Source: Azolla caroliniana
Taxonomy: Eukaryota > Plantae > Polypodiophyta
Direction of reading: 5' to 3'
Length of the DNA: 64,000 nucleotides
Assembly: GCA_043228905.1 (NCBI GenBank)
Contig: JBHGNT010000022.1
Coordinates: 4,836,001 to 4,900,000 of the forward strand
Part shown: positions 1 through 64,000 of the stretch, piece after piece
Position numbering within the stretch: position 1 is the stretch's first letter
Layout of the letters: every line of letters starts with the position of its first letter
The notes under the pieces: model-generated
Databases searched by the model: none
What the model was told of the DNA's origin: nothing
Seen by the model: only the letters and a program-made list of their open reading frames with translations
Program-made: the position numbers and the translations under genes

Positions 1-1205
1 TTTGACCACGGAAGATCGAAGAAGGGGATTGGGTAATAGTCTATGGCAGTAGTTTGGATCACAGACACAGTTCAATACGGAAATTCGCTAAAAGGTGGTT
101 CGGACCATACGAAGTTCGAAAGATATTCCACAATGGTACTTACCGACTATATGAGTTGGATGGAACAATACTACGGGTGCCTATAGTAGGGAAGCGGGTA
201 AAGATTTTCAAGAAGCGAAGTGACACGGAGCCCTACGTGACCTTACGCAACACCGACATAGAGGAGCAAGCAGACATGGATCATGAAGAGGCGGAAAGCG
301 AAGAAAGTGGACTGAAATTAATAGCTGACATAGTGGGAGAATCAGAGGGTGCTACAGATGAAGGAGAGTAACAAACACCGGCAACTTTGGCACATACCGG
401 AGGATGTGCGGGTTTGGATGGGGTGAGTGTCGTAGTGTGCTTTGTACACTACGTAACATATGTACGGAGTACCCGATTAGCTAAGTATAAAGAAATAGGA
501 GAAAATACTAAAATAATTATGTTACATGCATAGGGTAGGTTTTCTCCTAATTGACTAAGTATAAAGAAATTGGAGAAAATACTAAAATAATTATGCTACA
601 TGCATAGGGTAGGATTCCATGTTAAAAATTTCAAGTTCTTGCCATTGTACTGACACACTATGAGTATTAAAGTTATTGATTTTAGTTACACAAAAGTTTA
701 TCCGACGTAAATATTCTAGATAAACATGATAGAAAAAGTTATTCATGCATAAACACTCGAGTTAAAAGAAAAGCATAATAGAAAAAGTTATTCATGCACA
801 TCTAGTGTGCATGAATACTTGAGTTAGAGAAAAAGCATGATGCTTGCATGTAGTAAGATATACTTCGTCTCTCCCAACACTATATAAGGGTGGGGAGAAA
901 ATTGTAATAGAGGGTGGATTCTTGGGTTAATAAAATTTTCTAATATTGATCTAAAATACTAAACTCGTAAGATTCACGATTTTGTTTTTTAAATCAATCT
1001 TTCTAATATTTTCCAATTCACTATTAGGATTGAAAGGATTGATTAATCTAATTTAATACACTTGTGGGATTCACGAGGTTTCTATATCTCTTTCTTACAA
1101 TCTTTTCATATTCTTATTAGCCCTAAAATTCTTCTCCCTCCTAGTCCATAACCTAGGCAGTTTCCACCCAACTCACGCAACAATCCCGCGCAGAAAGGCA
1201 TGACA
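1..1205 (+). mobile_element. 3' end of a non-chromovirus Ty3/gypsy element (Athila/Tat-like integrase C-terminus, PPT, 3' LTR), inserted into copia A1 gag
   Basis: ORF to 371 has the GPY/F module RWFGPYEVRKIFHNGTYRLYELDG. Purine tract GGATGGGGTGAG at 416-427. LTR TGTCGT(428)...ATGACA(1205) with TATATAAG at 881. Copia gag sequence follows immediately. Confidence 0.8.
481..613 (+). repeat. 59-bp direct repeat (period 74) in the gypsy LTR U3
   Basis: CTAAGTATAAAGAAAT(A/T)GGAGAAAATACTAAAATAATTATG(T/C)TACATGCATAGGGTAGG at 481 and 555. Confidence 0.9.
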
Positions 1206-4200
1206 CTGGCTTGGGAGATCAACTACTAAACTACATCCGGGATACCAAGATGTCAAATGATGCATGGGAGAATCTCAAAAGGATTTTCTCCGCCACCACA
1301 ACTACAAGGAAGCTGTAGCTTTGGTAGGAGCTCAACAATGTTCGGCAAAAAGATCTGTTTGTGGCCAATTACACTGCCCGAATGAAGGAGATCTGTGACT
1401 CTCTCGTCTCCATCAACGTGCCCGTTGAGGAGGACGAAATGGTGTAGGTTTGCCTTGGAGGGCTGGCATCTAGGTTCGGATCATTCCGAGCGACGGTCTC
1501 CACGAGAGAGAATAACCTGTCCTTTAAGTTGCAGTCCATGCTGCTCGTTTGAAGAAAACCACGCGGGTGTGTCAACGAGCACGCACACTGACAACAAGAT
1601 GTTGTACACGGAGGCAAATCGGCCCCATAGTCGTGATGGACAAGGTGGGTGAGAGGAGCTAGACCGAAGCCATAGAAGCAGTGGCGACATCAGTTCCAGA
1701 CCCTCCACGAGCCGGGGGAGTCAAGGTAGCACCGGAAGTAGGCAAGCAAAAGCCGCAATGATCTGCTAGTATTGTAGTTGGAAGGGTCACAGAGAGAGCG
1801 AGTGTTGGAAAAGCACTCTAATTCGGATAGAGCCGGATCGAATTCACGTGATACAAATAGGCATCACCGATCACACTTCGCCGAAGGTTCAGGGTGAGCC
1901 GAAACGGGCCCTACACTTGTGATGAAGCACAAGGTTAAACAGATGGGAGTATGTAACACCAAGCCGGCGAAGGTTTGATACATAGCTTTTAGAGTGTGAA
2001 ATCATACGATGAACCATGTCGAATGGTTCTAAAGCTTGGTAAAACTAGAACAACTGGGAGTTGTCGAGACCGGCGACAATACCGTGCACCCCATCAAACA
2101 CGTGAGTGATGTACTGCTCAGCTATGTCGGACAAAAAGGCCTGATACGGAACGTGTCGCATGTCCCGAAAATTGTAAAGAACCTGGTATTTGTTGAACAA
2201 ATTCTCAATCTGGGCATGCAGGTCTGATTTAATCACCACGGCTGCTTCATTGAGGATGAGGGCTAGTTGATCGCGTGTGGGCGTAGAGACGGGAGGATGT
2301 TTATCCTCGAGACCAATGATGTTGGTGCCGCAGAGTTTTCAAAAGGACAAAAGGTCGAATCTGACATCGACCTGTGGCATAAGCGGATAGGGCACATCAA
2401 CTATCAAAAGCTTCAGGAATTGTAGTCGAAACAAGTGGTTTCTGGACTACCAAAGTTCAATGGCTGGAAGGCTCCTGGAGATATGTGAAGCATGCCAACC
2501 TGGGAAGCAACATAAGCTTCCGTTCCCAAATGAAAAGAATCAAAGCCGGAATCAGCTTGACTTAATCCACACGGATGTATGGGGACCGACAAGTTGACTG
2601 AGCATGGGCTGGAGTTGATATTTTATCTCCTTCATCGACGACTTCAGCTGACACACTTGGGTGTACCTCATCGAGAAGAAAAGTGAAGTCTTCTCCTATT
2701 TCCGGGACCTGCAAAGTCTAGTTGAGAGTGAAACAGAGAGGAAGATAAAGTGTATGCGGTTAGATGGCAAGAAAGAGTATTGTTCCGGCCAGTTCACCAG
2801 CTATCTGCAAACAAAGGGAATCTAGAGGGAGTTCTCCTGTAAATACACACCGGAGTAGAACGGTGTGACTGAGAGACTGAACTGGACAATGGTAGAGGCA
2901 TCTAGTGCAATGCTGGTAGAGAAGAGCATGCCCAGGATCTATTGGGCTGAAGCTATCCGGATAACCATCTATATACAAAATTAGATATCTACCTCCGGTG
3001 CAAAGTGTCGCCGCACGAGCTCTATTTCGGGTGGAAGCCGAATTTGACACACCTCAGGCTATTTGGCAATATCCCATACGTGCACATGCCAGATGAGAGA
3101 AGGAAGAAGGTGGATGCCAAGGCCAAGAAGTGTATCTTGGTCGGCTACTCGCATGATCAGAAGGAGTACAACTGCTACAACACCAGACAAAGCAAGTGTG
3201 GGTGAGTCGGGATGTCGTCTTTGACAAATTAGCATCTTGGTACTCCCTTCCGTGTTTGACCCCCGAAGATGCCGAACCAATTGCTAAGGAAGAGGTCAGT
3301 GAGGTTGACCTCCTGGATGAAGAAGAAATTGGAACTCTAGAGGAGAGTTCTGAGAGGAATAGCGCGGAATACTGCTCGACCATGACCGAGTCTTGAATTA
3401 CTTCCATAAAAGTGCAACACAGGAATGGGAATAGATGTACACACAAAGGAGAGTACACAGGATGTTTACGTGGAAAACCCTAAATGGGAAAAAACCACGG
3501 GAGCCCATACGGGAGCCCATAGACTCAAACTATCACTATGAAGAAAAAAGGTATAATAAGAGACTTGGAGGCAACAACCTCGAGCTCTGTTTCTTCGCCA
3601 TCCGGCGGTTACAACAAAGTATTTGTCTGTATTTCACACTCTCTCTTTGTTGCTCTCGCTCTCGCTCTGTACAACAAATATATAACAACAACAATAACAA
3701 CACCTATACCTAAAGTGATTGCCCTAAGTCATATTTATACTTATATGAACTTAGGTCTATTTACAAATATACCCTCAGTAGGCTAGCTCAAAACATATTT
3801 ACAAATATGTCTCTCTTGCGGTTCTCACTGGGTCTCCTTCGATTTCCGGATCTCTTCCGAATCTCATCGGGTCCTCTTCATTCATCACCGGGTCCCATTT
3901 GGAGGGACCGATTTCCCAACAATCTCCCCCTTCACTCTGGCATGGGATGTCTCGTCAGCCCGATCCGCTTTCGGCATGCATCTAGCTTGTCGGTTGTCAA
4001 CACCTTGGTTAGCATATCCGACCCGTTATCCTCCGTGTGGATCTTCATCAGCATGATCTCTTGATCTTCTACTCTCTCCCGGATCTAGTGGTACCTCCAC
4101 TGGATATGTTTTGTCCGGGAATGGTAGGCCATGTTCTTTGCAAGGTGGATGGCGCTTTGACTATCATAGTAGAGCCGTTATTCCTCCTGTTGGATCCCTA

Positions 4201-5787
4201 GCTCTAGATGAAGTCCTTCATCCAGATTATCTCCTTGCAAGCTTCTACAGCTGCATGTACTCTGCTTCCGTGGTTGACAATGCAATCATCTTCTGCAGCC
4301 TCGACTACTACGAAACATCTCCTCCTCCATAAGTCATGACATATCTGGATGTCAACCAGCTAGTATCTGCATTAGCCGACATATCTGAGTCTGTGAAACC
4401 ATCAAGTTGGGGTGTTTTGGAGCCAAACCGGAGGCACATACTTGAGGTGCCTTTCAGATACCAGAGTATCCACTTGACCGCGTTCTAGTGCTCTCTTCTG
4501 GGATTGCACATGAACCGACTCACCACTCCGACTGCATATCCAGTATCTAGCCGTGTACATCAAGCTCCCGACGGCAGAGGCATATGGTATCTTCATCATA
4601 TCTGTCTTTTTCCTCGGGCTTTGTTTTCCGGATAGCTTGCAGTTTGCCGGAAGTGTCGATCCAACCGGTTTCGCTTCCGACATGTTGAACAGTTGAAGCA
4701 CCTTTGTCACATACTTCTCCTGTGATAACCACAACAACTTCTTCGACCGGTCCCGGATGATGTGCATTCCCAATATCTATCTTGCCGGCCCCAAGTTTTT
4801 CATTGAGAAGGTCTGGTTCAGAGCCTTCTTCAGCATCCGAATCTTGCCTTGGTCTCGTCCAACGATCAGCATATCATCCACATATAGGAGGAGTATCAGG
4901 AAATCTCCTCCATCAAATTTCTTCACAAACACATAGTGATTGGCCCGCATCTTGTGGTACCCTTGGTCGGTCATGAAGGAGTCGAACTTCCGGTACCATT
5001 GCCGAGGAGCTTGGTTCAGTCCGTATAGGTTCTTCTTCAGCCGGCACACTAGGTGCTCCTTCCCTTTCCTCTCAAATCCTTCCAGAAATGCCAACAATTC
5101 TTCTAGAAGTTTCCTAGCTTCCTCTCAAATCCTCCCCCTTGACTTCGACCTTGTCCCGGTTTTGGGGACTCCGATACTGGCCTCTTCCTCGGTTCTGGTC
5201 ATCTTCCGTGACCAAGACCTTCGGATCGATTCCGGACTCCCGGTCCCTCCGGCGAGCTTCTTCATCTAGCAAGCTTGATTTTACCCTTGCTAGGGACAGA
5301 TGTTTTCCTTCCGGCCCGGCGTTGTCGTGAAGATCCGTCACTACGCGGGGATCGTGAGGCGGAACCGCCGGGGTTTTGGACCGGAAGGATTCAAAGTCGG
5401 TACAAGCTTTGGCGCAAGCTTTACCGAGAAAGTACTTAAGATAGATTGGGAAAGAGAAAAGTTGAGATCAAACAATTGAGAGAGATTGATTGAACTTTTA
5501 TCTTTGGATTTAAGAAACAAGTTACACGATCAATTTGATAACGAATTTCTTCTTCTTAATTTCATAACCCAAAAAAACGTGTTTTTTCTCCTCCCCCCTC
5601 GTTCTTTTATAGATGCTCTCATGCATATGATGCATGTGAGGGTACAAGACATGCATAAAATGCATGTTTGCCATTTGGCGCTTATGTATTACATGTGGTG
5701 CATGATAACCATGTCACTCATTTTAGCTCTCATGTATGAGAATTTACATGTAAAAGTACAATGATAGAAATATAAATTCAACTAAAT

Positions 5788-5850
5788 CGCATGGCTTAAT
5801 GGTAAGCCAATTGACTCCTAACTTGGAGGTGCAAGGTTCGAATCCTTACT
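5788..5850 (+). ncRNA. tRNA-derived Pol III promoter-like module, antisense in the U3 of LTR E1 (not a functional tRNA)
   Basis: A-box TGGCTTAATGG at 5792 with D-arm GGCTT/AAGCC. B-box GGTTCGAATCC at 5835 with T-arm AAGG/CCTT. tRNA-like spacing of 43 nt. Acceptor and anticodon stems do not pair. Confidence 0.7.
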
Positions 5851-5894
5851 TGCCCTCCTTGTAAATATATATATTTATATATTTATTTATCTAG

Positions 5895-6350
5895 TCACCG
5901 GTTCGTTGGATGCTGTCGTCTCACCATCGCCTCGCCGGTTGCCGTTGGATATCGGTGCCTTGCTGGATGCTGTCGTCTCACCATCGCCGGATGCCGTCGA
6001 TTATCGGTGCCTTGCTGGATGCTGTCGTCTCACTGTCGCCGGTTGGTTACCGGTGCCTTGCTGGATGCTGTCGTCTCACCGTCGCCGGTTGGATACCGGT
6101 GCCGCCGCCGGATGCCGTCGTCTCACCGTCGCCGGTTGCCGTCGGATACCAGTGCCACCGCCGGATGCCGTCGTCTCACCGACGCCGGTTGCCGTTGGAT
6201 ACTGATGCCGCTGCCGGATACCGTTGTCTCACCGACGCTGGATGCCGTCACCGGATGCCACCGCCTCGCCGTCGCCGGATACCGTCACCTCGCCGTCGCC
6301 AGATTGCCGTCGGATGCCGCCGGATCACCGGCTCCATCGCCGGTCCGGTT
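5895..6350. repeat. GC-rich degenerate tandem array inside LTR E1
   Basis: Recurrent GGATGC(T/C)GTCGTCTCACC(A/G)TCGCCGG units, about 8 copies with variable spacers. Confidence 0.85.
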
Positions 6351-7806
6351 TTGGTTGGCCAAAAACCTTTACGAGTAGCTAGCCCACCTCCACTCTTAGT
6401 TCAAGTTACCTTGAACTCTCTATGCTCCACACATAGACACAAAGATAATATCTTTTGCTCTACCTTATATATGATGAGAGCCGTATTTGTCGTGCCTATG
6501 TGGGATATCTCACAATTTTCTCTTTTCCTTTCACAAACTTTATACCCTCATATCTTGACATTTAGTTGTTCGTTTCTCGTGTAATAAAGTGCATTTGAAA
6601 CCTCCATCATTTTGTACTTAGATATTAAATTTATTTAAAATGTTATCTTCACAATTATTGTATTATGTGATTCATACTCGATTTCGTACGTTTTATGGGA
6701 TTTTCACACTATTGCCGAAAATCTTCACGACAACGTTACCCAACGTGATAACTAACGTCTCCCAGCTATACGGGAGCGAACCGAGTAGGAGCAATACAAA
6801 TACCTCATCGGCGAGAGGTACTTCCAACGAGGTTGCTTGATGTATCAGTCCTTGGAAGGCATTCATGTGCTCCGCCATACTGGAGCCGTCCTGGTACCAG
6901 AGCCTCAGTAGCTTCTGGAATACCGAAACCCGATTAACGACATTCTTGTTCTGGAACATGATGCCGATCTTCTCCCAGAGTTCATGAGCCTTGCTCTCTT
7001 CATTGAAGTTGTTGTACAGGCTCATGTCAATGAAGCACCGGATGTATGCCATCGTCTTCATGTGCATCACCTCCCACACTGTGGCGTCGATCTTATCCGG
7101 TCTCTTGTCCCCGAATTGAACCGGAAACCAAAGATCTTTAACCACCAGCATATCCCTCATCTTCAACATCCACACTGAGTAGTTGGAGATGGTGAGCTTG
7201 AACATGCCGCCAAACGATTCTTCCATTTCCTGTGTTGTTCGCTTTGATACCAGTTTGTGAGGAATAGAGCGGAATACTGCTCGGACACGACCGAGTTTTG
7301 AATTACTTCAATTGTAGTGCAACACAGTAATGGGAATAGACGTACACAAGATGTTTACGTGGAAAACCCTGAATGGGAAAAAACCACGGGAGCCCACATA
7401 CTCAAACTATCACTATGAAGAAAAAAGGTATAATCAGAGACTTGGAGGCAACGACCTCGAGCTTTGTTTCTTCACCAACTGGTGGTTAAAACAGAGTATT
7501 TCTCTGTATCTCACACTCTCTTTGTCTCTCTCGCTCTCGCTCTGTACAAAAAATATATAACAACAACAATAACAAAACCTATACCTAAAGTGATTGCCCT
7601 AAGTCATATTTATACTTATATGAACTTAGGGCTATTTACAAATATAGCCTCAATAGGCTTGCTCAAGACATATTAACAAATATGTCTCTCTTGCGGTTCT
7701 CACCAGGTTTCCTTTGGTTTCCGGATCTCTTCCAGTTCTCACTAGGTCTTCTTCATTCATCACCGGGTCCCATCCGGAGGGACCGATTTCCCAACAAGTT
7801 TGACCT

Positions 7807-8188
7807 TGTGGAGTGGCAAGCTCAACCGGATCCAGATTGGCCGAATAAGCCTAAGCCGGATCGGCATCTGGAAGGATGAGCCAGATCAGTGAACCAGTGA
7901 GTAAGTGAGCTGGAGAGCTGGAGGGCCGGTTAGCCGGATCAAGCAGTAACCGGAAGCCTAGTAGCAGCCTAGACTACTAGGTAGTTAATGTCTCGTAGTT
8001 AGTGTCAGACGCTCGTGTGAGCATTGAAGTACACTGTACCTCTGTCAGTCATCTTAGGACTTGTATAAATAGTGTTGTTGAGCACGTTGTATGTACAGAG
8101 AATTTTACAGAGTTGTTGAGAAGAGATTTAAGTTGTTCAACTCTTTCTCTATCTCTCTGCGTACCTTCTGTGTGTTAATCTCTCTCTC

Positions 8189-8223
<35 letters not shown>

Positions 8224-11200
8224 GTTGCTATCCGGCTAAGCCGGTTATCTAACGCTTCCGCAACTTCATTTTTACATGGTATCAGAGCGCAAGGGTTGAG
8301 AACCTCTACAGCCAACATCAGCATCTGAAGACAAACCCTAAGACCCGGTAAGAACAGAAAGAGAGGTGACGGACAGAGAAATGGCTAGCTCGCTCCCAGT
8401 GGAGAAGCTCGACAGATCCAACTACGCATCTTGGTCATACAAGATGCACCAGTACCTGCTTGGGCATGGTTACTAGAGCTATGTCGATGGAGCAAACGAC
8501 ACAACACCTGATGCGGCACACGAGGACTTCCTAGTGTGGGAACAAGCGACAAGCAGAGTGATGTACTGCTTTGCGTCCAGTGTCGGAGACCAATTGCAGA
8601 GCCATGTCTAAGATGCCAAGGCGCAAAGATGCTTGGGGAAACCTGAAGAAGATTTTCGCGGCAAGCACTACGGCCCAGAAGCTGCAACTCCAACAGGAGT
8701 TGAGCAATGTCCGACAGAAGGACATGTCGGTAGCCGATTACACAGCCCGAATCAAAGAGATTTGTGACTCACTTGCCTCTATCAATGTCACTGTAGAGGA
8801 AGATGAGATGGTGCAGGTCTATCTTGGGGGCCTAGCGTCTAACGTTAGAGCGTTCTGAACGGCAGTATGTACAAGGGAGAATACGCCGTCATTTTTCGAC
8901 TTACAATCGATGCTCTTTGTAGAGGAGAACCACGCCGATGCATCAATAAGTGCACCCACTGACAACTGGATGTTGTACACGGAGGTGGATCGGCGCCATG
9001 GGCGTGGTGGACGAGGTAGCGGCCGGCAAGAGTAGGACCGAAGGCACAAAGAACGTGCCGATAGCAGTTCCGGACCCTGCACAAGCAGGGGGAGTCAAGG
9101 CGGTGCCGGAGGCCGGCAAGCAAAGGGCGAAACGGAATGCTGGTACTTTGGTGAAAAGGGCAATAGAGAAAGCAAGTGCTGGAAGAAGCAGGCCGATTCG
9201 GACAGATCCGGATCCGGCAAGACCAACAGAGGGAATTGGCAATACTCGCACTACGCAGAAGGATCAGGAGGATCCAAAACCGGAAAAGCCGGTAAAGGGC
9301 CAGCCTTGGTGATGAAACACGAGGCTAACTCGATGAAGAAGACCACTTCCAAATTGGAGGAAGTGTGGTACATTGATTCCGGTGCGTCATAGCACATGAC
9401 GAGCCACAAAGAGTGGTTCTCTTTCTTGGAGAAACCGGAACAACCGAGAGTCGTCGAAACTGGAGATGACACTCCTCAGCCAATCGTGCATGTCAGAGAA
9501 GTACCTTTGAGCCACGTCGGACAAAGGGGGAAGCTGATGAACGTATTACACGTTTCGACTATCACGAAGAACCTGGTGTTAATCGGTCAGATCGTTGACC
9601 AGGGGATGCAAGTGCGGTTTACGCACCTTGGGTGCTCCATCGAGGAAGAGGGCCAGATTATTGCGCAAGGGCGTAGAGATGGGAGGATGTTCATCCTCGA
9701 CACCAATGACGTCGGCATCGCTTTGTTCGCTAAAGGACAGAAGATTGAATCGGATATTGATCTCTGGCACAAGCTGATCAACCACGTCAATTATCGGAGG
9801 CTTCAAGTCCTGCAAACGAAATAAGTTGTTTTCGGTTTGCTGAAGTTCAATGGCCGAAAGGTCCAAATATGTGAATCCTGCCAACTCAGGAAGCAACACC
9901 GGTTTCCATTCCCCACCGAACGAAACCGTAGCCGTAACAAGTTCGACATTATTCATTTGGATGTATGGGGACTGACATAGAACGCTAGTCTTGGCGGGAG
10001 TCGATACTTTGTCTCCTTCATTGACGACTATAGCCGGCACACATGGATCTACCTCATTGAGCGGAAGAGAGAAGTCTTCGAGTGTTTCCGGAACCTGCAA
10101 AGCCTGGTTTAACGGGAAATGGAGAGGAAGATCAAGTGCCTGCGATCAGATGGTGGAAAAGAATATTTTTCCGGCCAATTCAACAGTTATCTACAGCAAA
10201 AAGGAATTCGGAGAGAGTTCAGCTGCACATCCACACCAGAGAAAAACGATGTGGCCAAGAGGAAGAGCCGGTTGATTATTGACGCGGCAAGGGCGATGCT
10301 AGAGGAGAAGAGCATGCCCAAATTCTACTGGGTTGAGGCGGTCCGGATGACCGTCTATATCCAAAACCGGATCGATGACAAGGTGTCCGCGCATGAGCTA
10401 TATTTCGGGCGCAAGCCGAATTTGAGACACCTTCTGATATTCGGTAGCATTGCATATGTGCATGTGCCGGATGCGAAGCGGAGGAAGTTGGATGCAAAGT
10501 CGGAGAAATGCATCCTGGTCGGTTACTCGCATGAGCAAAAGGGATATAAGTGTTATAACCCCCGGACGAAGCAGGTCCGAGTTAGCCGGGATGTTGAGTT
10601 TGATGAGACAACATCATGGTATGCCTTACCGGCTCCGACTTCCGACCCCGACCCGATACCAGAGGATGAGGCTAGTGAGCTTGAACCGGTGTAGTTAGAA
10701 GACGAAGGGTTCGAGTCTCTAGATGTGAGTCCAGAATCGTTTCGGTTGAGTGGGCCGAATGAGTGACTAGGTCAGACAGACCAGTCGGAAGATGAACCGG
10801 TGAGTAGTGGAAACTCTGCCGTGTTCCTCTCGCGCATGGGATTGAGGAGACTAGCAATGGTGAGTCGGATCGGAGCGGATCCGACTCCGAAAAAGAAGAA
10901 GGCGGATCTTCGGCAACGGAGACCGAACCGGCAAGAAGGGCCTCAAACCGGGTAACCGATCTTCCTGCCGGAAGAACCCCGTGAAGCGGTACGGGTACAA
11001 TGAGTACATGGCGCATCACTATGCTTACATGACCAAGGTGGCAGAAGTGCGTGAGCCAGAGAGCTACGCAGAAGTGGCAAAGGACACAAATTGGCGTGCC
11101 GCTATGGAGATAGAAAAGTGGGCATTTGATGCCAACGACACATGGGACCTAGTTGACCCTCCCCGACACTGTAAACCGATCGGATGTAAGTGGGTGTACA

Positions 11201-13517
11201 AGGTAAAGTATAATGCCGACGGTTCAGTTAACCGGTACAAGGCCCAGTTACTGGCGAAGGGATACACGTAGACCCACGGAATCGATTACGACGAGACCTT
11301 CGCTCCGGTAGCGAAGATGATGATGGTTCGTGTGGTGTTGGCGGTTGCTACGGCAAGGGGGTGGCATCTTCACCAGATGGACGTGAAGAATGCATTTCTT
11401 CAAGGCGATCTTGAAGAAGAGATCTTGTTCATCTTCCAGTCGGAGATGAACAAGTCGACGGTATGCCAGCTGAAGAAATCACTTTATGGCCTGAAGCAAG
11501 CCCCTCGAGCTTGGAATGCGAAGATCACGCACTGGTTGCGTAAGATGGGGTTTGCGGCCTCCAAGTTCGACTCTTCGTTGTTCATTCAACAAGGTCCAGA
11601 CGGTCTGTTTTGTATCTTGCTATATGTTGATGATCTAGTCATCACCGGACCCGGACTCGATGAAATCAGCCGAGTCAAGTCCTAGCTGTCGGACGCATTT
11701 GAGATGAAAGACCTGGGGGACCTTCACTATTTCCTTGGGATCGAGGTGATCCGAAACCCCCGATGACATATTGCTCTCACAAAGACACGATGTGTTGAAT
11801 ATGCTGTGCAAGTTCGGCATGACGGAATGCCGACCGATCTACACACCCCTGGACCGGAACCAGAAGCTCCGTCCCGACTCCGGACCGGCCTGCGATGAGA
11901 AGCGGTTCCGAAAAATCGTTGGAAGCCTTATATATTTGACAATCACCCGACCCGACATCAGTTATCCGGTCGGTGTGATCAGCCAATATATGCAGAAGTC
12001 GACCGTGGAGCACCTTCTGTGCGTGCATCGAATTTTGCGATATGTGAGCGGCACGAAGGACTGGGGACTGTTATATCGGCATGGTATAACTAAAGAGCTA
12101 GTCAGCTACACCGATGCCGACTGGGGTCGGCGATGCATCGGATCGCAGATCCACCTCCGGCTATATGTTTTCCGTGGGTAGCGCGGCTGTTGCATGGAGC
12201 AGCAAAAAGCAGCCAATAGTGGCCCTTTCGAGCACTGAGGCTGAATACTAGGGCTCTACCGTTGCCACCTGTAAAGCTATTTGGCTTCGGCAATTGCTAC
12301 AAGACCTGTGGATCGAGGTGCCAACCCCAATCTTGATCTACTGCGACAACATAAGCAGCATGTAGCTCACCAAGAAGTGCACTATCACTTCGTGTGTGAG
12401 CGTGTCATGAGCGGTGAAGTCGAACTTCGGTATGTTCATACGGATCGGCAAGTTGCCAACATCTTCACCAAACCGCTCGGATCGGACAAGTTGCAACACT
12501 TCACCAAAATGCTTGGTGTTCAGCATCTCGACGTGCCACACTTGAGGGGGAGAACAGAAGACACCAGATTTGGCAAAGGCAAAAAAACTGCCGATTGCGC
12601 TGGTGCGGGAAGAACTGACAAAGGGAGAGACAAGAAGGAGAAAGGAGCCGAGTCGACAAAGGAAGTTGACACATCTGAACAAGTCAGAACAAGCGGCAAC
12701 GACGACACAATCAAGAAGGACAGAGTCGATTGGAAGGAGGCCAAGACCCGGACATGGTCCGATGTGGTGAAGGGCCTGGAACCAGAAGATGAATTAGGAG
12801 CGACCGATTCGGACAGTAGCTAGAACGAATCAGAGATAGCCGATTCAGTTCAACAGACGGATTCAGAAGAACCGGATCAATTCAAGCGGCGAACTCACAG
12901 CAGCCCAGGGACCTGAATTGGGCCTGCTGAGCAGACAAGCCGACCGAGGAGGTCGAGGTCCGCAAAATCAGAAGGGTCGCGGCAAACGGAACCGGACCGG
13001 ACGAGGAGCCGGGTGGAAGGACCGACTGTCATGGAGATTGACACTACGATCCGACCTCAAGTTGAGCTTGAGGGGGAGGGAGTGTTGAGCGACAAGCTCA
13101 ACCGGATCCGGATTGGCTGAATAAACCAGAGCCGAATTGACATCCGAAAGGATGAGCCGGATCGCTGAGCCGGTGAGCAAGCGAGCCTGTGAGGTAGAGG
13201 GCCGGTTAGCCGGATCAAGTAGTAACCGGAAGTCTAGTAGCAACCTAGACTACTAGGTAGTTAATGTCTCGTAGTTAGTGTCAGACGTTCGTGTGAGCAT
13301 TGAAGTACACTATACCTCTGTCAGTCATCTTAGGACTTGTATAAATTGTGATGTTGAGCACGTTGTATGTACAAAGAGTTTTATAGAGTTGTTGAGAAGA
13401 GATTTAAGTTGTTCTGCTCTTTCTCTGTCTCTCCTACGTACCTTATGTGTGTTAATATCTCTCTCTCTCTCTCTCTCTCTTTTACTATCCGGCTAAGCCG
13501 GTTATCTACCACTTCCG
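7807..13517 (+). mobile_element. Ty1/copia A3, full-length but degenerate; LTRs 7807-8276 and 13083-13517 (3' end clipped)
   Basis: PBS TGGTATCAGAGC at 8277. Gag ATG at 8381 (MASSLPVEKLD). Protease WYIDSGAS, integrase, RT YVDD, RNase H. PPT CTTGAGGGGGAG at 13067. Similar LTR pair. Confidence 0.92.
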
Positions 13518-14508
13518 GGTAAGTGGGCCGAATGGGGAGCTAAGCAGAAATGGCCAACCGGATGATGAGCCGGCGAGTGGTGAAGTCCCGACCATGCAAT
13601 CCCTTGGCCAAAAGCCAAGGAGACGACTTATGCGCAAGGAGAAGGGGAAGATGAAGATGCCGGATTACGCCACAAAGGAATGTGCTTCGGATTGGAGTGA
13701 ATCCAAAGTGGTCTGAAGCGAAGATGGACCTCCTAAGATGAGGCCACGCCGGCCAATAGGGTCATGAAATCAACAACGTAGAAACTGCATCGATCAACCT
13801 GCCAAAATAACCCCATAGTTCGGTACAAATACAATGGCTATATGCATATATGGTGAAGGTGGCAGAGGTGTGTGAGCTGAAGAGATACGTAGAAGCGGTG
13901 AAGGACGCAAATTGGCGTGCCGCCATGGAGGAAGAGATGTGCGCATTAGTGGCAAACGTGACGTGGGACATGGTTGACACCCCCAAGGGTGTAAAGCCAA
14001 TTGGATGTTGGTGGGTATACAAAGTTAAGTACAATGCCGACGACTCCATCAACCGATACAAGGCCCGATTGGTATCCAAGGTCTATGCAAAACAACATGT
14101 CGACATTTATTACGATGAAATGTTTGCACCAGTCGCAAAGATGACGACTGTTCATGTCTTCTTAGTAGTAGTGGCAGAGAAGGAATGACACTTACAATAA
14201 ATGGACGTAAAGAATGCGTTCTTGCAAGGAAAACTTAAAGAAAAAGTGTATATGGTGCAACCTCCCAGATTTCAGTTTGGATTGAATACGTTGGTTGTTT
14301 GTTGATTGAAGAAGTCCCTCTATGGACTAAAGCAAGCCCCCCGAGCCTGGAACACAAAGATCACACAAAGATTGCATCGGATAGGCTTTCCTCCGTTGAA
14401 ATCAGACTCTTTGTTGTTCATCCAGAAGGGTTGGAATGGCCGGTAACATCCTGCTTTATGTTGATGATTTTGTCATTGCCGGCGCTGACCTAGAAGAAAT
14501 GGCCGCGT

Positions 14509-15649
14509 TGTCGTGAAGATTTTTGGCAATGGTGTGAAAATTGCGAGGAACATACAAAATCGAGTGTGGTTCTTCACACACAATATAAAACAATAATAGT
14601 AAAGATAAGATTTTAGATTAGTTTAATATCTTGGTAAGAAAATATAGATGTCATCAAGAGCTTCCGAATGCATTTTACTACATGTGAAACGAACAACTAA
14701 GTGTCAAGTTATGTGAGTGTGAAGTTTGAGAAGAAGAGGAAAACAAAACTATGAGATATCCCACATATATAGGACAACATCAAGATTCCAGAGTATATAA
14801 GTAGAGCCAGATCTGTTTATATTATATTTATGTGTTTAGAGCACATAAAGGTTGAGGGTTCTATAACTTAGACGAATGGATGCTCCAAGTTATTTAAATA
14901 GGGTTTTGGACGGCACCGGACTAGATGCGGATCGGACCGGTAAAGATGGACGAATTGATCAGGTCTGTCGGATAGGTTGATCACGATGCACAATGTCTTG
15001 AAGATTCTCGTTGTGAAACGAACAAAATCTTCTATAGGTTCCATCGGTTCATTGGAGGTCGAGTGAAGGTGTAATATGTAGTTAAAACATTTGTAAATAC
15101 AAGACTAAAGCCTTGTAAAATTTGTGTTTATGGGGTGTAAATTAAATTTGAACCTTGCACCTCCAAGATAGGAGACAAATTACTTACCACTAAAACCACT
15201 ACTAAGTGCTTTAGAATTTGTATATTTTCTTTTCATATTCAGTATTTTGTAGGAAGCAAACATATAGAAACCGTGGGCACAAAACCATGGTTCTAGCCTG
15301 AGGTTTTAGCCCATGGTTTCAGCTCGTGGTTTTAGCCCATGATTTTTGCATGGAGAGACCTATAAAAGCCTATAGTTGGGCTTGTGTAAAAGAAAGGGGA
15401 TGGAACTAAAATAAAATAAAAAACTTTTAATCAAAGATTTGAGTTATCTTAATGGTGATGTATCTCGTTTCATAAAACTAAAGTCAAGGGTTCAATCTCT
15501 ATTTGAATCTCTCTCTCTCTCTCTCTTCATCCATCTATCTATCTCCAATACTTTCTCGCTTACGCTGCCAAAAACATTGAATCCTTCCGGTCCAGGATCC
15601 CGGCGGTTCCGCCTCACAATCCGTGCGTAGTGACGGCTTTTTCACGACA
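14509..15649 (+). mobile_element. Solo LTR E2 inserted in A1 RT
   Basis: TGTCGTGAAGAT...TTCACGACA with exact 4-bp TSD GCGT. TATAAAA at 15361. Antisense tRNA-like remnant at ~15145-15200. Host RT rejoins as GRVKSQL. Confidence 0.82.
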
Positions 15650-17126
15650 GCGTGAAGTCCCAACTGGCCGCATTGTTTGAGATTTTAGGATCTTGGGGAC
15701 CTTTACTACTTCCTCGAGATCGAAGTGATCCGCACCCCCGAAGGCATACTAATCAGCCAACAACATTATGTGCTGAGTATGCTCGTCAAGTTCGAGATGG
15801 CATGTTGTAAATCCATTGCAACTCCTCTAGATAGAAACGTCAAGCTTCGCCAAAATTCGGGAATAGCATGCGGCCCGACACGGTTCCAACAAATTGTCGA
15901 AAGCCTGATATATCTGATCATCACTCATTCAGACCTCAGCTATCCAATTAGACTTATTAGTAAATGTATGTCGGAGCCGATGAACGAACATTTTAGTGCG
16001 CACAAAGCATCTTACGATATGTAAGCAACACAAAGGATTGCTATATCGGGCAGATGTAACCGAACAGGTAGTCAACTACACAGATGTCGACTGGGCCGGA
16101 AATGTCAGTCATCACAGGTCCACATCAAGGTTTACATTTTCATAGGGAAGCGCCGCGATCGCTTGGAGCAGTAAGAAGTAGCCAAGAGTTGCACTGTGAG
16201 TACCGAGGCCGAATATCAAGGAGTGGTTGTTGTGACATGCGAAGCCATATGGCTGAAAATGCTCGTGAAGGATTTGCAAGTTGAGGTGTTTGAACCAATA
16301 ATCATATACTACGACAACCTTAGCAACATTCAACATGCGAAGAACCCTGTCTTCCACGCCCGGACAAAGCACATTGAGGTGCACTGTCATGTTATCCTTG
16401 AGCGATTTCTCTCCGGTGAAGTAGAACTTGTATACGTTTCGATGAATCGGCAGGCTACCGATATCTTCACCAAACCTCTCGACCTGGGCAAGTTGCGGCA
16501 GTTTTTGAGCATGCTTGGCTTGAAGCACCTCGACATTCCGAACTTGTGGGGGAGAAATAACAAAAAGGAGAGAGATTAAGGTAGCGTAAAGGAGGGAGAT
16601 GAAGTCTGAAAAACCGAATCAGATGTGGATTTCGATTTCGGGATCATTGAAGAAGCCGAGGACGGATGTAGGGGGAGCAACGAAAAGAACGAGCTAGAGC
16701 CAACCTAAAAAGGCAAGGTAGGTGGCTGAGCCAAGAAGGGAAGAGCCACATTGAACAAGAAGGCAAGGAACAAGGCATTGGCAGATGTGGTCAAGGACCT
16801 ATAAGAAGACGAATCGGAGACAACTGATTCGGTCAAGTGGTATGATTTGAACAAGACGAATCAGATAAAGGCAAGATGCACGAGAAGGCAACCGAAGACA
16901 ATGCCAAGGCGGGAGAGCCAATGGATCGAGGGGCGCTGAAGTCGCACAGGTGAGGAGAAGGCTGACGAAGGCCTTAGCAGCAAACAAGCCGACTGCGCAG
17001 GTGGAGGAGGGACGGACAGGATGGGACATGCAGCGCGAGCAAGGCATGAGGACTTCTAGAGGAGTCATTTGCAAGGACTGGATGCACTTGACACAACAAA
17101 CCAACCTCAACTTGAGCTTGAGGCAC

Positions 17127-17677
17127 TGTGAGCGAACAAGCTCAACATGGGTCGGACCTATTGGACAAGCTGGTAGGCCAGACCAGAATCGATCTGGTTG
17201 GCTAGGCCCACTTAGGCTGATAAGCCTAAGCTTCGGATTGGGTTCCGGACCGAATGCCGGATCGCTTGAAGAAGTCAGATACCGGATGTAGATGATGGAC
17301 TGGGTGTTGGATCTGGATGACAGAGCGACTGTGGAAGCCGATCCGGAACGTCACACGTGCTGATTAGACCTATTCTAGTAAATAGGCCTAATATAGGCAG
17401 TTAGTGTTAGAGGCTCTTTTCAGAGCATTAAAGTACATGTCAGTACTTCATGACAACCCTATCAAATGGGCTTGTATATATAAAGTGCATTTGAGCTCTA
17501 TTGTTTTTACGGAGCATTTTGTTATAGAGTTATCTGTTGTCTTCTCTCACTGAGTCTCTCTCTCTCTCTCTCTCTCTCTCAACCTTACTTTGTGTTAAAA
17601 CCTAACTATTATACCTCCAGATAACCGACTATGTACTCTGTGTGTTTCATATACACTTCGACACGTATTCTTTTACA
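17127..17677 (+). repeat. 3' LTR of copia A1
   Basis: TGTGAGCGAACAAGCTCAAC...TTTTACA, with the same terminal motifs as the other family-A LTRs. Preceded by a degenerate PPT. Contains TATATAAA and a (CT)n tract. Confidence 0.75.
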
Positions 17678-18035
17678 ATCTTCAACCTCGAATTCCACTT
17701 GGTAGGTAGAGGATTCTCCCCAATATGTCACCATTAGGTAGTCCTCATCGAAAAGGAGCTTGTTCGGAAAATGTGATTGTTATCTAGACCTTTGAAGTGT
17801 TCGTTAGAATACTAGTTCTTATGTGTAGCTTGAAGCTCATTTCTTTGGATCCATTTTGATCTTCTTGATTCAATTTCATCACAATCATCTACAATCACTT
17901 CGGATGCATTTTTACCTCTTGCAATCTTATGTGAACTACCTCAATAGAAGAAGAAGACCAACATTTTTACTTCTAGCAATCTTATGAAATTCTTAGGCTA
18001 CTATTTCTTTCTCTCTCTCTTTTTTTTTTTCGTAC

Positions 18036-18100
18036 TTAGCTTACCCTAGTGGTAAGTTGTTACACTACAAGCACCGCGTCTTGGGTTCAAAACCCAATTT
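18036..18100 (+). ncRNA. tRNA-derived (SINE-head-like) sequence
   Basis: A-box-like TACCCTAGTGG at 18042. B-box GGTTCAAAACC at 18084 within a perfect T-arm TTGGG/CCCAA. Confidence 0.5.
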
Positions 18101-18159
18101 CCTCATCTCTCTATTATATACTTCATAGGTATCTCTTAATTCACTAGATGCCACTATGG

Positions 18160-18226
18160 AATGTAGGGGTTGAACCCATGACCTCCTGGTCTCCATTAAG
18201 CAACCTTACCAACTAAACTACATCCA
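18160..18226 (-). ncRNA. tRNA-derived (SINE-head-like) sequence, convergent with the previous one
   Basis: Minus strand reads TAGTTTAGTTGGTAAG (A-box)...GAGGTCATGGGTTCAACCCC (B-box). Confidence 0.55.
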
Positions 18227-18254
18227 TCTAGGTTATATGTGTGTGTGTGTGTGT

Positions 18255-18718
18255 CAACGTATAAAGGCTAAAAAGCTCAAATGCAAGCATAAGTGATATG
18301 TTTAATCATGCATTCAAACATGGTATGTTATACGATTGGACTACAAATTGGATCAAACCTTTACATAAAGGTGGAGATGTAAGTAATGTAAAGAAATATC
18401 GAACCATCATGGTTGGCTCGCTAATGGCAAAACATTTGGATGTATACTGGAATCAAAGATAAGTGCATGGGCTTAAAAAAAGGGTAAGAGCTTACGAAGC
18501 TGGCTTTAGAAAACACCATAACACCAGTGATCACCTTGTCAACCTTCGAGTATTAATGGAGGAAAGTCTCCTTAGAGGTAAAGGTTTATATTGTTGCTTC
18601 GTAGACTTCAAGAAACCTTTTGATATGGTACCTCGTGAGCATCTTTGGAGACGAATGGAAGAACTCATTGTGCCAAGTGAATATATGATTGCAATTTCCC
18701 AAATCTATGAGAAGGTTA
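18255..18718 (+). pseudogene. RTE/RTEX-like LINE reverse transcriptase, N-terminal part
   Basis: Translates to WIKPLHKGGD..YRTIMVGSLMAK, AGFRKHHNTSDH, CCFVDFKKPFDMVPREHLW: non-LTR RT motifs. Confidence 0.85.
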
Positions 18719-19442
18719 TGTTGGAAGCTGAGACTATCAATGTAGAAACAACAACATCAATATGTGATGGAGATCAACAAGTTGACATTGAGCAACTAAG
18801 CAAGATGTACATATTAACAAGTTGAAGGCAAACTAAACAGAGATCAAGATCCAAGACAAATGGTGAGAGAGAGACACAAAGGGGCACAAACAGAGAAACT
18901 GTATTATTAAAACATTACAATACAAAAAAATGGCAACAACAACCTTCTCATAAACTAGGTTACAAGCTCAGTATATATAATAACTGAACTAGGGCAACTA
19001 CCCTTTAGCCTAATTACAAAAATGTCCTAAACCTAGTTTGTCCAAGTGGGACACTATGAATACATCCATTATACCCCGTATTGAACACTCCCCCGCAATG
19101 GGCATATACAATGAAAGAATCTATAATATGAAACAAAATGATACAAATTATACAAGAGGATGTTTGGACAAAGGAGCTTATGGCCGAAAGTAGAAGCTGG
19201 ATCAGTCATGTCGATTGTGAAAGGCCAAATTTTGAGAGTGTCAAAGACGATTTTCCGAAATCATCCCCATGTCCAACTCAATCGGACTGGTATCTTCTTA
19301 CGCCCATATGGTACCGAAGTGAACGGAATCGGTTAGCCAGAAGACATTTGGTCATCCTATCTACTACATTGTGTCAGGAATAGTACTAAGACAGAGAGGG
19401 AATTAGTGCTGGAGAAGAGGATTAGTACTAAGAGGAAGGGAG

Positions 19443-19462
19443 TGTGTGGAACTCAGGAGAGA

Positions 19463-19514
<52 letters not shown>

Positions 19515-19626
19515 TGCTAACAAGAAGTATATTATATGAAGAGAAGATACAAGAAGAGCTAGGAGGCTTAAGATTGGTGTTGAACCGAATTGGTTTTGAT
19601 TAATGCTGTGTGGAACTCAGGAGAGA

Positions 19627-19680
<54 letters not shown>

Positions 19681-19772
19681 TGCTAACAAGAAGTATATTA
19701 TATGAAGAGAAGATACAAGAAGAGCTAGGAGGCTTAAGATTGGTGTTGAACCGAATTGGTTTTGATTAATGC
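19443..19772. repeat. ~165-bp tandem duplication in the G1 3' LTR, each copy with an (AG)n tract
   Basis: TGTGTGGAACTCAGG...GATTAATGC at 19443 and 19607, identical apart from the AG count. Confidence 0.95.
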
Positions 19773-22700
19773 CATGTGCCTTTATTTATAGTATTGTCAG
19801 GAGTTCTCTTGAATTTTCTAGAATGTTCTAGAGTAATTTGGAATATATATGAATTTCCTAGAGTGAAATAATAAATGAAAATAATATTTTTCATATTACA
19901 ATGCATGGTTTAATGGTAAAGGTTCAACCTTAGTTACATAATGTCATGGGTTCAAATCCTTATGTTACAATGCATGGTTTAATGGTTCTTGAAGACTTCT
20001 ATATTGACGATAGAAGTCTTCAAGAAGATCTTAACCATTCGCCAAAATTCGTCACTGCTTCCCAAGTACACTTGCTTGGACTATAGCCTTGCTAATCGAC
20101 CAAATAATAGAGCTTGTTGCAAACCATCTTGGAATCGAGGATGACAACAACCTCGTACTCAGGCCCATCTTCAAGTTCGATCTGGGGTGAAGATGGTGTA
20201 ATACGATTTGGGATAGTGCTGTCTTGATAGGGTTCTAGAAGAGAACTATGAAATACCAGATGTATCCGTATTTTGGGAGGTAAATCAAGGTGAAAAGTGA
20301 CATCATTAATTTTCCGTTAATACGGAAAGGGCCTAACCGTCAATAATCCAGTTTGTCACACGGTCGACTAGTCTTGATGTGTTGTCATAATAGCCATACT
20401 CAATCTCCAATATCAAAAGAGGATGGAAGCCGATGGCGATCCACATAGTCCTGTGTTTGCTGGGTGCGATGTAGATGGATAGATAGTTCCACCTGAATTC
20501 ATCGTAGCCACTCCAAATGATCCTCTGCACAAGGATTTTTGGGTAACTCAGGAGTTTCTAACACACAACAATGAGGACGATAGCCAATATAAGCGTAGAA
20601 TGGTGTAACCCCAATAGAGGAGTGGATAGAATTATTATAAGCAAATTCAGCAATGTGTAGAATATCTGACCAATCATTGGTACGTTCTGCTTGTCCATCT
20701 GTTTGGGGATGATAGCCGGAGGAGAGATTGCAAGTGACCTTGAGCATTTTGAAGAGATGCTGCCAAAATTTAGAGACGAATTGAGGTCCATGATCACTGA
20801 TGATATTGTCGGGAACACCATGATGTTGAAATACTTCACGCATAACAATTGCTGCGGTTTCTTCACTAATAATTTATTTAGTACGGGACACGAAATGTGC
20901 CATCTTAGTATATTGATCTACCACTATTAAGAGCACATTGAAGCCCTTCGAATCCAAAAGATCTGTAATAAAATCTAGAGAAATAGATTGCCACATTTTG
21001 CTGATCAGTAACGGCTCCAACAAACCATATGTATCACATGTTCGAACATAGTCTTCAACAAATCTTCGCATATGGGGCCACCAAAATGATCGTTGTACTA
21101 AATCCAACATTTTAGTATTACCTAAATGTCTGGGTGTGTATGTGTCATGAAAATTTTGTACTATTCGAAGGCGACAAGAATCATTGGGAACATACAAAAG
21201 TTTTTTAAAGAAGAGTAAACCATCATGACATTTGAATTGTCGATAATCCGTACCTGGTTGTTGTGACTGTGAACAAGATACTCGAGAGGAATCGACTTGA
21301 TCTAGAATAGCTTGAGCAAAAAAATTTGTCTTCAAATCTTCATGTATGGTATTGATAATGTGGGAATCAAATGGAGTGTCAAAAACCCACGTTGCTTGAA
21401 GTTGTGATGGACACAAGATTACTTGCTTTTGATTGTCAAAGGCTGGATCACTAGGACAAGGAGCTATATACGAGCATCATGATAATGCATGTGCCTTCCC
21501 TTGTTGCTTGTCCGAACGATAATCTTGAAGTTGAAACGAGTGAGGAACTGAGCCCACTGAGCTTGTCATTTATTTAACATGCGAGCATTATCGAAGTAGG
21601 CAAGATTCTTGTGATTAATAAATACAATGACTTGATGAGGAGATCCTTCTAGAAAATGCCTCCATTGTGCAAAACAGTCCACCATTTGTTGAATGCGGGT
21701 CAATGAATGTATTCATATTGTCTCCCTTTCTACACACTAGGGTTAGGCTATTTATGTAAATAGTGAGAAGGGCAGTTGCCCTAAGTAGTCATCATATAAA
21801 CTGACTTTGTAACCTAGCTTTTGGTTGTTGCAATTATAGTTCATCTTGCATTCTTGTTGATATTCCTTCTATTCTGTTTGTAGTTGCCATCAATGTTCTT
21901 CATTGCATTTATCAATGATCTCCTCACAGAAGAGTGTTGAGATTGTTCTGCACCTAGAAGGCCGTGTTCTCAACACTATTGCTAATAGCTCCTTGTCATG
22001 TATTGAAAAGAATTGCGTGCGGAAGCAATATAGGAAATAGAACAACAGAAAACGCAGGTTTAATGGAAAGCTTAGGTTTGCATAGTACACATGGGAGAGA
22101 TAGAGAGAGAGTAAAACACTAGAGCTTAATTCAAAAATAATACTCGATCTGTACATACGTCGTGCTCAGTGAGCACCTTTTATACAAGCCTTGACAATGG
22201 GCTAACACAAGTACTGACAATACTTGACTGCTCATAAGTGAGCATTGACACTCACTTCCAAAATTATTCCTTTACGAGGAATATCTCTCTAACGGCCTTT
22301 CGGTTTACACACCGATACGGCCTTCCTACGCACCGGTCTGCGTACTGGTTTACGCATCCGTTTTACGCACCAGTCCGGCCTAACCGATCAGTCCCAACTG
22401 ATCCGGTCCTCAGCTTGCTCAGCCGATCTGGCCGCTGTTGAGCTTGTCTCTCAACACTCCCCCTCAAGCTCAACTTGAGGCTCTTCCGGATCTTTCGGAT
22501 CACCGCTCCGGTTCCTCCTAGCTCCACGCCTCGCTCGCGCTCCTCGGCCTGTTCGACTCCGCACGCTTCGACCCTTCCGGTCGGCTTGTCTGCTCCCACG
22601 GCCCTTCAGAGCTCCCTTGCTGTCACGGTGTTGGCGCTTCTCCTGCTGCCTTCTTTTCCGCTTGGCCCTCAGTTGATTCAGTGTATCCGAATCAAACATT

Positions 22701-23427
22701 CGAGCCGACTCGACTACCTCCGATCGGTTTTCGCTCTCGTCTGAGTTGGTTGTCTCCAACTCGTCTTCGGTCTTCTCACCCTGGACAACGTCATCCCCCC
22801 CATGCTTGGTTGGCTCCAGCTCTTTCTTTCGGTTGCTCCATGTCCGCTCTTCCGCTCGTTCGCCCTCAGCTTCTTCAGCCGATCCGGAATCGAATTCGTC
22901 ATCTGACTTGGTGTCACGGTCTTTTCCGCTCCTTTCCTAGTCCCTTCCGTGGTCATTCGGGACGTCTCTCCCCCTCAAGTTCGGCATGTCGAGGTGACGC
23001 AACCCAAGCGCACCCGATGTCAGGAATAGTACTAAAACAGAGATGGAATTAGTACTAAAGAAGAGCAGTACTATTAGTACTAAGAGGACGGGACTGCGTA
23101 AGACTCCCGAGAGAGGAAGTGAGAAGAGGAGAGAGAGAGATAGCGAGAATGAGAGAGAGAGAAAAATGATGACAGCAGCTAATATATTATGTGAAAGACA
23201 AGTACAAAGCGGATAAGAGGCTTAAGACTGGCGTTTAACCAATTTGGTTCAACATAATGCCTAGTGCCTTCTTTTATAGTGTTGTCAGGAGTAATCCTGA
23301 AACTTCTAGAATGTTCCAGAGAAATCTGGAATATACATTACTTTAAAACATAAATGAAAATAATATCCTATGAATTACAATAGATGGTGTGATGGTTAAG
23401 AGCTCGACCCATATACCATAAGGTCAT

Positions 23428-24431
23428 GGGTTATACGCTCCTCGTAGATCGATTTTGGTAAAAAACTTGGCACCATTAACTCGCTCTAAAAGACTTGATA
23501 TAAGAGGAAGTGCATACCTATTCCGGATGGTGACCTTATTCAATCCGCGGTAATCAACGACGAGACGAAGTGAGCCATCTTTCTTCTTGACAAAGAAGAT
23601 GGGTGCACCGGCCGGAGATTTCGAATGACGGATGAACCCGCTTGCCAAGTTGTCCTCTATGTAGGCTCGAAGGACTTCTAACTCGGTGGGTGACAAGTTG
23701 TAAATTGGTCCCCATGGTGGCTCGGTTCCTGGTTGTAAATCGATGGGACAGTCATAGGGACGGTGATGAGGAAGGGTACCGGCTTTTACCTTGTCAAATA
23801 CATCGGCATAAGGATGATATTTTGCCGGAAGTTGTACTGAGGAGTCCTTCTTAATAGTGTTGGAAGGATGTACTGATATTGCAAATAGGAACATTGCCTC
23901 CTTGTGTCCTTCTTCGCGTAATTGGTGGAGTGAAATGGTCGAAACTCGGTGAGTAGATTCTTGGGGTGGTCGATATCGGACTTCTCTTGTTCTCCAATCT
24001 ATGGCTGGATTATGTAATTGAAACCAAGGTAATCCTAGGACAATGGGATGCTCTGGACTACTAATTATATTAAATGATATTACACACACAAAACTACCTA
24101 GGACAACTGGAATGGGTTCTGATTCTTCTACAATATTCCCGGAAGCAATGGGACGACCATCAATGACTACTACAGATGCGGGACAAGGAAGTTTTCTTAG
24201 GGATATCTGAGAAGCTTGGGCAAAATTTCGATCCATGAAATAGGAATTAGCTCCGGAATCTAAGAGTGCTAGGACGGGTACTGGGGGAGTACTTTTAGTA
24301 CTAACAATGACTTGGGCTAGGAACACATTGCTAACTTGCTTGGAAGGAATGGAACCACTAATGGGCTGTACAGATCTGGGGCTGCTGTCCAACCACATGG
24401 CTCCTATTTTGGCTGGACTCAATCGTTTAAC
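23428..24431 (-). pseudogene. pol: Pol (protease plus N-terminal RT) in the -1 frame to gag, 3'-truncated
   Basis: [47 protein letters not shown]. Confidence 0.88.
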
Positions 24432-25576
24432 TCTTCATCTAATTGACTAAGGATTTCAAATTTGTTTGAGATACTTGGGCTATTAGTACTATGAATACTA
24501 TCTGACACTCTATTAGTACTATTAAAACTATCAGACACTCTGAAGGGAAGAATTGACTCGGGTTTAGTACAGGCGACAATTTGATTTACCTGTCTTCTTG
24601 GCCTATGGGGACAATTGATGGCAATATGCCTTGGTCCACCGCAATAAAGGCATAATCGATTGGCACATCGTCGTTGCTTTTCTTCTTCCGATAACGGGCC
24701 GCGTCGACGCATGGTGTCAATCTCCATCGGTGTCAGAATATTGGCTTGAGGTACATCGCGTGCAAATGGTTTAGCCGTGACTGAGGCATATGTGGGTTCC
24801 GGCCGAGAGCGTGGTATTTGTAACTGACGCTCCGAACGTCGTTCGAAAAGGCGGTTGTCGCATCGGACCGCTCGACTGATTGCCTCCGTAAGAGACTTTG
24901 GTTCTTCGGGGAAGGTTAAAAGCAAGTCTTTGACATCGTTGCGCAAGCCGTAGCAAAACTGCTCCATGAGGGCCTGATCATCCCAGGGGATATCTGAGGC
25001 GAGTAGACGGAAATCTGCCGCGTAGGCAGAGGCTAGACGATCGCCTTGACGCAATCTTCGGATCTTGTTGATCGTTGTCCTGATGCTGTCGGTATCTCCA
25101 AAGCAGGCTTTAAAATCACCAATAAAATCTTCAAAGTGATTAAGCAAGGGCGATTGTTTTTCTAGAAGCGGAGCGAACCATGCCAAGGCTGAGCCGCTAA
25201 GTAGCGTGCCTATTAGGCCGACTCGAGATGCATCAGTGGGATATCGGGAAGGATGCATCTGGATGACTAAGCGTACCTGATTAAGGAATCCCCGGAATTG
25301 CGATCGCGTTCCATCAAATTTCACAGGAAGTCCAATCTTGGGCTCTTTATGAAATCCTTGGGGACTTGATCCTTGTTGTCGCAACACTGTTTCGAGTTGT
25401 TGTACCCGTAACGCTAACTCCCCATGTTGTTGTTGCGTTTGTTGTTTTTCGAGAGCGATTTGTTGCAGATCCCCTATCAACCGTTGGTTTTCTTGTTCCA
25501 GGGCAACAAATTTTTCTTTTAGGCACTGTAGTTCGGAGAAAACGGATTGGTATTCTTGGGCGCTAACAGTAGCCAT
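24419..25576 (-). CDS. gag: Intact Gag (coiled-coil, capsid, CCHC knuckle; PEG10/sushi-type), 385 aa
   Basis: Uninterrupted ORF with [36 protein letters not shown] and [14 protein letters not shown]. Confidence 0.9.
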
Positions 25577-25638
25577 AGTATAGGGAAAAGGGTAGGAAGA
25601 TGAGGGAGAGTGACAAGTAGGCTGGAGGAGAAGGGAAA

Positions 25639-25650
25639 AAATTGGTTCAA
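25639..25650 (-). promoter_or_regulatory. Non-tRNA primer-binding site, complementary to the LTR R-region start (self-priming type)
   Basis: Sense TTGAACCAATTT lies 2 nt after the 5' LTR. Its exact complement AAATTGGTTCAA is at 25854-25843, 33 nt downstream of TATAAAA. Confidence 0.75.
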
Positions 25651-25994
25651 ACTGTCAGGAATAGTACTAAAACAGAGATGGAATTAGTACTAAAGAAGAG
25701 CAGTACTATTAGTACTAAGAGGACGGGACTGCGTAAGACTCTCGAGAGAGGAAGTGAGAAGAGGAGAGAGAAAAATGATCACAGCAGCTAATATATTATG
25801 TGAAAGATAAGTACAAAGCGGCTAAGAGGCTTAAGACTGGTGTTGAACCAATTTGGTTCAACATAATGCCTAGTGCCTTCTTTTATAGTGTTGTCAGGAG
25901 TAATCCTGAAACTTCTGGAATGTTCCAGAGAAATCTAGAATATACATTACTTTATAATAATACATAAATGAAAATAATATCCTATGAATTACAA

Positions 25995-26058
25995 TAGATG
26001 GTGTGATGGTTAAGAGTTCGACTCATATACCATAAGGTCATGGGTTCGAGTCTTGCCA
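25995..26058 (+). ncRNA. tRNA-derived module, antisense at the U3 start of the Tcn1-like LTR
   Basis: A-box TGGTGTGATGG at 25999, B-box GGTTCGAGTCT at 26043. Homologs at 19906-19959, 23384-23431, 42150-42206 (-), 46935-46988 (-) and a B-box at 50938. Confidence 0.65.
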
Positions 26059-29000
26059 TATCATGTCCAGACCAAGAGGCTTGGTGAAAATATCGGCGTG
26101 CTACCGATTCGTCGGAACATACTGAAGTTCGACTTCACCGGAGAGAACACACTCACGGACGAAATGGTAGTGCACCTCAATGTGCTTGGTCCGTGCGTGG
26201 AAAACAGGGTTCTTTGCGAGCTGGATGTTGTTGAGGTTGTCGCAGTAGATGGTCGTCGGATCAGACACCTCCTCTTGCAGGTCCTTAAGTAGCCGCTTCA
26301 ACCACATGGCTTCGTATGTAGCGACAGCCGCTCCTCGATGCTCAACAGTGCAACTGTCGGCTACTTCTTGCTACTCCACACGATCGCGGTACTACCAAGA
26401 GAGAACGCATATCCGGACATGGATCAACGATCGGTAGCGTTGCCAGCCCAATCAACATCGGTGTAGCCGACCAATTGCGAGGTTGTACCGGTCCAATATA
26501 GCTGTCCCCGGTCCTTAGTGCCGCTTACGTACCGCAGTACACGTTGCACACACTGAAGGTGCTCCTCGGTAGGTGGCGCCATAAACTGATTGATCACCCC
26601 GACTGGATAACTGAGATCGGGTCGGGTGATTGTCAAGTAGATAAGGCTTCCAACAATTTGTTGGAACCTCGTGGGGTCGCATACCTCTCCGGAATTGGGG
26701 CGAAGCTTGACGGTTCTATCCAGAGGAGTCGAGACGGACTTACCGTCTGCCATCCTGAATTTGAAGAGGATATTCAGCACGTAATGACATTGGCTTATCA
26801 GTATGCCTTCGGCGGTGTGGATCACTTCGATCCCAAGGAAGTAATGAAGATCCCCCAGATCCTTCTCTTTGTGCGTAAGCAGTCTCCTCGGCTTCCTGCG
26901 CGGAGAATGCACGGCCGAGTCTCCACTACTCGCCGACTCTTCATCAGACTGGTCGAACCGTCTTAGTCGTTCATTCGGTCCACTTAACCAAAACGAAATC
27001 GGACTCTCTTCGCGGGTCCCGATTTCAGGCTCATCCGGAGGCATCTCAGCCTCGCGAACCTCATCATCAGAATTCAGATTGGAGGTGAGGTCCGGAGTCG
27101 GAGGCAAGTACCAGGACGCGGACTCGTCAAACACAACGTCGCGGCTCACACGCGCTTGTTTGGTGCGTGGGTTATAACATTTATAACCCTTCTTCTTGTC
27201 CGAACAGCCGACCAAGATACACTTCTCGGCTTTCGCGTCCAACTTCCTCCTTTTCTCCTTCGACACATGCACATACGCAATGCTACCGAAAACTTGTAAG
27301 TGTCGCAAGTTCGGCTTCGTTCCGAAATATAGCTCATGCGCCGAAACTTTTTCTTTGATCCGATTCTGGATGTATACCACGGTTCGTACCGCCTCGGCCC
27401 AGTAGAACTTGGGCAAGCGCTTCTCCTCCAACATTGCTTGTGCAACATCCACAATTGACTGATTTTTCCTCTCGGCCACGCCTTTTGCTCCGGCATGTAT
27501 CTACAACTGAATTCGCGCCGAATTCCCATCTGTTGTAGGTAACCGTTGAATTGACCGGAAAAGTATTCTTTTCCCCCATCCGACTGTAGGCATTTGATCT
27601 TTCTTCCTGTTTCCGTTTCCACGAACCCTTTGAGGTCCCGGAAATAGTCAAAGACTTCGCTCTTCCTCTCAATGAGGTAGATCGACGTGTGCCGCGTGTA
27701 GTCGTCGATGAAGGAGACGAAATATCGGCTCCCGCCAAGACTAATGTTTTGTGACCGCCCCGACACATTGGAGTGTATCAAGTTGAGCTTGTTCCGGCCC
27801 GGTTACGCTCGTTGGGGAAAGGAAGTCGGTGTTGCTTCGCAAGCTGGCAGGCTTCACAAATTTGTGCCTTTCGGCCACTAAATTTGGGCAATCCGAACAC
27901 CACCTGTTTCGATTGCAGGTCTTGAAGCCGCTGGTAGCTGACATGGCCTATCCGCTTGTGCCATAAGTCAATGTCCGACTTGACTTTTTGTCCCTTCGCG
28001 AACATTGCGGTGCCACCGTCACTAGAGTCAAGGATAAACATCCTCCCATCTCTGCGCCCTTGCGCGATAACACGGCCTTCTTCCTCAATGAAGTACCCGA
28101 GATGTGTAAATCGGACTTGCATCCCCTGGTCGACGATCTGCCCGACCGACACCAGGTTCTTTGTTATTGTCGAGACGTGCAACACATTCATGAGTTTCCC
28201 TTTCTGCCCAACATGGCTCAGGGAAACTTCTCTGACATTCGCGATCGGATGCAGCGTGTCGTCTCTAGTTGCGACTACTCCCGGTTGCATCGGTTTTTCC
28301 AGGTATGAGAACCACTCCTTGTGGCACGTCATGTAGTTTGATGCTCCGGAGTCGACGTACCACACCTCGTTTGATTTTGGGGTGGTTTGCTTCATTGAGT
28401 TTGCTTCGTGTCTCGTCACGAAGATTGACCTTTTTCCGGCATTTCCAGATCCTACGGCGTAGTGTGATCGTTGCCGATTTCCTTTGTTGGTCTGTCCGGA
28501 ACTTGTTCCGGACCCAGTTCTCTCCGAATCGGCGCACTTTTTCCAACACTCGCTCTCCCTGTGGCCTTTCTTGCCACAGTACCAGCATTCCGCGGCGGAT
28601 TTCCCTTGCCGGTTCTCGTCCCCTCGACTCCCCCTGTTTCCGGAGGGTCCAGAATTGATCCCGTCGGCGGCCGCCTCCATTGCGTACCGACTCGCCTCGT
28701 CCTCCACGTCCACGGGGCCTATCTCCCTCTGTGTACAACATCTTTCTGTCGGTGTGCGTGCTCGTTGACGCACCCGCGTGGTTCTCCTCTACCAGGAGGA
28801 TCGAATGTAAGTCGAAAAAGGACGGCGTATTCTCCTGGGTACACACAGCAGTTTGGAACGCCCCGAACTTCGACGCCAAACCCCCGAGACAGACCTGGAC
28901 CATCGCTTTCATCGATGCTCACATCGATGGAAGCTAAGGAGTCGCATATGTCCTTAATCCTCGAGGTATAGTTAGCCACCGACAAATCGCGTTGTCGGAG

Positions 29001-31358
29001 CTGAAGCTTCCTGGCTGTTTCAGATTTTCCCACACACCCTTCGGCGTTTTTGCATCCCGAATGTAGCTTAATAGTTGTTCGCCCACACAAGACGTGAAAC
29101 AGTACAACACTCTTCTCGCCGATTGTTCCGACACCAGGAAGTCTGTGTGTCGAATCAGGTGCTGTGTCAATTGCTCCATCGACATAGCTCCAGTAACCGT
29201 GTCCGAGCAGGTACTGGTGCATCTTGTAAGACCACGATGCATAGTTGTTTCTGTCGAGCTTCTCCGTCGGAAGCTAGCTAGCCATTCCTCTGTCCATCGG
29301 TTTCCTTGTTCTTCTTCGTTGGTTTTTCCTTCAAGCAAAGTCGACTGCAGAGGTTCTCAACCCTCGCGCTCTGATACCATGAAAAGAATTGCGTGCGGAA
29401 GCAATATAGGAAACAGAACAACAGAAAACGCATGTTTAATGGAAAGCTTAGGTTTGCACAGTACACACAGGAGAGACAGAGAGAGAGTAAAACACTAGAG
29501 CTTAATTCAAAAATAATACTCGATTTGTACATACATCGCGCTCAGTGAGCACCTTTTATACAAGCCCTGACAATGGGTTCACACAAGTATTGACAGTACT
29601 TGACTGCTCATAAGCATCGACACTCACTCCCAAAATTATTCCTTTACGAGGAATATCTCTCTAACGGCCTTTCGGTTTACGCACCGATACGACCTTCCTA
29701 CGCATCGGTCTGCGTACCGGTTTACGCATCTGTTTTACGCACAGGTCCGGCCTAACCGATCGGTCCCAACCAATCCGGTCCTCAGCTTGCTTAGCTGATC
29801 CGGCCGATGTTGAGCTTGTCTCTCAACATGTATCTCGTAGTTGATTTTGACGACGTCAAATTTGCGCGAATGGAAAGCCAAGGGATGTAGCTTCTCATTG
29901 TCACGGTTCAAATTGTCAGGATTTGTGCCTAACGTCTCTCTCTCTTGTGTTCTTGTTCATCTTCCTTCTTGATTCTATTTCTAGTTGCCATCAATCTTCT
30001 TCATTGTATCTATTAACGATCTCCTCACTGAAGAGTGTTGAGATTGTTCCGCACCTAGACGGCCGTGTTCTCAACATCTGGTACCAGAGCTTGGTGTTTT
30101 TAGATTATGTTGTTGCCGTCTTCTTTGTCTCCATCAGCAACTCTTCCCTAGTACACCTTGAAGATGTCAATTGAGAACTCTCTACAAGATTGTTTTTGCA
30201 AAGAGAAGCACCGACAAAATCTGCACTCTATTGTTCTAAATCAGCATTGAAGTGAGTCAATTGGATGCACTTCATTCCTGTGATTGTGGCCGCTCGGACT
30301 GAGATTTCGCTTCACAAGCTTTGCCTCAATCGTGCTACATCAGATTAAATGACAATAGAATAGGTCAATCAACACAATTTACTCGCTCGTCGTAATCTTT
30401 CATAGTAGTCTAGGCTTTAGGAACAACCCCCTATCGTGCTTCATTCGCCTAGAAAACATTCGGAAAGGTTAGTTGAATCTATTCCTCCCATTCTCGTAGT
30501 CACGTGAACTAGGATCACCCTGGATAATAGGCATATACTCTGTGTTTGTAAATATCAAAAATTGACATTGAAAATTGAATCTGTAAACTTGGGTCCAATT
30601 CTACTAAGTCGATTGACTTTAGTCACTCCGGACAGAATTCGCCAAATAGTCGAAACCGATTCGACTTGTGTGAGCCAATGGGCTGCACTCCAGCACTGTT
30701 GGTGGTCGACTCCGGAAAAATTCTATCAAGCCGACACAGATGGCATCAATATCCGGCTCATTAGACATGAGTCTGAGGATCGAAATTCAACTTCAGGAAG
30801 GAGCAGATGCAAGACTACTTGATAGTAAAGGGGCAAAATGACCCCATCAAAAACGAAAATGCTCCAAAAGGATACAAGTTGCTAGAATTGGAGAAGCTCG
30901 ACCGAATTGTCTAAGCTGATGAGAACTCAACGCTCTTTATACGCACCGCTCGGCCACAACTAAGCTTAGAATCATACACAGAAAACGGGAAATGAAAGCA
31001 CGACACAAAGAGGAGAAGAGTACACAGGATGTTTACGTGGAAAATCCAAAGAGGGAAAAACCACGGCAGCCACAACTGCAAACTATCACTATGCTAGAAT
31101 GTACAACAGTGAGTTCACGGAGGCAACGACCTCGTGCTCACGATCCTCGCCACAGGCGGCGGTTACAACAGAGGCAACGACCTCTTGCTCTCTCTCTCTC
31201 TCTGTACACTGTTACGCGTTCTAATCTCACGCAGACAAGAAAATGATAACAACCGTAACTAAAAGTTTGCCCTAAGTCATATTTATACTAATATGACTTT
31301 TCGGCTATTTACTAATATAGCCTCGATGGACTCTCAGAAACATATTTGCGAATATGTC

Positions 31359-31641
31359 TCTTCATCCGGTTCTCACCGGGTCTGCACCAACCGGCTCTCC
31401 GTAGCCGGATACTCTTCATCCGGTTCTCACCGGGTTTGCACAATTCGGCTCTCCGTAGCTGGGTACTCCTCATCCGGTCCTCACCGGGTCTGCACCATCC
31501 GACTCTCCGTAGCCGGGTACTCCTCATCCGGTCCTCACCGGGTCTGCACCATCCGGCTCTCCGTAGCCGGGTACTCCTCATACGGTTCTCACCGGGTCTG
31601 CACCATCCGGCTCTCCGTAGCCGGGTACTCCTCATCCGGTT
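31359..31641. repeat. 54-bp tandem repeat x5 in the B2 3' LTR U3
   Basis: Unit TCTTCATCCGGTTCTCACCGGGTCTGCACCATCCGGCTCTCCGTAGCCGGGTAC. Confidence 0.95.
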
Positions 31642-34475
31642 CCGGAGGATGAGTTTGTTCATCAGCACTCTTCTCCTCCCTTCCCATCCGGAGGGACCTG
31701 TCTCCCAACAAACTTCCCCTTCACTCCGGCATGGGGTGTCTTACTAGTCCGATCCTCTTCCGGCATGCATCCAACTTGTCGGGTATTAGCACTTTGGTCA
31801 GCATATCTGACCCGTTCTCGGCCGTGTGGATCTTCGTCAGTGCGAACTCCTGGTCATCTACTCTTTCCCAGATCTAGTGATATCTTCGCTGGATATGCTT
31901 CGTCTGGGAATGGTAGGCCGCATTTTTAGCAAGATGGATGGCACTTCGACTGTCACAATAGAGTCGGGATTCATCTTGACGGATACCGAGCTCTCCGATG
32001 AAGTCCTTCATCCATAGTATTTCCTTGCCGTCTTCCACAGCTGCCATGTACTCCGTCTCCGTGGTTGACAATGCAACCGTCTTCTGCAGCCTCGACTGCC
32101 ACGAAACATCTCCCCCTGCATATGTCATTACATACCCGGATGTAGAACGGTTGGTATCCACATCAGCCGACATGTCCGAATCGGTGAAACCGTCAAGTTG
32201 AGGTTTTCCGGAGCCGAATTGGAGACACCTATTTGAACTGCCCTTCAAATACCGGAGTATCCATTTGACCGCGTTCCAGTGCTCCTTGCCGGGATTGCTC
32301 ATAAACCGGCTCACCACTCCGACTGCGTATCCAATGTCCGGTCGGGTACAAACCATTGCGTACATCAAGCTCCTGACGGCAGAGGCATATGGAATCTTCA
32401 TCATATCCGCCTTCTCTACTTTCGTCTTCGGGCTTTGCTTACCGGATAGCTTGCCGTTTGCCGGAAGTGTCGATCCGACCGGTTTCGCATCTGACATGTT
32501 GAACCGGTGAAGCACCTTTGTCACGTACTTCTCCTATGACCGCCATAATTGCTTCGCTGACCGGTCCCGAATGATGTGCATCCCCAACATCTGTCTTGCC
32601 GGACCCAAGTCTTTCATTGAGAAGGTCCGGTTGAGAGCCTTCTTCAGCATCCGTATTTTTACTTGGTCTCGTCCGACGATCAACATGTCGTCCACGTACA
32701 AAAGGAGTATTAGAACGTCGCCTCCTTCAAACTTCTTCACAAACACGCAGTGATCGGCCTGCGTCTTGTGGTACCCTTGATCGGTCATGAAGGAGTCGAA
32801 CTTCCGGTACCATTGCCGGGGGGCCTGCTTTAACCCGTAGAGGCTCTTCTTCAACCGGCAAACCAGGTGCTCCTTCCCTTTCTCCACGAATCCTTCCGGT
32901 TGCTGCATGTAGATCTCTTCTTCGAGGTCACCGTGAAGGAATGTCGTCTTCACGTCTAGTTGCTCTCCCTCGAGGTCCATGCTTGCCGCTATACTCAGCA
33001 CCGTCCGGATGGAGGTCATCTTTACTACCGGGGCAAATATCTCGTCGAAGTCCACACCCTTCTTATGCTAGAACCCCTTCACCACGATCCTGGCTTTGTA
33101 TCTCAGGGGGTTGTCGGCATCTCCCGGTTTCAACTTGTACACCCACTTGTTTCAGAGTGCCCGCTTTCCTTTTGGCAACTCCACCAATTCGTACGTATGG
33201 TTCTCATGCAGGGAATCCATCTCATCCTACATGGCACTTAACCATTTCCGGCTGTGGGTGTCTTCCTTCGCTTCTTCGAAGCTTTCCGGCTCCCCCTCAT
33301 CGGTCAACAGAACATGATCTGCATCCGGAAATCTCCGGGGGGCCCTTCTCTCTTTGAGAGGATATCTCCGTCTCTAGTCTTCGGTGACCGGCTCATCCAT
33401 CTGCTCTTCATCCGAATCCGATTTGGGGTCCTGGCCGGTTCCAGTTTCAGCTTCCTCTACTTCTTCTTCAGCTTGTTCGGTATCCTCACCATAACCGGCT
33501 GGTCCCTCGAGTGCTAACCGGTCTCTTGCCGGTTGGGTCTACTCATCGTAGAGTCGATCCTTACCGGTCGACTCGGAGTTCATTATCTTCTTCTCCGACT
33601 CCCAGTCGGTGAGCGTCTTGTTCTCCATGAAGATAATATCTCGACTTTGGAATACCTTCTTGTCGACTAGGTCCCACATTCGGTAGCCGAACTCATCGTC
33701 ACCGTAACCGAGGAATATGCATGGCCGGGTCTTTGGATCTAACTTTCCTCTCCGGTCCTTAGCTAAATGCACGTACGCGAGACACCCGAACACCTTCAGA
33801 TGCCGGTAGGATACTTCCTTACTGGTCCACACTCTCTGTGGCATGTCTCCGTCCAAGGGTACTGAGGGTGATCTATTTATCACATATGTCGCCATCGACA
33901 GTGCCTCAGCCCAAAACTTCTTGAGTAGTTTTGCATGCGCTAGCATACTCCGGACCCTCTCCATTATGGTCCGGTTCATCCTCTCGGCCAGTCCATTTAG
34001 TTCCGGCGTCTTCGGCACGGTAAATTCGAGCCGGATTCCCTTCGAGCGGCAGTACTCCTCGAACTGCCCCCGGTACTCTCCTCTGTTATCTGCTCGAACC
34101 GCCTTCAACTTCCGGCCGGTTTCTCTTTCCACTCTCGCATGGAGCTCTTTGAAGACGGATAACACCTGATCCTTCGTCTTCAACGGTGTGGCCCACAGGC
34201 TTCCGGCTGTGGTCATCTATGAACGTCATGAAGTACTGCGCTCCGGCATGTGACTTCGTGTCTACTTGACACACATCCGTATGCACCAACTCCAGTGGTG
34301 CATTACGTCTCATCGGTGGCCTTGGTCGGAAGGAGGTCCGGTTCTACTTACCGGCCAGACAATCAGTGCACTTCTCTAAGTGCACGTTCTTCACTGGAAT
34401 GAGGTTGTCGTCTACAAGCCTCTTCATCCCCTTCTCGCTCATATGACACAACCTCTTGTGCCACAGCTCACCGGC

Positions 34476-37400
34476 TGTCGAATACATGTGTATAATGGAC
34501 GTATTCACACTATCCCGTTTTGGCCATTTATGTAATTAGCATAAAGGGTAGTTGCCCTAAGTCGGTCACTATATATAGTGACCTTGTAACCTTTTTGTGA
34601 GGTTGGATGTTGTATTATTGCTTTGTGAAATAAAGAGTCTTTTGTGTCTCTCTCTCTCTCTCTCTCTCTCTCCTTGTGCAACGACCTACATTCTGTCATA
34701 CGCAGGTACTCAGCAAGAATCGAATGCTTCTTGATCTTCCGCAAAGACGACCTTCCTCGTCTCCAACATCTGGTATCAGAGCAGAGGTTCGGCCGTCATC
34801 ACCGCCTGCACAGCATTCGGTTCTTCAATTCATCACGGCCTGCACAGTATTCGCGTCATTCGAAGAAAGAGAGAAGAAGAACGAAAACGAGGTTTGCACC
34901 TCATCGCGTTAGATCCCCTTGCTTGGAGTAAGCCAGCAGGTTGTACTCTGTCCCTTGTGATCGTAACCGCTCGAGGTGAAATCCCCTTGTGCAACTTTGA
35001 CAACAACCCAAATTCGTTCTTCATCTGGCTGATCGACATTCGGGAGGATCAGTCGGATCCGTCTCTCTCGTCGCTGCAGTCACCCGAAGCCGAATCGGTC
35101 CAGATAATCGGTTTCAATAATCGGTATTCGGCATATATATCCGAAACGAACCGGGCTCACTCCGACTCGGCAACATTCGGGAAGACCAGTCGGTTCTGTC
35201 CCTCAAGTTACCGGAGTCAATTCGAGCAAGTTCCGAAGCCGAACCGACTCGGGTTCAAATTCGACTAGAACGATATCGGGTGAGCCAACCGGCTGCACTC
35301 CAACAAGGTTCGTAGTCAACTCCGAACCGAGCTTCGTCAACCGAAACCAAATTTGATGGCGTCAACATCCGGCTCGTCAGAAATGAGTCTACGAAAGTTC
35401 GATGGATCGAACTTCAACTTCTGGAAGGAACAAATGCAGGACTATCTCATAGTCAAGGGGCAAATCGACCCCATCGAAAATGAAGAACCTCCAGAAGGAT
35501 ACAAACCAATTGAGTGGCAGAAGCTGGACAGAATCGTCCGCGCCACGATTCGGATGCACCTATCGGAATCGGTATATTTTACGGTGCAATCGTGTACGAC
35601 AGCATTCGAACTGTGGAAAACACTGTCGGACACTTACGAAAAGAAGGTCGCCGCAACGAAGATGTTTCTAATTCGGCGCCTCTACAACTTGCGGATGAAA
35701 GAATCCGACTCGGTTCAAGCACACCTCAATGAGTACGAAAGCATAAGCTCCCAAATCTCGTCACAGGGGACGGCAATCGAGGATGAACTCAGAGCAATGA
35801 TACTCATGAGCAGCCTTCCCTCATCATGGGAAACTTTCGTCACAACCGTGTGCAACGCGTCAACCACGGCTGTTAAATACTCCGAAGTCACGAGCGCAAT
35901 CCTGACCGAAGCAGCTCGGAGAAAGTCTTTCGCCAAAGACTCAACAGATGACGCTTATGTAGTACAAGGTTCGACAGACCGATCGAACATACGAGGAAGA
36001 GATTCCTCACGGCCGCCGAACAATCAGCGAAGACGGAGCCAGTCACGGGATAACCGAATCTGCAACTATTGCAAGAAACCCGGACACATCAAAGCCGACT
36101 GCCGCGCACTCAAGAACAAGAACAACAAGAAGAGTGGCCGGCATGAGGAGATCAATTACGTCAGCTTCTCAGCTGATGTACTACCGGACGACCCGAATAT
36201 ACTATCAATAGAAAATCCAGTCGGATTAGAAGTTCTACTCACGACTGAAGAATCGAGCACATGGCTCTTGGATTCGGGCGCGTCATTTCACGTGACTCCT
36301 CATCGATCCCAATTTCGGCAATATACGATCCGTCACTCCGACTCAGTTCGAGTCGGCAACTCACAACACTGTGACATCGTCGGAATCGGCACAGTAGAGC
36401 TCAACCTTGCAGGGGGCTCTACACTTGTACTCCACAATGTCCGACATGTACCCGAGCTCACAAGGCCATTGATCTCAGTCAGACAACTAGATGAAGACGG
36501 CATTCGTGCCGGTTTTTCTTCGGGAGGGTGGACACTCCACAGGGGGAACCTCCTGCTTGCTAGAGGACCCAAGATACACTCACTGTATCCGTTACATGTT
36601 ACGCTCAGAGAGGGTAACCTGTTTTTGGTGGATATTCCTGTGTCATCATTATGGCACCGAAGATTAGGACACCTCAGCAAGGCCGGCATCACGCACCTAT
36701 CTAGCGCCGGATACATCCCCAAACTCTCCTTCTCGGACTATCAATTCTGCGAGCATTGCCAGTATGGCAAACAAGTAGCCGCATCACACCCGACATCAGC
36801 ACCAAGAGAAACGAGACCTCTCGATTTAGTCCATTCGGACGTCTGTGGCCCAATGCCGCATCAGTCTCTAGGCGGTGCCTCTTACTTCGTCAGTTTTATT
36901 GACGATTCGACTCGAAAGGTGTGGGCTTATCCAATTCGCACCAAAGATCGTGTCTTCTCGATCTTCACCGATTGGCTCGCTATGGTAGAAAATCAAACCG
37001 ACCGAAAGCTGAAATGCCTTCGGACAGACAATGGGGGAGAGTTCAAATCTGATGAATTCGTCAAATTCTGCCGACAACGCGGCATCCGACGTGAATTTAC
37101 AGCACCACACAGTCCGGAGCAAAACGGGATTGCCGAACGAATGAATCGGACAATCCAAGAAAGGATAGTTTCCATGCTCCAACACTCCGGACTGTCGGAT
37201 GGCTTCTGGGCAGAGGCTCTACTCACGGCAGTACACATAATCAATATGTCGCCAAGTAGACCTCTAGGACTTCAAATTCCTCAGGAACTATGGATCGGCA
37301 GTAAGCCGAATTACGACAAGCTGAGGATCTTCGGATGCGAGGCGTACGCCCTTATTCCGAAAGATGATCGCCGAAAACTTGCACCTCGGTCCAGGAAATG

Positions 37401-39853
37401 CATTTTCCTCGGATATGGATCCGACGGCGAAATGGGATACCGACTCTGGGATCCCGAACGCAGACAAATCGTCCGAAGTTCGGACGTTGTGTTCAACGAG
37501 TCGGCTATGACTCCATCAATCGAAAAACCGATCGAAGTCCGAAGGGTAACATTTTCCGATGTGCCGACCCTTCAAGAAGGCCCCGCTCTCAACACACGGT
37601 CAGCTTCACGGGTAGCTGAACCTTACACTACCGACTCGGACAACTCTGACTCGGCACAGCCGAATGATTCGGTTTCGGACCATCCGACCTCGATACCCGA
37701 TGCGACCAGTCCAATCATACCTCGACGATCCGAGAGACTGTCGCAACCTCCGGAGAGGTATTCTCCTGGAATTTTCTTCACCGACGCCGGCGAACCGACG
37801 TCTTACGAAGAAGCATCGACATCTGTCGATTCCGCCACCTGGCATCTGGCGATGGAGTCGGAAATGCACTCCATCCGGGCAAACAAGACTTGGGATCTGG
37901 TCGAATTACCTAGGAACCGACGTGCTCTTCCTTGCAAGTGGGTTTATCGACTAAAAGAGACGTCTGATTCGACCACCCCAAAGTACAAGGCCAGATTAGT
38001 TGCGAAGGGCTTCCGACAAGAATATGGCGTCGACTTCGACGAGATTTTTTCACCAGTGGTGAAAATGACAACCCTTCGTTTCCTACTCGGCGTAGTGGCA
38101 GCCGACAACTTGGAGCTGATTCAGCTAGATGTCAAAACAGCCTTCCTCCATGGTGATCTTGAAGAGGAAATCTATATGGAGCAGCCAAAAGGCTTCGTGG
38201 CAACTGGCCAAGAACATCTAGTCTGCCGACTCAGGAAGAGTCTATACGGCCTCAAACAGGCACTGCGACAATGGTACAAGAAGTTCGACGACTTCATCCA
38301 ATCGATCGGCTTCTCCAAAAGCGATGAGGACCATTGTCTCTTCACCAACACAGCTCAAGATGGATCACCCATCTTCCTCATCATTTACGTGGACGACATG
38401 CTAATTTCTGGACGCCACGCGGGCGAACTTGCCGATCTCGTTCGGCAACTGCGGTTGAAGTTTGCCATGAAGGACCTCGGTCCGGCACGACACATCCTTG
38501 GCATGAAAATTAGTCGGCATCGCGATAAACGACATCTCTTTTTGTCTCAGACCGACTATATCGGACGTGTCTTGGAACGCTTCAACATGCAATCAGCCAA
38601 ATCTACTTCAACCCCGCTCCCAATGAATCTTCGGCTCTCTCAGCGAGACTGCCCGACATCCGGCCCGGAGGGGGAAGATATGAAGTCGGTACCGTATGCA
38701 CCGGCAGTCGGCTCCCTTATGTACCTGATGGTCGCGACACGGCCTGATATTTCTCACGTCGTAGGAGTCGTTAGCAGATTTATGCACAATCCTGGCCGAT
38801 CGCATTGGAACGCAGTCAAGCATGTGTTCAGATATCTGGCTGGCACAAAAGACCATGGCATTCTTTTCGGTCCGAACCGAACCTCAGGCGTAGTCGGCTA
38901 CACCGACTCGGACTTCGCCGGCTGTATAGACAGTCGGAAATCAACAACCGGATACTGTTTCAAATTCGGCAATGGAGCAATCTCGTGGAAGTCGAAACTT
39001 CAGGAGTGCACAGCGACCTCAACGACCGAAGCAGAATATGTAGCTGCGTCCGACGCAGCAAAAGAAGCTTTGTGGCTCGGTCGGCTGGCGCACACGTTTC
39101 GACAAGTCGACCATGACTCAGCTCCAGTTGTCTACAGCGACAGTCAAGGTGCTGTTGCCTTGTCGAAAAATCCGGTTCACCACAACGCCTCCAAACATAT
39201 CGACGTTCAATACCACTTCGTTCGGGACTGCGTCATTTCAGGGAAAGTCGGTCTAGAGAAAATATCCACAACCGACAATGTCGCAGATGGAATGACCAAG
39301 TGTCTTTCGGCAGACCGTTTTCGGTCTCTTCGGCATCAGATGGGCGTAACGACAAACCAGTCCGGTTAGAGCCGGACACAGAGCAGGATGGTTCCCGACA
39401 ACCGACATCAGTTCCTTAATGATCGGCTTCAACTGTTCCGAACCGACCAGTTCGGTCTTCTGCCTTCGGACCCTGCCGACTCGAACAAAGCTGATATGTC
39501 CGAGAACCTAAGTCTATACCTGTAATCTTAGATAACCCATGTATACGCCCATTACGGGGGAGTGTCGAATACATGTGTATAATGGACGTATTCACACTAT
39601 CCCGTTTTGGCCATTTATGTAATTAGCATAAAGGGTAGTTGCCCTAAGTCGGTCACTATATATAGTGACCTTGTAACCTTTTTGTGAGGTTGGATGTTGT
39701 ATTATTGCTTTGTGAAATAAAGAGTCTTTTGTGTGTGTGTCTCTCTCTCTCTCTCTCCTTGTGCAACGACCTACATTCTGTCATACGCAGGTACTCAGCA
39801 AGAATCGAATGCTTCTTGATCTTCCGCAAAGACGACCTTCCTCGTCTCCAACA
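34476..39853 (+). mobile_element. Intact, recent Ty1/copia D2; LTRs 34476-34768 and 39563-39853
   Basis: Exact TSD CCGGC. LTRs identical except for the (GT)n(CT)n tract. PBS TGGTATCAGAGC at 34771. PPT ACGGGGGAG at 39554. Single uninterrupted ORF. Confidence 0.97.
35356..39369 (+). CDS. Copia Gag-Pol polyprotein (gag, CCHC, protease, integrase, RT, RNase H), 1337 aa
   Basis: CNYCKKPGHIKADC, WLLDSGASFH, LWHRRLGH..CEHC, VHSDVCGP, LRTDNGGEF, QNGIAERMNRT, YVDDML, YTDSDFAG, KHIDVQYHFVRD. Confidence 0.97.
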   Translation: MASTSGSSEMSLRKFDGSNFNFWKEQMQDYLIVKGQIDPIENEEPPEGYKPIEWQKLDRIVRATIRMHLSESVYFTVQSCTTAFELWKTLSDTYEKKVAATKMFLIRRLYNLRMKESDSVQAHLNEYESISSQISSQGTAIEDELRAMILMSSLPSSWETFVTTVCNASTTAVKYSEVTSAILTEAARRKSFAKDSTDDAYVVQGSTDRSNIRGRDSSRPPNNQRRRSQSRDNRICNYCKKPGHIKADCRALKNKNNKKSGRHEEINYVSFSADVLPDDPNILSIENPVGLEVLLTTEESSTWLLDSGASFHVTPHRSQFRQYTIRHSDSVRVGNSQHCDIVGIGTVELNLAGGSTLVLHNVRHVPELTRPLISVRQLDEDGIRAGFSSGGWTLHRGNLLLARGPKIHSLYPLHVTLREGNLFLVDIPVSSLWHRRLGHLSKAGITHLSSAGYIPKLSFSDYQFCEHCQYGKQVAASHPTSAPRETRPLDLVHSDVCGPMPHQSLGGASYFVSFIDDSTRKVWAYPIRTKDRVFSIFTDWLAMVENQTDRKLKCLRTDNGGEFKSDEFVKFCRQRGIRREFTAPHSPEQNGIAERMNRTIQERIVSMLQHSGLSDGFWAEALLTAVHIINMSPSRPLGLQIPQELWIGSKPNYDKLRIFGCEAYALIPKDDRRKLAPRSRKCIFLGYGSDGEMGYRLWDPERRQIVRSSDVVFNESAMTPSIEKPIEVRRVTFSDVPTLQEGPALNTRSASRVAEPYTTDSDNSDSAQPNDSVSDHPTSIPDATSPIIPRRSERLSQPPERYSPGIFFTDAGEPTSYEEASTSVDSATWHLAMESEMHSIRANKTWDLVELPRNRRALPCKWVYRLKETSDSTTPKYKARLVAKGFRQEYGVDFDEIFSPVVKMTTLRFLLGVVAADNLELIQLDVKTAFLHGDLEEEIYMEQPKGFVATGQEHLVCRLRKSLYGLKQALRQWYKKFDDFIQSIGFSKSDEDHCLFTNTAQDGSPIFLIIYVDDMLISGRHAGELADLVRQLRLKFAMKDLGPARHILGMKISRHRDKRHLFLSQTDYIGRVLERFNMQSAKSTSTPLPMNLRLSQRDCPTSGPEGEDMKSVPYAPAVGSLMYLMVATRPDISHVVGVVSRFMHNPGRSHWNAVKHVFRYLAGTKDHGILFGPNRTSGVVGYTDSDFAGCIDSRKSTTGYCFKFGNGAISWKSKLQECTATSTTEAEYVAASDAAKEALWLGRLAHTFRQVDHDSAPVVYSDSQGAVALSKNPVHHNASKHIDVQYHFVRDCVISGKVGLEKISTTDNVADGMTKCLSADRFRSLRHQMGVTTNQSG

Positions 39854-41624
39854 CCGGCAATGTCGGATGCCACATTCACTTCTTCCGAGCATAACCGGGC
39901 ATTCATCAGGTACAATGTGTTTACCTTCCGGGCCCGAGCCACAATCAGGCTCCCTTTGCTGAACTTCATGACACCGATCCGGATGCTACCCGTGTAGCCC
40001 TCATCATCTAGCCGACCGACTGATATCAGGTTCAGTCGAACCTCCGGAACATGTCGGACATCCCTCGGCAGCAACTTGCATCCGGTTGGTGTCGACAGCC
40101 ACACGTCTCCTATGCCGACAATTCGACATGTACCTTCATTCCCCATCCGGACACAGCCGTGATCACCGGCTGAGTAGGATGAGAAGCATTTCCGGTCTGG
40201 GGTAAGGTGGAACGACGCTCTGGAGTCTACCACCCAGGTCATCTCGTCACCGGCAAGGTTTATCTCACTCTCCTCGGTGATGAGCATCAACTCCTCTTCA
40301 CTTGCCGCGATTGTCATCGTTCCCTTCCGGTCCGGTCCCCTACGGTCTTTACCGTTCCGGTCCGGTGTCCGCTTCGAATCGGTGCCGTCGGTTTCCTTGT
40401 CTTTACCGAAGTGCCGACAGTTCTTTTGGAGGTGTCCCGGCTTGCCGCAATAGAAGCAAGTAGGCCTCCCCCTTGACTTTGACCGTGTCCCCGACTTCTC
40501 CCGGTTCTGGGGACTACGATTTCTTTGTCTTCCACGTTCCGATTCAGTAAGGAGCGCTTTGGAGTCGGAGCTCGTATCTTTATCTTTCCGACGCACCTCC
40601 TCATCTAGCAAGCTCGATTTTACTCTTGCTAGGCATAACCGCTTTCCTTCCGGCCCGGCGTTGCCCAAAGTGACAACCAACATCTCCCAGCTATCCGGGA
40701 GGGAACCGAGAAGGAGTAGCGCTAGTACCTCGTCGGCGAGAGGTACTTCCAATGATGTTGCCTGGTGGATCAGTCCCTGGAAGGCATTCATGTGCTCCGC
40801 CATGCTGGAGCCATCTTGGTACCGGAGTCTTACTAGCTTCCAAAATACCGAAACCTGATTAACAACATTTTTGTTTTGAAACATTATGTCGATCTTCTCC
40901 TAGAGCTCATGAGCCTTGGTCTCTTCATTGAAGTTGTTGTACAGGCTCATGTCGATGAAGCACCGTATGTACGCCGTTGTCTTCATGTGCATCACCTCCC
41001 ATATCACGGCATTGATTTTGTCCGGTCTCTTGTCCCCGAACTAAACCGACAGCCAGAGGTCTTTAACCACGAGCATGTCCCTCATCTTCGACTTCCACAC
41101 TGAGTAGTTGGAGCCGGTGAGCTTGAACATGCCGCCAAACGATTCGTCCATTTTCTGTGTCGTTTTGCTCTGATACCACTTGACGAGAACTCAACACTCT
41201 TTATACGCACCGCTCGGCCACAACCAAGCTTAGAATCATACACAGAAAACAGGAAATGAAAGCACGACACAAAGAGGAGAAGAGTACACAGGATGTATAC
41301 GTGGAAAACCCAAAGAGGCAAAAACCACGGCAGCCACAACTGCAAACTATCACTATGCTAGAATGTACAATAGTGAGTTCACAGAGGCAACGACCTCGTG
41401 CTCACGATCCTCACCATAGGCGGCAGTTACAACAGAGGCAACGACCTCTTGCTCTCTCTCTCTCTCTCTGTACACTGTTACGCGTTCTAATCTCACGCAG
41501 ACAAGAAAATGATAACAACCATAACTAAAAGTTTGCCCTAAGTCATATTTATACTAATATGACTTTTTGGCTATTTACAAATATAGCCTCGATGGACTCT
41601 CAAAAACATATTTGCGAATATGTC

Positions 41625-41799
41625 TCTTCATCCGGTTCTCACCGGGTCTGCACCATCCGGCTCTCCGTAGCCGGGTACTCTTCATCCGGTTCTCACCGGG
41701 TCTGCACCATCCGGCTCTCCGTAGCCGGGTACTCCTCATCCGGTCCTCACCGGGTCTGCACCATCCGGCTCTTCGTAGCCGGGTACTCCTCATACGGTT
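41625..41799. repeat. Same 54-bp repeat x3 in the B2 5' LTR
   Basis: Three units of the same motif. Confidence 0.95.
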
Positions 41800-44700
41800 T
41801 CGGTCTCAGCCGAGTTTGTTCATCAGCACTGTTCTTCTCCCTTCCCATCCGGAGGGACCTGTCTCCCAACATAAGCCACCATTCAGATGCACCTATCGAT
41901 GTCTGTTTACCTCATGGTGCAATCGTGTTCGATTGCCTTCCAACTATGGAAGACACTCTCGTACACCTACGAAAAGAAGGTAGCTACTATGAAGATATAT
42001 CTGATTCGGCTCAAGGCACACCTCAACGAGTACGAAAGCATAAGTTCCCAAATTGCGGCTCAAGGGACAACTATGGAGGATGAACTAAGAGCAATGTTGC
42101 TTATGAGTAGTCTCCCCCTTGTCATGAAATAGCATGATATGGCTTCAAAAGGATTTAAACCCATGACCTTGTGTCACATGGGTTGAAGCCCTACCATTAA
42201 GGTATACATTGTAATATGAAGAAGATTGTTTTCATTTATTATTTCACGTAGGAAATCCATGTATATTCTAGATTTCTCTAGAACATTCTAGTCAAGAATA
42301 CACCTAAGCACACTATAAAAAGAGGCACATGGCATTATTGAGAACCAATTCGGTTCAACGCCAGTCTTAAGCCTCCTAGCTACTCTTGTATCTTATCGTC
42401 ATATAATATACCACTTGTTATCATTGTTTTCTCTCTCTTCTCTCTCTCTCTCTCTCTCTCCTTCTCTTGTGAGTCTCCACACACTTTTCCCCTTCTTAGT
42501 AGTAATCTTCATTCTTCCTCTCTATCTTTAGTACTAATTCTCCCTGTCTCTAGTACTATCCCTTATCCCTCTCTTTTATACTAATCCTCTTATCCTTCCT
42601 ACTAAATGGCAATTGTTAGCACTCAAGAATACTAATCCGTTTTCTCAGAGTTCTAGTGCTTAAAAGAGAATTTTGTAGCACTAGAACAAGAAAATCAACG
42701 TCTGTTGGGAGATCTTCAACAAATAGCTCTAGAAAAATAACAACATGGGGATCATGCGTTACATGTGCAACAACTTGAAGCAACTATTGTGTCACTACAA
42801 CAACATGAATCAAGCACTCAAGTGACTCCCAAAGAACCCAACATCAGTCTTCCTATGAAGTTTGATGGAACGCGATCATAGTTTAGAGTATTCCTTAATC
42901 AAGTACATTTGGTGATATAAATGCATCCTTCTCGATATCCCACCGATGTATCACGAGTGGGACTAGTAGGCACACTACAGAGTGGCACAACTCTGGCATG
43001 GTTCGCCCCTTTGTTAGGAAAAGGCTCTCTGTTGTTAAATCATTTTGAAGAGTTTATTAGAGAGTTTAAAGCATGTTTTGGAGATACTGATGGCATTAGG
43101 ACGGCAATCAACAAAATCCGAAGACTACGTCAATGTCATCGATTGGCCTCAGCTTATGCCGCGGATTTCCGTCTTCTCGCCACTGATATTCCTTGGGATG
43201 ACCAAGCATTGATGTAGCAATTTCGTTATGGCCTATGTAATGATGTCAAGGATTTACTCTTGACCTTCCCTAAAGAACCAAAGTCTCTCACGGAAGCAAT
43301 CAGTCGGAAGAGGAAATCAAATAGCCGCTAGTACTAATTGTACTAAACCCGAGTCTATTTTAGTAGGACTGTCTGATAGTCCTAATAGTACTAATAGACC
43401 AAGTCTATCGAACAACTTTGAAGTCCTTAGTCAGTTAGAAGAAGAGTTAAATGACTAAGTCCAGCCAAAATGGGAGCCTTTTGGCTGGATAGCCCTAGAT
43501 CTGTGCAACCCATTAGTGGTTACATTCCCTCTAAGCAAGTTAGATTCCGGAGCCAATTCTTACCTCAAGTAACAGTTAGTACTAAAAGTAACCCTCCAGT
43601 ACATGCCTTAGCACTCTTAGATTCCGGAGCCAATTCTTGCTTCATGGATAGGAATTTTTCCCAAGCTCATCAAATATCCCTAAGAAAATTTCCTCGCCCA
43701 GCATCTGTAATAGTCATTGATGGTCACCCCATTGCTTTCGTACATATCGTAGAAGACTCAGAGCCGATTCAGGTTGTCCTAAATAATTTGGTGTGTGTAG
43801 TATCATTTAATATAATTAGTAGTCCAGAGCATCGAATTGTCTTGGGGTTACCATGGTTCAAATTACATAACACAAACATAGATAGGAGAACAAGAGAAAT
43901 ACGATATCAACAAACCTGAGGATCTACTCATCGAATTTCAACCATTTCGTTACATCAAATACGTGAGGAAGGACGCAAGGAATCAATGTTTGTATTCGCA
44001 ATATTAGTAAAACTTTCCAACACCACTAAAGAGGAATCCATAGTTCAACTTCCAGAGAAGTATCGTCATTATGCCGACATGTTTGATAAGGTACAAGCCA
44101 GTACTCTTCCACATGATCATCGACCATATGATTGTCCCATTGATTTACAACCAGGAAAAGAGACACCATGGGGACCAATCTACAACTTGTCACCAACCGA
44201 GCTAGAAGTCCTTCGAGCTTGCATAAAGGAGAATTTGGCAAATGGGTTCTTTTGACATTTGAAATCTCTAGCCGGCGCACGCATTTCCTTTTTCAAGAAA
44301 AAGGATGGATCACTTTGTCTCGTCATGAATTACTGTAGCTTGAATAAGGTCATCATCAGGAATAGGTATGCACTTTCCCTTATCTCGAGCCTTTTAGAAC
44401 GGATTAATGGTGCAAAGTTCTTCACAAAGATCAACTTACGAGGAGCATATAACCTCGTACGGATCCGATGGGGAGATGAATGGAAGACCACTTTTCGCAC
44501 CCGATATGGGCACTTCAAGTATACGGTTATGCCATTCGGTCTCACCAGTGCGCCAACAGTCTTCCAGCACATGGCAAATGATATATTCTGAGATCTTTGG
44601 GATATCTGTTTGATCATATATTTGGATGATCTACTAGTTTATTCGAAGACTCAAGAAGAGCATGATTCTCATGTACTATTAGTACTAAACGACTTCGAGA

Positions 44701-46151
44701 ACATGGTCTTTATGCAAAACTAGAAAAATGTAGTTTTGAGTACAACTAGGTGGAATTTCTAGGCTATGTCATCTCCTCAGAAGACATCTTTATGGATCCA
44801 GCTAAGGTCAAAACTGTGGTTGAGTGGCAGACTCCACGTTCGTTGCGAGATGTGCAATGTTTTTTAAGCTTCGCAAATTTCTACCGCAAGTTTATATAGG
44901 ACTACTCAAAGCTTATTTTGCCTCACACACAACTTACCAAGAAGGGGAAGGCTTTGTTTGGTCTATGGAAGCGGACACGGCTTTTGTGAGTCTTAAGAAA
45001 GAATTTACATCACCTCCTATTCTAGCTCATGTTGATCCGAAAAAACCATTCATCATTGAGGCAGACGTGTTAGATTTCGCCCTTGGTAGCATTCTATTAC
45101 AACAAAGCAATGATGAAAAACTACATCGTGCAAGTTTGACTCCATCGAAATCAACTATGATATACATGACAAGGAGCTATTAGCAATAGTGGACCCTTTT
45201 GCACAATGGAGGCATTTTTTTGAGGGATCTTCTCATCAATTCACCGTATTTAGTGATCACAAAAATCTTGCCTACTTCCAAAATGCTCGTGTATTAAATC
45301 GACGACAAGCTCGGTGGGCCCAATTCCTCACTCGTTTCGACTTCAAAATTACATATCGTCCTGGGAAGCAGCAAGGGAAGGAATATACATTATTGTGGCG
45401 CTCGTATCTAGCACCTTGTCCCGATGATCCAACATTCGATAATCAAAAGCAAGTAATCCTAGGACTAGCACGACTACAGGAAACATGGGGTTTTGACACT
45501 CCATTGTATTCCCGCATTATCGATAGCATACGTGAAGACTTGAAGACAAACGTTTTCGCTCAAGCCATTCTAGCGCAAATTGATCCCTCTCGGGCATACT
45601 GTTCACAGTCGCAATAACCAGGTATGGACTATCGACAATTCGAATATAATGATGGATTACTATTCTTTAAGAAACTCTTGTATGTTCCCAATGGTTCTTG
45701 TCGCCTTCGAGTAGTCCAAAACTGTGATGACACATATACAAGTGAACATTTTGGTAGTACTAAAACATTGGATTTAGTACAAGGATCATTTTGGTGGCCT
45801 CATATGCGACGATTTATTGAAGACTATGTTCGGAAATGTGATATATCTTGCAGAGCAAAGATGCCAAGACATCATCCATATGGTTTATTGGAACCATTAC
45901 CAATTCCAAGCAAGTCGTGGAGTCCATTTCTCTAGATTTTATCACAGATCTTCCGGTTTCAAAGGGATTCGATGGGATCTTAACAGTAGTAGATCGATAT
46001 GCTAAGATGGCACGTTTCTTGCCTTGTACTAAGGAAATCACTAGTGAAGAAACCGTCGAAATTGTCATGCGGGAGGTATTTCGGCATCATGGCCTCCTAG
46101 ATAGTATCATTAGCGATTGTGGATCTCAATTCGTCTCGAAATTCTGGAAAC

Positions 46152-46508
46152 ATCTCTTCAAAATGCACAAGGTCACTTGTAACCTCTCCTCCGGCTATCA
46201 CCCTCAAACAGATGGACAAGAAAAATGAACAAATCAAACGCTGGAATAATATCTTCGGTGTTTTCTACGCTATCAACAAGATGATGGGGCGGATATTCTC
46301 CACTTTGCCAACTTTTCTTATAATAACTCTATCTCTTCAAAATGCACAAGGTCACTTGTAACCTCTCCTCCGGCTATCACCCTCAAATAGATGGACAAGA
46401 AAAATGAACAAATCAAACGCTGCAACAATATCTTCAGTGTTTTCTATGATATCAACAAGATAATTGGGCGGATATTCTCCACTTTGCCAACTTTTCTTAT
46501 AATAACTT
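46152..46508 (+). repeat. 179-bp tandem duplication in G3 integrase
   Basis: ATCTCTTCAAAATGCACAAGG... at 46152 and 46331. Confidence 0.93.
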
Positions 46509-46680
46509 TGTCCACTCATTGACTAGGTTTACACCATTTTATGCTTATACAGGCTATCATCCTCGGCAACTATGGATACATTCGGTTTTTCATAGTTCTC
46601 TCCTCGAAACCTATCAAGACAACACTATTCTGAATCGTAGTACACCACCTCCACCCCCGATCGAACTTGCAGTAGGACCG

Positions 46681-46845
46681 GAGTACGAAGTTGTGGTCAT
46701 CCTCGATTCCAAGATTGTTCGCAACAAGCTCTACTATTTGGTCGATTGGCTAGGCTATAGTCCTAGCGAGCGTAGTTGGGAACCAATTGAGAATGTAGCA
46801 AATTCTCAAGCTCTTATTGAGGACTTCCATCGACAATATCCCAAC
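46681..46845 (+). other. Integrase chromodomain (group I-like)
   Basis: EYEVVVILDSKIVRNKLYYLVDWLGYSPSERSWEPIENV keeps the Y..W..Y cage residues. Confidence 0.88.
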
Positions 46846-49800
46846 AAACTAGGTCCTCAATCTAAGATGACTCGTAACACTTGTCATCTTAAGAGGGGGG
46901 TAGTGTCGTGATATAGCATAGTATGGCTTCAAAAGGATTTCAACCCATATCCTTTTGTCACATGGGTTGAAGCCCTACCATTAAGCTATACACTGTAATA
47001 TGAAGAATATTGTTTTCATTTATTATTTCACGTAGGAAATCCATGTATATTCTAGATTTCTCTGGAACATTCTAGTCAAGAATACTCCTAAGCACACTAT
47101 AAAAAGAGGCACATGGCATTATTGAGAACCAATTCGGTTCAACGTCAGTCTTAAGCCTCCTAGCTACTCTTGTATCTTATCTTCATATAATATACCACTT
47201 GTTATCATAATTTTCTCTCTCTCTTCTCTCTCTCTCTCCCTCTCCCTCTCCCTCTCTCTCTCTCTCTCCTTCTCTCGTGAGTCTCCACACAGTTTTCCCC
47301 TTCTTAGTACTAATTCTCATTCTTCCACTCTATCTTAAAACTAATTCTCCCTATCTCTAGTACTATCCTGACACCCCCTTCGTGGGAAACTTTCATTACA
47401 ACTGTGTGCAATGTGTCAATTGTTGCCGTAAAGTACTCCTCAGTCACAAGTGCAATTCTGACTGAAGCAGCTTGAAGAAAATCACTTGCGAACGATTCGG
47501 CCAACGACACTTATGGAGTACAAGGTTCGATCGACCGATCGAATAGCCGAGGAAGAGGTTCTTCACGACAGTCAAACAACCAGCGAACTTGGAGCAAGAA
47601 ACCCGGACACATCAAAGTTGATTGCCGCACACTCAAAGCCAAAAACGATAAGGCTCAGTGAGCTGATCAGAAGTGTGGCCAACATGAGGAGGTCAATTAC
47701 GTCGGCTCTTCAGCCGAAATATTGTCGAACGAATCGAACATCTTGTTCATCAAAAATCAATCAAATCAGAAGTTTTGCTTATGACTGAAGAGTCAAACAG
47801 TTGGCTCTTGGACTGGTGCACTTCATATCACATGACCCCTCGTTGATCCGAATTTCGGCAATACTCAGCCCAATATTCCGACTCAGTCCGAATCGGAAAT
47901 TCGTAGGATTGTGCAATAATTGGAATCAACGTAAGATACATTAGGAATTATGGACTTAAGATACCTCAAGCTGAGGATCTTCAGGTGTGAGGCATATGCC
48001 CTCACATCGAAAGATGGTTGCCACAAACTTGCACCAAGGCCTAGGAAATGTATTTTCCTAGGTTATGGACCAGATGGCGAAATCGGATACCGACTCTTGG
48101 ACCCCAAGCAGAGACAATGAGTCGACTACGCATATAACAGTCGAAAGGCCTATTGAACTCCGAAGGGTAATTTTTTCCAAAGTGCCGACCCTTCATGAAG
48201 ACCCAACCCATAACACGAGATTGGCTTCACTGGTAGCCGAATCCTCGAACCCCGACTTGACAACGCTCGACTCGAAACAGCCGAATGGTTTGGCTCTGGA
48301 TTATCCGACTTCAACACCCGATGCGACTAGTCCAATCATACCTCGAAGATCCGAGAGACTGTCGCATTCACCAGAGAGATACTCTCGTAGAATCTTTGTT
48401 ACGGACACTGGAGAACTGACGCCATACGAAGAAGCATCAACATCTGTCGATTCTGCCACCTGGCATCTAGGAATGGAGTCCGAGATGAACTCCATTCGAG
48501 CAAACCAAACTTGGGACTTGGACGAGCTCCCAAAGAATGGACTTGCTCTTCCATGCAAGTGGGTCTATCGAGTCAAAGGGACGTCTGATTCGGCCACCCC
48601 AAAATTCAAGGCCAGACTAGTAGCTAAAGGTTTTCGACAGGAATGTGGCGTTTATTTCGACGAAATCTTTTCACCAATGGTGAAAATGACAACCCTTAGA
48701 TTCATGCTCGACATCTTGGCAGCCGAGGACTTGAAGCTGATTCAACTAGATGTCAAAATGACATTCCTCCATGGTGATCTAGAGGAGGAAATTTATATGG
48801 ATCAACCGAAAGGCTTCGTGGCACCCGGCCAAGAACATATAGTCTGCCGACTCACGAAGAGTCTATACGGTCTGAAACGGGCACCGCGATAGTGGTATAA
48901 GAAGTTTGATGACTTCACTCACTCCGTCGGCTTCTCTAAGACCGATGAGGACCGCTACCTCTTCACAAAAGCAGCTCGAGATGGGTCACTCATCTTCCTC
49001 ATCATCTACATGGATGACATGCTAATCTCTGGTCGGCAAGCCAGACAGCTTGCCGAACTTGTTCAGCAACTTCAGTTGAAGTTTTCCATGAAGGACCAGG
49101 GTCCGAGAAAACAATTGTTTCTGTCCCAATCCGACTATATTCGACGTGTCCTCGACCTCTTCAACATACAATCGGCAAAATATGCTTCGATTCTGGTCCC
49201 CATTAGCCGCCGGCTATCTCGGCGAGACTCCTCGACATCCGGTTCGGAGGGGGAAACCATGAAGTCGGTACCGTATGCACCGGCAGTCAGCTCCCTGATT
49301 TATGCAATGGGCGCGACACACCCTGACATTGTTCACGCCATAGGAGTCATCAGCAGATTCATGCACAACCCTGGCCGATCACACTAGAATGTAGTAAAGC
49401 ATGTGTTCAAATATCTGGTGGGCACAAAAGACCTTGGCATTCTATTTGACCCGAACGACACCTCAAGCGTACTCGGCTATACCGACTTGGACTTTGCTGG
49501 ATGTGTGGACAGTCGAAAATCAACAAGCAGATACTGCTTGAATTTCGGCAATGGAGCAATCTCGTGGAAATCGAAACTTCAAGACTGCACTACCACATCA
49601 ATGACCAAGGCCGAATACGTAGTTGCTTCCAATGCGGCGAAAGAGGCCTTATGGCTTGGTTAGTTGGCTTGCACGTTTCGACAAGTCAAATCAGACTCGG
49701 TTCCAATTGTCAACAATGGCATATCTAATCCGAATCCACTCTGTTGAAAAATCCGGTTCTTCACAACACCTTCAAGCATATCGATGTTCAATATCACTTT

Positions 49801-52217
49801 ATTCGAGACTGCATCATCTCAGGAAAAATCGGCCTCGAAAAGATATCTACAACAAAAAATGTCGCAGATGGGATGACCAAATGTCTTTCGGCGGATCGAT
49901 TCCGATCCCTATGGCAGTAGATGGGCATAACTAAGAATCAGTCTAATTAAGTCGGACATTCAGGATGTTTTTTGAACAATCGACTTCGATAGGTCGAAGC
50001 TCGGTTTTAGTTTTCCCAATCTCGACAAGTTCCACCTTTTGTTTTTCGAAGTTCACCAACTCGAACGAAATTTTTCGCTTTGTTCGAAAAACCTCGTATC
50101 AATCTGTATTGTACATTTTGTTCGATGTATACGCCCATTACGGGGGAGTGTTGAATGCGGGTTTCTAATGAACGTATTCACATTGTCTCCCTTTGTACAC
50201 ACTAGGTTTAGGCTATTTATGTAAACAGTGAGAAGGGCAGTTGCCCTAAGTCAGTCAGTATATAAACTGACTTTGTAACCTAGCTTTCTGGTTGTTGCAA
50301 ATATAGTTCATCTTGTGCCTAACGTCTGTCTCTCTCTTGCATTCTTGAATTCTTGTTTATCTTCCTTCTTGATTCTGTTTCTAGTTGCCATCAATCTTCT
50401 TCATTGTTTCTATCAACGATCTTCTCATAGAAGAGTGCTAAGATTGTTCCTCACCTAGACGACCGCATTCTCAACACTATTGCTAGTAGCTCCTTCTCAT
50501 GGAACTTGTAGTTGGTGGCGTCAAATTTGCGCGAATGGAAAGACGAGGTATGTAATTTCTCATCGTCGCGATTCAAACTGTGAGGAATAGTACTAAGATA
50601 GAAATGAGGGAATTAGTACTAAAGATGAGGGTTAGTACTATGAGGAAGGGAGTGTGTGAAATTTAGGAGAGGAGAGAGAGAGAGAGAGAGAGAGAATCAT
50701 GATAATAAAGAGAGGATACAAGAACAACTAGGAAGCTTAAGACTGGCGTTGAATCGAATTGGTTCTGAATAATGTCATGTGCCTCTATTGATAGTACTGT
50801 CAGGATTTCTCTTGAAGTTTCTAGAATGTTCTAGAGTAATCTGGAATATACATGAATTTCCTATAGTGAAATAATAAATGAAAATAATATTTTTTGCATT
50901 ACAATGTATGGTTGAACCCTTGTAACATAAGGTCATGGGTTCAAATCCTTTTGGAGACATACCATGCCACATTGACGATCGTAGGAATTTTCTCAAGGCC
51001 TAGATTTCCTGAAGTGACCTAGTCCCAAACAAAGTGATATCAAATGTTCACGCCAGCCGACCGAGCCATATGACCTCTTTTGCCGCATCAGACACAACTA
51101 CATATTCGGCATCGGTCACTGATGTGGTCGTGCCCTCTTGAAATTTCGACTTCCACGAAATTGCTCCAATGCCGAATTTGAAGCAATATCCGGTTGTTGA
51201 GTTTCAACTGTCCAAGCAATCGGCAAAGTCTGACTTGGTGTAGCTGACAATGCCTGAATTATTGTTCGAGCCGAATAGGATGCCATAGTCTTTTGTGCTC
51301 ACAAGATATCTGAACACATGCTCACTGTGTTTCAATGCAATCAGTTGGGGTTGTGCATAAATCTGTTGACGGATCTTGCGGCATGAGCAATGTTTGGTCG
51401 TGTCATGACCATCACGTACATCAAGGAGCCTATTGTTGGTGCACATAGTAACAACTTCATATCTTCACCCTCAGACTTGGATGTTGGACAGTCTAATTGA
51501 GACAGCTGAAAGCTTACTGGGTGCACGGTCAAAGCAAATTTGGTTGATTGCATGCTGAAGAGTTCCAAGACACATTTATTCAATGTAGTCGGCTTGAAAC
51601 AAAAATAGTTGTCGTCGATCTCGGAACCGATTGTTCTTCATACCCAAAATGTGTCTTGCCAGACCGAGGTCCGTCATGGCAAACTTCAACTGCAATTGCC
51701 AAACAAAATCGACAATCTCTTCGGCATGCTGACCGAAGAGTAGCATGTCATCCATGTAGAGGATGAGGAAGATGGGTGACCCATCTCAAGTTGTTTTGGA
51801 GAAAGGCAATGATCCTCATCGTTCTTGGAGAAGTTGACCGATTGTATGAATTCGTCAAACTTCTTATACCACTACCTTGGCGCCTGTTTCAGGCCATATA
51901 AACTCTTCTTAAGTCGGCAGACTAGATATTGTTTTCCAGCTATAACAAAGTTTTTCTAATATTCCATGTCAATCACCTCCTCTAGGTCACCATGGAGGAA
52001 TATCGTTTGTACACCTAACTGAATTAGCTCTAAGTCATCAGTTTCCACTATGCCGAGCATGAATTGAAGGGTTGTCATTTTCACTATTGGTGAGAAGATT
52101 TCATCGAAGTCGACACCAAATTCTAGCTGAAACCCTTTTACTACTAATTGAGCATTGAATTTGGGATTAGCCGAATCAAGCGTCTCTTTCAATCAATAGA
52201 CTAATTTACAAGGAAGA

Positions 52218-55200
52218 TGTTATGTACACGTAACGTTGGTGAGGGTAGGTCACTAATATTTACATTACTTAAGGGTATGTTCACTAATGTTAAAAAAGGG
52301 GCTAATGTGATTTGATAGAAGGAATGATAGGTGCATGCACAATCATGATTTGGGCAACCAATGAATGGAGACCCTTTTAGAAAGGCACATCTATTCAAGG
52401 GGCCTAGGAAAAGGTATAAATATGAGGCTTAACTACCCTCATAAGCACATTACGTCGTAAGGTTGTTGTCTTAGACACTAGTGGTGCGGGCTAGGCTTTC
52501 GTCTCGATGATCGTGTTTATCTCTTCCAAGGTATTAGTCATCCTAATATCTGGCGGTATGGGACGTCGGTGGTAGGTTGGCTATGTCTAGATCATAGCTC
52601 GAGGGTGGTCGGGTGGAACGGGTTCTTCTATCCAATCTATTTTCCTTCTTTTACTTTACTTTGGTCTAGTGATTAGTAATAGACTCCTAACAATGGTATC
52701 ATAGCATTTACTAACATTTATTTTTTGTTGTTTTGATATTTTTTGCGTGTGAGCGATGGGAACCTAACAAGGCTCGTCATGCTCTTCACAAGTTCAAAAC
52801 AACATTCTTAACCCGGTATTCTTCTTTCTCGATCTCTCTTTTCTTTTATATGATGCTTTCTTCTTGGTCATATGGAAGAGGTATTACGTTTTCTTTTCTT
52901 TTCTTTTCTTTCTTCTTTCTACCATGATATGATGTTAATCTACTTATGCATTGGATCGAGCGTGTTTGCCCTAATCGCACACGCTCACCTCATGAACCTT
53001 TTGCATATGATGTTGAGTATGGCACCCTTCCCTTTATTGAGCCATCACTTGGCTGATTCTATGGGATGTTGTGGTCTTAATAAGGTGTATGTCGCCTACC
53101 TATGCCACTCTACTCTCTATTGAGTTATCACTTGGCTGATTCTATGGGATGTGATGGTCTTGAGGAGGTGCATGTCGACTATCTTAGGGTTTCATACCTT
53201 AAGGCATGCTTAATGTTCATACACCTAATTGATTATTATTCTAATTATTTTGTAATTACACAAATTGTCTTTTCACGTTCTGATGATTTTCTCATAAGTG
53301 TCATTAAATACCCACCCACAATTAACTCTCTTTCTTGCCCTTATTTTAAGTACCCCTATTGATGTTTTATTCATAAATTTGAGTACTACATCTTTGCGCA
53401 CAACACCACCACCATTTGTATCAACTTGTGGCTTATGTCACAATTGTGTACATTACAATCGCCATATTGGGATGGATATGTGCATACCTCGCACCATCCA
53501 TTTATTGGTGGTATTTTTTTTTAGTAGACAACGCATGGTTTTTGAACCTTGTTTTCGTCACTTCTTGACTCTTATAGATAGTGACATATTTTTCTCTTTT
53601 TTTCATAACATTTGCCTGCTACTCGGAAGACTAGAATATTACTTGAGAGTGCACTTGTTTTTTCACATAATACACTTTCTCGACCATATTAATACATGTT
53701 GGGTTGGCATTCTAATATAAGGCTAACTAGGAAACTACATTGATGTTAGAACCATGGTTGAGCCTCAGGGAGCCGCCATGATTATTTAAGATAGAGATCC
53801 GAGAAAGACATCTTAGCTATGTTTTCCCCCATGGTTTTTAAAACACCATAGTGTTACCATAGTTATCGAATCTCGAATCACATCTCATATGTCTTGAAGG
53901 GTAAAGACGTGAGATGCTTTCTTGGTAAAGTTCTTACAATCAAAATTTCAAGCATTCATTTTGCTTGTGTATTTTCTAAACCTCCTTATTTATATTGCAT
54001 ACCCACAACTTACATCATGGAAGTTTTTTTGAACATTGTTCGAGCGATCTCTCCGACTGAGACCTCTCAACTCCAATCCACATATCGCACACAAGCTGAG
54101 ATCACTATTGAGCATTTGCTCACTACTACCTTGAATCAATTGGCCAAAATGAGGCAAGCCAATATGGCATTGGAAAAGAAATTCCAAGAATTGACCATTG
54201 AGTCCAAGAAAGAAGGTGAACCTTCTTTCATAGTAATGTCATTCAAGGGAGATAGGAAAGAAAGAACCGAGGAGGCCATTAGCACTTGGCTTAGGTGGTC
54301 GAGTTGCTACTTGGTGGCGCGGCCTAAGGACTGCAGAGAACTTACCCACAACTTGGGAAGGTTTCGTTGATTTTTTTAAGAAACATTTTTTGCAGCCACC
54401 TTCTCAAACTGAACAACCGCAACACTTGGTCACGTTGTCGAGTAAGCCATTTACCTCTCTCGAGGATTATGTGCATCATGCTCGAACCCAGATCCAAAAA
54501 TCGGGACTTACGGGTGAGAAATGGTTTGTTGCTTGCTTTTTGAATGGTATTGCCAATGGGGATTACCATTGGATTGTCCATGACAAGGACCCCACAACTT
54601 TCGAGGAAGCCGTCAACATTGTACTTCGGTACCATAGGACTTCCAAGAAACACCACAATAAACCTAAGTTCACCAAAACTCTGAATGTCAAGTTCATTGG
54701 GAAACGTAAGAAAACCAATGACACTCTTGACCACGACTCCAAGAAACCGAACCTCTTTTGTGCATATTGCAAGAAATGGGGCCACACAAAGGATACATGT
54801 CGTCATCTTGAGAGGAAGTCAATGAACACCCCTCCTCAAGACAAATCTACAACTCACACAGATGAGTCTTTTGATGTTGTTGAAGTTCATACCAACCGCT
54901 TAAGTTCATGGGAATGCACTTTTCCGTCACATTTACTTGGACCTAATGATTTACTACAAGCAATTTGGTATATCAATGGAACACAAGCACATTTTTTGTT
55001 TGATTCCGATAGTCCTCACAGTTTGCTTAATGATCACTTTGTGCAGCAAATGGAACTCCACATAAATGCAAGTGATCATCTCTATCAAGTTCACATGGAA
55101 AATGGAAACGTTCAATACATCGGTGGCATTGTTTGTCAACTGCCAATTCAAATAGATACGTATTTGGAGAAACTAGACTTTCATGTTATGAAACTACAAT

Positions 55201-57715
55201 CCGCAGATGTCATGTTAGGATACCCTTGGTTTTTTAATAAAAAACCTTCTTTGTCCATTGATTGGGTTAATCACTCAATCACATTTGAACTTAATAATTG
55301 TAAACATTTTATTCAATGTTCCAAACTTCCTTCTCGTTCACTTGTATCTTCCAAATCTTTAAGTGAGTATTCTAGTTCATTAATTTATTCAGTGTAATTG
55401 ATCCTGCGCTTCAATTTTATTACTTTAATATTGATGCCACACAATTACCACATTATGAACAACGATTACTCGACTCTATTTTAGATGATTTTCAAGATGT
55501 GTTTTCTAACGAATTGCTGCTTACTTTACCACCAAAACGAAATGTGGACCATCAAATTTAACTCATCCCCAGTGCTACTCCTGTGAGCATTCCACCTTAC
55601 CGACTTAGTCGATTAGAAGAGGATGAGATCGCTAAACAACTTAAGGAATACTTGAGTATGGGCCACATTAGGTATAATAAATCACCTTGGGGTGCGCCAG
55701 TTCTATTACTTAAGAAGAAGGAAGGTTCATGGCGAATGTGTATCAATTATCGCCGTTTGAATAAAATGACAATTAAAAATGCATATCTGTTACCTCCTGT
55801 TGATGATTTGATTGATCGTTTGCATGGGGCCCGATATTTTACGAAAATTGACTTACGAACAGGTTATCATCAGATTCGCATTGTCGAGGATGGTATTCCT
55901 AAAACCACTTTTCGTACGCGCTATGGCCATTATGAGTTTTTTGGTCATGCCTTTCGGGTTGACTAATGCTCCAGCCACATTCCAACAAGCGATGAATGAC
56001 GTTTTCCGAGATCAACTCGGTGATTTTGTTGTCGTGTTCTTGGATGATAATTTTGATATAGAGTTGTACCTTGCAAGATCATGTTCAACATGTTCGATTT
56101 GTTTTGCAAAATTCGCGTGACAACTCTTTCTATGCAAAACATTCAAAATGTGATTTTTTTCCCAAAATCTATTATGTACCTAGGTCATTTAATTACAGAA
56201 ATGGCGTTGAAATTGAACCTTCTCGTATTAAAAAGGTTAAACTTTGGCCAATTCCTCATAATATTCGTGAACTGTGATCATTCTTAGGGTTTGTTGGATT
56301 TTTACGAAATCAATTCGTAACTATTCCAAATTGACTACGCCATTAACAGACCTTTTAAAAGGTCATCCACGTAAGTCTATCAAACCGATTTCATGGAATG
56401 AACACCGTTGCAGATGCTCTTAGTCGCATTAAAGAAGTTAACATGCTTAGCTTCACGGAAGTAAAATCTGATCTTTTAGATCACCTTCGAGGGAAATACC
56501 TTGATGATAGTTATTTCTCAAAATACTAGACGAAAGCCAAATCTGGTTTAGATGTCGTTACTAGCACCCTACCCTCAAAGGCGACCTTTCACATTACAAA
56601 CGGTTTGCTCTACCATAGTGGAAAGGTTTGTGTTCTAGATTTACCAACGTAAAATAGAAAATTCTTCATGAATGTCATGATGCACCATCTACGGGTCATC
56701 CTGGAATACAATGCACACTCGTTCTAATCTCAAGTACTTTTTTCTGGCCTAAGATGCACTCTAACATGCATAAATGCGTAACTCAATGCTTAATAAGTCG
56801 GAAAAACTTAAAGATGTTGATCTTTTACATCCCTTAGATATTCCCAACAATAAATGGGAAAGTATCTCGATGGATTTTATTGTTAGTTTACACCGTACAT
56901 AGAGGGGTCATGATGCCATTTGGGCTGTCATTGACAGACTAACAAAATTGGCTAGATTTATTCCTACCAAAACCACGGTAACCGCTAAACAATTTGCTTA
57001 TCAATTTGTTGATGAGTTATTTCGTTTTTATGGATTACCGATGGATATTGTTAGTGATCGAGATTCCAAGTTTACTAGTGACTTTTGAACTCAAGTCTTT
57101 AAGAAACTAGAAACTACATTGAGCGTGAGTTCCGCAGATCATCCTCAGTCTGATGGACAAACTGAAAGAGTTAATCAAATTATTGAGGACATGCTTCGAG
57201 CTTATGTAGCAAAAACCCCTTCTAAGTGGGAGCAATACCTTCCTATCTTAGAATTTTCCTATAATAGCTCTAAACATACATCCACTGGATATAGTCCTTT
57301 TATGTTGATGTATGGTTTTCAGCCACGTTCCCCAATCGATGTGCATATTGCCAAAGAAAATGTCAAAACAGCTCAAGATCGTGATCGATTTTATGTTGAT
57401 CGGGAGAGACATCCTCGTGCATTTACTATTGGTCAAAAAGTTTTTTTGCGTGTCCCTACTAACTCTACGTTGAGTTAGCCCCACGATATTGTGGCCCATT
57501 TGAAATCCTTAAGCGAGTTGGATCATCTACTTATCACCTTGCCTTACCCCGTAATGTTGGTATTCATCTTGTTTTTCATGTCAATCGTCTAGAACCATTT
57601 TTAGGCTCTAGTGATAACACCATCACAATCCAAGATCTTGTAACATAGAAGGATTTTTCTTACAAACCTCATGTTCCTGAATGAATTCTTGATTCTCGTA
57701 CCAAACATTTACGTT
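52218..57715 (+). mobile_element. Ty3/gypsy chromovirus G4 (tRNA-Met primed), 3'-truncated; 5' LTR 52218-52692
   Basis: TGTTA..TAACA LTR. PBS TGGTATCATAGC at 52694. Gag from ~54017 with [29 protein letters not shown]. Integrase HPQSDGQTERVN. Ends in a chromodomain start. RNase H deleted at ~56400. Confidence 0.88.
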
Positions 57716-58960
57716 GATTGCCCTAAGCTATATTTATATTTATATGAATTTTGGGCTATTTACAAATATAACCTCAATAGGCTAACCATGAAACATATTT
57801 ACACATATGTCCTTTGATCCGGTTTGCACTGGATCCATCCGGATTCACTCGATCCGGTTTTCGGGTCTCATCCGGAACCCTTCCGGATCCGATTCCTTCA
57901 TCTGACTCGTCCGATCCGGCTCCCCCAGTTCTCATCCAGATCCCATCCGGAGGGAACAAATTCCCAACAAACTCCCCCTTCACTCCAGCATGGGATTTCT
58001 CGTTAATCGGACCCGTTTCCGGCACGTGTCCAGTTTGTCAGCTGACAGCACCTTGGCCAGTATATCCGATCCGTTCTCCTTCATGTGGATCTTCATTAGC
58101 ACGAAGTCTTGGTCTTCTACTCTCTCCCGAATCCAATGATACCTCCGCTGGATGTGCTTCGTTCGGGAATGGTAGGCCGCATTCTTCGCAAGGTGGATGA
58201 CACTTTGACTGTCACAGTAGAGCCGGAATTCCTCCTACCAGATCCCTAGCTCTCTGATGAAGTCCTTCATCCAGATTATCTCCTTGGTGGCTTCCATAGC
58301 TGCCATATACTCTGCTTCCGTTGTCGACAGTGCAACAGACTTCTACAGCCTCGACTGCCATGATACAGCTCCCCCTACATAAGTCATGACATATCCAGAT
58401 GTAGACCAGTTGGTATCCACATCAGCTGATATATTTGAATCCGTGAATCCGTCAAGTTGGGGTTTACCAGAGCCAAACCGGAGGCACATACTCGAGGTGC
58501 CTTTTAGATACTGGAGTATCCACTTGACCGTGTTCCAATGCTCTCTTCTAAGATTGCTCATGAACTGGCTGAATACTCCGACAACATATGCAATATCTGA
58601 TCCAGTGCACACCATTGCGTACATTAAACTTCCGACAGGAGAGGCATATGGTATCTTCGTCATATCCGAGTTCTCTGTCTTTGTCTTCGGGCTCTACTTT
58701 CCGAACAACTTGCAATTTGCCGAAAGTGTCGATCTGACCAATTTCACCTCTGATATGTTGAACCTTTGAAGCACCTTTGTCACGTACTTCTCATGTGACA
58801 ACCACAACAGCTTCTCCGACCGATCCCGGATTCTGTGCATCCCTAATATTTGTCTTGTCGAACCCAAATCTTTCATTGAGAAAGTCTGGTTCAAGGCCTT
58901 CTTTAGCATTCGGATCTTGATTCGGTCTCGTCCGACTATCAGCATGTCGTCCACATATAG
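57716..58960 (-). mobile_element. Copia B3 fragment (RT end, RNase H, PPT, partial 3' LTR 57716-57969)
   Basis: YVDDMLIVGRD, GFTDSNISADVD. PPT at 57970. LTR start TGTTGGGAA. Confidence 0.88.
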
Positions 58961-61682
58961 CCACAGTACCCTTGGACGGAGACACGCCACAGAGAGTATG
59001 GACCGGCAAGGAAGTATCCTACCGGCATCTAAAGGTGTTCGGGTGTCTCGCGTATGTGCATGTAGCTAAGGACCGGAGAGGAAAGTTAGATCCAAAGACC
59101 CGGCCATGCATATTCCTCGGTTACGGTGACGATGAGTTCGGCTACCGAGTGTGGGACCTGGTCGACAAGAAGTTATTCCGGAGTCGAGATATTATCTTCA
59201 TGGACGACAAGAAGCTCGCCGACTAGGAGTCGGAGAAGAAGATAATGAACTCCGAGTCGACCGGTAAGGATAGACTCTACGATGAGCAGACCCGACTGGC
59301 AAGAGACCGGTTAGCACTCGAGGGACCAGCCGGTTACGGTGAGGATACCGAACAGGCTGAAGAAGAAGTAGAGGAAGCTGAAACCGGAACCGGCCAAGAC
59401 CCCGAATCGGATTCAGATGAAGAGCAAATGGAAGAGCCGGTTACCGAAGCCCGAAGATGGAGATATCCTCTCAAAGAGAGAAGGGCACCCCGGAGATCTC
59501 CGGATGCAGAGCATGTTCTGCTGACCGATGAGGGGGAGCCGGAAAGCTTCGAAGAAGCGAAGGATGACACCCACAGCCGCAAATGGTTAAGTGCCATGCA
59601 AGATGAGATGGATTCCCTGCATGAGAACCATACGTACGAATTGGTGGAGTTGTCGAAAGGAAAGCGGGCACTCCGAAACAAGTGGGTGTACAAGTTGAAA
59701 CCGGGAGATCCCGGCAACCCCCCGAGATACAAAGCCAAGATCATGGTGAAGGGGGTCCAACAGAAAAAAGGGCGTGGACTTTGACGAGATATTTGCCCCG
59801 GTAGTAAAGATGACCTCCATCCGGACGGTGCTGAGTATAGCGGCAAGCATGGACCTCGAGGTAGAACAGCTGGACGTGAAGACGGCATTCCTTCACGGCG
59901 ACCTCGAAGAAGAGATCTACATGCAGCAACCGGAAGGATTCGTGGAGAAAGGGAAGGAGCACCTGGTATGTCGGTTGAAGAAGAGCCTGTACGGACTGAA
60001 GCAAGCTCCCCGACAATGGTACCAGAAGTTCGACTCCTTCATGACCAATCAAGGGTACCACAAGACGCAGGCCGATCACTACGTGTTTGTGAAGAAGTTC
60101 GAAGGAGGTGACTTCCTGATACTCCTTCTGTACGTGGATGACATGTTGATCGTCGGACGGGACCAAGTCAAAATACGGATGCTGAAGAAGGCTCTCAACC
60201 TGACCTTCTCAATGAAAGACTTGGGTCCGGCAAGACAGATGTTGGGGATGCATATCATCCGGAACCGGCCAATGAAGCAATTGTGGCTGTCACAGGAGAA
60301 GTACGTGACAAAGGTGCTTCACCGGTTCAACATGTCATATGCGAAACCGGTCGGATCGACACTTCTGGCTAACTGCAGGTTATCCAGTAAGCAAGAGAAG
60401 GCGGTTATGATGAAGATTCCATATGCCTCTGCCGTCGGGAGCTTAATGTACGCAATGGTGTGTACTCGACCGGATATAGGATACGTAGTCGGAGTGGTGA
60501 GCTGGTTTATGAGCAATCCCGGCAAGGAGCACTGGAACGCGGTCAAATGGATACTCCGGTATTTGAAGGGCACTTCAAATATGTGTCTCCGATTCTGCTC
60601 CGGAAAACCTCAACTTGACGGTTTCACCGATTCGGACATGTCGGCTGATGTGGATACTAGCCGGTCTACATCCGGGTATGTAATGACATATGCAAGGGGA
60701 GCTGTTTCGTGGCAGTCGAGGCTGCAGAAGATGGTTGCATTGTCAACCACGGAGGCGGAGTACATGGCGGTTGTGGAAGCCGGCAAGGAAATATTATGGA
60801 TGAAGGACTTCATTGGAGAGCTCGGTATCCGGCAAGATGAATACCGACTCTATTGCGACAGTCAAAGTGCCATCCATCTTGCTAAGAATGCGGCCTACCA
60901 TTCCCGGACGAAGCATATACAGCGAAGATATCACTGGATCCGGGAAAGAGTAGATGACTAGGAGTTCGCACTAACGAAGATCCACACGGCCGAGAACGGG
61001 TCAGATATGCTGACCAAAGTGCTGATACCCGACAAGTTGGACGCATGCCGGAAGAGGATCGGACTAGTAAGACACCCCATGCCGGAGTGAAGGGGGAGTT
61101 TGTTGCGAGACAGGTCCCTCCGGATGGGAAGGGAGGAGAAGAGTGCTGATGAACAAACTCATCCTCCGGAACCGGATGAGGAGTACCCGGCTACGGAGAG
61201 CCGGATGGTGCAGACCTAGTGAGAACCGGATGAAGAGACATATTCGTAAATATGTTTCTGAGAGTCCATAGAGGCTATATTTGTAAATAGCCGAAAAGTC
61301 ATATTAGTATAAATTTGACTTAGGGCAAACTTTTAGTTGTTGTTGTCATTCTTGTTGGTGCAAGGAGAGAGAGAGTGTGTAACTGTGTACATAGAGAGAG
61401 AGAGAGAGAGAGAAAGAGGTCGTTGCCTCTGTTGTAACCGCCGCCTGTGGCGAGGATCGTGAGCACGAGGTCGTTGCCTCCGTGAACTCACTATTGTACA
61501 TTCTAGCATAGTGATAGTTTGCAGCCTGTGGGCTGCCGTGGTTTTTCCCTTACTTTGGGTTTTCCACGTAAACATCCTGTGTACTCTTCTCTCTTCTGTG
61601 TCGAACATCTATTTCCCGTTTTCTGTGTATGATTCTAAGCTTGCTTGTGGCCGAGCGTTGCGAAGCGTTTTAGTTCCCGTCA
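58961..61682 (+). mobile_element. Copia B4, 5'-truncated (integrase end, RT, RNase H, 3' LTR 61101-61682), inserted in the D0 5' LTR
   Basis: 395-aa RT-RNase H ORF at 59774-60961. PPT AGTGAAGGGGGAG. LTR with one 54-bp unit. Very similar to B2. Confidence 0.92.
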
Positions 61683-62001
61683 GAACAACAATATGTGATG
61701 GAGATCAACAAGTTGATGAGCAACTAAGCAAGATGTGCATATTAACAAGTTGAAGGCAAACTAAACAGAAATCAAGATCTAAGACAAAGTGTGAGAGAGA
61801 GACACACAAAGGGGCCCAAACAGAGTAACTGTATTATTCAAATGTTACAGTACAAAAGAATGGAAACAATAGTCTTCTCATAAACTAGGTTACAAGCTTA
61901 GTATATATAATAACTAAACTAGGGCAACTGCCCTTTAGTCTAATTACAAACATGTCCAAGTGGGACAGTGTGAATATGTCCATTATACCCCGTATTCGAC
62001 A

Positions 62002-62417
62002 AGTTATATGTTGTGTGCATATGCGTGATAGACTTTCAACTTTTTTCAGTAGCATTATTGCTGTTAAACAAAGATTCCCAATCTCACAAACTCTATTTGT
62101 TCTATCCATTGATGAATTGGAAGAAATCATTGCCAAATTTGTAAAGGAAGAAGTTGTCATCAGGAATGTCATCATTATGCTTTTGTTCTTCGCAGATGAT
62201 GTATTACTTTTTGCAAATACCTTAGGATATGCACAAAAGCTTATGAAGGCATTGGAAAATTTTGCATGCATACTAAATTAAGTGTCAACATCTCTAAAAC
62301 AAATATTATGTTTGTGAAGCGCCAAAAAGAAAAAGATAAACCATGCATTATGTACAATAATGAGCCACTTTAATGTGTGGAAAGCTTCAAAATCTTGGTC
62401 TTGAAGCTCTTTCAAAT
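62002..62417 (+). pseudogene. Same LINE RT, continuation after the 43-kb nest
   Basis: VICCVHMRD...AVKQRFPIS...LLFFADDVLL continues directly from EKV at 18718. TSD GGTTA/AGTTA. Confidence 0.85.
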
Positions 62418-64000
62418 TGAAAACGATTACTTGCGGAAATGTTAGAAAACTGAGAAAGCAGAGAATACACAGAGTACACGGGAGAGACAGAGAGAGCAGA
62501 AGGTAAAAGCTATATCCAAAACAATATAAACACTCTCTATCACTTACAACTGTGCTCAGTAGCATTATTTATACAAGTCCTCGTGGGACTGACAGAAGTA
62601 CCGCGTACTTCAATGCTCACACAAGCATCTAACACTTACTACGAGACTATAACTGCCTAGTAGTCTAAACTAATACTAGGCTTCTGGTTACCGATTGGAT
62701 CCGGCTAACCGGCTCTATTGCTTGCCAGTTTGGTTGCTCGTCGGCTTACCGATCTGTCTCGCTCACCGGCTCAGGCTTATCCAGCCGATCCGGCTCCAGT
62801 TGAGCTTGTTGCTCAACACTCCCCCTCAAGCTCAACTTGAGGTTGGATCCTAGTGTCAGCCTCTATGGCAGTCGGTTCTTCCAACTGACTTCTCTTAGCA
62901 TCGCTCCGCCTTGCTCGCGCTCCTTGTCCAGTCCGGTTCTGTTTGACACGACCCTTCTGGTTCTGCGCGTCTCGACCTTCTTGGTCGGCATGTCTACTCA
63001 ATAGGCCCCTCTCAGCTCCTTCGCTGCTATGACTCCGGTGCTTGCCGATCCGTCGGCTCCTCCGCGATGGCATCGACTTTCGTTGCATCTATGTCTGCTT
63101 GGCCTCCAGTTGATTCGGTTCATCTAGATCCGTCTGTTGGTCCGAATCGATTGTCCCTGATTCGTTCCAGCTCTTGTCCGAGACGGTATCCTCCGACTCG
63201 TCTTTCGGTTTAAGGCCCTTCACCACATCATACCACATCCGGGTCTTGGCCTTGCTTCCATCCTTGGCTTCTTCAGCCTCCTTGTCTCCCCCTCTTCCGG
63301 TTCTTCCCTTACCAGTGTCGGCAACAGTCTCTTTGCCTTTGCCCGTTCCGGCAGTGTCTTTGCCCCTTCTTCTCCCCCTCAAGTGCGGCACGTCGAGATG
63401 TTGAACACCAAGCATGTCGGTAAAGTGTTGCAACTTGTCTGATCCGAATGGCTTGGTGAAGATATCGGCAACTTGCCGATCCATGTGAACATACCGTAGT
63501 TCAACTTCACCGCTCAGGACCCACTCACGCACAAAGTGATAATGCACTTCTATGTGCTTCGTGCGAGCATGGAACACAGGGTTCTTTGCGAGTTGCATGC
63601 TGCTGATGTTATCACAATAAATCGGGATCGGGGTCGGTACCTCGATCCGCAAGTCTCGTAGCAGTTGCCGAAGCCAAATGGCTTCACAGGTGGCAACGGT
63701 CGTGCCCCGATACTCAGCCTCAATGCTTGACAGAGCCACAGTTGGTTGCTTTTTGCTGCTCCACGCAACAGCTACGCTCCCAAGGGAAAACATAAAACCG
63801 GAAGTGGATCTGCGATTTGACGCATCGCCAGCCCAGTCGGCATCCGTGTAACCGACTAGCTCTACGGTTATACCTCGTAGGTATAACAGTCCCCGGTCCT
63901 TCGTGCCACTTACATATCGCAGTATCCGTTGCGCGCACTGAAGGTGCTCCACGATCGGCTTCTGCATGAACTGACTTATCATTCCGACCGGATAGCTGAT
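62418..64000 (-). mobile_element. Copia A4, 3' part (RT end, RNase H with extension, 3' LTR 62418-62818), inserted in the LINE; runs off the window
   Basis: YTDADWAG, SSKKQPTVALSS, KHIEVHYHFVRE. PPT at 62819-62830. LTR similar to A3. Confidence 0.92.

What the first reader, a model, noticed from the sequence alone, without database searches (positions are those of the whole stretch)
5788..5850. Antisense tRNA-like Pol III modules built into the U3 of two unrelated LTR families
Seen: LTR E1 carries A-box TGGCTTAATGG and B-box GGTTCGAATCC 43 nt apart, with D- and T-arms still pairing while the acceptor and anticodon stems have decayed. E2 has the homolog (~15145-15200). The otherwise dissimilar Tcn1-like LTRs carry the same architecture (19906-19959, 25999-26053, 42150-42206, 46935-46988). 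In every case it is antisense and upstream of the LTR TATA box. Known: TFIIIC-bound tDNAs act as heterochromatin barriers in yeasts, and Cassandra TRIMs carry 5S-derived Pol III promoters in their LTRs. Inference: these elements convergently carry a portable tDNA-like insulator or Pol III promoter that may protect the LTR promoter inside heterochromatin. I do not know of a description of this.
Basis: partly seen in the sequence, partly recalled or inferred. Interest (0 to 1): 0.8.

Follow-up and report, generated by a model that had tools for sequence, protein, structure and literature searches.

The report
Backward tRNA promoters in retrotransposon ends
Two unrelated plant jumping-gene families carry a back-to-front, tRNA-like promoter in their terminal repeats, and in one family its key bases are preserved across lineages, so it likely binds the cell's tRNA-gene machinery next to the element's own promoter, though binding and effect are untested.

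Summary
The modules are real. All six named sites carry A/B-box pairs (5 strict hits in the window vs 0.08 in shuffles). One family is a self-priming, Tcn1-like chromovirus with gag/pol/chromodomain remnants; the other is two solo LTRs with Phygy-like 4-bp NCGN target duplications. Their modules are unrelated between the boxes, so likely captured separately. In 75 outside chromovirus LTR copies, found by an anchor outside the module, 62 keep both boxes, 58 at 43-44 nt spacing. Box-critical bases show 3-9 lineage-level changes against 13-18 expected (p 0.002-0.03). Whole boxes are no more conserved than flank, the cloverleaf is not kept, and 5 of 9 high-coverage contigs change A-box G10. In E1 vs E2 the module is a 78% island in unalignable flanks. 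It is not a sporadic SINE insertion. Best reading: a retained TFIIIC/Pol III element back to back with the LTR promoter. The insulator role is untested. tRNA-like LTR sequences are published (Helenus, sense, non-coding elements), and this scan noted similar modules in two other genomes. New variant; interest 0.5.

The parts
5323..6732 (-). E1, solo LTR of a Phygy-like (non-chromovirus-type) family; 10-bp inverted ends, 4-bp TSD GCGT/ACGT; strand inferred
   Evidence: NCGN preference also in loose ends at 5323
5792..5845 (+). E1 tRNA-like module: A box 5792-5802, B box 5835-5845; CTCCTAA sits exactly in anticodon-loop register (CCT, Arg); CAA 11-13 nt before the A box
   Evidence: sequence read directly
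5895..6330 (.). Tandem repeat array (about 50-nt units) inside E1, absent from E2
   Evidence: (D10)
14509..15649 (+). E2, solo LTR of the same family, 4-bp TSD GCGT/GCGT, inserted in a Copia RT region
15146..15200 (-). E2 module, 42 of 54 nt identical to E1's; B box damaged
19906..19959 (+). Module in the chromovirus 3' LTR at 19372-19990 (element on minus strand; LTR 5' end rearranged)
23385..23432 (+). Module cut inside its B box by a deletion, LTR 23018-23432
25653..26063 (-). Chromovirus 5' LTR, followed by gag (24419-25654) and PR-RT (23424-24434)
25999..26053 (+). Module in that LTR, 44-nt spacing
25639..25652 (-). Self-priming PBS, complementary to the LTR sequence at about 25840-25853 just after the TATA box; both sides change together in the copy at 50570-50578 / 50748-50757
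   Evidence: also locus L004
42120..47373 (+). Two-LTR chromovirus (LTRs 42120-42563 and 46904-47373; PPT 46891-46903; chromodomain in ORF 46450-46911), TSD in a C-run (CCCCT / CCCCCT)
42151..42204 (-). Module in its 5' LTR, TTTT right after the B box
46935..46988 (-). Module in its 3' LTR, TTTT right after the B box; TATA at 47097
50909..50948 (+). Module with the A box deleted, chromovirus LTR 50579-50975

Best explanation
Each LTR family carries a fixed, tRNA-like A-box/B-box module pointing away from its own promoter, which likely recruits TFIIIC (and probably Pol III) and is predicted to be kept because it helps the neighbouring Pol II LTR promoter stay open. Shown: the module is built into both families; it is antisense and about 110 nt upstream of the TATA box in the chromovirus; its spacing is fixed while its distance to the LTR end varies; its box-critical bases resist change among chromovirus lineages; it does not fold as a tRNA. 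Inferred: two separate captures of a tRNA or SINE head into U3, copied into every LTR by reverse transcription; TFIIIC binding; TFIIIB loading on the AT-rich stretch between module and TATA box; a local open or barrier effect in heterochromatin, where chromodomain elements insert. Being antisense, the module cannot make the element's genomic RNA.
For: 62 of 75 unique outside copies, ascertained by an anchor about 66 nt outside the module, keep A+B with at most 2 mismatches; spacing 43-44 in 58 of 62; B box to LTR end 10-41 nt, so not an integrase-end footprint. The 12 box-critical columns show 7 lineage-level changes vs 18.2 for base-matched non-box columns (p 0.005, 64 copies). On 59 copies with four tree/clade settings: 3-9 vs 13-18, p 0.002-0.03; private changes are as frequent as elsewhere. 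Variation falls on the degenerate positions: position 9 is A/G in 63 of 64, position 11 C/T in 64 of 64, position 57 A/G in 60 of 64. In the B-box CpG, C56 has 8 private and 0 lineage-level changes while its G partner toggles to the allowed A. E1 vs E2: module 42/54, three downstream and one upstream 60-nt flank at shuffle level. Among E1 variants shown, the two in the A box are at degenerate positions. In contigs of runs X1, X2, X12 the module is contiguous with its LTR and depth does not peak on it. The module lies at the outer edge of the chromovirus LTR, between flank and promoter. Pol III cassettes with working A/B boxes in an LTR exist in foamy viruses (PMC3993851 passages).
Against: No binding, chromatin or RNA data. 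All 22 box columns together are not more conserved than flank (Fisher p 0.79); the unmatched critical-vs-flank test gave p 0.097 and 0.006-0.21. G10 changes to A in 11 of 64 copies, 3 times at lineage level, and in 5 of 9 distinct high-coverage contigs; only 3 of those 9 have both boxes perfect. C62 is T in 47 of 62 copies; I classed it as degenerate after seeing this. Parts between the boxes are also conserved (chromovirus AAGGTCATG; 23 of 24 nt in E1/E2), which pure TFIIIC binding does not predict. C>T/G>A decay in the module (6%) equals that at the LTR end and TATA side. Clustered Arabidopsis tRNA genes are methylated and silenced (PMC7544208, title and passages), so A/B boxes do not guarantee open chromatin in plants. 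Most LTR families in the window lack the module, as does Selaginella SM-Tcn1 by eye. 76 of the 80 named loci come from one assembly series. 15 rows of the E1 variant table were not shown.
Confidence: 0.45

Rival explanations
1. The module is a Pol III transcription unit and its product matters: a short antisense hairpin RNA, or read-through into the PPT/integrase end from the 3' LTR, that tunes the element's own activity.
For: 16 of 62 copies have TTTT directly after the B box. An alternative hairpin joining the inter-box 5' part to the T-arm is 79-80% paired; three of four chromovirus window copies fold with z -2.3 to -3.0. Inter-box sequence is partly conserved. CAA and AT-rich upstream sequence resemble plant tRNA gene starts (PMC3082873 passages).
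Against: 46 of 62 copies have no terminator next to the B box, and E1's first TTTT is 557 nt on. Alignment folding gives only about -0.5 kcal/mol. The hairpin changes are a few subfamily-level events. The E family lacks this hairpin. In the chromovirus the CAA lies about 5 nt downstream of its textbook place.
Confidence: 0.2
2. A passenger: tRNA or SINE heads captured once in each founder LTR, whose apparent constraint comes from recent amplification, sequence exchange between subfamilies, or overlap with other LTR signals.
For: Whole boxes no better conserved than flank. Frequent G10 and C62 departures in high-coverage contigs. E2's B box is damaged. Free tRNA-like modules lie nearby (18042, 18220), so donors are at hand.
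Against: The critical-versus-degenerate contrast inside the same 11-nt boxes (Fisher p 0.0002-0.025), fixed spacing amid variable flanks, and the E1/E2 island of identity.
Confidence: 0.2
3. The stretch is kept as a DNA or RNA structure needed in replication (plus-strand priming, strand transfer or integration at the U3 end), and the box likeness is inherited from a tRNA donor.
For: In the chromovirus it begins 10-41 nt from the LTR end just after the PPT and can form a hairpin.
Against: A-box T8, A14, G18 and G19 lie outside the hairpin yet show 0 lineage-level changes. The E module lies about 640-890 nt inside its LTR. The distance to the LTR end varies.
Confidence: 0.1
4. A landing pad or decoy that draws TFIIIB-targeting integrases.
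Against: By eye, none of the 76 copies printed and none of the six window LTRs has a foreign junction between the anchor and the A box; 12 loci ended too early to judge.
Confidence: 0.05

Closest known systems
Helenus / TRIMp3 (Kojima 2024, PMC10886601; parts 1-4 of 6 of the text read, supplement passages seen)
   Same: tRNA-like sequence inside LTRs, conserved around boxes A and B, not a working tRNA, multiple origins proposed through SINE capture; one plant family (Selaginella).
   Different: Helenus are 311-1263 bp non-coding TRIMs; the Helenus LTRs seen in the supplement carry the tRNA-like part in sense, proposed to make the genomic RNA. Here the module is antisense, in U3, in a gag-pol-chromodomain family that keeps its TATA box and self-primer. 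The paper notes that other Repbase LTRs hold tRNA parts but analysed only TRIMs.
Cassandra TRIMs (PMC7215508, passages)
   Same: Pol III promoter in plant LTRs.
   Different: 5S-derived (boxes A and C), non-autonomous, drives the element's own RNA.
Foamy virus LTR Pol III miRNA cassettes (PMC3993851, passages)
   Same: A/B-box Pol III units inside the LTR of an autonomous retroelement, boxes shown to be needed.
   Different: Animal retrovirus; long pri-miRNA hairpins with terminators; here stems are about 10 bp and most copies lack a close terminator.
tDNA / TFIIIC heterochromatin barriers of yeasts (titles seen in the reference list of PMC13578239; otherwise recalled)
   Same: A/B or B boxes placed between silent chromatin and a promoter.
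   Different: Shown in yeasts at host loci; I found no test in plants or inside an LTR.
Tcn1 chromoviruses and Phygy (Neumann 2019, PMC6317226 passages and Additional file 5; Novikova 2010, PMC2864245 passages and SM-Tcn1 file)
   Same: Tcn1: chromodomain, self-priming, R region and PBS resemble SM-Tcn1 by eye. Phygy: 4-bp NCGN TSD.
   Different: The passages read mention no tRNA-like module in the LTR; SM-Tcn1's LTR shows none by eye.

Membership tests
Helenus (TRIMp3) | tRNA-like sequence with A and B boxes in the LTR | tested here: met
Helenus (TRIMp3) | Short non-coding TRIM | tested here: not met
   Chromovirus is 5.25 kb with gag, PR, RT, RH, INT and chromodomain remnants; E LTRs are 1141 and 1410 bp against at most 323 bp in Helenus; E internal region not seen
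Helenus (TRIMp3) | Pol III promoter able to make the genomic RNA (sense) | tested here: not met
   Antisense in the chromovirus; inferred antisense in E; Helenus-1_SMo is sense
tRNA gene | Cloverleaf recognised by ARAGORN or Rfam | tested here: not met
Sporadic tRNA-SINE insertion | Present in a minority of copies | tested here: not met
   62 of 75 copies intact; most others deleted or decayed
Sporadic tRNA-SINE insertion | Own TSD and tail; multiplied apart from the LTR | tested here: not met
   No TSD by eye; no depth peak on the module at 80% likeness (depth is a rough measure)
chromovirus|Tcn1 | Chromodomain on the integrase | tested here: met
   PF00385, E 9e-15, ORF 46450-46911
chromovirus|Tcn1 | Self-priming in place of a tRNA PBS | tested here: met
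chromovirus|Tcn1 | 5-bp TSD | tested here: inconclusive
   Lies in a C-run, reads as 5 or 6 bp
chromovirus|Tcn1 | RT/RH/INT phylogeny within the Tcn1 clade | not testable with these tools
   Reference fasta too large to read; one search gave mostly unnamed hits
non-chromovirus|Phygy | 4-bp NCGN TSD | tested here: met
   GCGT/ACGT and GCGT/GCGT; family-level loose end also ends in NCGN; reference
non-chromovirus|Phygy | tRNA-Trp PBS and polyprotein phylogeny | not testable with these tools
   Only solo LTRs held
tDNA/TFIIIC insulator | TFIIIC occupancy and barrier activity | not testable with these tools
   Needs ChIP and reporter assays

The most novel reading that the evidence does not exclude
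Protein-coding LTR retrotransposons of non-seed plants have twice captured a tRNA-type promoter, back to front, as a portable TFIIIC barrier that keeps their own Pol II promoter working after they insert into heterochromatin.
Probability: 0.3. Interest if true: 0.75.

Novelty: new variant of a known kind. Interest (0 to 1): 0.5.

Why it matters
If the module works, selfish elements that aim at silent chromatin carry their own anti-silencing part taken from tRNA genes, spread in many copies through the genome. That would be a first test case for tDNA-type barriers in plants and a 55-bp candidate insulator. It also shows that Pol III boxes in LTRs can be kept when they cannot make the element's RNA, which the Helenus model does not cover.

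Tried and rejected
No whole genome is held, so a genome-wide copy set could not be built. No RNA holder listed; this says nothing on expression. Viral-contig scans found nothing for either family. Genome-contig scans gave 0 hits and 12 prokaryote records that I took as chance matches and did not examine. Rfam on the whole window: no tRNA. Protein searches did not name the host or lineage (one Ceratopteris hit at 47%). Run X11 did not cover the chromovirus module region or E1 at 80% likeness: no conclusion. A second, sense 'module' in E2 (15445) has 2 mismatches, is absent from E1, and is within the chance rate: rejected. The perfect B-box-like word at the chromovirus start site is the self-primer, and SM-Tcn1's homologous word lacks the match: treated as coincidence. 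Origin by run-on copying of a tRNA primer: CCA does not sit at positions 74-76, not supported. A link between the chromovirus module and the free module at 18220 was suggested pairwise (24/33) but a profile gave only E 0.02 on the T-arm: open. E LTRs show no significant similarity to the Gypsy LTR at 428-1205, so that element could not orient them.

Full report
Setting. The window is a nest of Copia and Gypsy LTR retrotransposons. No whole genome is held. The lineages found (Tcn1-like, Phygy-like) point to a non-seed land plant, likely a moss; this is inferred from Neumann 2019 (PMC6317226 passages), and earlier scan notes on this genome say moss or fern (unchecked).

Observation. All six named sites carry an A-box/B-box pair. 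With recalled textbook patterns, 5 pairs have at most one mismatch against 0.08 in shuffles. Two further chromovirus LTRs hold broken modules (23385-23432, 50909-50948). None is a tRNA by ARAGORN or by Rfam's cut-off.

Family T. Six LTR copies align at 75% mean column identity. They flank gag, protease, RT, RNase H, integrase and chromodomain remnants. The sequence after the 5' LTR is complementary to the sequence just after the TATA box, and both sides change together in a second copy: self-priming, as in 83% of Tcn1 elements. This fixes the orientation: the module is antisense, at the start of U3, about 110 nt upstream of the TATA box. The Selaginella SM-Tcn1 sequence shows a similar R region and PBS but, by eye, no module.

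Family E. E1 (5323-6732) and E2 (14509-15649) are solo LTRs with 4-bp NCGN duplications, the mark of Phygy. Orientation is inferred from TATA position and a pyrimidine tract. Their modules share 42 of 54 bases while four neighbouring 60-nt blocks are at shuffle level. E1 has CTCCTAA in exact anticodon-loop register (sequence read directly), pointing to tRNA-Arg(CCT); no host tRNA was available to test it. Between the boxes the E and T modules are unrelated, so two captures are likely. The other 21 LTR-like stretches scanned in the window have no pair with fewer than 3 mismatches.

Outside copies. One metagenome scan with a 21-nt anchor outside the module gave 97 loci. I dropped 12 with under 170 nt upstream, 6 that did not look like the family next to the anchor, 3 exact duplicates and 1 repeat of the same insertion, leaving 75. 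Of these 62 keep both boxes within 2 mismatches, 58 at 43-44 nt, with 10-41 nt from B box to LTR end where it could be placed (51 of 62). 76 of the 80 named loci come from one assembly series. Contigs of runs X1, X2 and X12 (three coded species labels) run through the module into its LTR flanks for both families, without a depth peak on the module; such depth is not a copy number.

Constraint test. For column counts I left out 12 rearranged copies (64 left). Changes were split into lineage-level (internal branches) and private. The 12 box-critical columns had 7 lineage-level changes against 18.2 for base-matched non-box columns (p 0.005), with private changes at the usual rate. On 59 copies (5 dropped as possible repeats, 4 of them needlessly), with trees built with or without the box columns and clades of at least 2 or 3, the count was 3-9 against 13-18 (p 0.002-0.03), and critical versus degenerate box columns gave p 0.0002-0.025. 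Eleven of the twelve had no lineage-level change in the strictest setting; G10 had three. Against: all 22 box columns together are no better kept than flank; the unmatched comparison with flank is weaker (p 0.006-0.21); G10 is A in 5 of 9 distinct high-coverage contigs; C62 is mostly T and was classed as degenerate after I saw that (it adds 2 changes); the LTR's last 15 columns are as constrained as the boxes.

RNA shape. The cloverleaf is not kept (anticodon stem 24%, D 65%, T 74% paired), while another hairpin is 79-80% paired. Only 16 of 62 copies have TTTT right after the B box. C>T/G>A decay in inserted copies is the same in the module as at the LTR end and TATA side, so dead copies show no shielding.

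Mechanism. Being antisense, the module cannot produce genomic RNA. Selection that follows the box consensus fits a protein reading the DNA, TFIIIC (inference from established Pol III biology; plant upstream TATA/CAA from PMC3082873 passages). TFIIIB would load on the AT-rich stretch between module and TATA box. I commit to a cis effect on the LTR promoter (0.45), of which a true barrier is one form (0.3). Chromodomain elements are thought to insert in heterochromatin (PMC7466625 passages), which gives a motive; methylated, silent tRNA clusters in Arabidopsis (PMC7544208) are a caution. Rivals: antisense Pol III RNA (0.2), passenger (0.2), replication structure (0.1), landing pad (0.05).

Prior art. 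Helenus (PMC10886601), Cassandra and foamy-virus LTR cassettes already place Pol III boxes in LTRs. Searches found no report of an antisense A/B module in U3 of coding plant LTR elements; the library lacks most subscription journals and Repbase, two large supplements of PMC6317226 and the .doc supplements of PMC2864245 could not be read, and Kojima states that other Repbase LTRs hold tRNA parts. This scan noted tRNA-type boxes in LTRs of two other, probably fungal, genomes.

Verdict. A real, family-wide, partly constrained feature; a new variant of a known kind; function untested. Interest 0.5.

Noticed in passing
window 18034-18230: Two convergent tRNA-like heads (18042 +, 18220 -) between a T-run and a (TG)n run, next to what reads by eye as a LINE RT fragment (about 18330-18730). 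The minus one keeps an acceptor-like stem and scores 16.1 bits on Rfam tRNA. Possibly a composite SINE.
   Followed up: partly
window 25639-25652 and 25840-25853; 50570-50578 and 50748-50757: Self-priming pair with matching changes on both sides in a second copy; SM-Tcn1, for which no priming signal was reported, shows the same complementarity by eye.
   Followed up: partly
window 19960-20030: Inverted duplication at the chromodomain end has replaced the PPT and the 5' end of this LTR; a piece of the A box is duplicated. The LTR also has a 166-nt tandem duplication (19465-19778).
   Followed up: no
window 1-1205: 3' end of a non-chromovirus-type Gypsy (integrase tail, purine tract, LTR 428-1205) whose LTR has no A/B module.
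   Followed up: partly
window 35284-39369: Uninterrupted 1361-aa Copia gag-pol reading frame between LTRs 34476-34768 and 39563-39853 that are 98% identical: a young insertion.
   Followed up: no
window 46960-46976 and homologues: Inside the chromovirus module a second B-box-like word lies 28 nt before the main one and changes in step with it between subfamilies; it reads as a direct or an inverted repeat.
   Followed up: partly
window 31304-31699 and 41570-41857: 54-nt tandem repeats inside Copia LTRs, variable in copy number (D1).
   Followed up: no

Follow-up and report, generated by a model that had tools for sequence, protein, structure and literature searches.

The window analysed here, 64,000 nucleotides of Azolla caroliniana DNA (contig JBHGNT010000022.1, G000:C22:4836001-4900000), is packed with nested LTR retrotransposons, among them four copies, A1 to A4, of a Ty1/copia family referred to as family A. 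In this family, Pol continues beyond RNase H and terminates at a TGA within the start of the 3' LTR, and the additional part is a charged tail of about 140-255 amino acids which is fused in frame to the Pol end. The tail is flanked by two copies of the 12-mer CTTGAGGGGGAG, located at 63383 and 62830 in A4 (spacing 553 nt), at 22979 and 22468 in A2 (511 nt) and at 12541 and 13067 in A3 (526 nt); in A1, decayed versions reside at 16543 and 17117 (574 nt). The four spacings given in the initial annotation were all reproduced. The features of the four copies are as follows.

63384..64000, minus strand: end of RT and RNase H of the A4 copia Pol, according to the translation and related Pol proteins; runs off the window
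63372..63383, minus strand: A4 upstream PPT copy (the 12-mer), translated as (H)LRG; relatives usually have their Pol end at this position
62813..63371, minus strand: A4 tail, in frame over about 185 codons, interrupted by a single stop (63091) and ending at TGA 62815-62813 in the LTR
63212..63253, minus strand: A4 KAKT-x-x-W-x-DVVKGL motif, with amino-acid constraint across subfamilies
62906..62935, minus strand: A4 RTG-x-GARARR Arg/Gly motif, with amino-acid constraint across subfamilies
62798..62837, minus strand: A4 11-bp inverted repeat around the 3' PPT and LTR start; codes VELEGEC
62837-62827 and 62808-62798, minus strand: arms of the A4 inverted repeat
62830-62819, minus strand: A4 3' PPT
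62440..62818, minus strand: A4 3' LTR (TG...CA)
22451..22979, minus strand: A2 upstream PPT copy, tail with one internal stop (22939), 3' PPT and LTR stop
29828-22004, minus strand: whole A2 element, LTRs 92.5% alike, with a gypsy insertion nested inside
12541..13088, plus strand: A3 upstream PPT copy, internally shifted tail, and 3' PPT in which 4 nt are duplicated
7807-13517, plus strand: whole A3 element, LTRs 85.5% alike
16543..17135, plus strand: A1, an old copy with a one-frame tail containing seven stops and with both PPT copies damaged

It had been proposed that the frame runs past RNase H to the TGA of the LTR, and translation of A4 and A2 bears this out, as in both the frame extends from LRG to EGEC-stop and is broken by a single internal stop. 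In A1 the single frame was recovered as well, but it is interrupted by seven stops, the 3' PPT is damaged, and the frame ends in ...ELEAL-stop. The compensating shifts that had been suspected in A3 are present and, together with the 4-nt duplication in the PPT, leave this copy out of frame at the LTR TGA. The start of the LTR was fixed as TGTTGA by the 5' LTR, the 5-bp target duplication and the PBS of A2. The tail length of 170-190 amino acids proposed before is too narrow when all copies are considered, since lengths range from about 417 to 768 nt genome-wide; here and below, genome-wide counts refer to the 523-Mb genome, and only natural copies were compared.

Two further copia families reside in the window. 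The first, at 57715-61700, has a Pol which ends in ...HPMPE-stop directly before its PPT, and a second piece of this family, 1.2 kb long and inverted, is found at 57718-58960. The second, at 34476-39853, has a 1,361-codon ORF, LTRs that are 98.3% alike and a normal Pol end after RNase H.

Family A among Ty1/copia elements

By structure, family A, which is present in at least 2,996 copies in the genome, is an ordinary Ty1/copia element. The domains are arranged in the order Gag-PR-IN-RT-RNase H between direct LTRs (Pseudoviridae-type), and relatives of the family carry the rve, RVT_2 and copia Gag Pfam families. A2 possesses TG..CA LTRs, a 5-bp target-site duplication, a tRNA-Met-type PBS (TGGTATCAGAGC) and a PPT directly before TGTTGA. 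In 12 longer elements, fetched for RNase H in long frames, single ORFs of 1,019-1,528 codons extend from gag or pol to the tail or the LTR TGA, and LTR pairs, at most 97.4% alike, were found in 9 of them. The one-frame Gag-PR-IN-RT-RNase H, the PBS type and the 5-bp duplication are shared with canonical single-ORF plant Ty1/copia elements, as are a AGGGGGAG PPT with a flanking inverted repeat and a Pol that ends in words coded by PPT and LTR, as far as these elements are described in PMC2829016. The nearest database relatives are P0004, P0006, P0011 and P0014, and the P0016 cluster holds proteins of Adiantum nelumboides. In a tree for which 12 of 15 offered family rows were kept, and which held no labelled SIRE or REXdb lineage sequence, family A forms a clade (92/97) beside ENA proteins and among short-ended relatives, indicating that the long tail is derived.

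The family differs from canonical elements in the extent of Pol. The position of the Pol end was obtained for 113 of the 120 best-scoring related Pol proteins, and 104 of these end at most 45 amino acids past ADxFTK, whereas Pol of family A runs about 160-280 amino acids past this motif; six relatives with more than 100 amino acids in this region appear to be fused or repeated gene models. Similarly, classic copia elements are described with one PPT and a mean linker of 78 nt (PMC2829016), whereas family A has two PPTs 0.4-0.77 kb apart with coding sequence between them. Extra sense coding between RNase H and the 3' LTR and more than one identical AGGGGGAG PPT near this LTR are features in common with SIRE/Sirevirus (Maximus) elements as these are characterized in PMC2829016 and PMC6317226. 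However, SIRE1 has a suppressible stop and other Sireviruses a separate env-like eORF, while the tail of family A is fused without a stop; the SIRE eORF often contains membrane segments, while the tail is hydrophilic (11-17% hydrophobic residues) and has no membrane stretch. Sireviruses carry 3-5 PPTs, family A two, and the last Sirevirus PPT is placed 10 bp upstream of the LTR (PMC2829016), whereas the terminal PPT of family A abuts the LTR. The size of the element, about 6 kb with LTRs of 0.4 kb, is a further difference. Thus, with neither several identical PPTs of which the last lies 10 bp from the LTR, nor an eORF that is separate or behind a stop, family A is not a Sirevirus by PPT layout and eORF form.

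The ends of the tail

The C-terminal PQVELEGEC had been listed as a protein motif, but it is explained at the DNA level by a hairpin arm, the PPT and the LTR start. VELE corresponds to the left arm of a 10-11-bp inverted repeat, the right arm of which lies inside the LTR in all six groups, and EGEC to the PPT and the LTR start. An inverted repeat around the PPT which extends into pol has been described in classic copia elements (PMC2829016, in its account of that region). Of the two identical 12-mers flanking the tail, only the 3' one has the hairpin and the LTR start; the upstream one, read as LRG, is a second PPT copy without hairpin. This upstream PPT is conserved as such: it is nearly invariant in all groups, and the divergence of its five successive third positions between subfamilies is 0.00-0.11, a conservation at the nucleotide level. 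Among the 19 third positions that precede it, 7 are similarly low (0.25 or less), which gives a rough p of about 0.007, calculated by hand. The typical ends of the scored relatives, LRGS.., EGEC and SPT/APA, are three readings of one PPT. As 104 of the 113 relatives end within the short distance given above, typically in such PPT-coded words, LRG of family A represents the ancestral Pol end, and the 12-mer on the upstream side of the tail is a further PPT copy.

Genome-wide, 2,996 junctions were found in which tail sequence comes after the RNase H end with the 12-mer, and none in which an LTR start does, as would be expected for a tail-less copy; a looser pattern gave 55 matches, and no tail-less family A copy occurred among the 30 that were examined. 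Spacers of 200 nt or less were observed five times, each in a different, unrelated copy. However, a clean deletion between the 12-mers would also remove the hairpin arm, and the absence of tail-less copies is therefore not evidence for the protein alone. There is no conserved stop directly after LRGR, which had been named beforehand as an observation that would speak against an extended Pol.

Several related arrangements were observed in passing. The closest database relatives, P0004, P0123 and P0006, end 52-65 amino acids past ADxFTK, and P0004 and P0123, seen as proteins only, carry two words resembling a translated PPT, SLG(G/E)S and TRG(R/S)V, separated by about 16 amino acids, possibly a short form of the two-PPT layout. 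In a diverged relative (L169, G000:C3:9307485), Gag-protease is joined to RNase H through an internal deletion, and an in-frame tail of 87 nt ends in VELEGEC with the same hairpin. A tail-less copia family of the same genome (L176, G000:C4:6502217) has its Pol stop as a TGA inside the same PPT word. Two pairs of junctions between the RNase H end and the upstream PPT lie close together on G000:C1, one at 8704636 and 8704810 (174 nt apart, same strand), the other at 7854500 and 7854708 (208 nt apart, opposite strands).

Selection on the reading frame and on residues

The reading frame of the tail is kept open by selection. In a sample comprising 60 of the first 68 listed RNase H-end junctions (2 had already been sampled and 6 in close pairs were left out), the 3' PPT was located in 49 copies, and the tail was in frame in 34 of these copies, which were not picked by their tail (p=3e-7 against one third). 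A stretch of 550 nt of pol from the same copies was in frame in 29 of 42, and the frequency of stops per codon was 0.0056 in the tail and 0.0052 in pol. A second sample, defined by a point variant close to the 3' PPT and including some other families, gave 13/25 in-frame tails and 11/19 for pol. Loci collected with tail queries were in frame in 26/30 (A4), 25/29 (A2, one dropped) and 25/29 (A3, one dropped) cases, and old A1-like copies in 8/15 (15 dropped). All 30 loci picked by RNase H protein alone were in frame, and their tails fall into 13 length classes between 540 and 768 nt; the window copy is among these loci, as are two copies whose internal shifts compensate each other.

Length changes and stops conform to this picture. 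Length variants common to at least two copies were multiples of three in 10/13 cases in the tail and in 8/29 in the LTR (Fisher p=0.006), the three exceptions in the tail being one-base changes present in two copies each; indels in the tail are hence not random with respect to frame, whereas frame-random indels at a dN/dS near 1 had been named as an observation that would refute the original proposal. A majority stop at the modal length was found in none of five subfamilies (highest 7/21), while about 9-12 fixed stops are expected under neutrality over a net tree length of 0.63 substitutions per site. The other two sense frames contain a median of 3-7 and 9-14 stops, and mononucleotide shuffling of six stop-free natural tails almost never preserved an open frame 0 (at most 4 of 5,000 cases). 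On the reverse strand, none of the frames stays open throughout the five subfamilies, and the low ratio in one reverse frame, considered as a sign of an antisense gene, mirrors the sense third positions.

Selection on the residues is a different matter: most of them evolve almost neutrally, and clear constraint is restricted to KAKTxTWSDVVKGL and RTGRGARARR. Net dN/dS between the five subfamilies was 0.34-0.91 for the tail, the interval remaining below 1 in only 4 of 10 cases, compared to 0.03-0.17 for an RNase H control from which 10 frameshifted copies had been removed. On a frame-blind DNA alignment, third positions of the tail exceeded the first two in all 15 subfamily pairs, which are not independent of each other, at ratios of 1.01-1.98 (5 at p<0.05). 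The corresponding ratios in RNase H were 2.9-15, apart from one pair that failed, probably owing to an out-of-frame reference copy, and the LTR showed no significant excess in this test. Pooled over the whole tail, pN/pS was 0.88 [0.73-1.07], again on a frame-blind DNA alignment. In segments that were first chosen by eye, net pN/pS amounted to 0.29 [0.12-0.46] for KAKTxTWSDVVKGL and 0.25 [0.09-0.46] for RTGRGARARR, both with normal synonymous change, and to 0.66-1.2 for the 5' variable part, the acidic core and the linker; the last 37 codons of RNase H gave 0.58 in this test, in which frameshifted copies were left unfiltered. An unguided sliding scan of 14 codons arrived at the same two motifs (0.29 and 0.17), the minimum having p=0.002 by column shuffling, and a count over 125 copies yielded 0.44 and 0.45, compared to 0.29 for RNase H. 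Accordingly, a selected C-terminal extension, as it had been postulated, is backed by the frame, stop and indel tests as an in-frame segment of low complexity, but the notion of a domain is not, since dN/dS of the whole tail is close to 1 and the constraint is carried by two short motifs.

The motifs are not universal. The large and successful A2-type subfamily has lost the Trp motif. The tail word EEFDFG, which may be an FDF-type DDX6/Dhh1-binding motif, is gone from other subfamilies, and 11 of the 125 copies match neither the Trp motif nor the FDF-like word.

Possible roles of the tail

The tail consists of 36-44% charged and few hydrophobic residues in alternating acidic and basic blocks, contains Lys/Arg clusters whose net charge reaches +8 per 20 residues, and accommodates large in-frame indels; its sense strand is rich in purines (A+G 66-69%, T 11-13%). 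Composition and indel tolerance indicate that it is likely disordered. AlphaFold modeling of RNase H plus tail, from an alignment of only 10 rows, gave a mean pLDDT of 33, low even over RNase H, so that this model does not bear on disorder. Homologues outside family A were not found in any of the Pfam, Atlas, word-seeded and profile searches. A Pfam scan of five tails and two RNase H-tail proteins returned nothing at curated cut-offs, a word-seeded search among proteins of 668-2000 amino acids, which is weak evidence, nothing at E<=0.001, and the best score in the ESM Atlas was an uninformative 0.78. A tail profile had 243 matches among 1.84 billion representatives; the best 45 of the 243 are fragments of family A itself, and ten clusters that were looked up comprised nine nameless ENA records and one JGI hypothetical protein. 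That the tail arose from the LTR, Gag or IN-RT linker of the element itself was rejected, as neither a significant DNA match (best E 0.15) nor a significant profile match (best iE 0.069, compared to 0.33 for reversed controls) was obtained. The longer tails of a 732-nt subfamily (L123-L150) contain a segment CMLCGGHH-x4-H which resembles a degenerate zinc knuckle and which is absent from shorter subfamilies.

We favor the view, at a probability of roughly 55%, that translation likely yields the tail as a disordered arm on RT-RNase H, or as a fragment cleaved from it, which would act likely through its two short motifs. That its protein product matters in some way appears rather probable. The weak amino-acid constraint over the tail as a whole and the loss of the Trp motif or the FDF-like word in some subfamilies (see above) count against such an arm. 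It might be hypothesized that Pol once ended at the first PPT and grew longer as the functional junction between PPT and LTR shifted 0.4-0.77 kb downstream. The original PPT has probably persisted and, by analogy, probably primes a second plus strand: the central PPTs of Ty1, HIV-1 and Arabidopsis EVADE, likewise conserved upstream of the 3' PPT, start the plus strand (PMC7197481, for these elements). The putative primer of family A differs from these central PPTs in that it lies only 0.4-0.77 kb from the 3' PPT, at the RNase H end. Translated together with Pol, the flexible arm, or the piece released from it, would bring along an Arg/Gly motif predicted to bind nucleic acid, which probably aids RT in holding or annealing nucleic acid while strands are transferred and displaced, and a Trp motif for which docking on a protein is predicted. 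Nucleic-acid binding through the Arg motif would be the likeliest of the roles considered, but such binding or chaperoning as the main role of the tail is a tentative suggestion. Gag keeps its own zinc knuckle and an RG-rich stretch, and the IN-RT linker its basic cluster, so that the tail replaces nothing that is missing. The full scenario, in which an arm born between duplicated PPTs served as RT-tethered chaperone and host-docking peptide, went along with two-primer synthesis and aided the lineage in reaching thousands of copies, is rather doubtful as a whole.

The main rival explanation, though itself unlikely, assigns the spacer a role at the level of RNA or DNA, by the distance between the PPTs, packaging or folding; it would be free of stops only because ribosomes would then terminate near the polyA site and the genomic RNA would escape nonsense-mediated decay (NMD), the peptide being a tolerated by-product. 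A frame that is strongly kept open although most residues drift speaks for this explanation, the purine-rich sense strand and the conserved upstream PPT agree with it, and long 3' UTRs are reported to predispose plant copia RNAs to NMD (PMC5580714, as far as it deals with these RNAs). Constraint at the RNA level, however, would not result in low pN along with normal pS as observed in the two motifs; furthermore, Sireviruses tolerate non-coding linkers of 0.5-4 kb according to the description in PMC2829016, and PMC3962487, in the part bearing on this question, also counts against it. About equally unlikely, the tail may be a module on Pol for nuclear import or for chromatin or integration targeting, acting through basic clusters and the Trp motif. 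The Lys/Arg clusters would suit such a role, and the products of some extra retrotransposon ORFs are nuclear by the account of a review (PMC7264820), but the tail is attached to RNase H and not to integrase, a basic cluster is already present in the IN-RT linker, and no targeting domain was matched in Pfam, Atlas or HMM searches. A neutral purine-rich 3' linker, kept open by its low T content and changing length in steps of three by slippage, is largely excluded and highly improbable even though the pN/pS interval of the whole tail includes 1, given the stops in the other sense frames, the shuffles that are almost never open, the frame-random LTR indels and the lack of a fixed stop over the tree.

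In copia elements, RNase H is nearly always the last part of Pol, and the 3' additions described so far form env-like ORFs of their own, with an unclear use. A disordered, motif-bearing arm fused to Pol, with an open frame selected across many subfamilies, would be another route to gained function. The REXdb survey, in its treatment of extra ORFs, counted only eORFs of at least 250 codons and removed those within the polyprotein in some elements (PMC6317226), and standard surveys of this kind would therefore miss a fused tail. The review of additional ORFs, where it addresses these, covers separate env-like and antisense ORFs and no fused hydrophilic tail (PMC7264820); a description of the present tail was not found in the open-access literature, supplements excluded. 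Multiple PPTs have been reported as unique to Sireviruses (PMC2829016, in its comparison of PPTs), and family A extends them to elements outside this group. Since the case separates selection on the open frame from selection on residues, the question of NMD versus protein becomes testable.

With regard to possible expression, contigs of the runs X1 and X2 cover the element, with no GT..AG joint among the rows listed. The X1 contigs pile up over the RNase H end and the tail (L160:6461-7081; window 62677-64000), far above IN/RT or LTR, which may reflect library bias, derivative copies or a subgenomic RNA.
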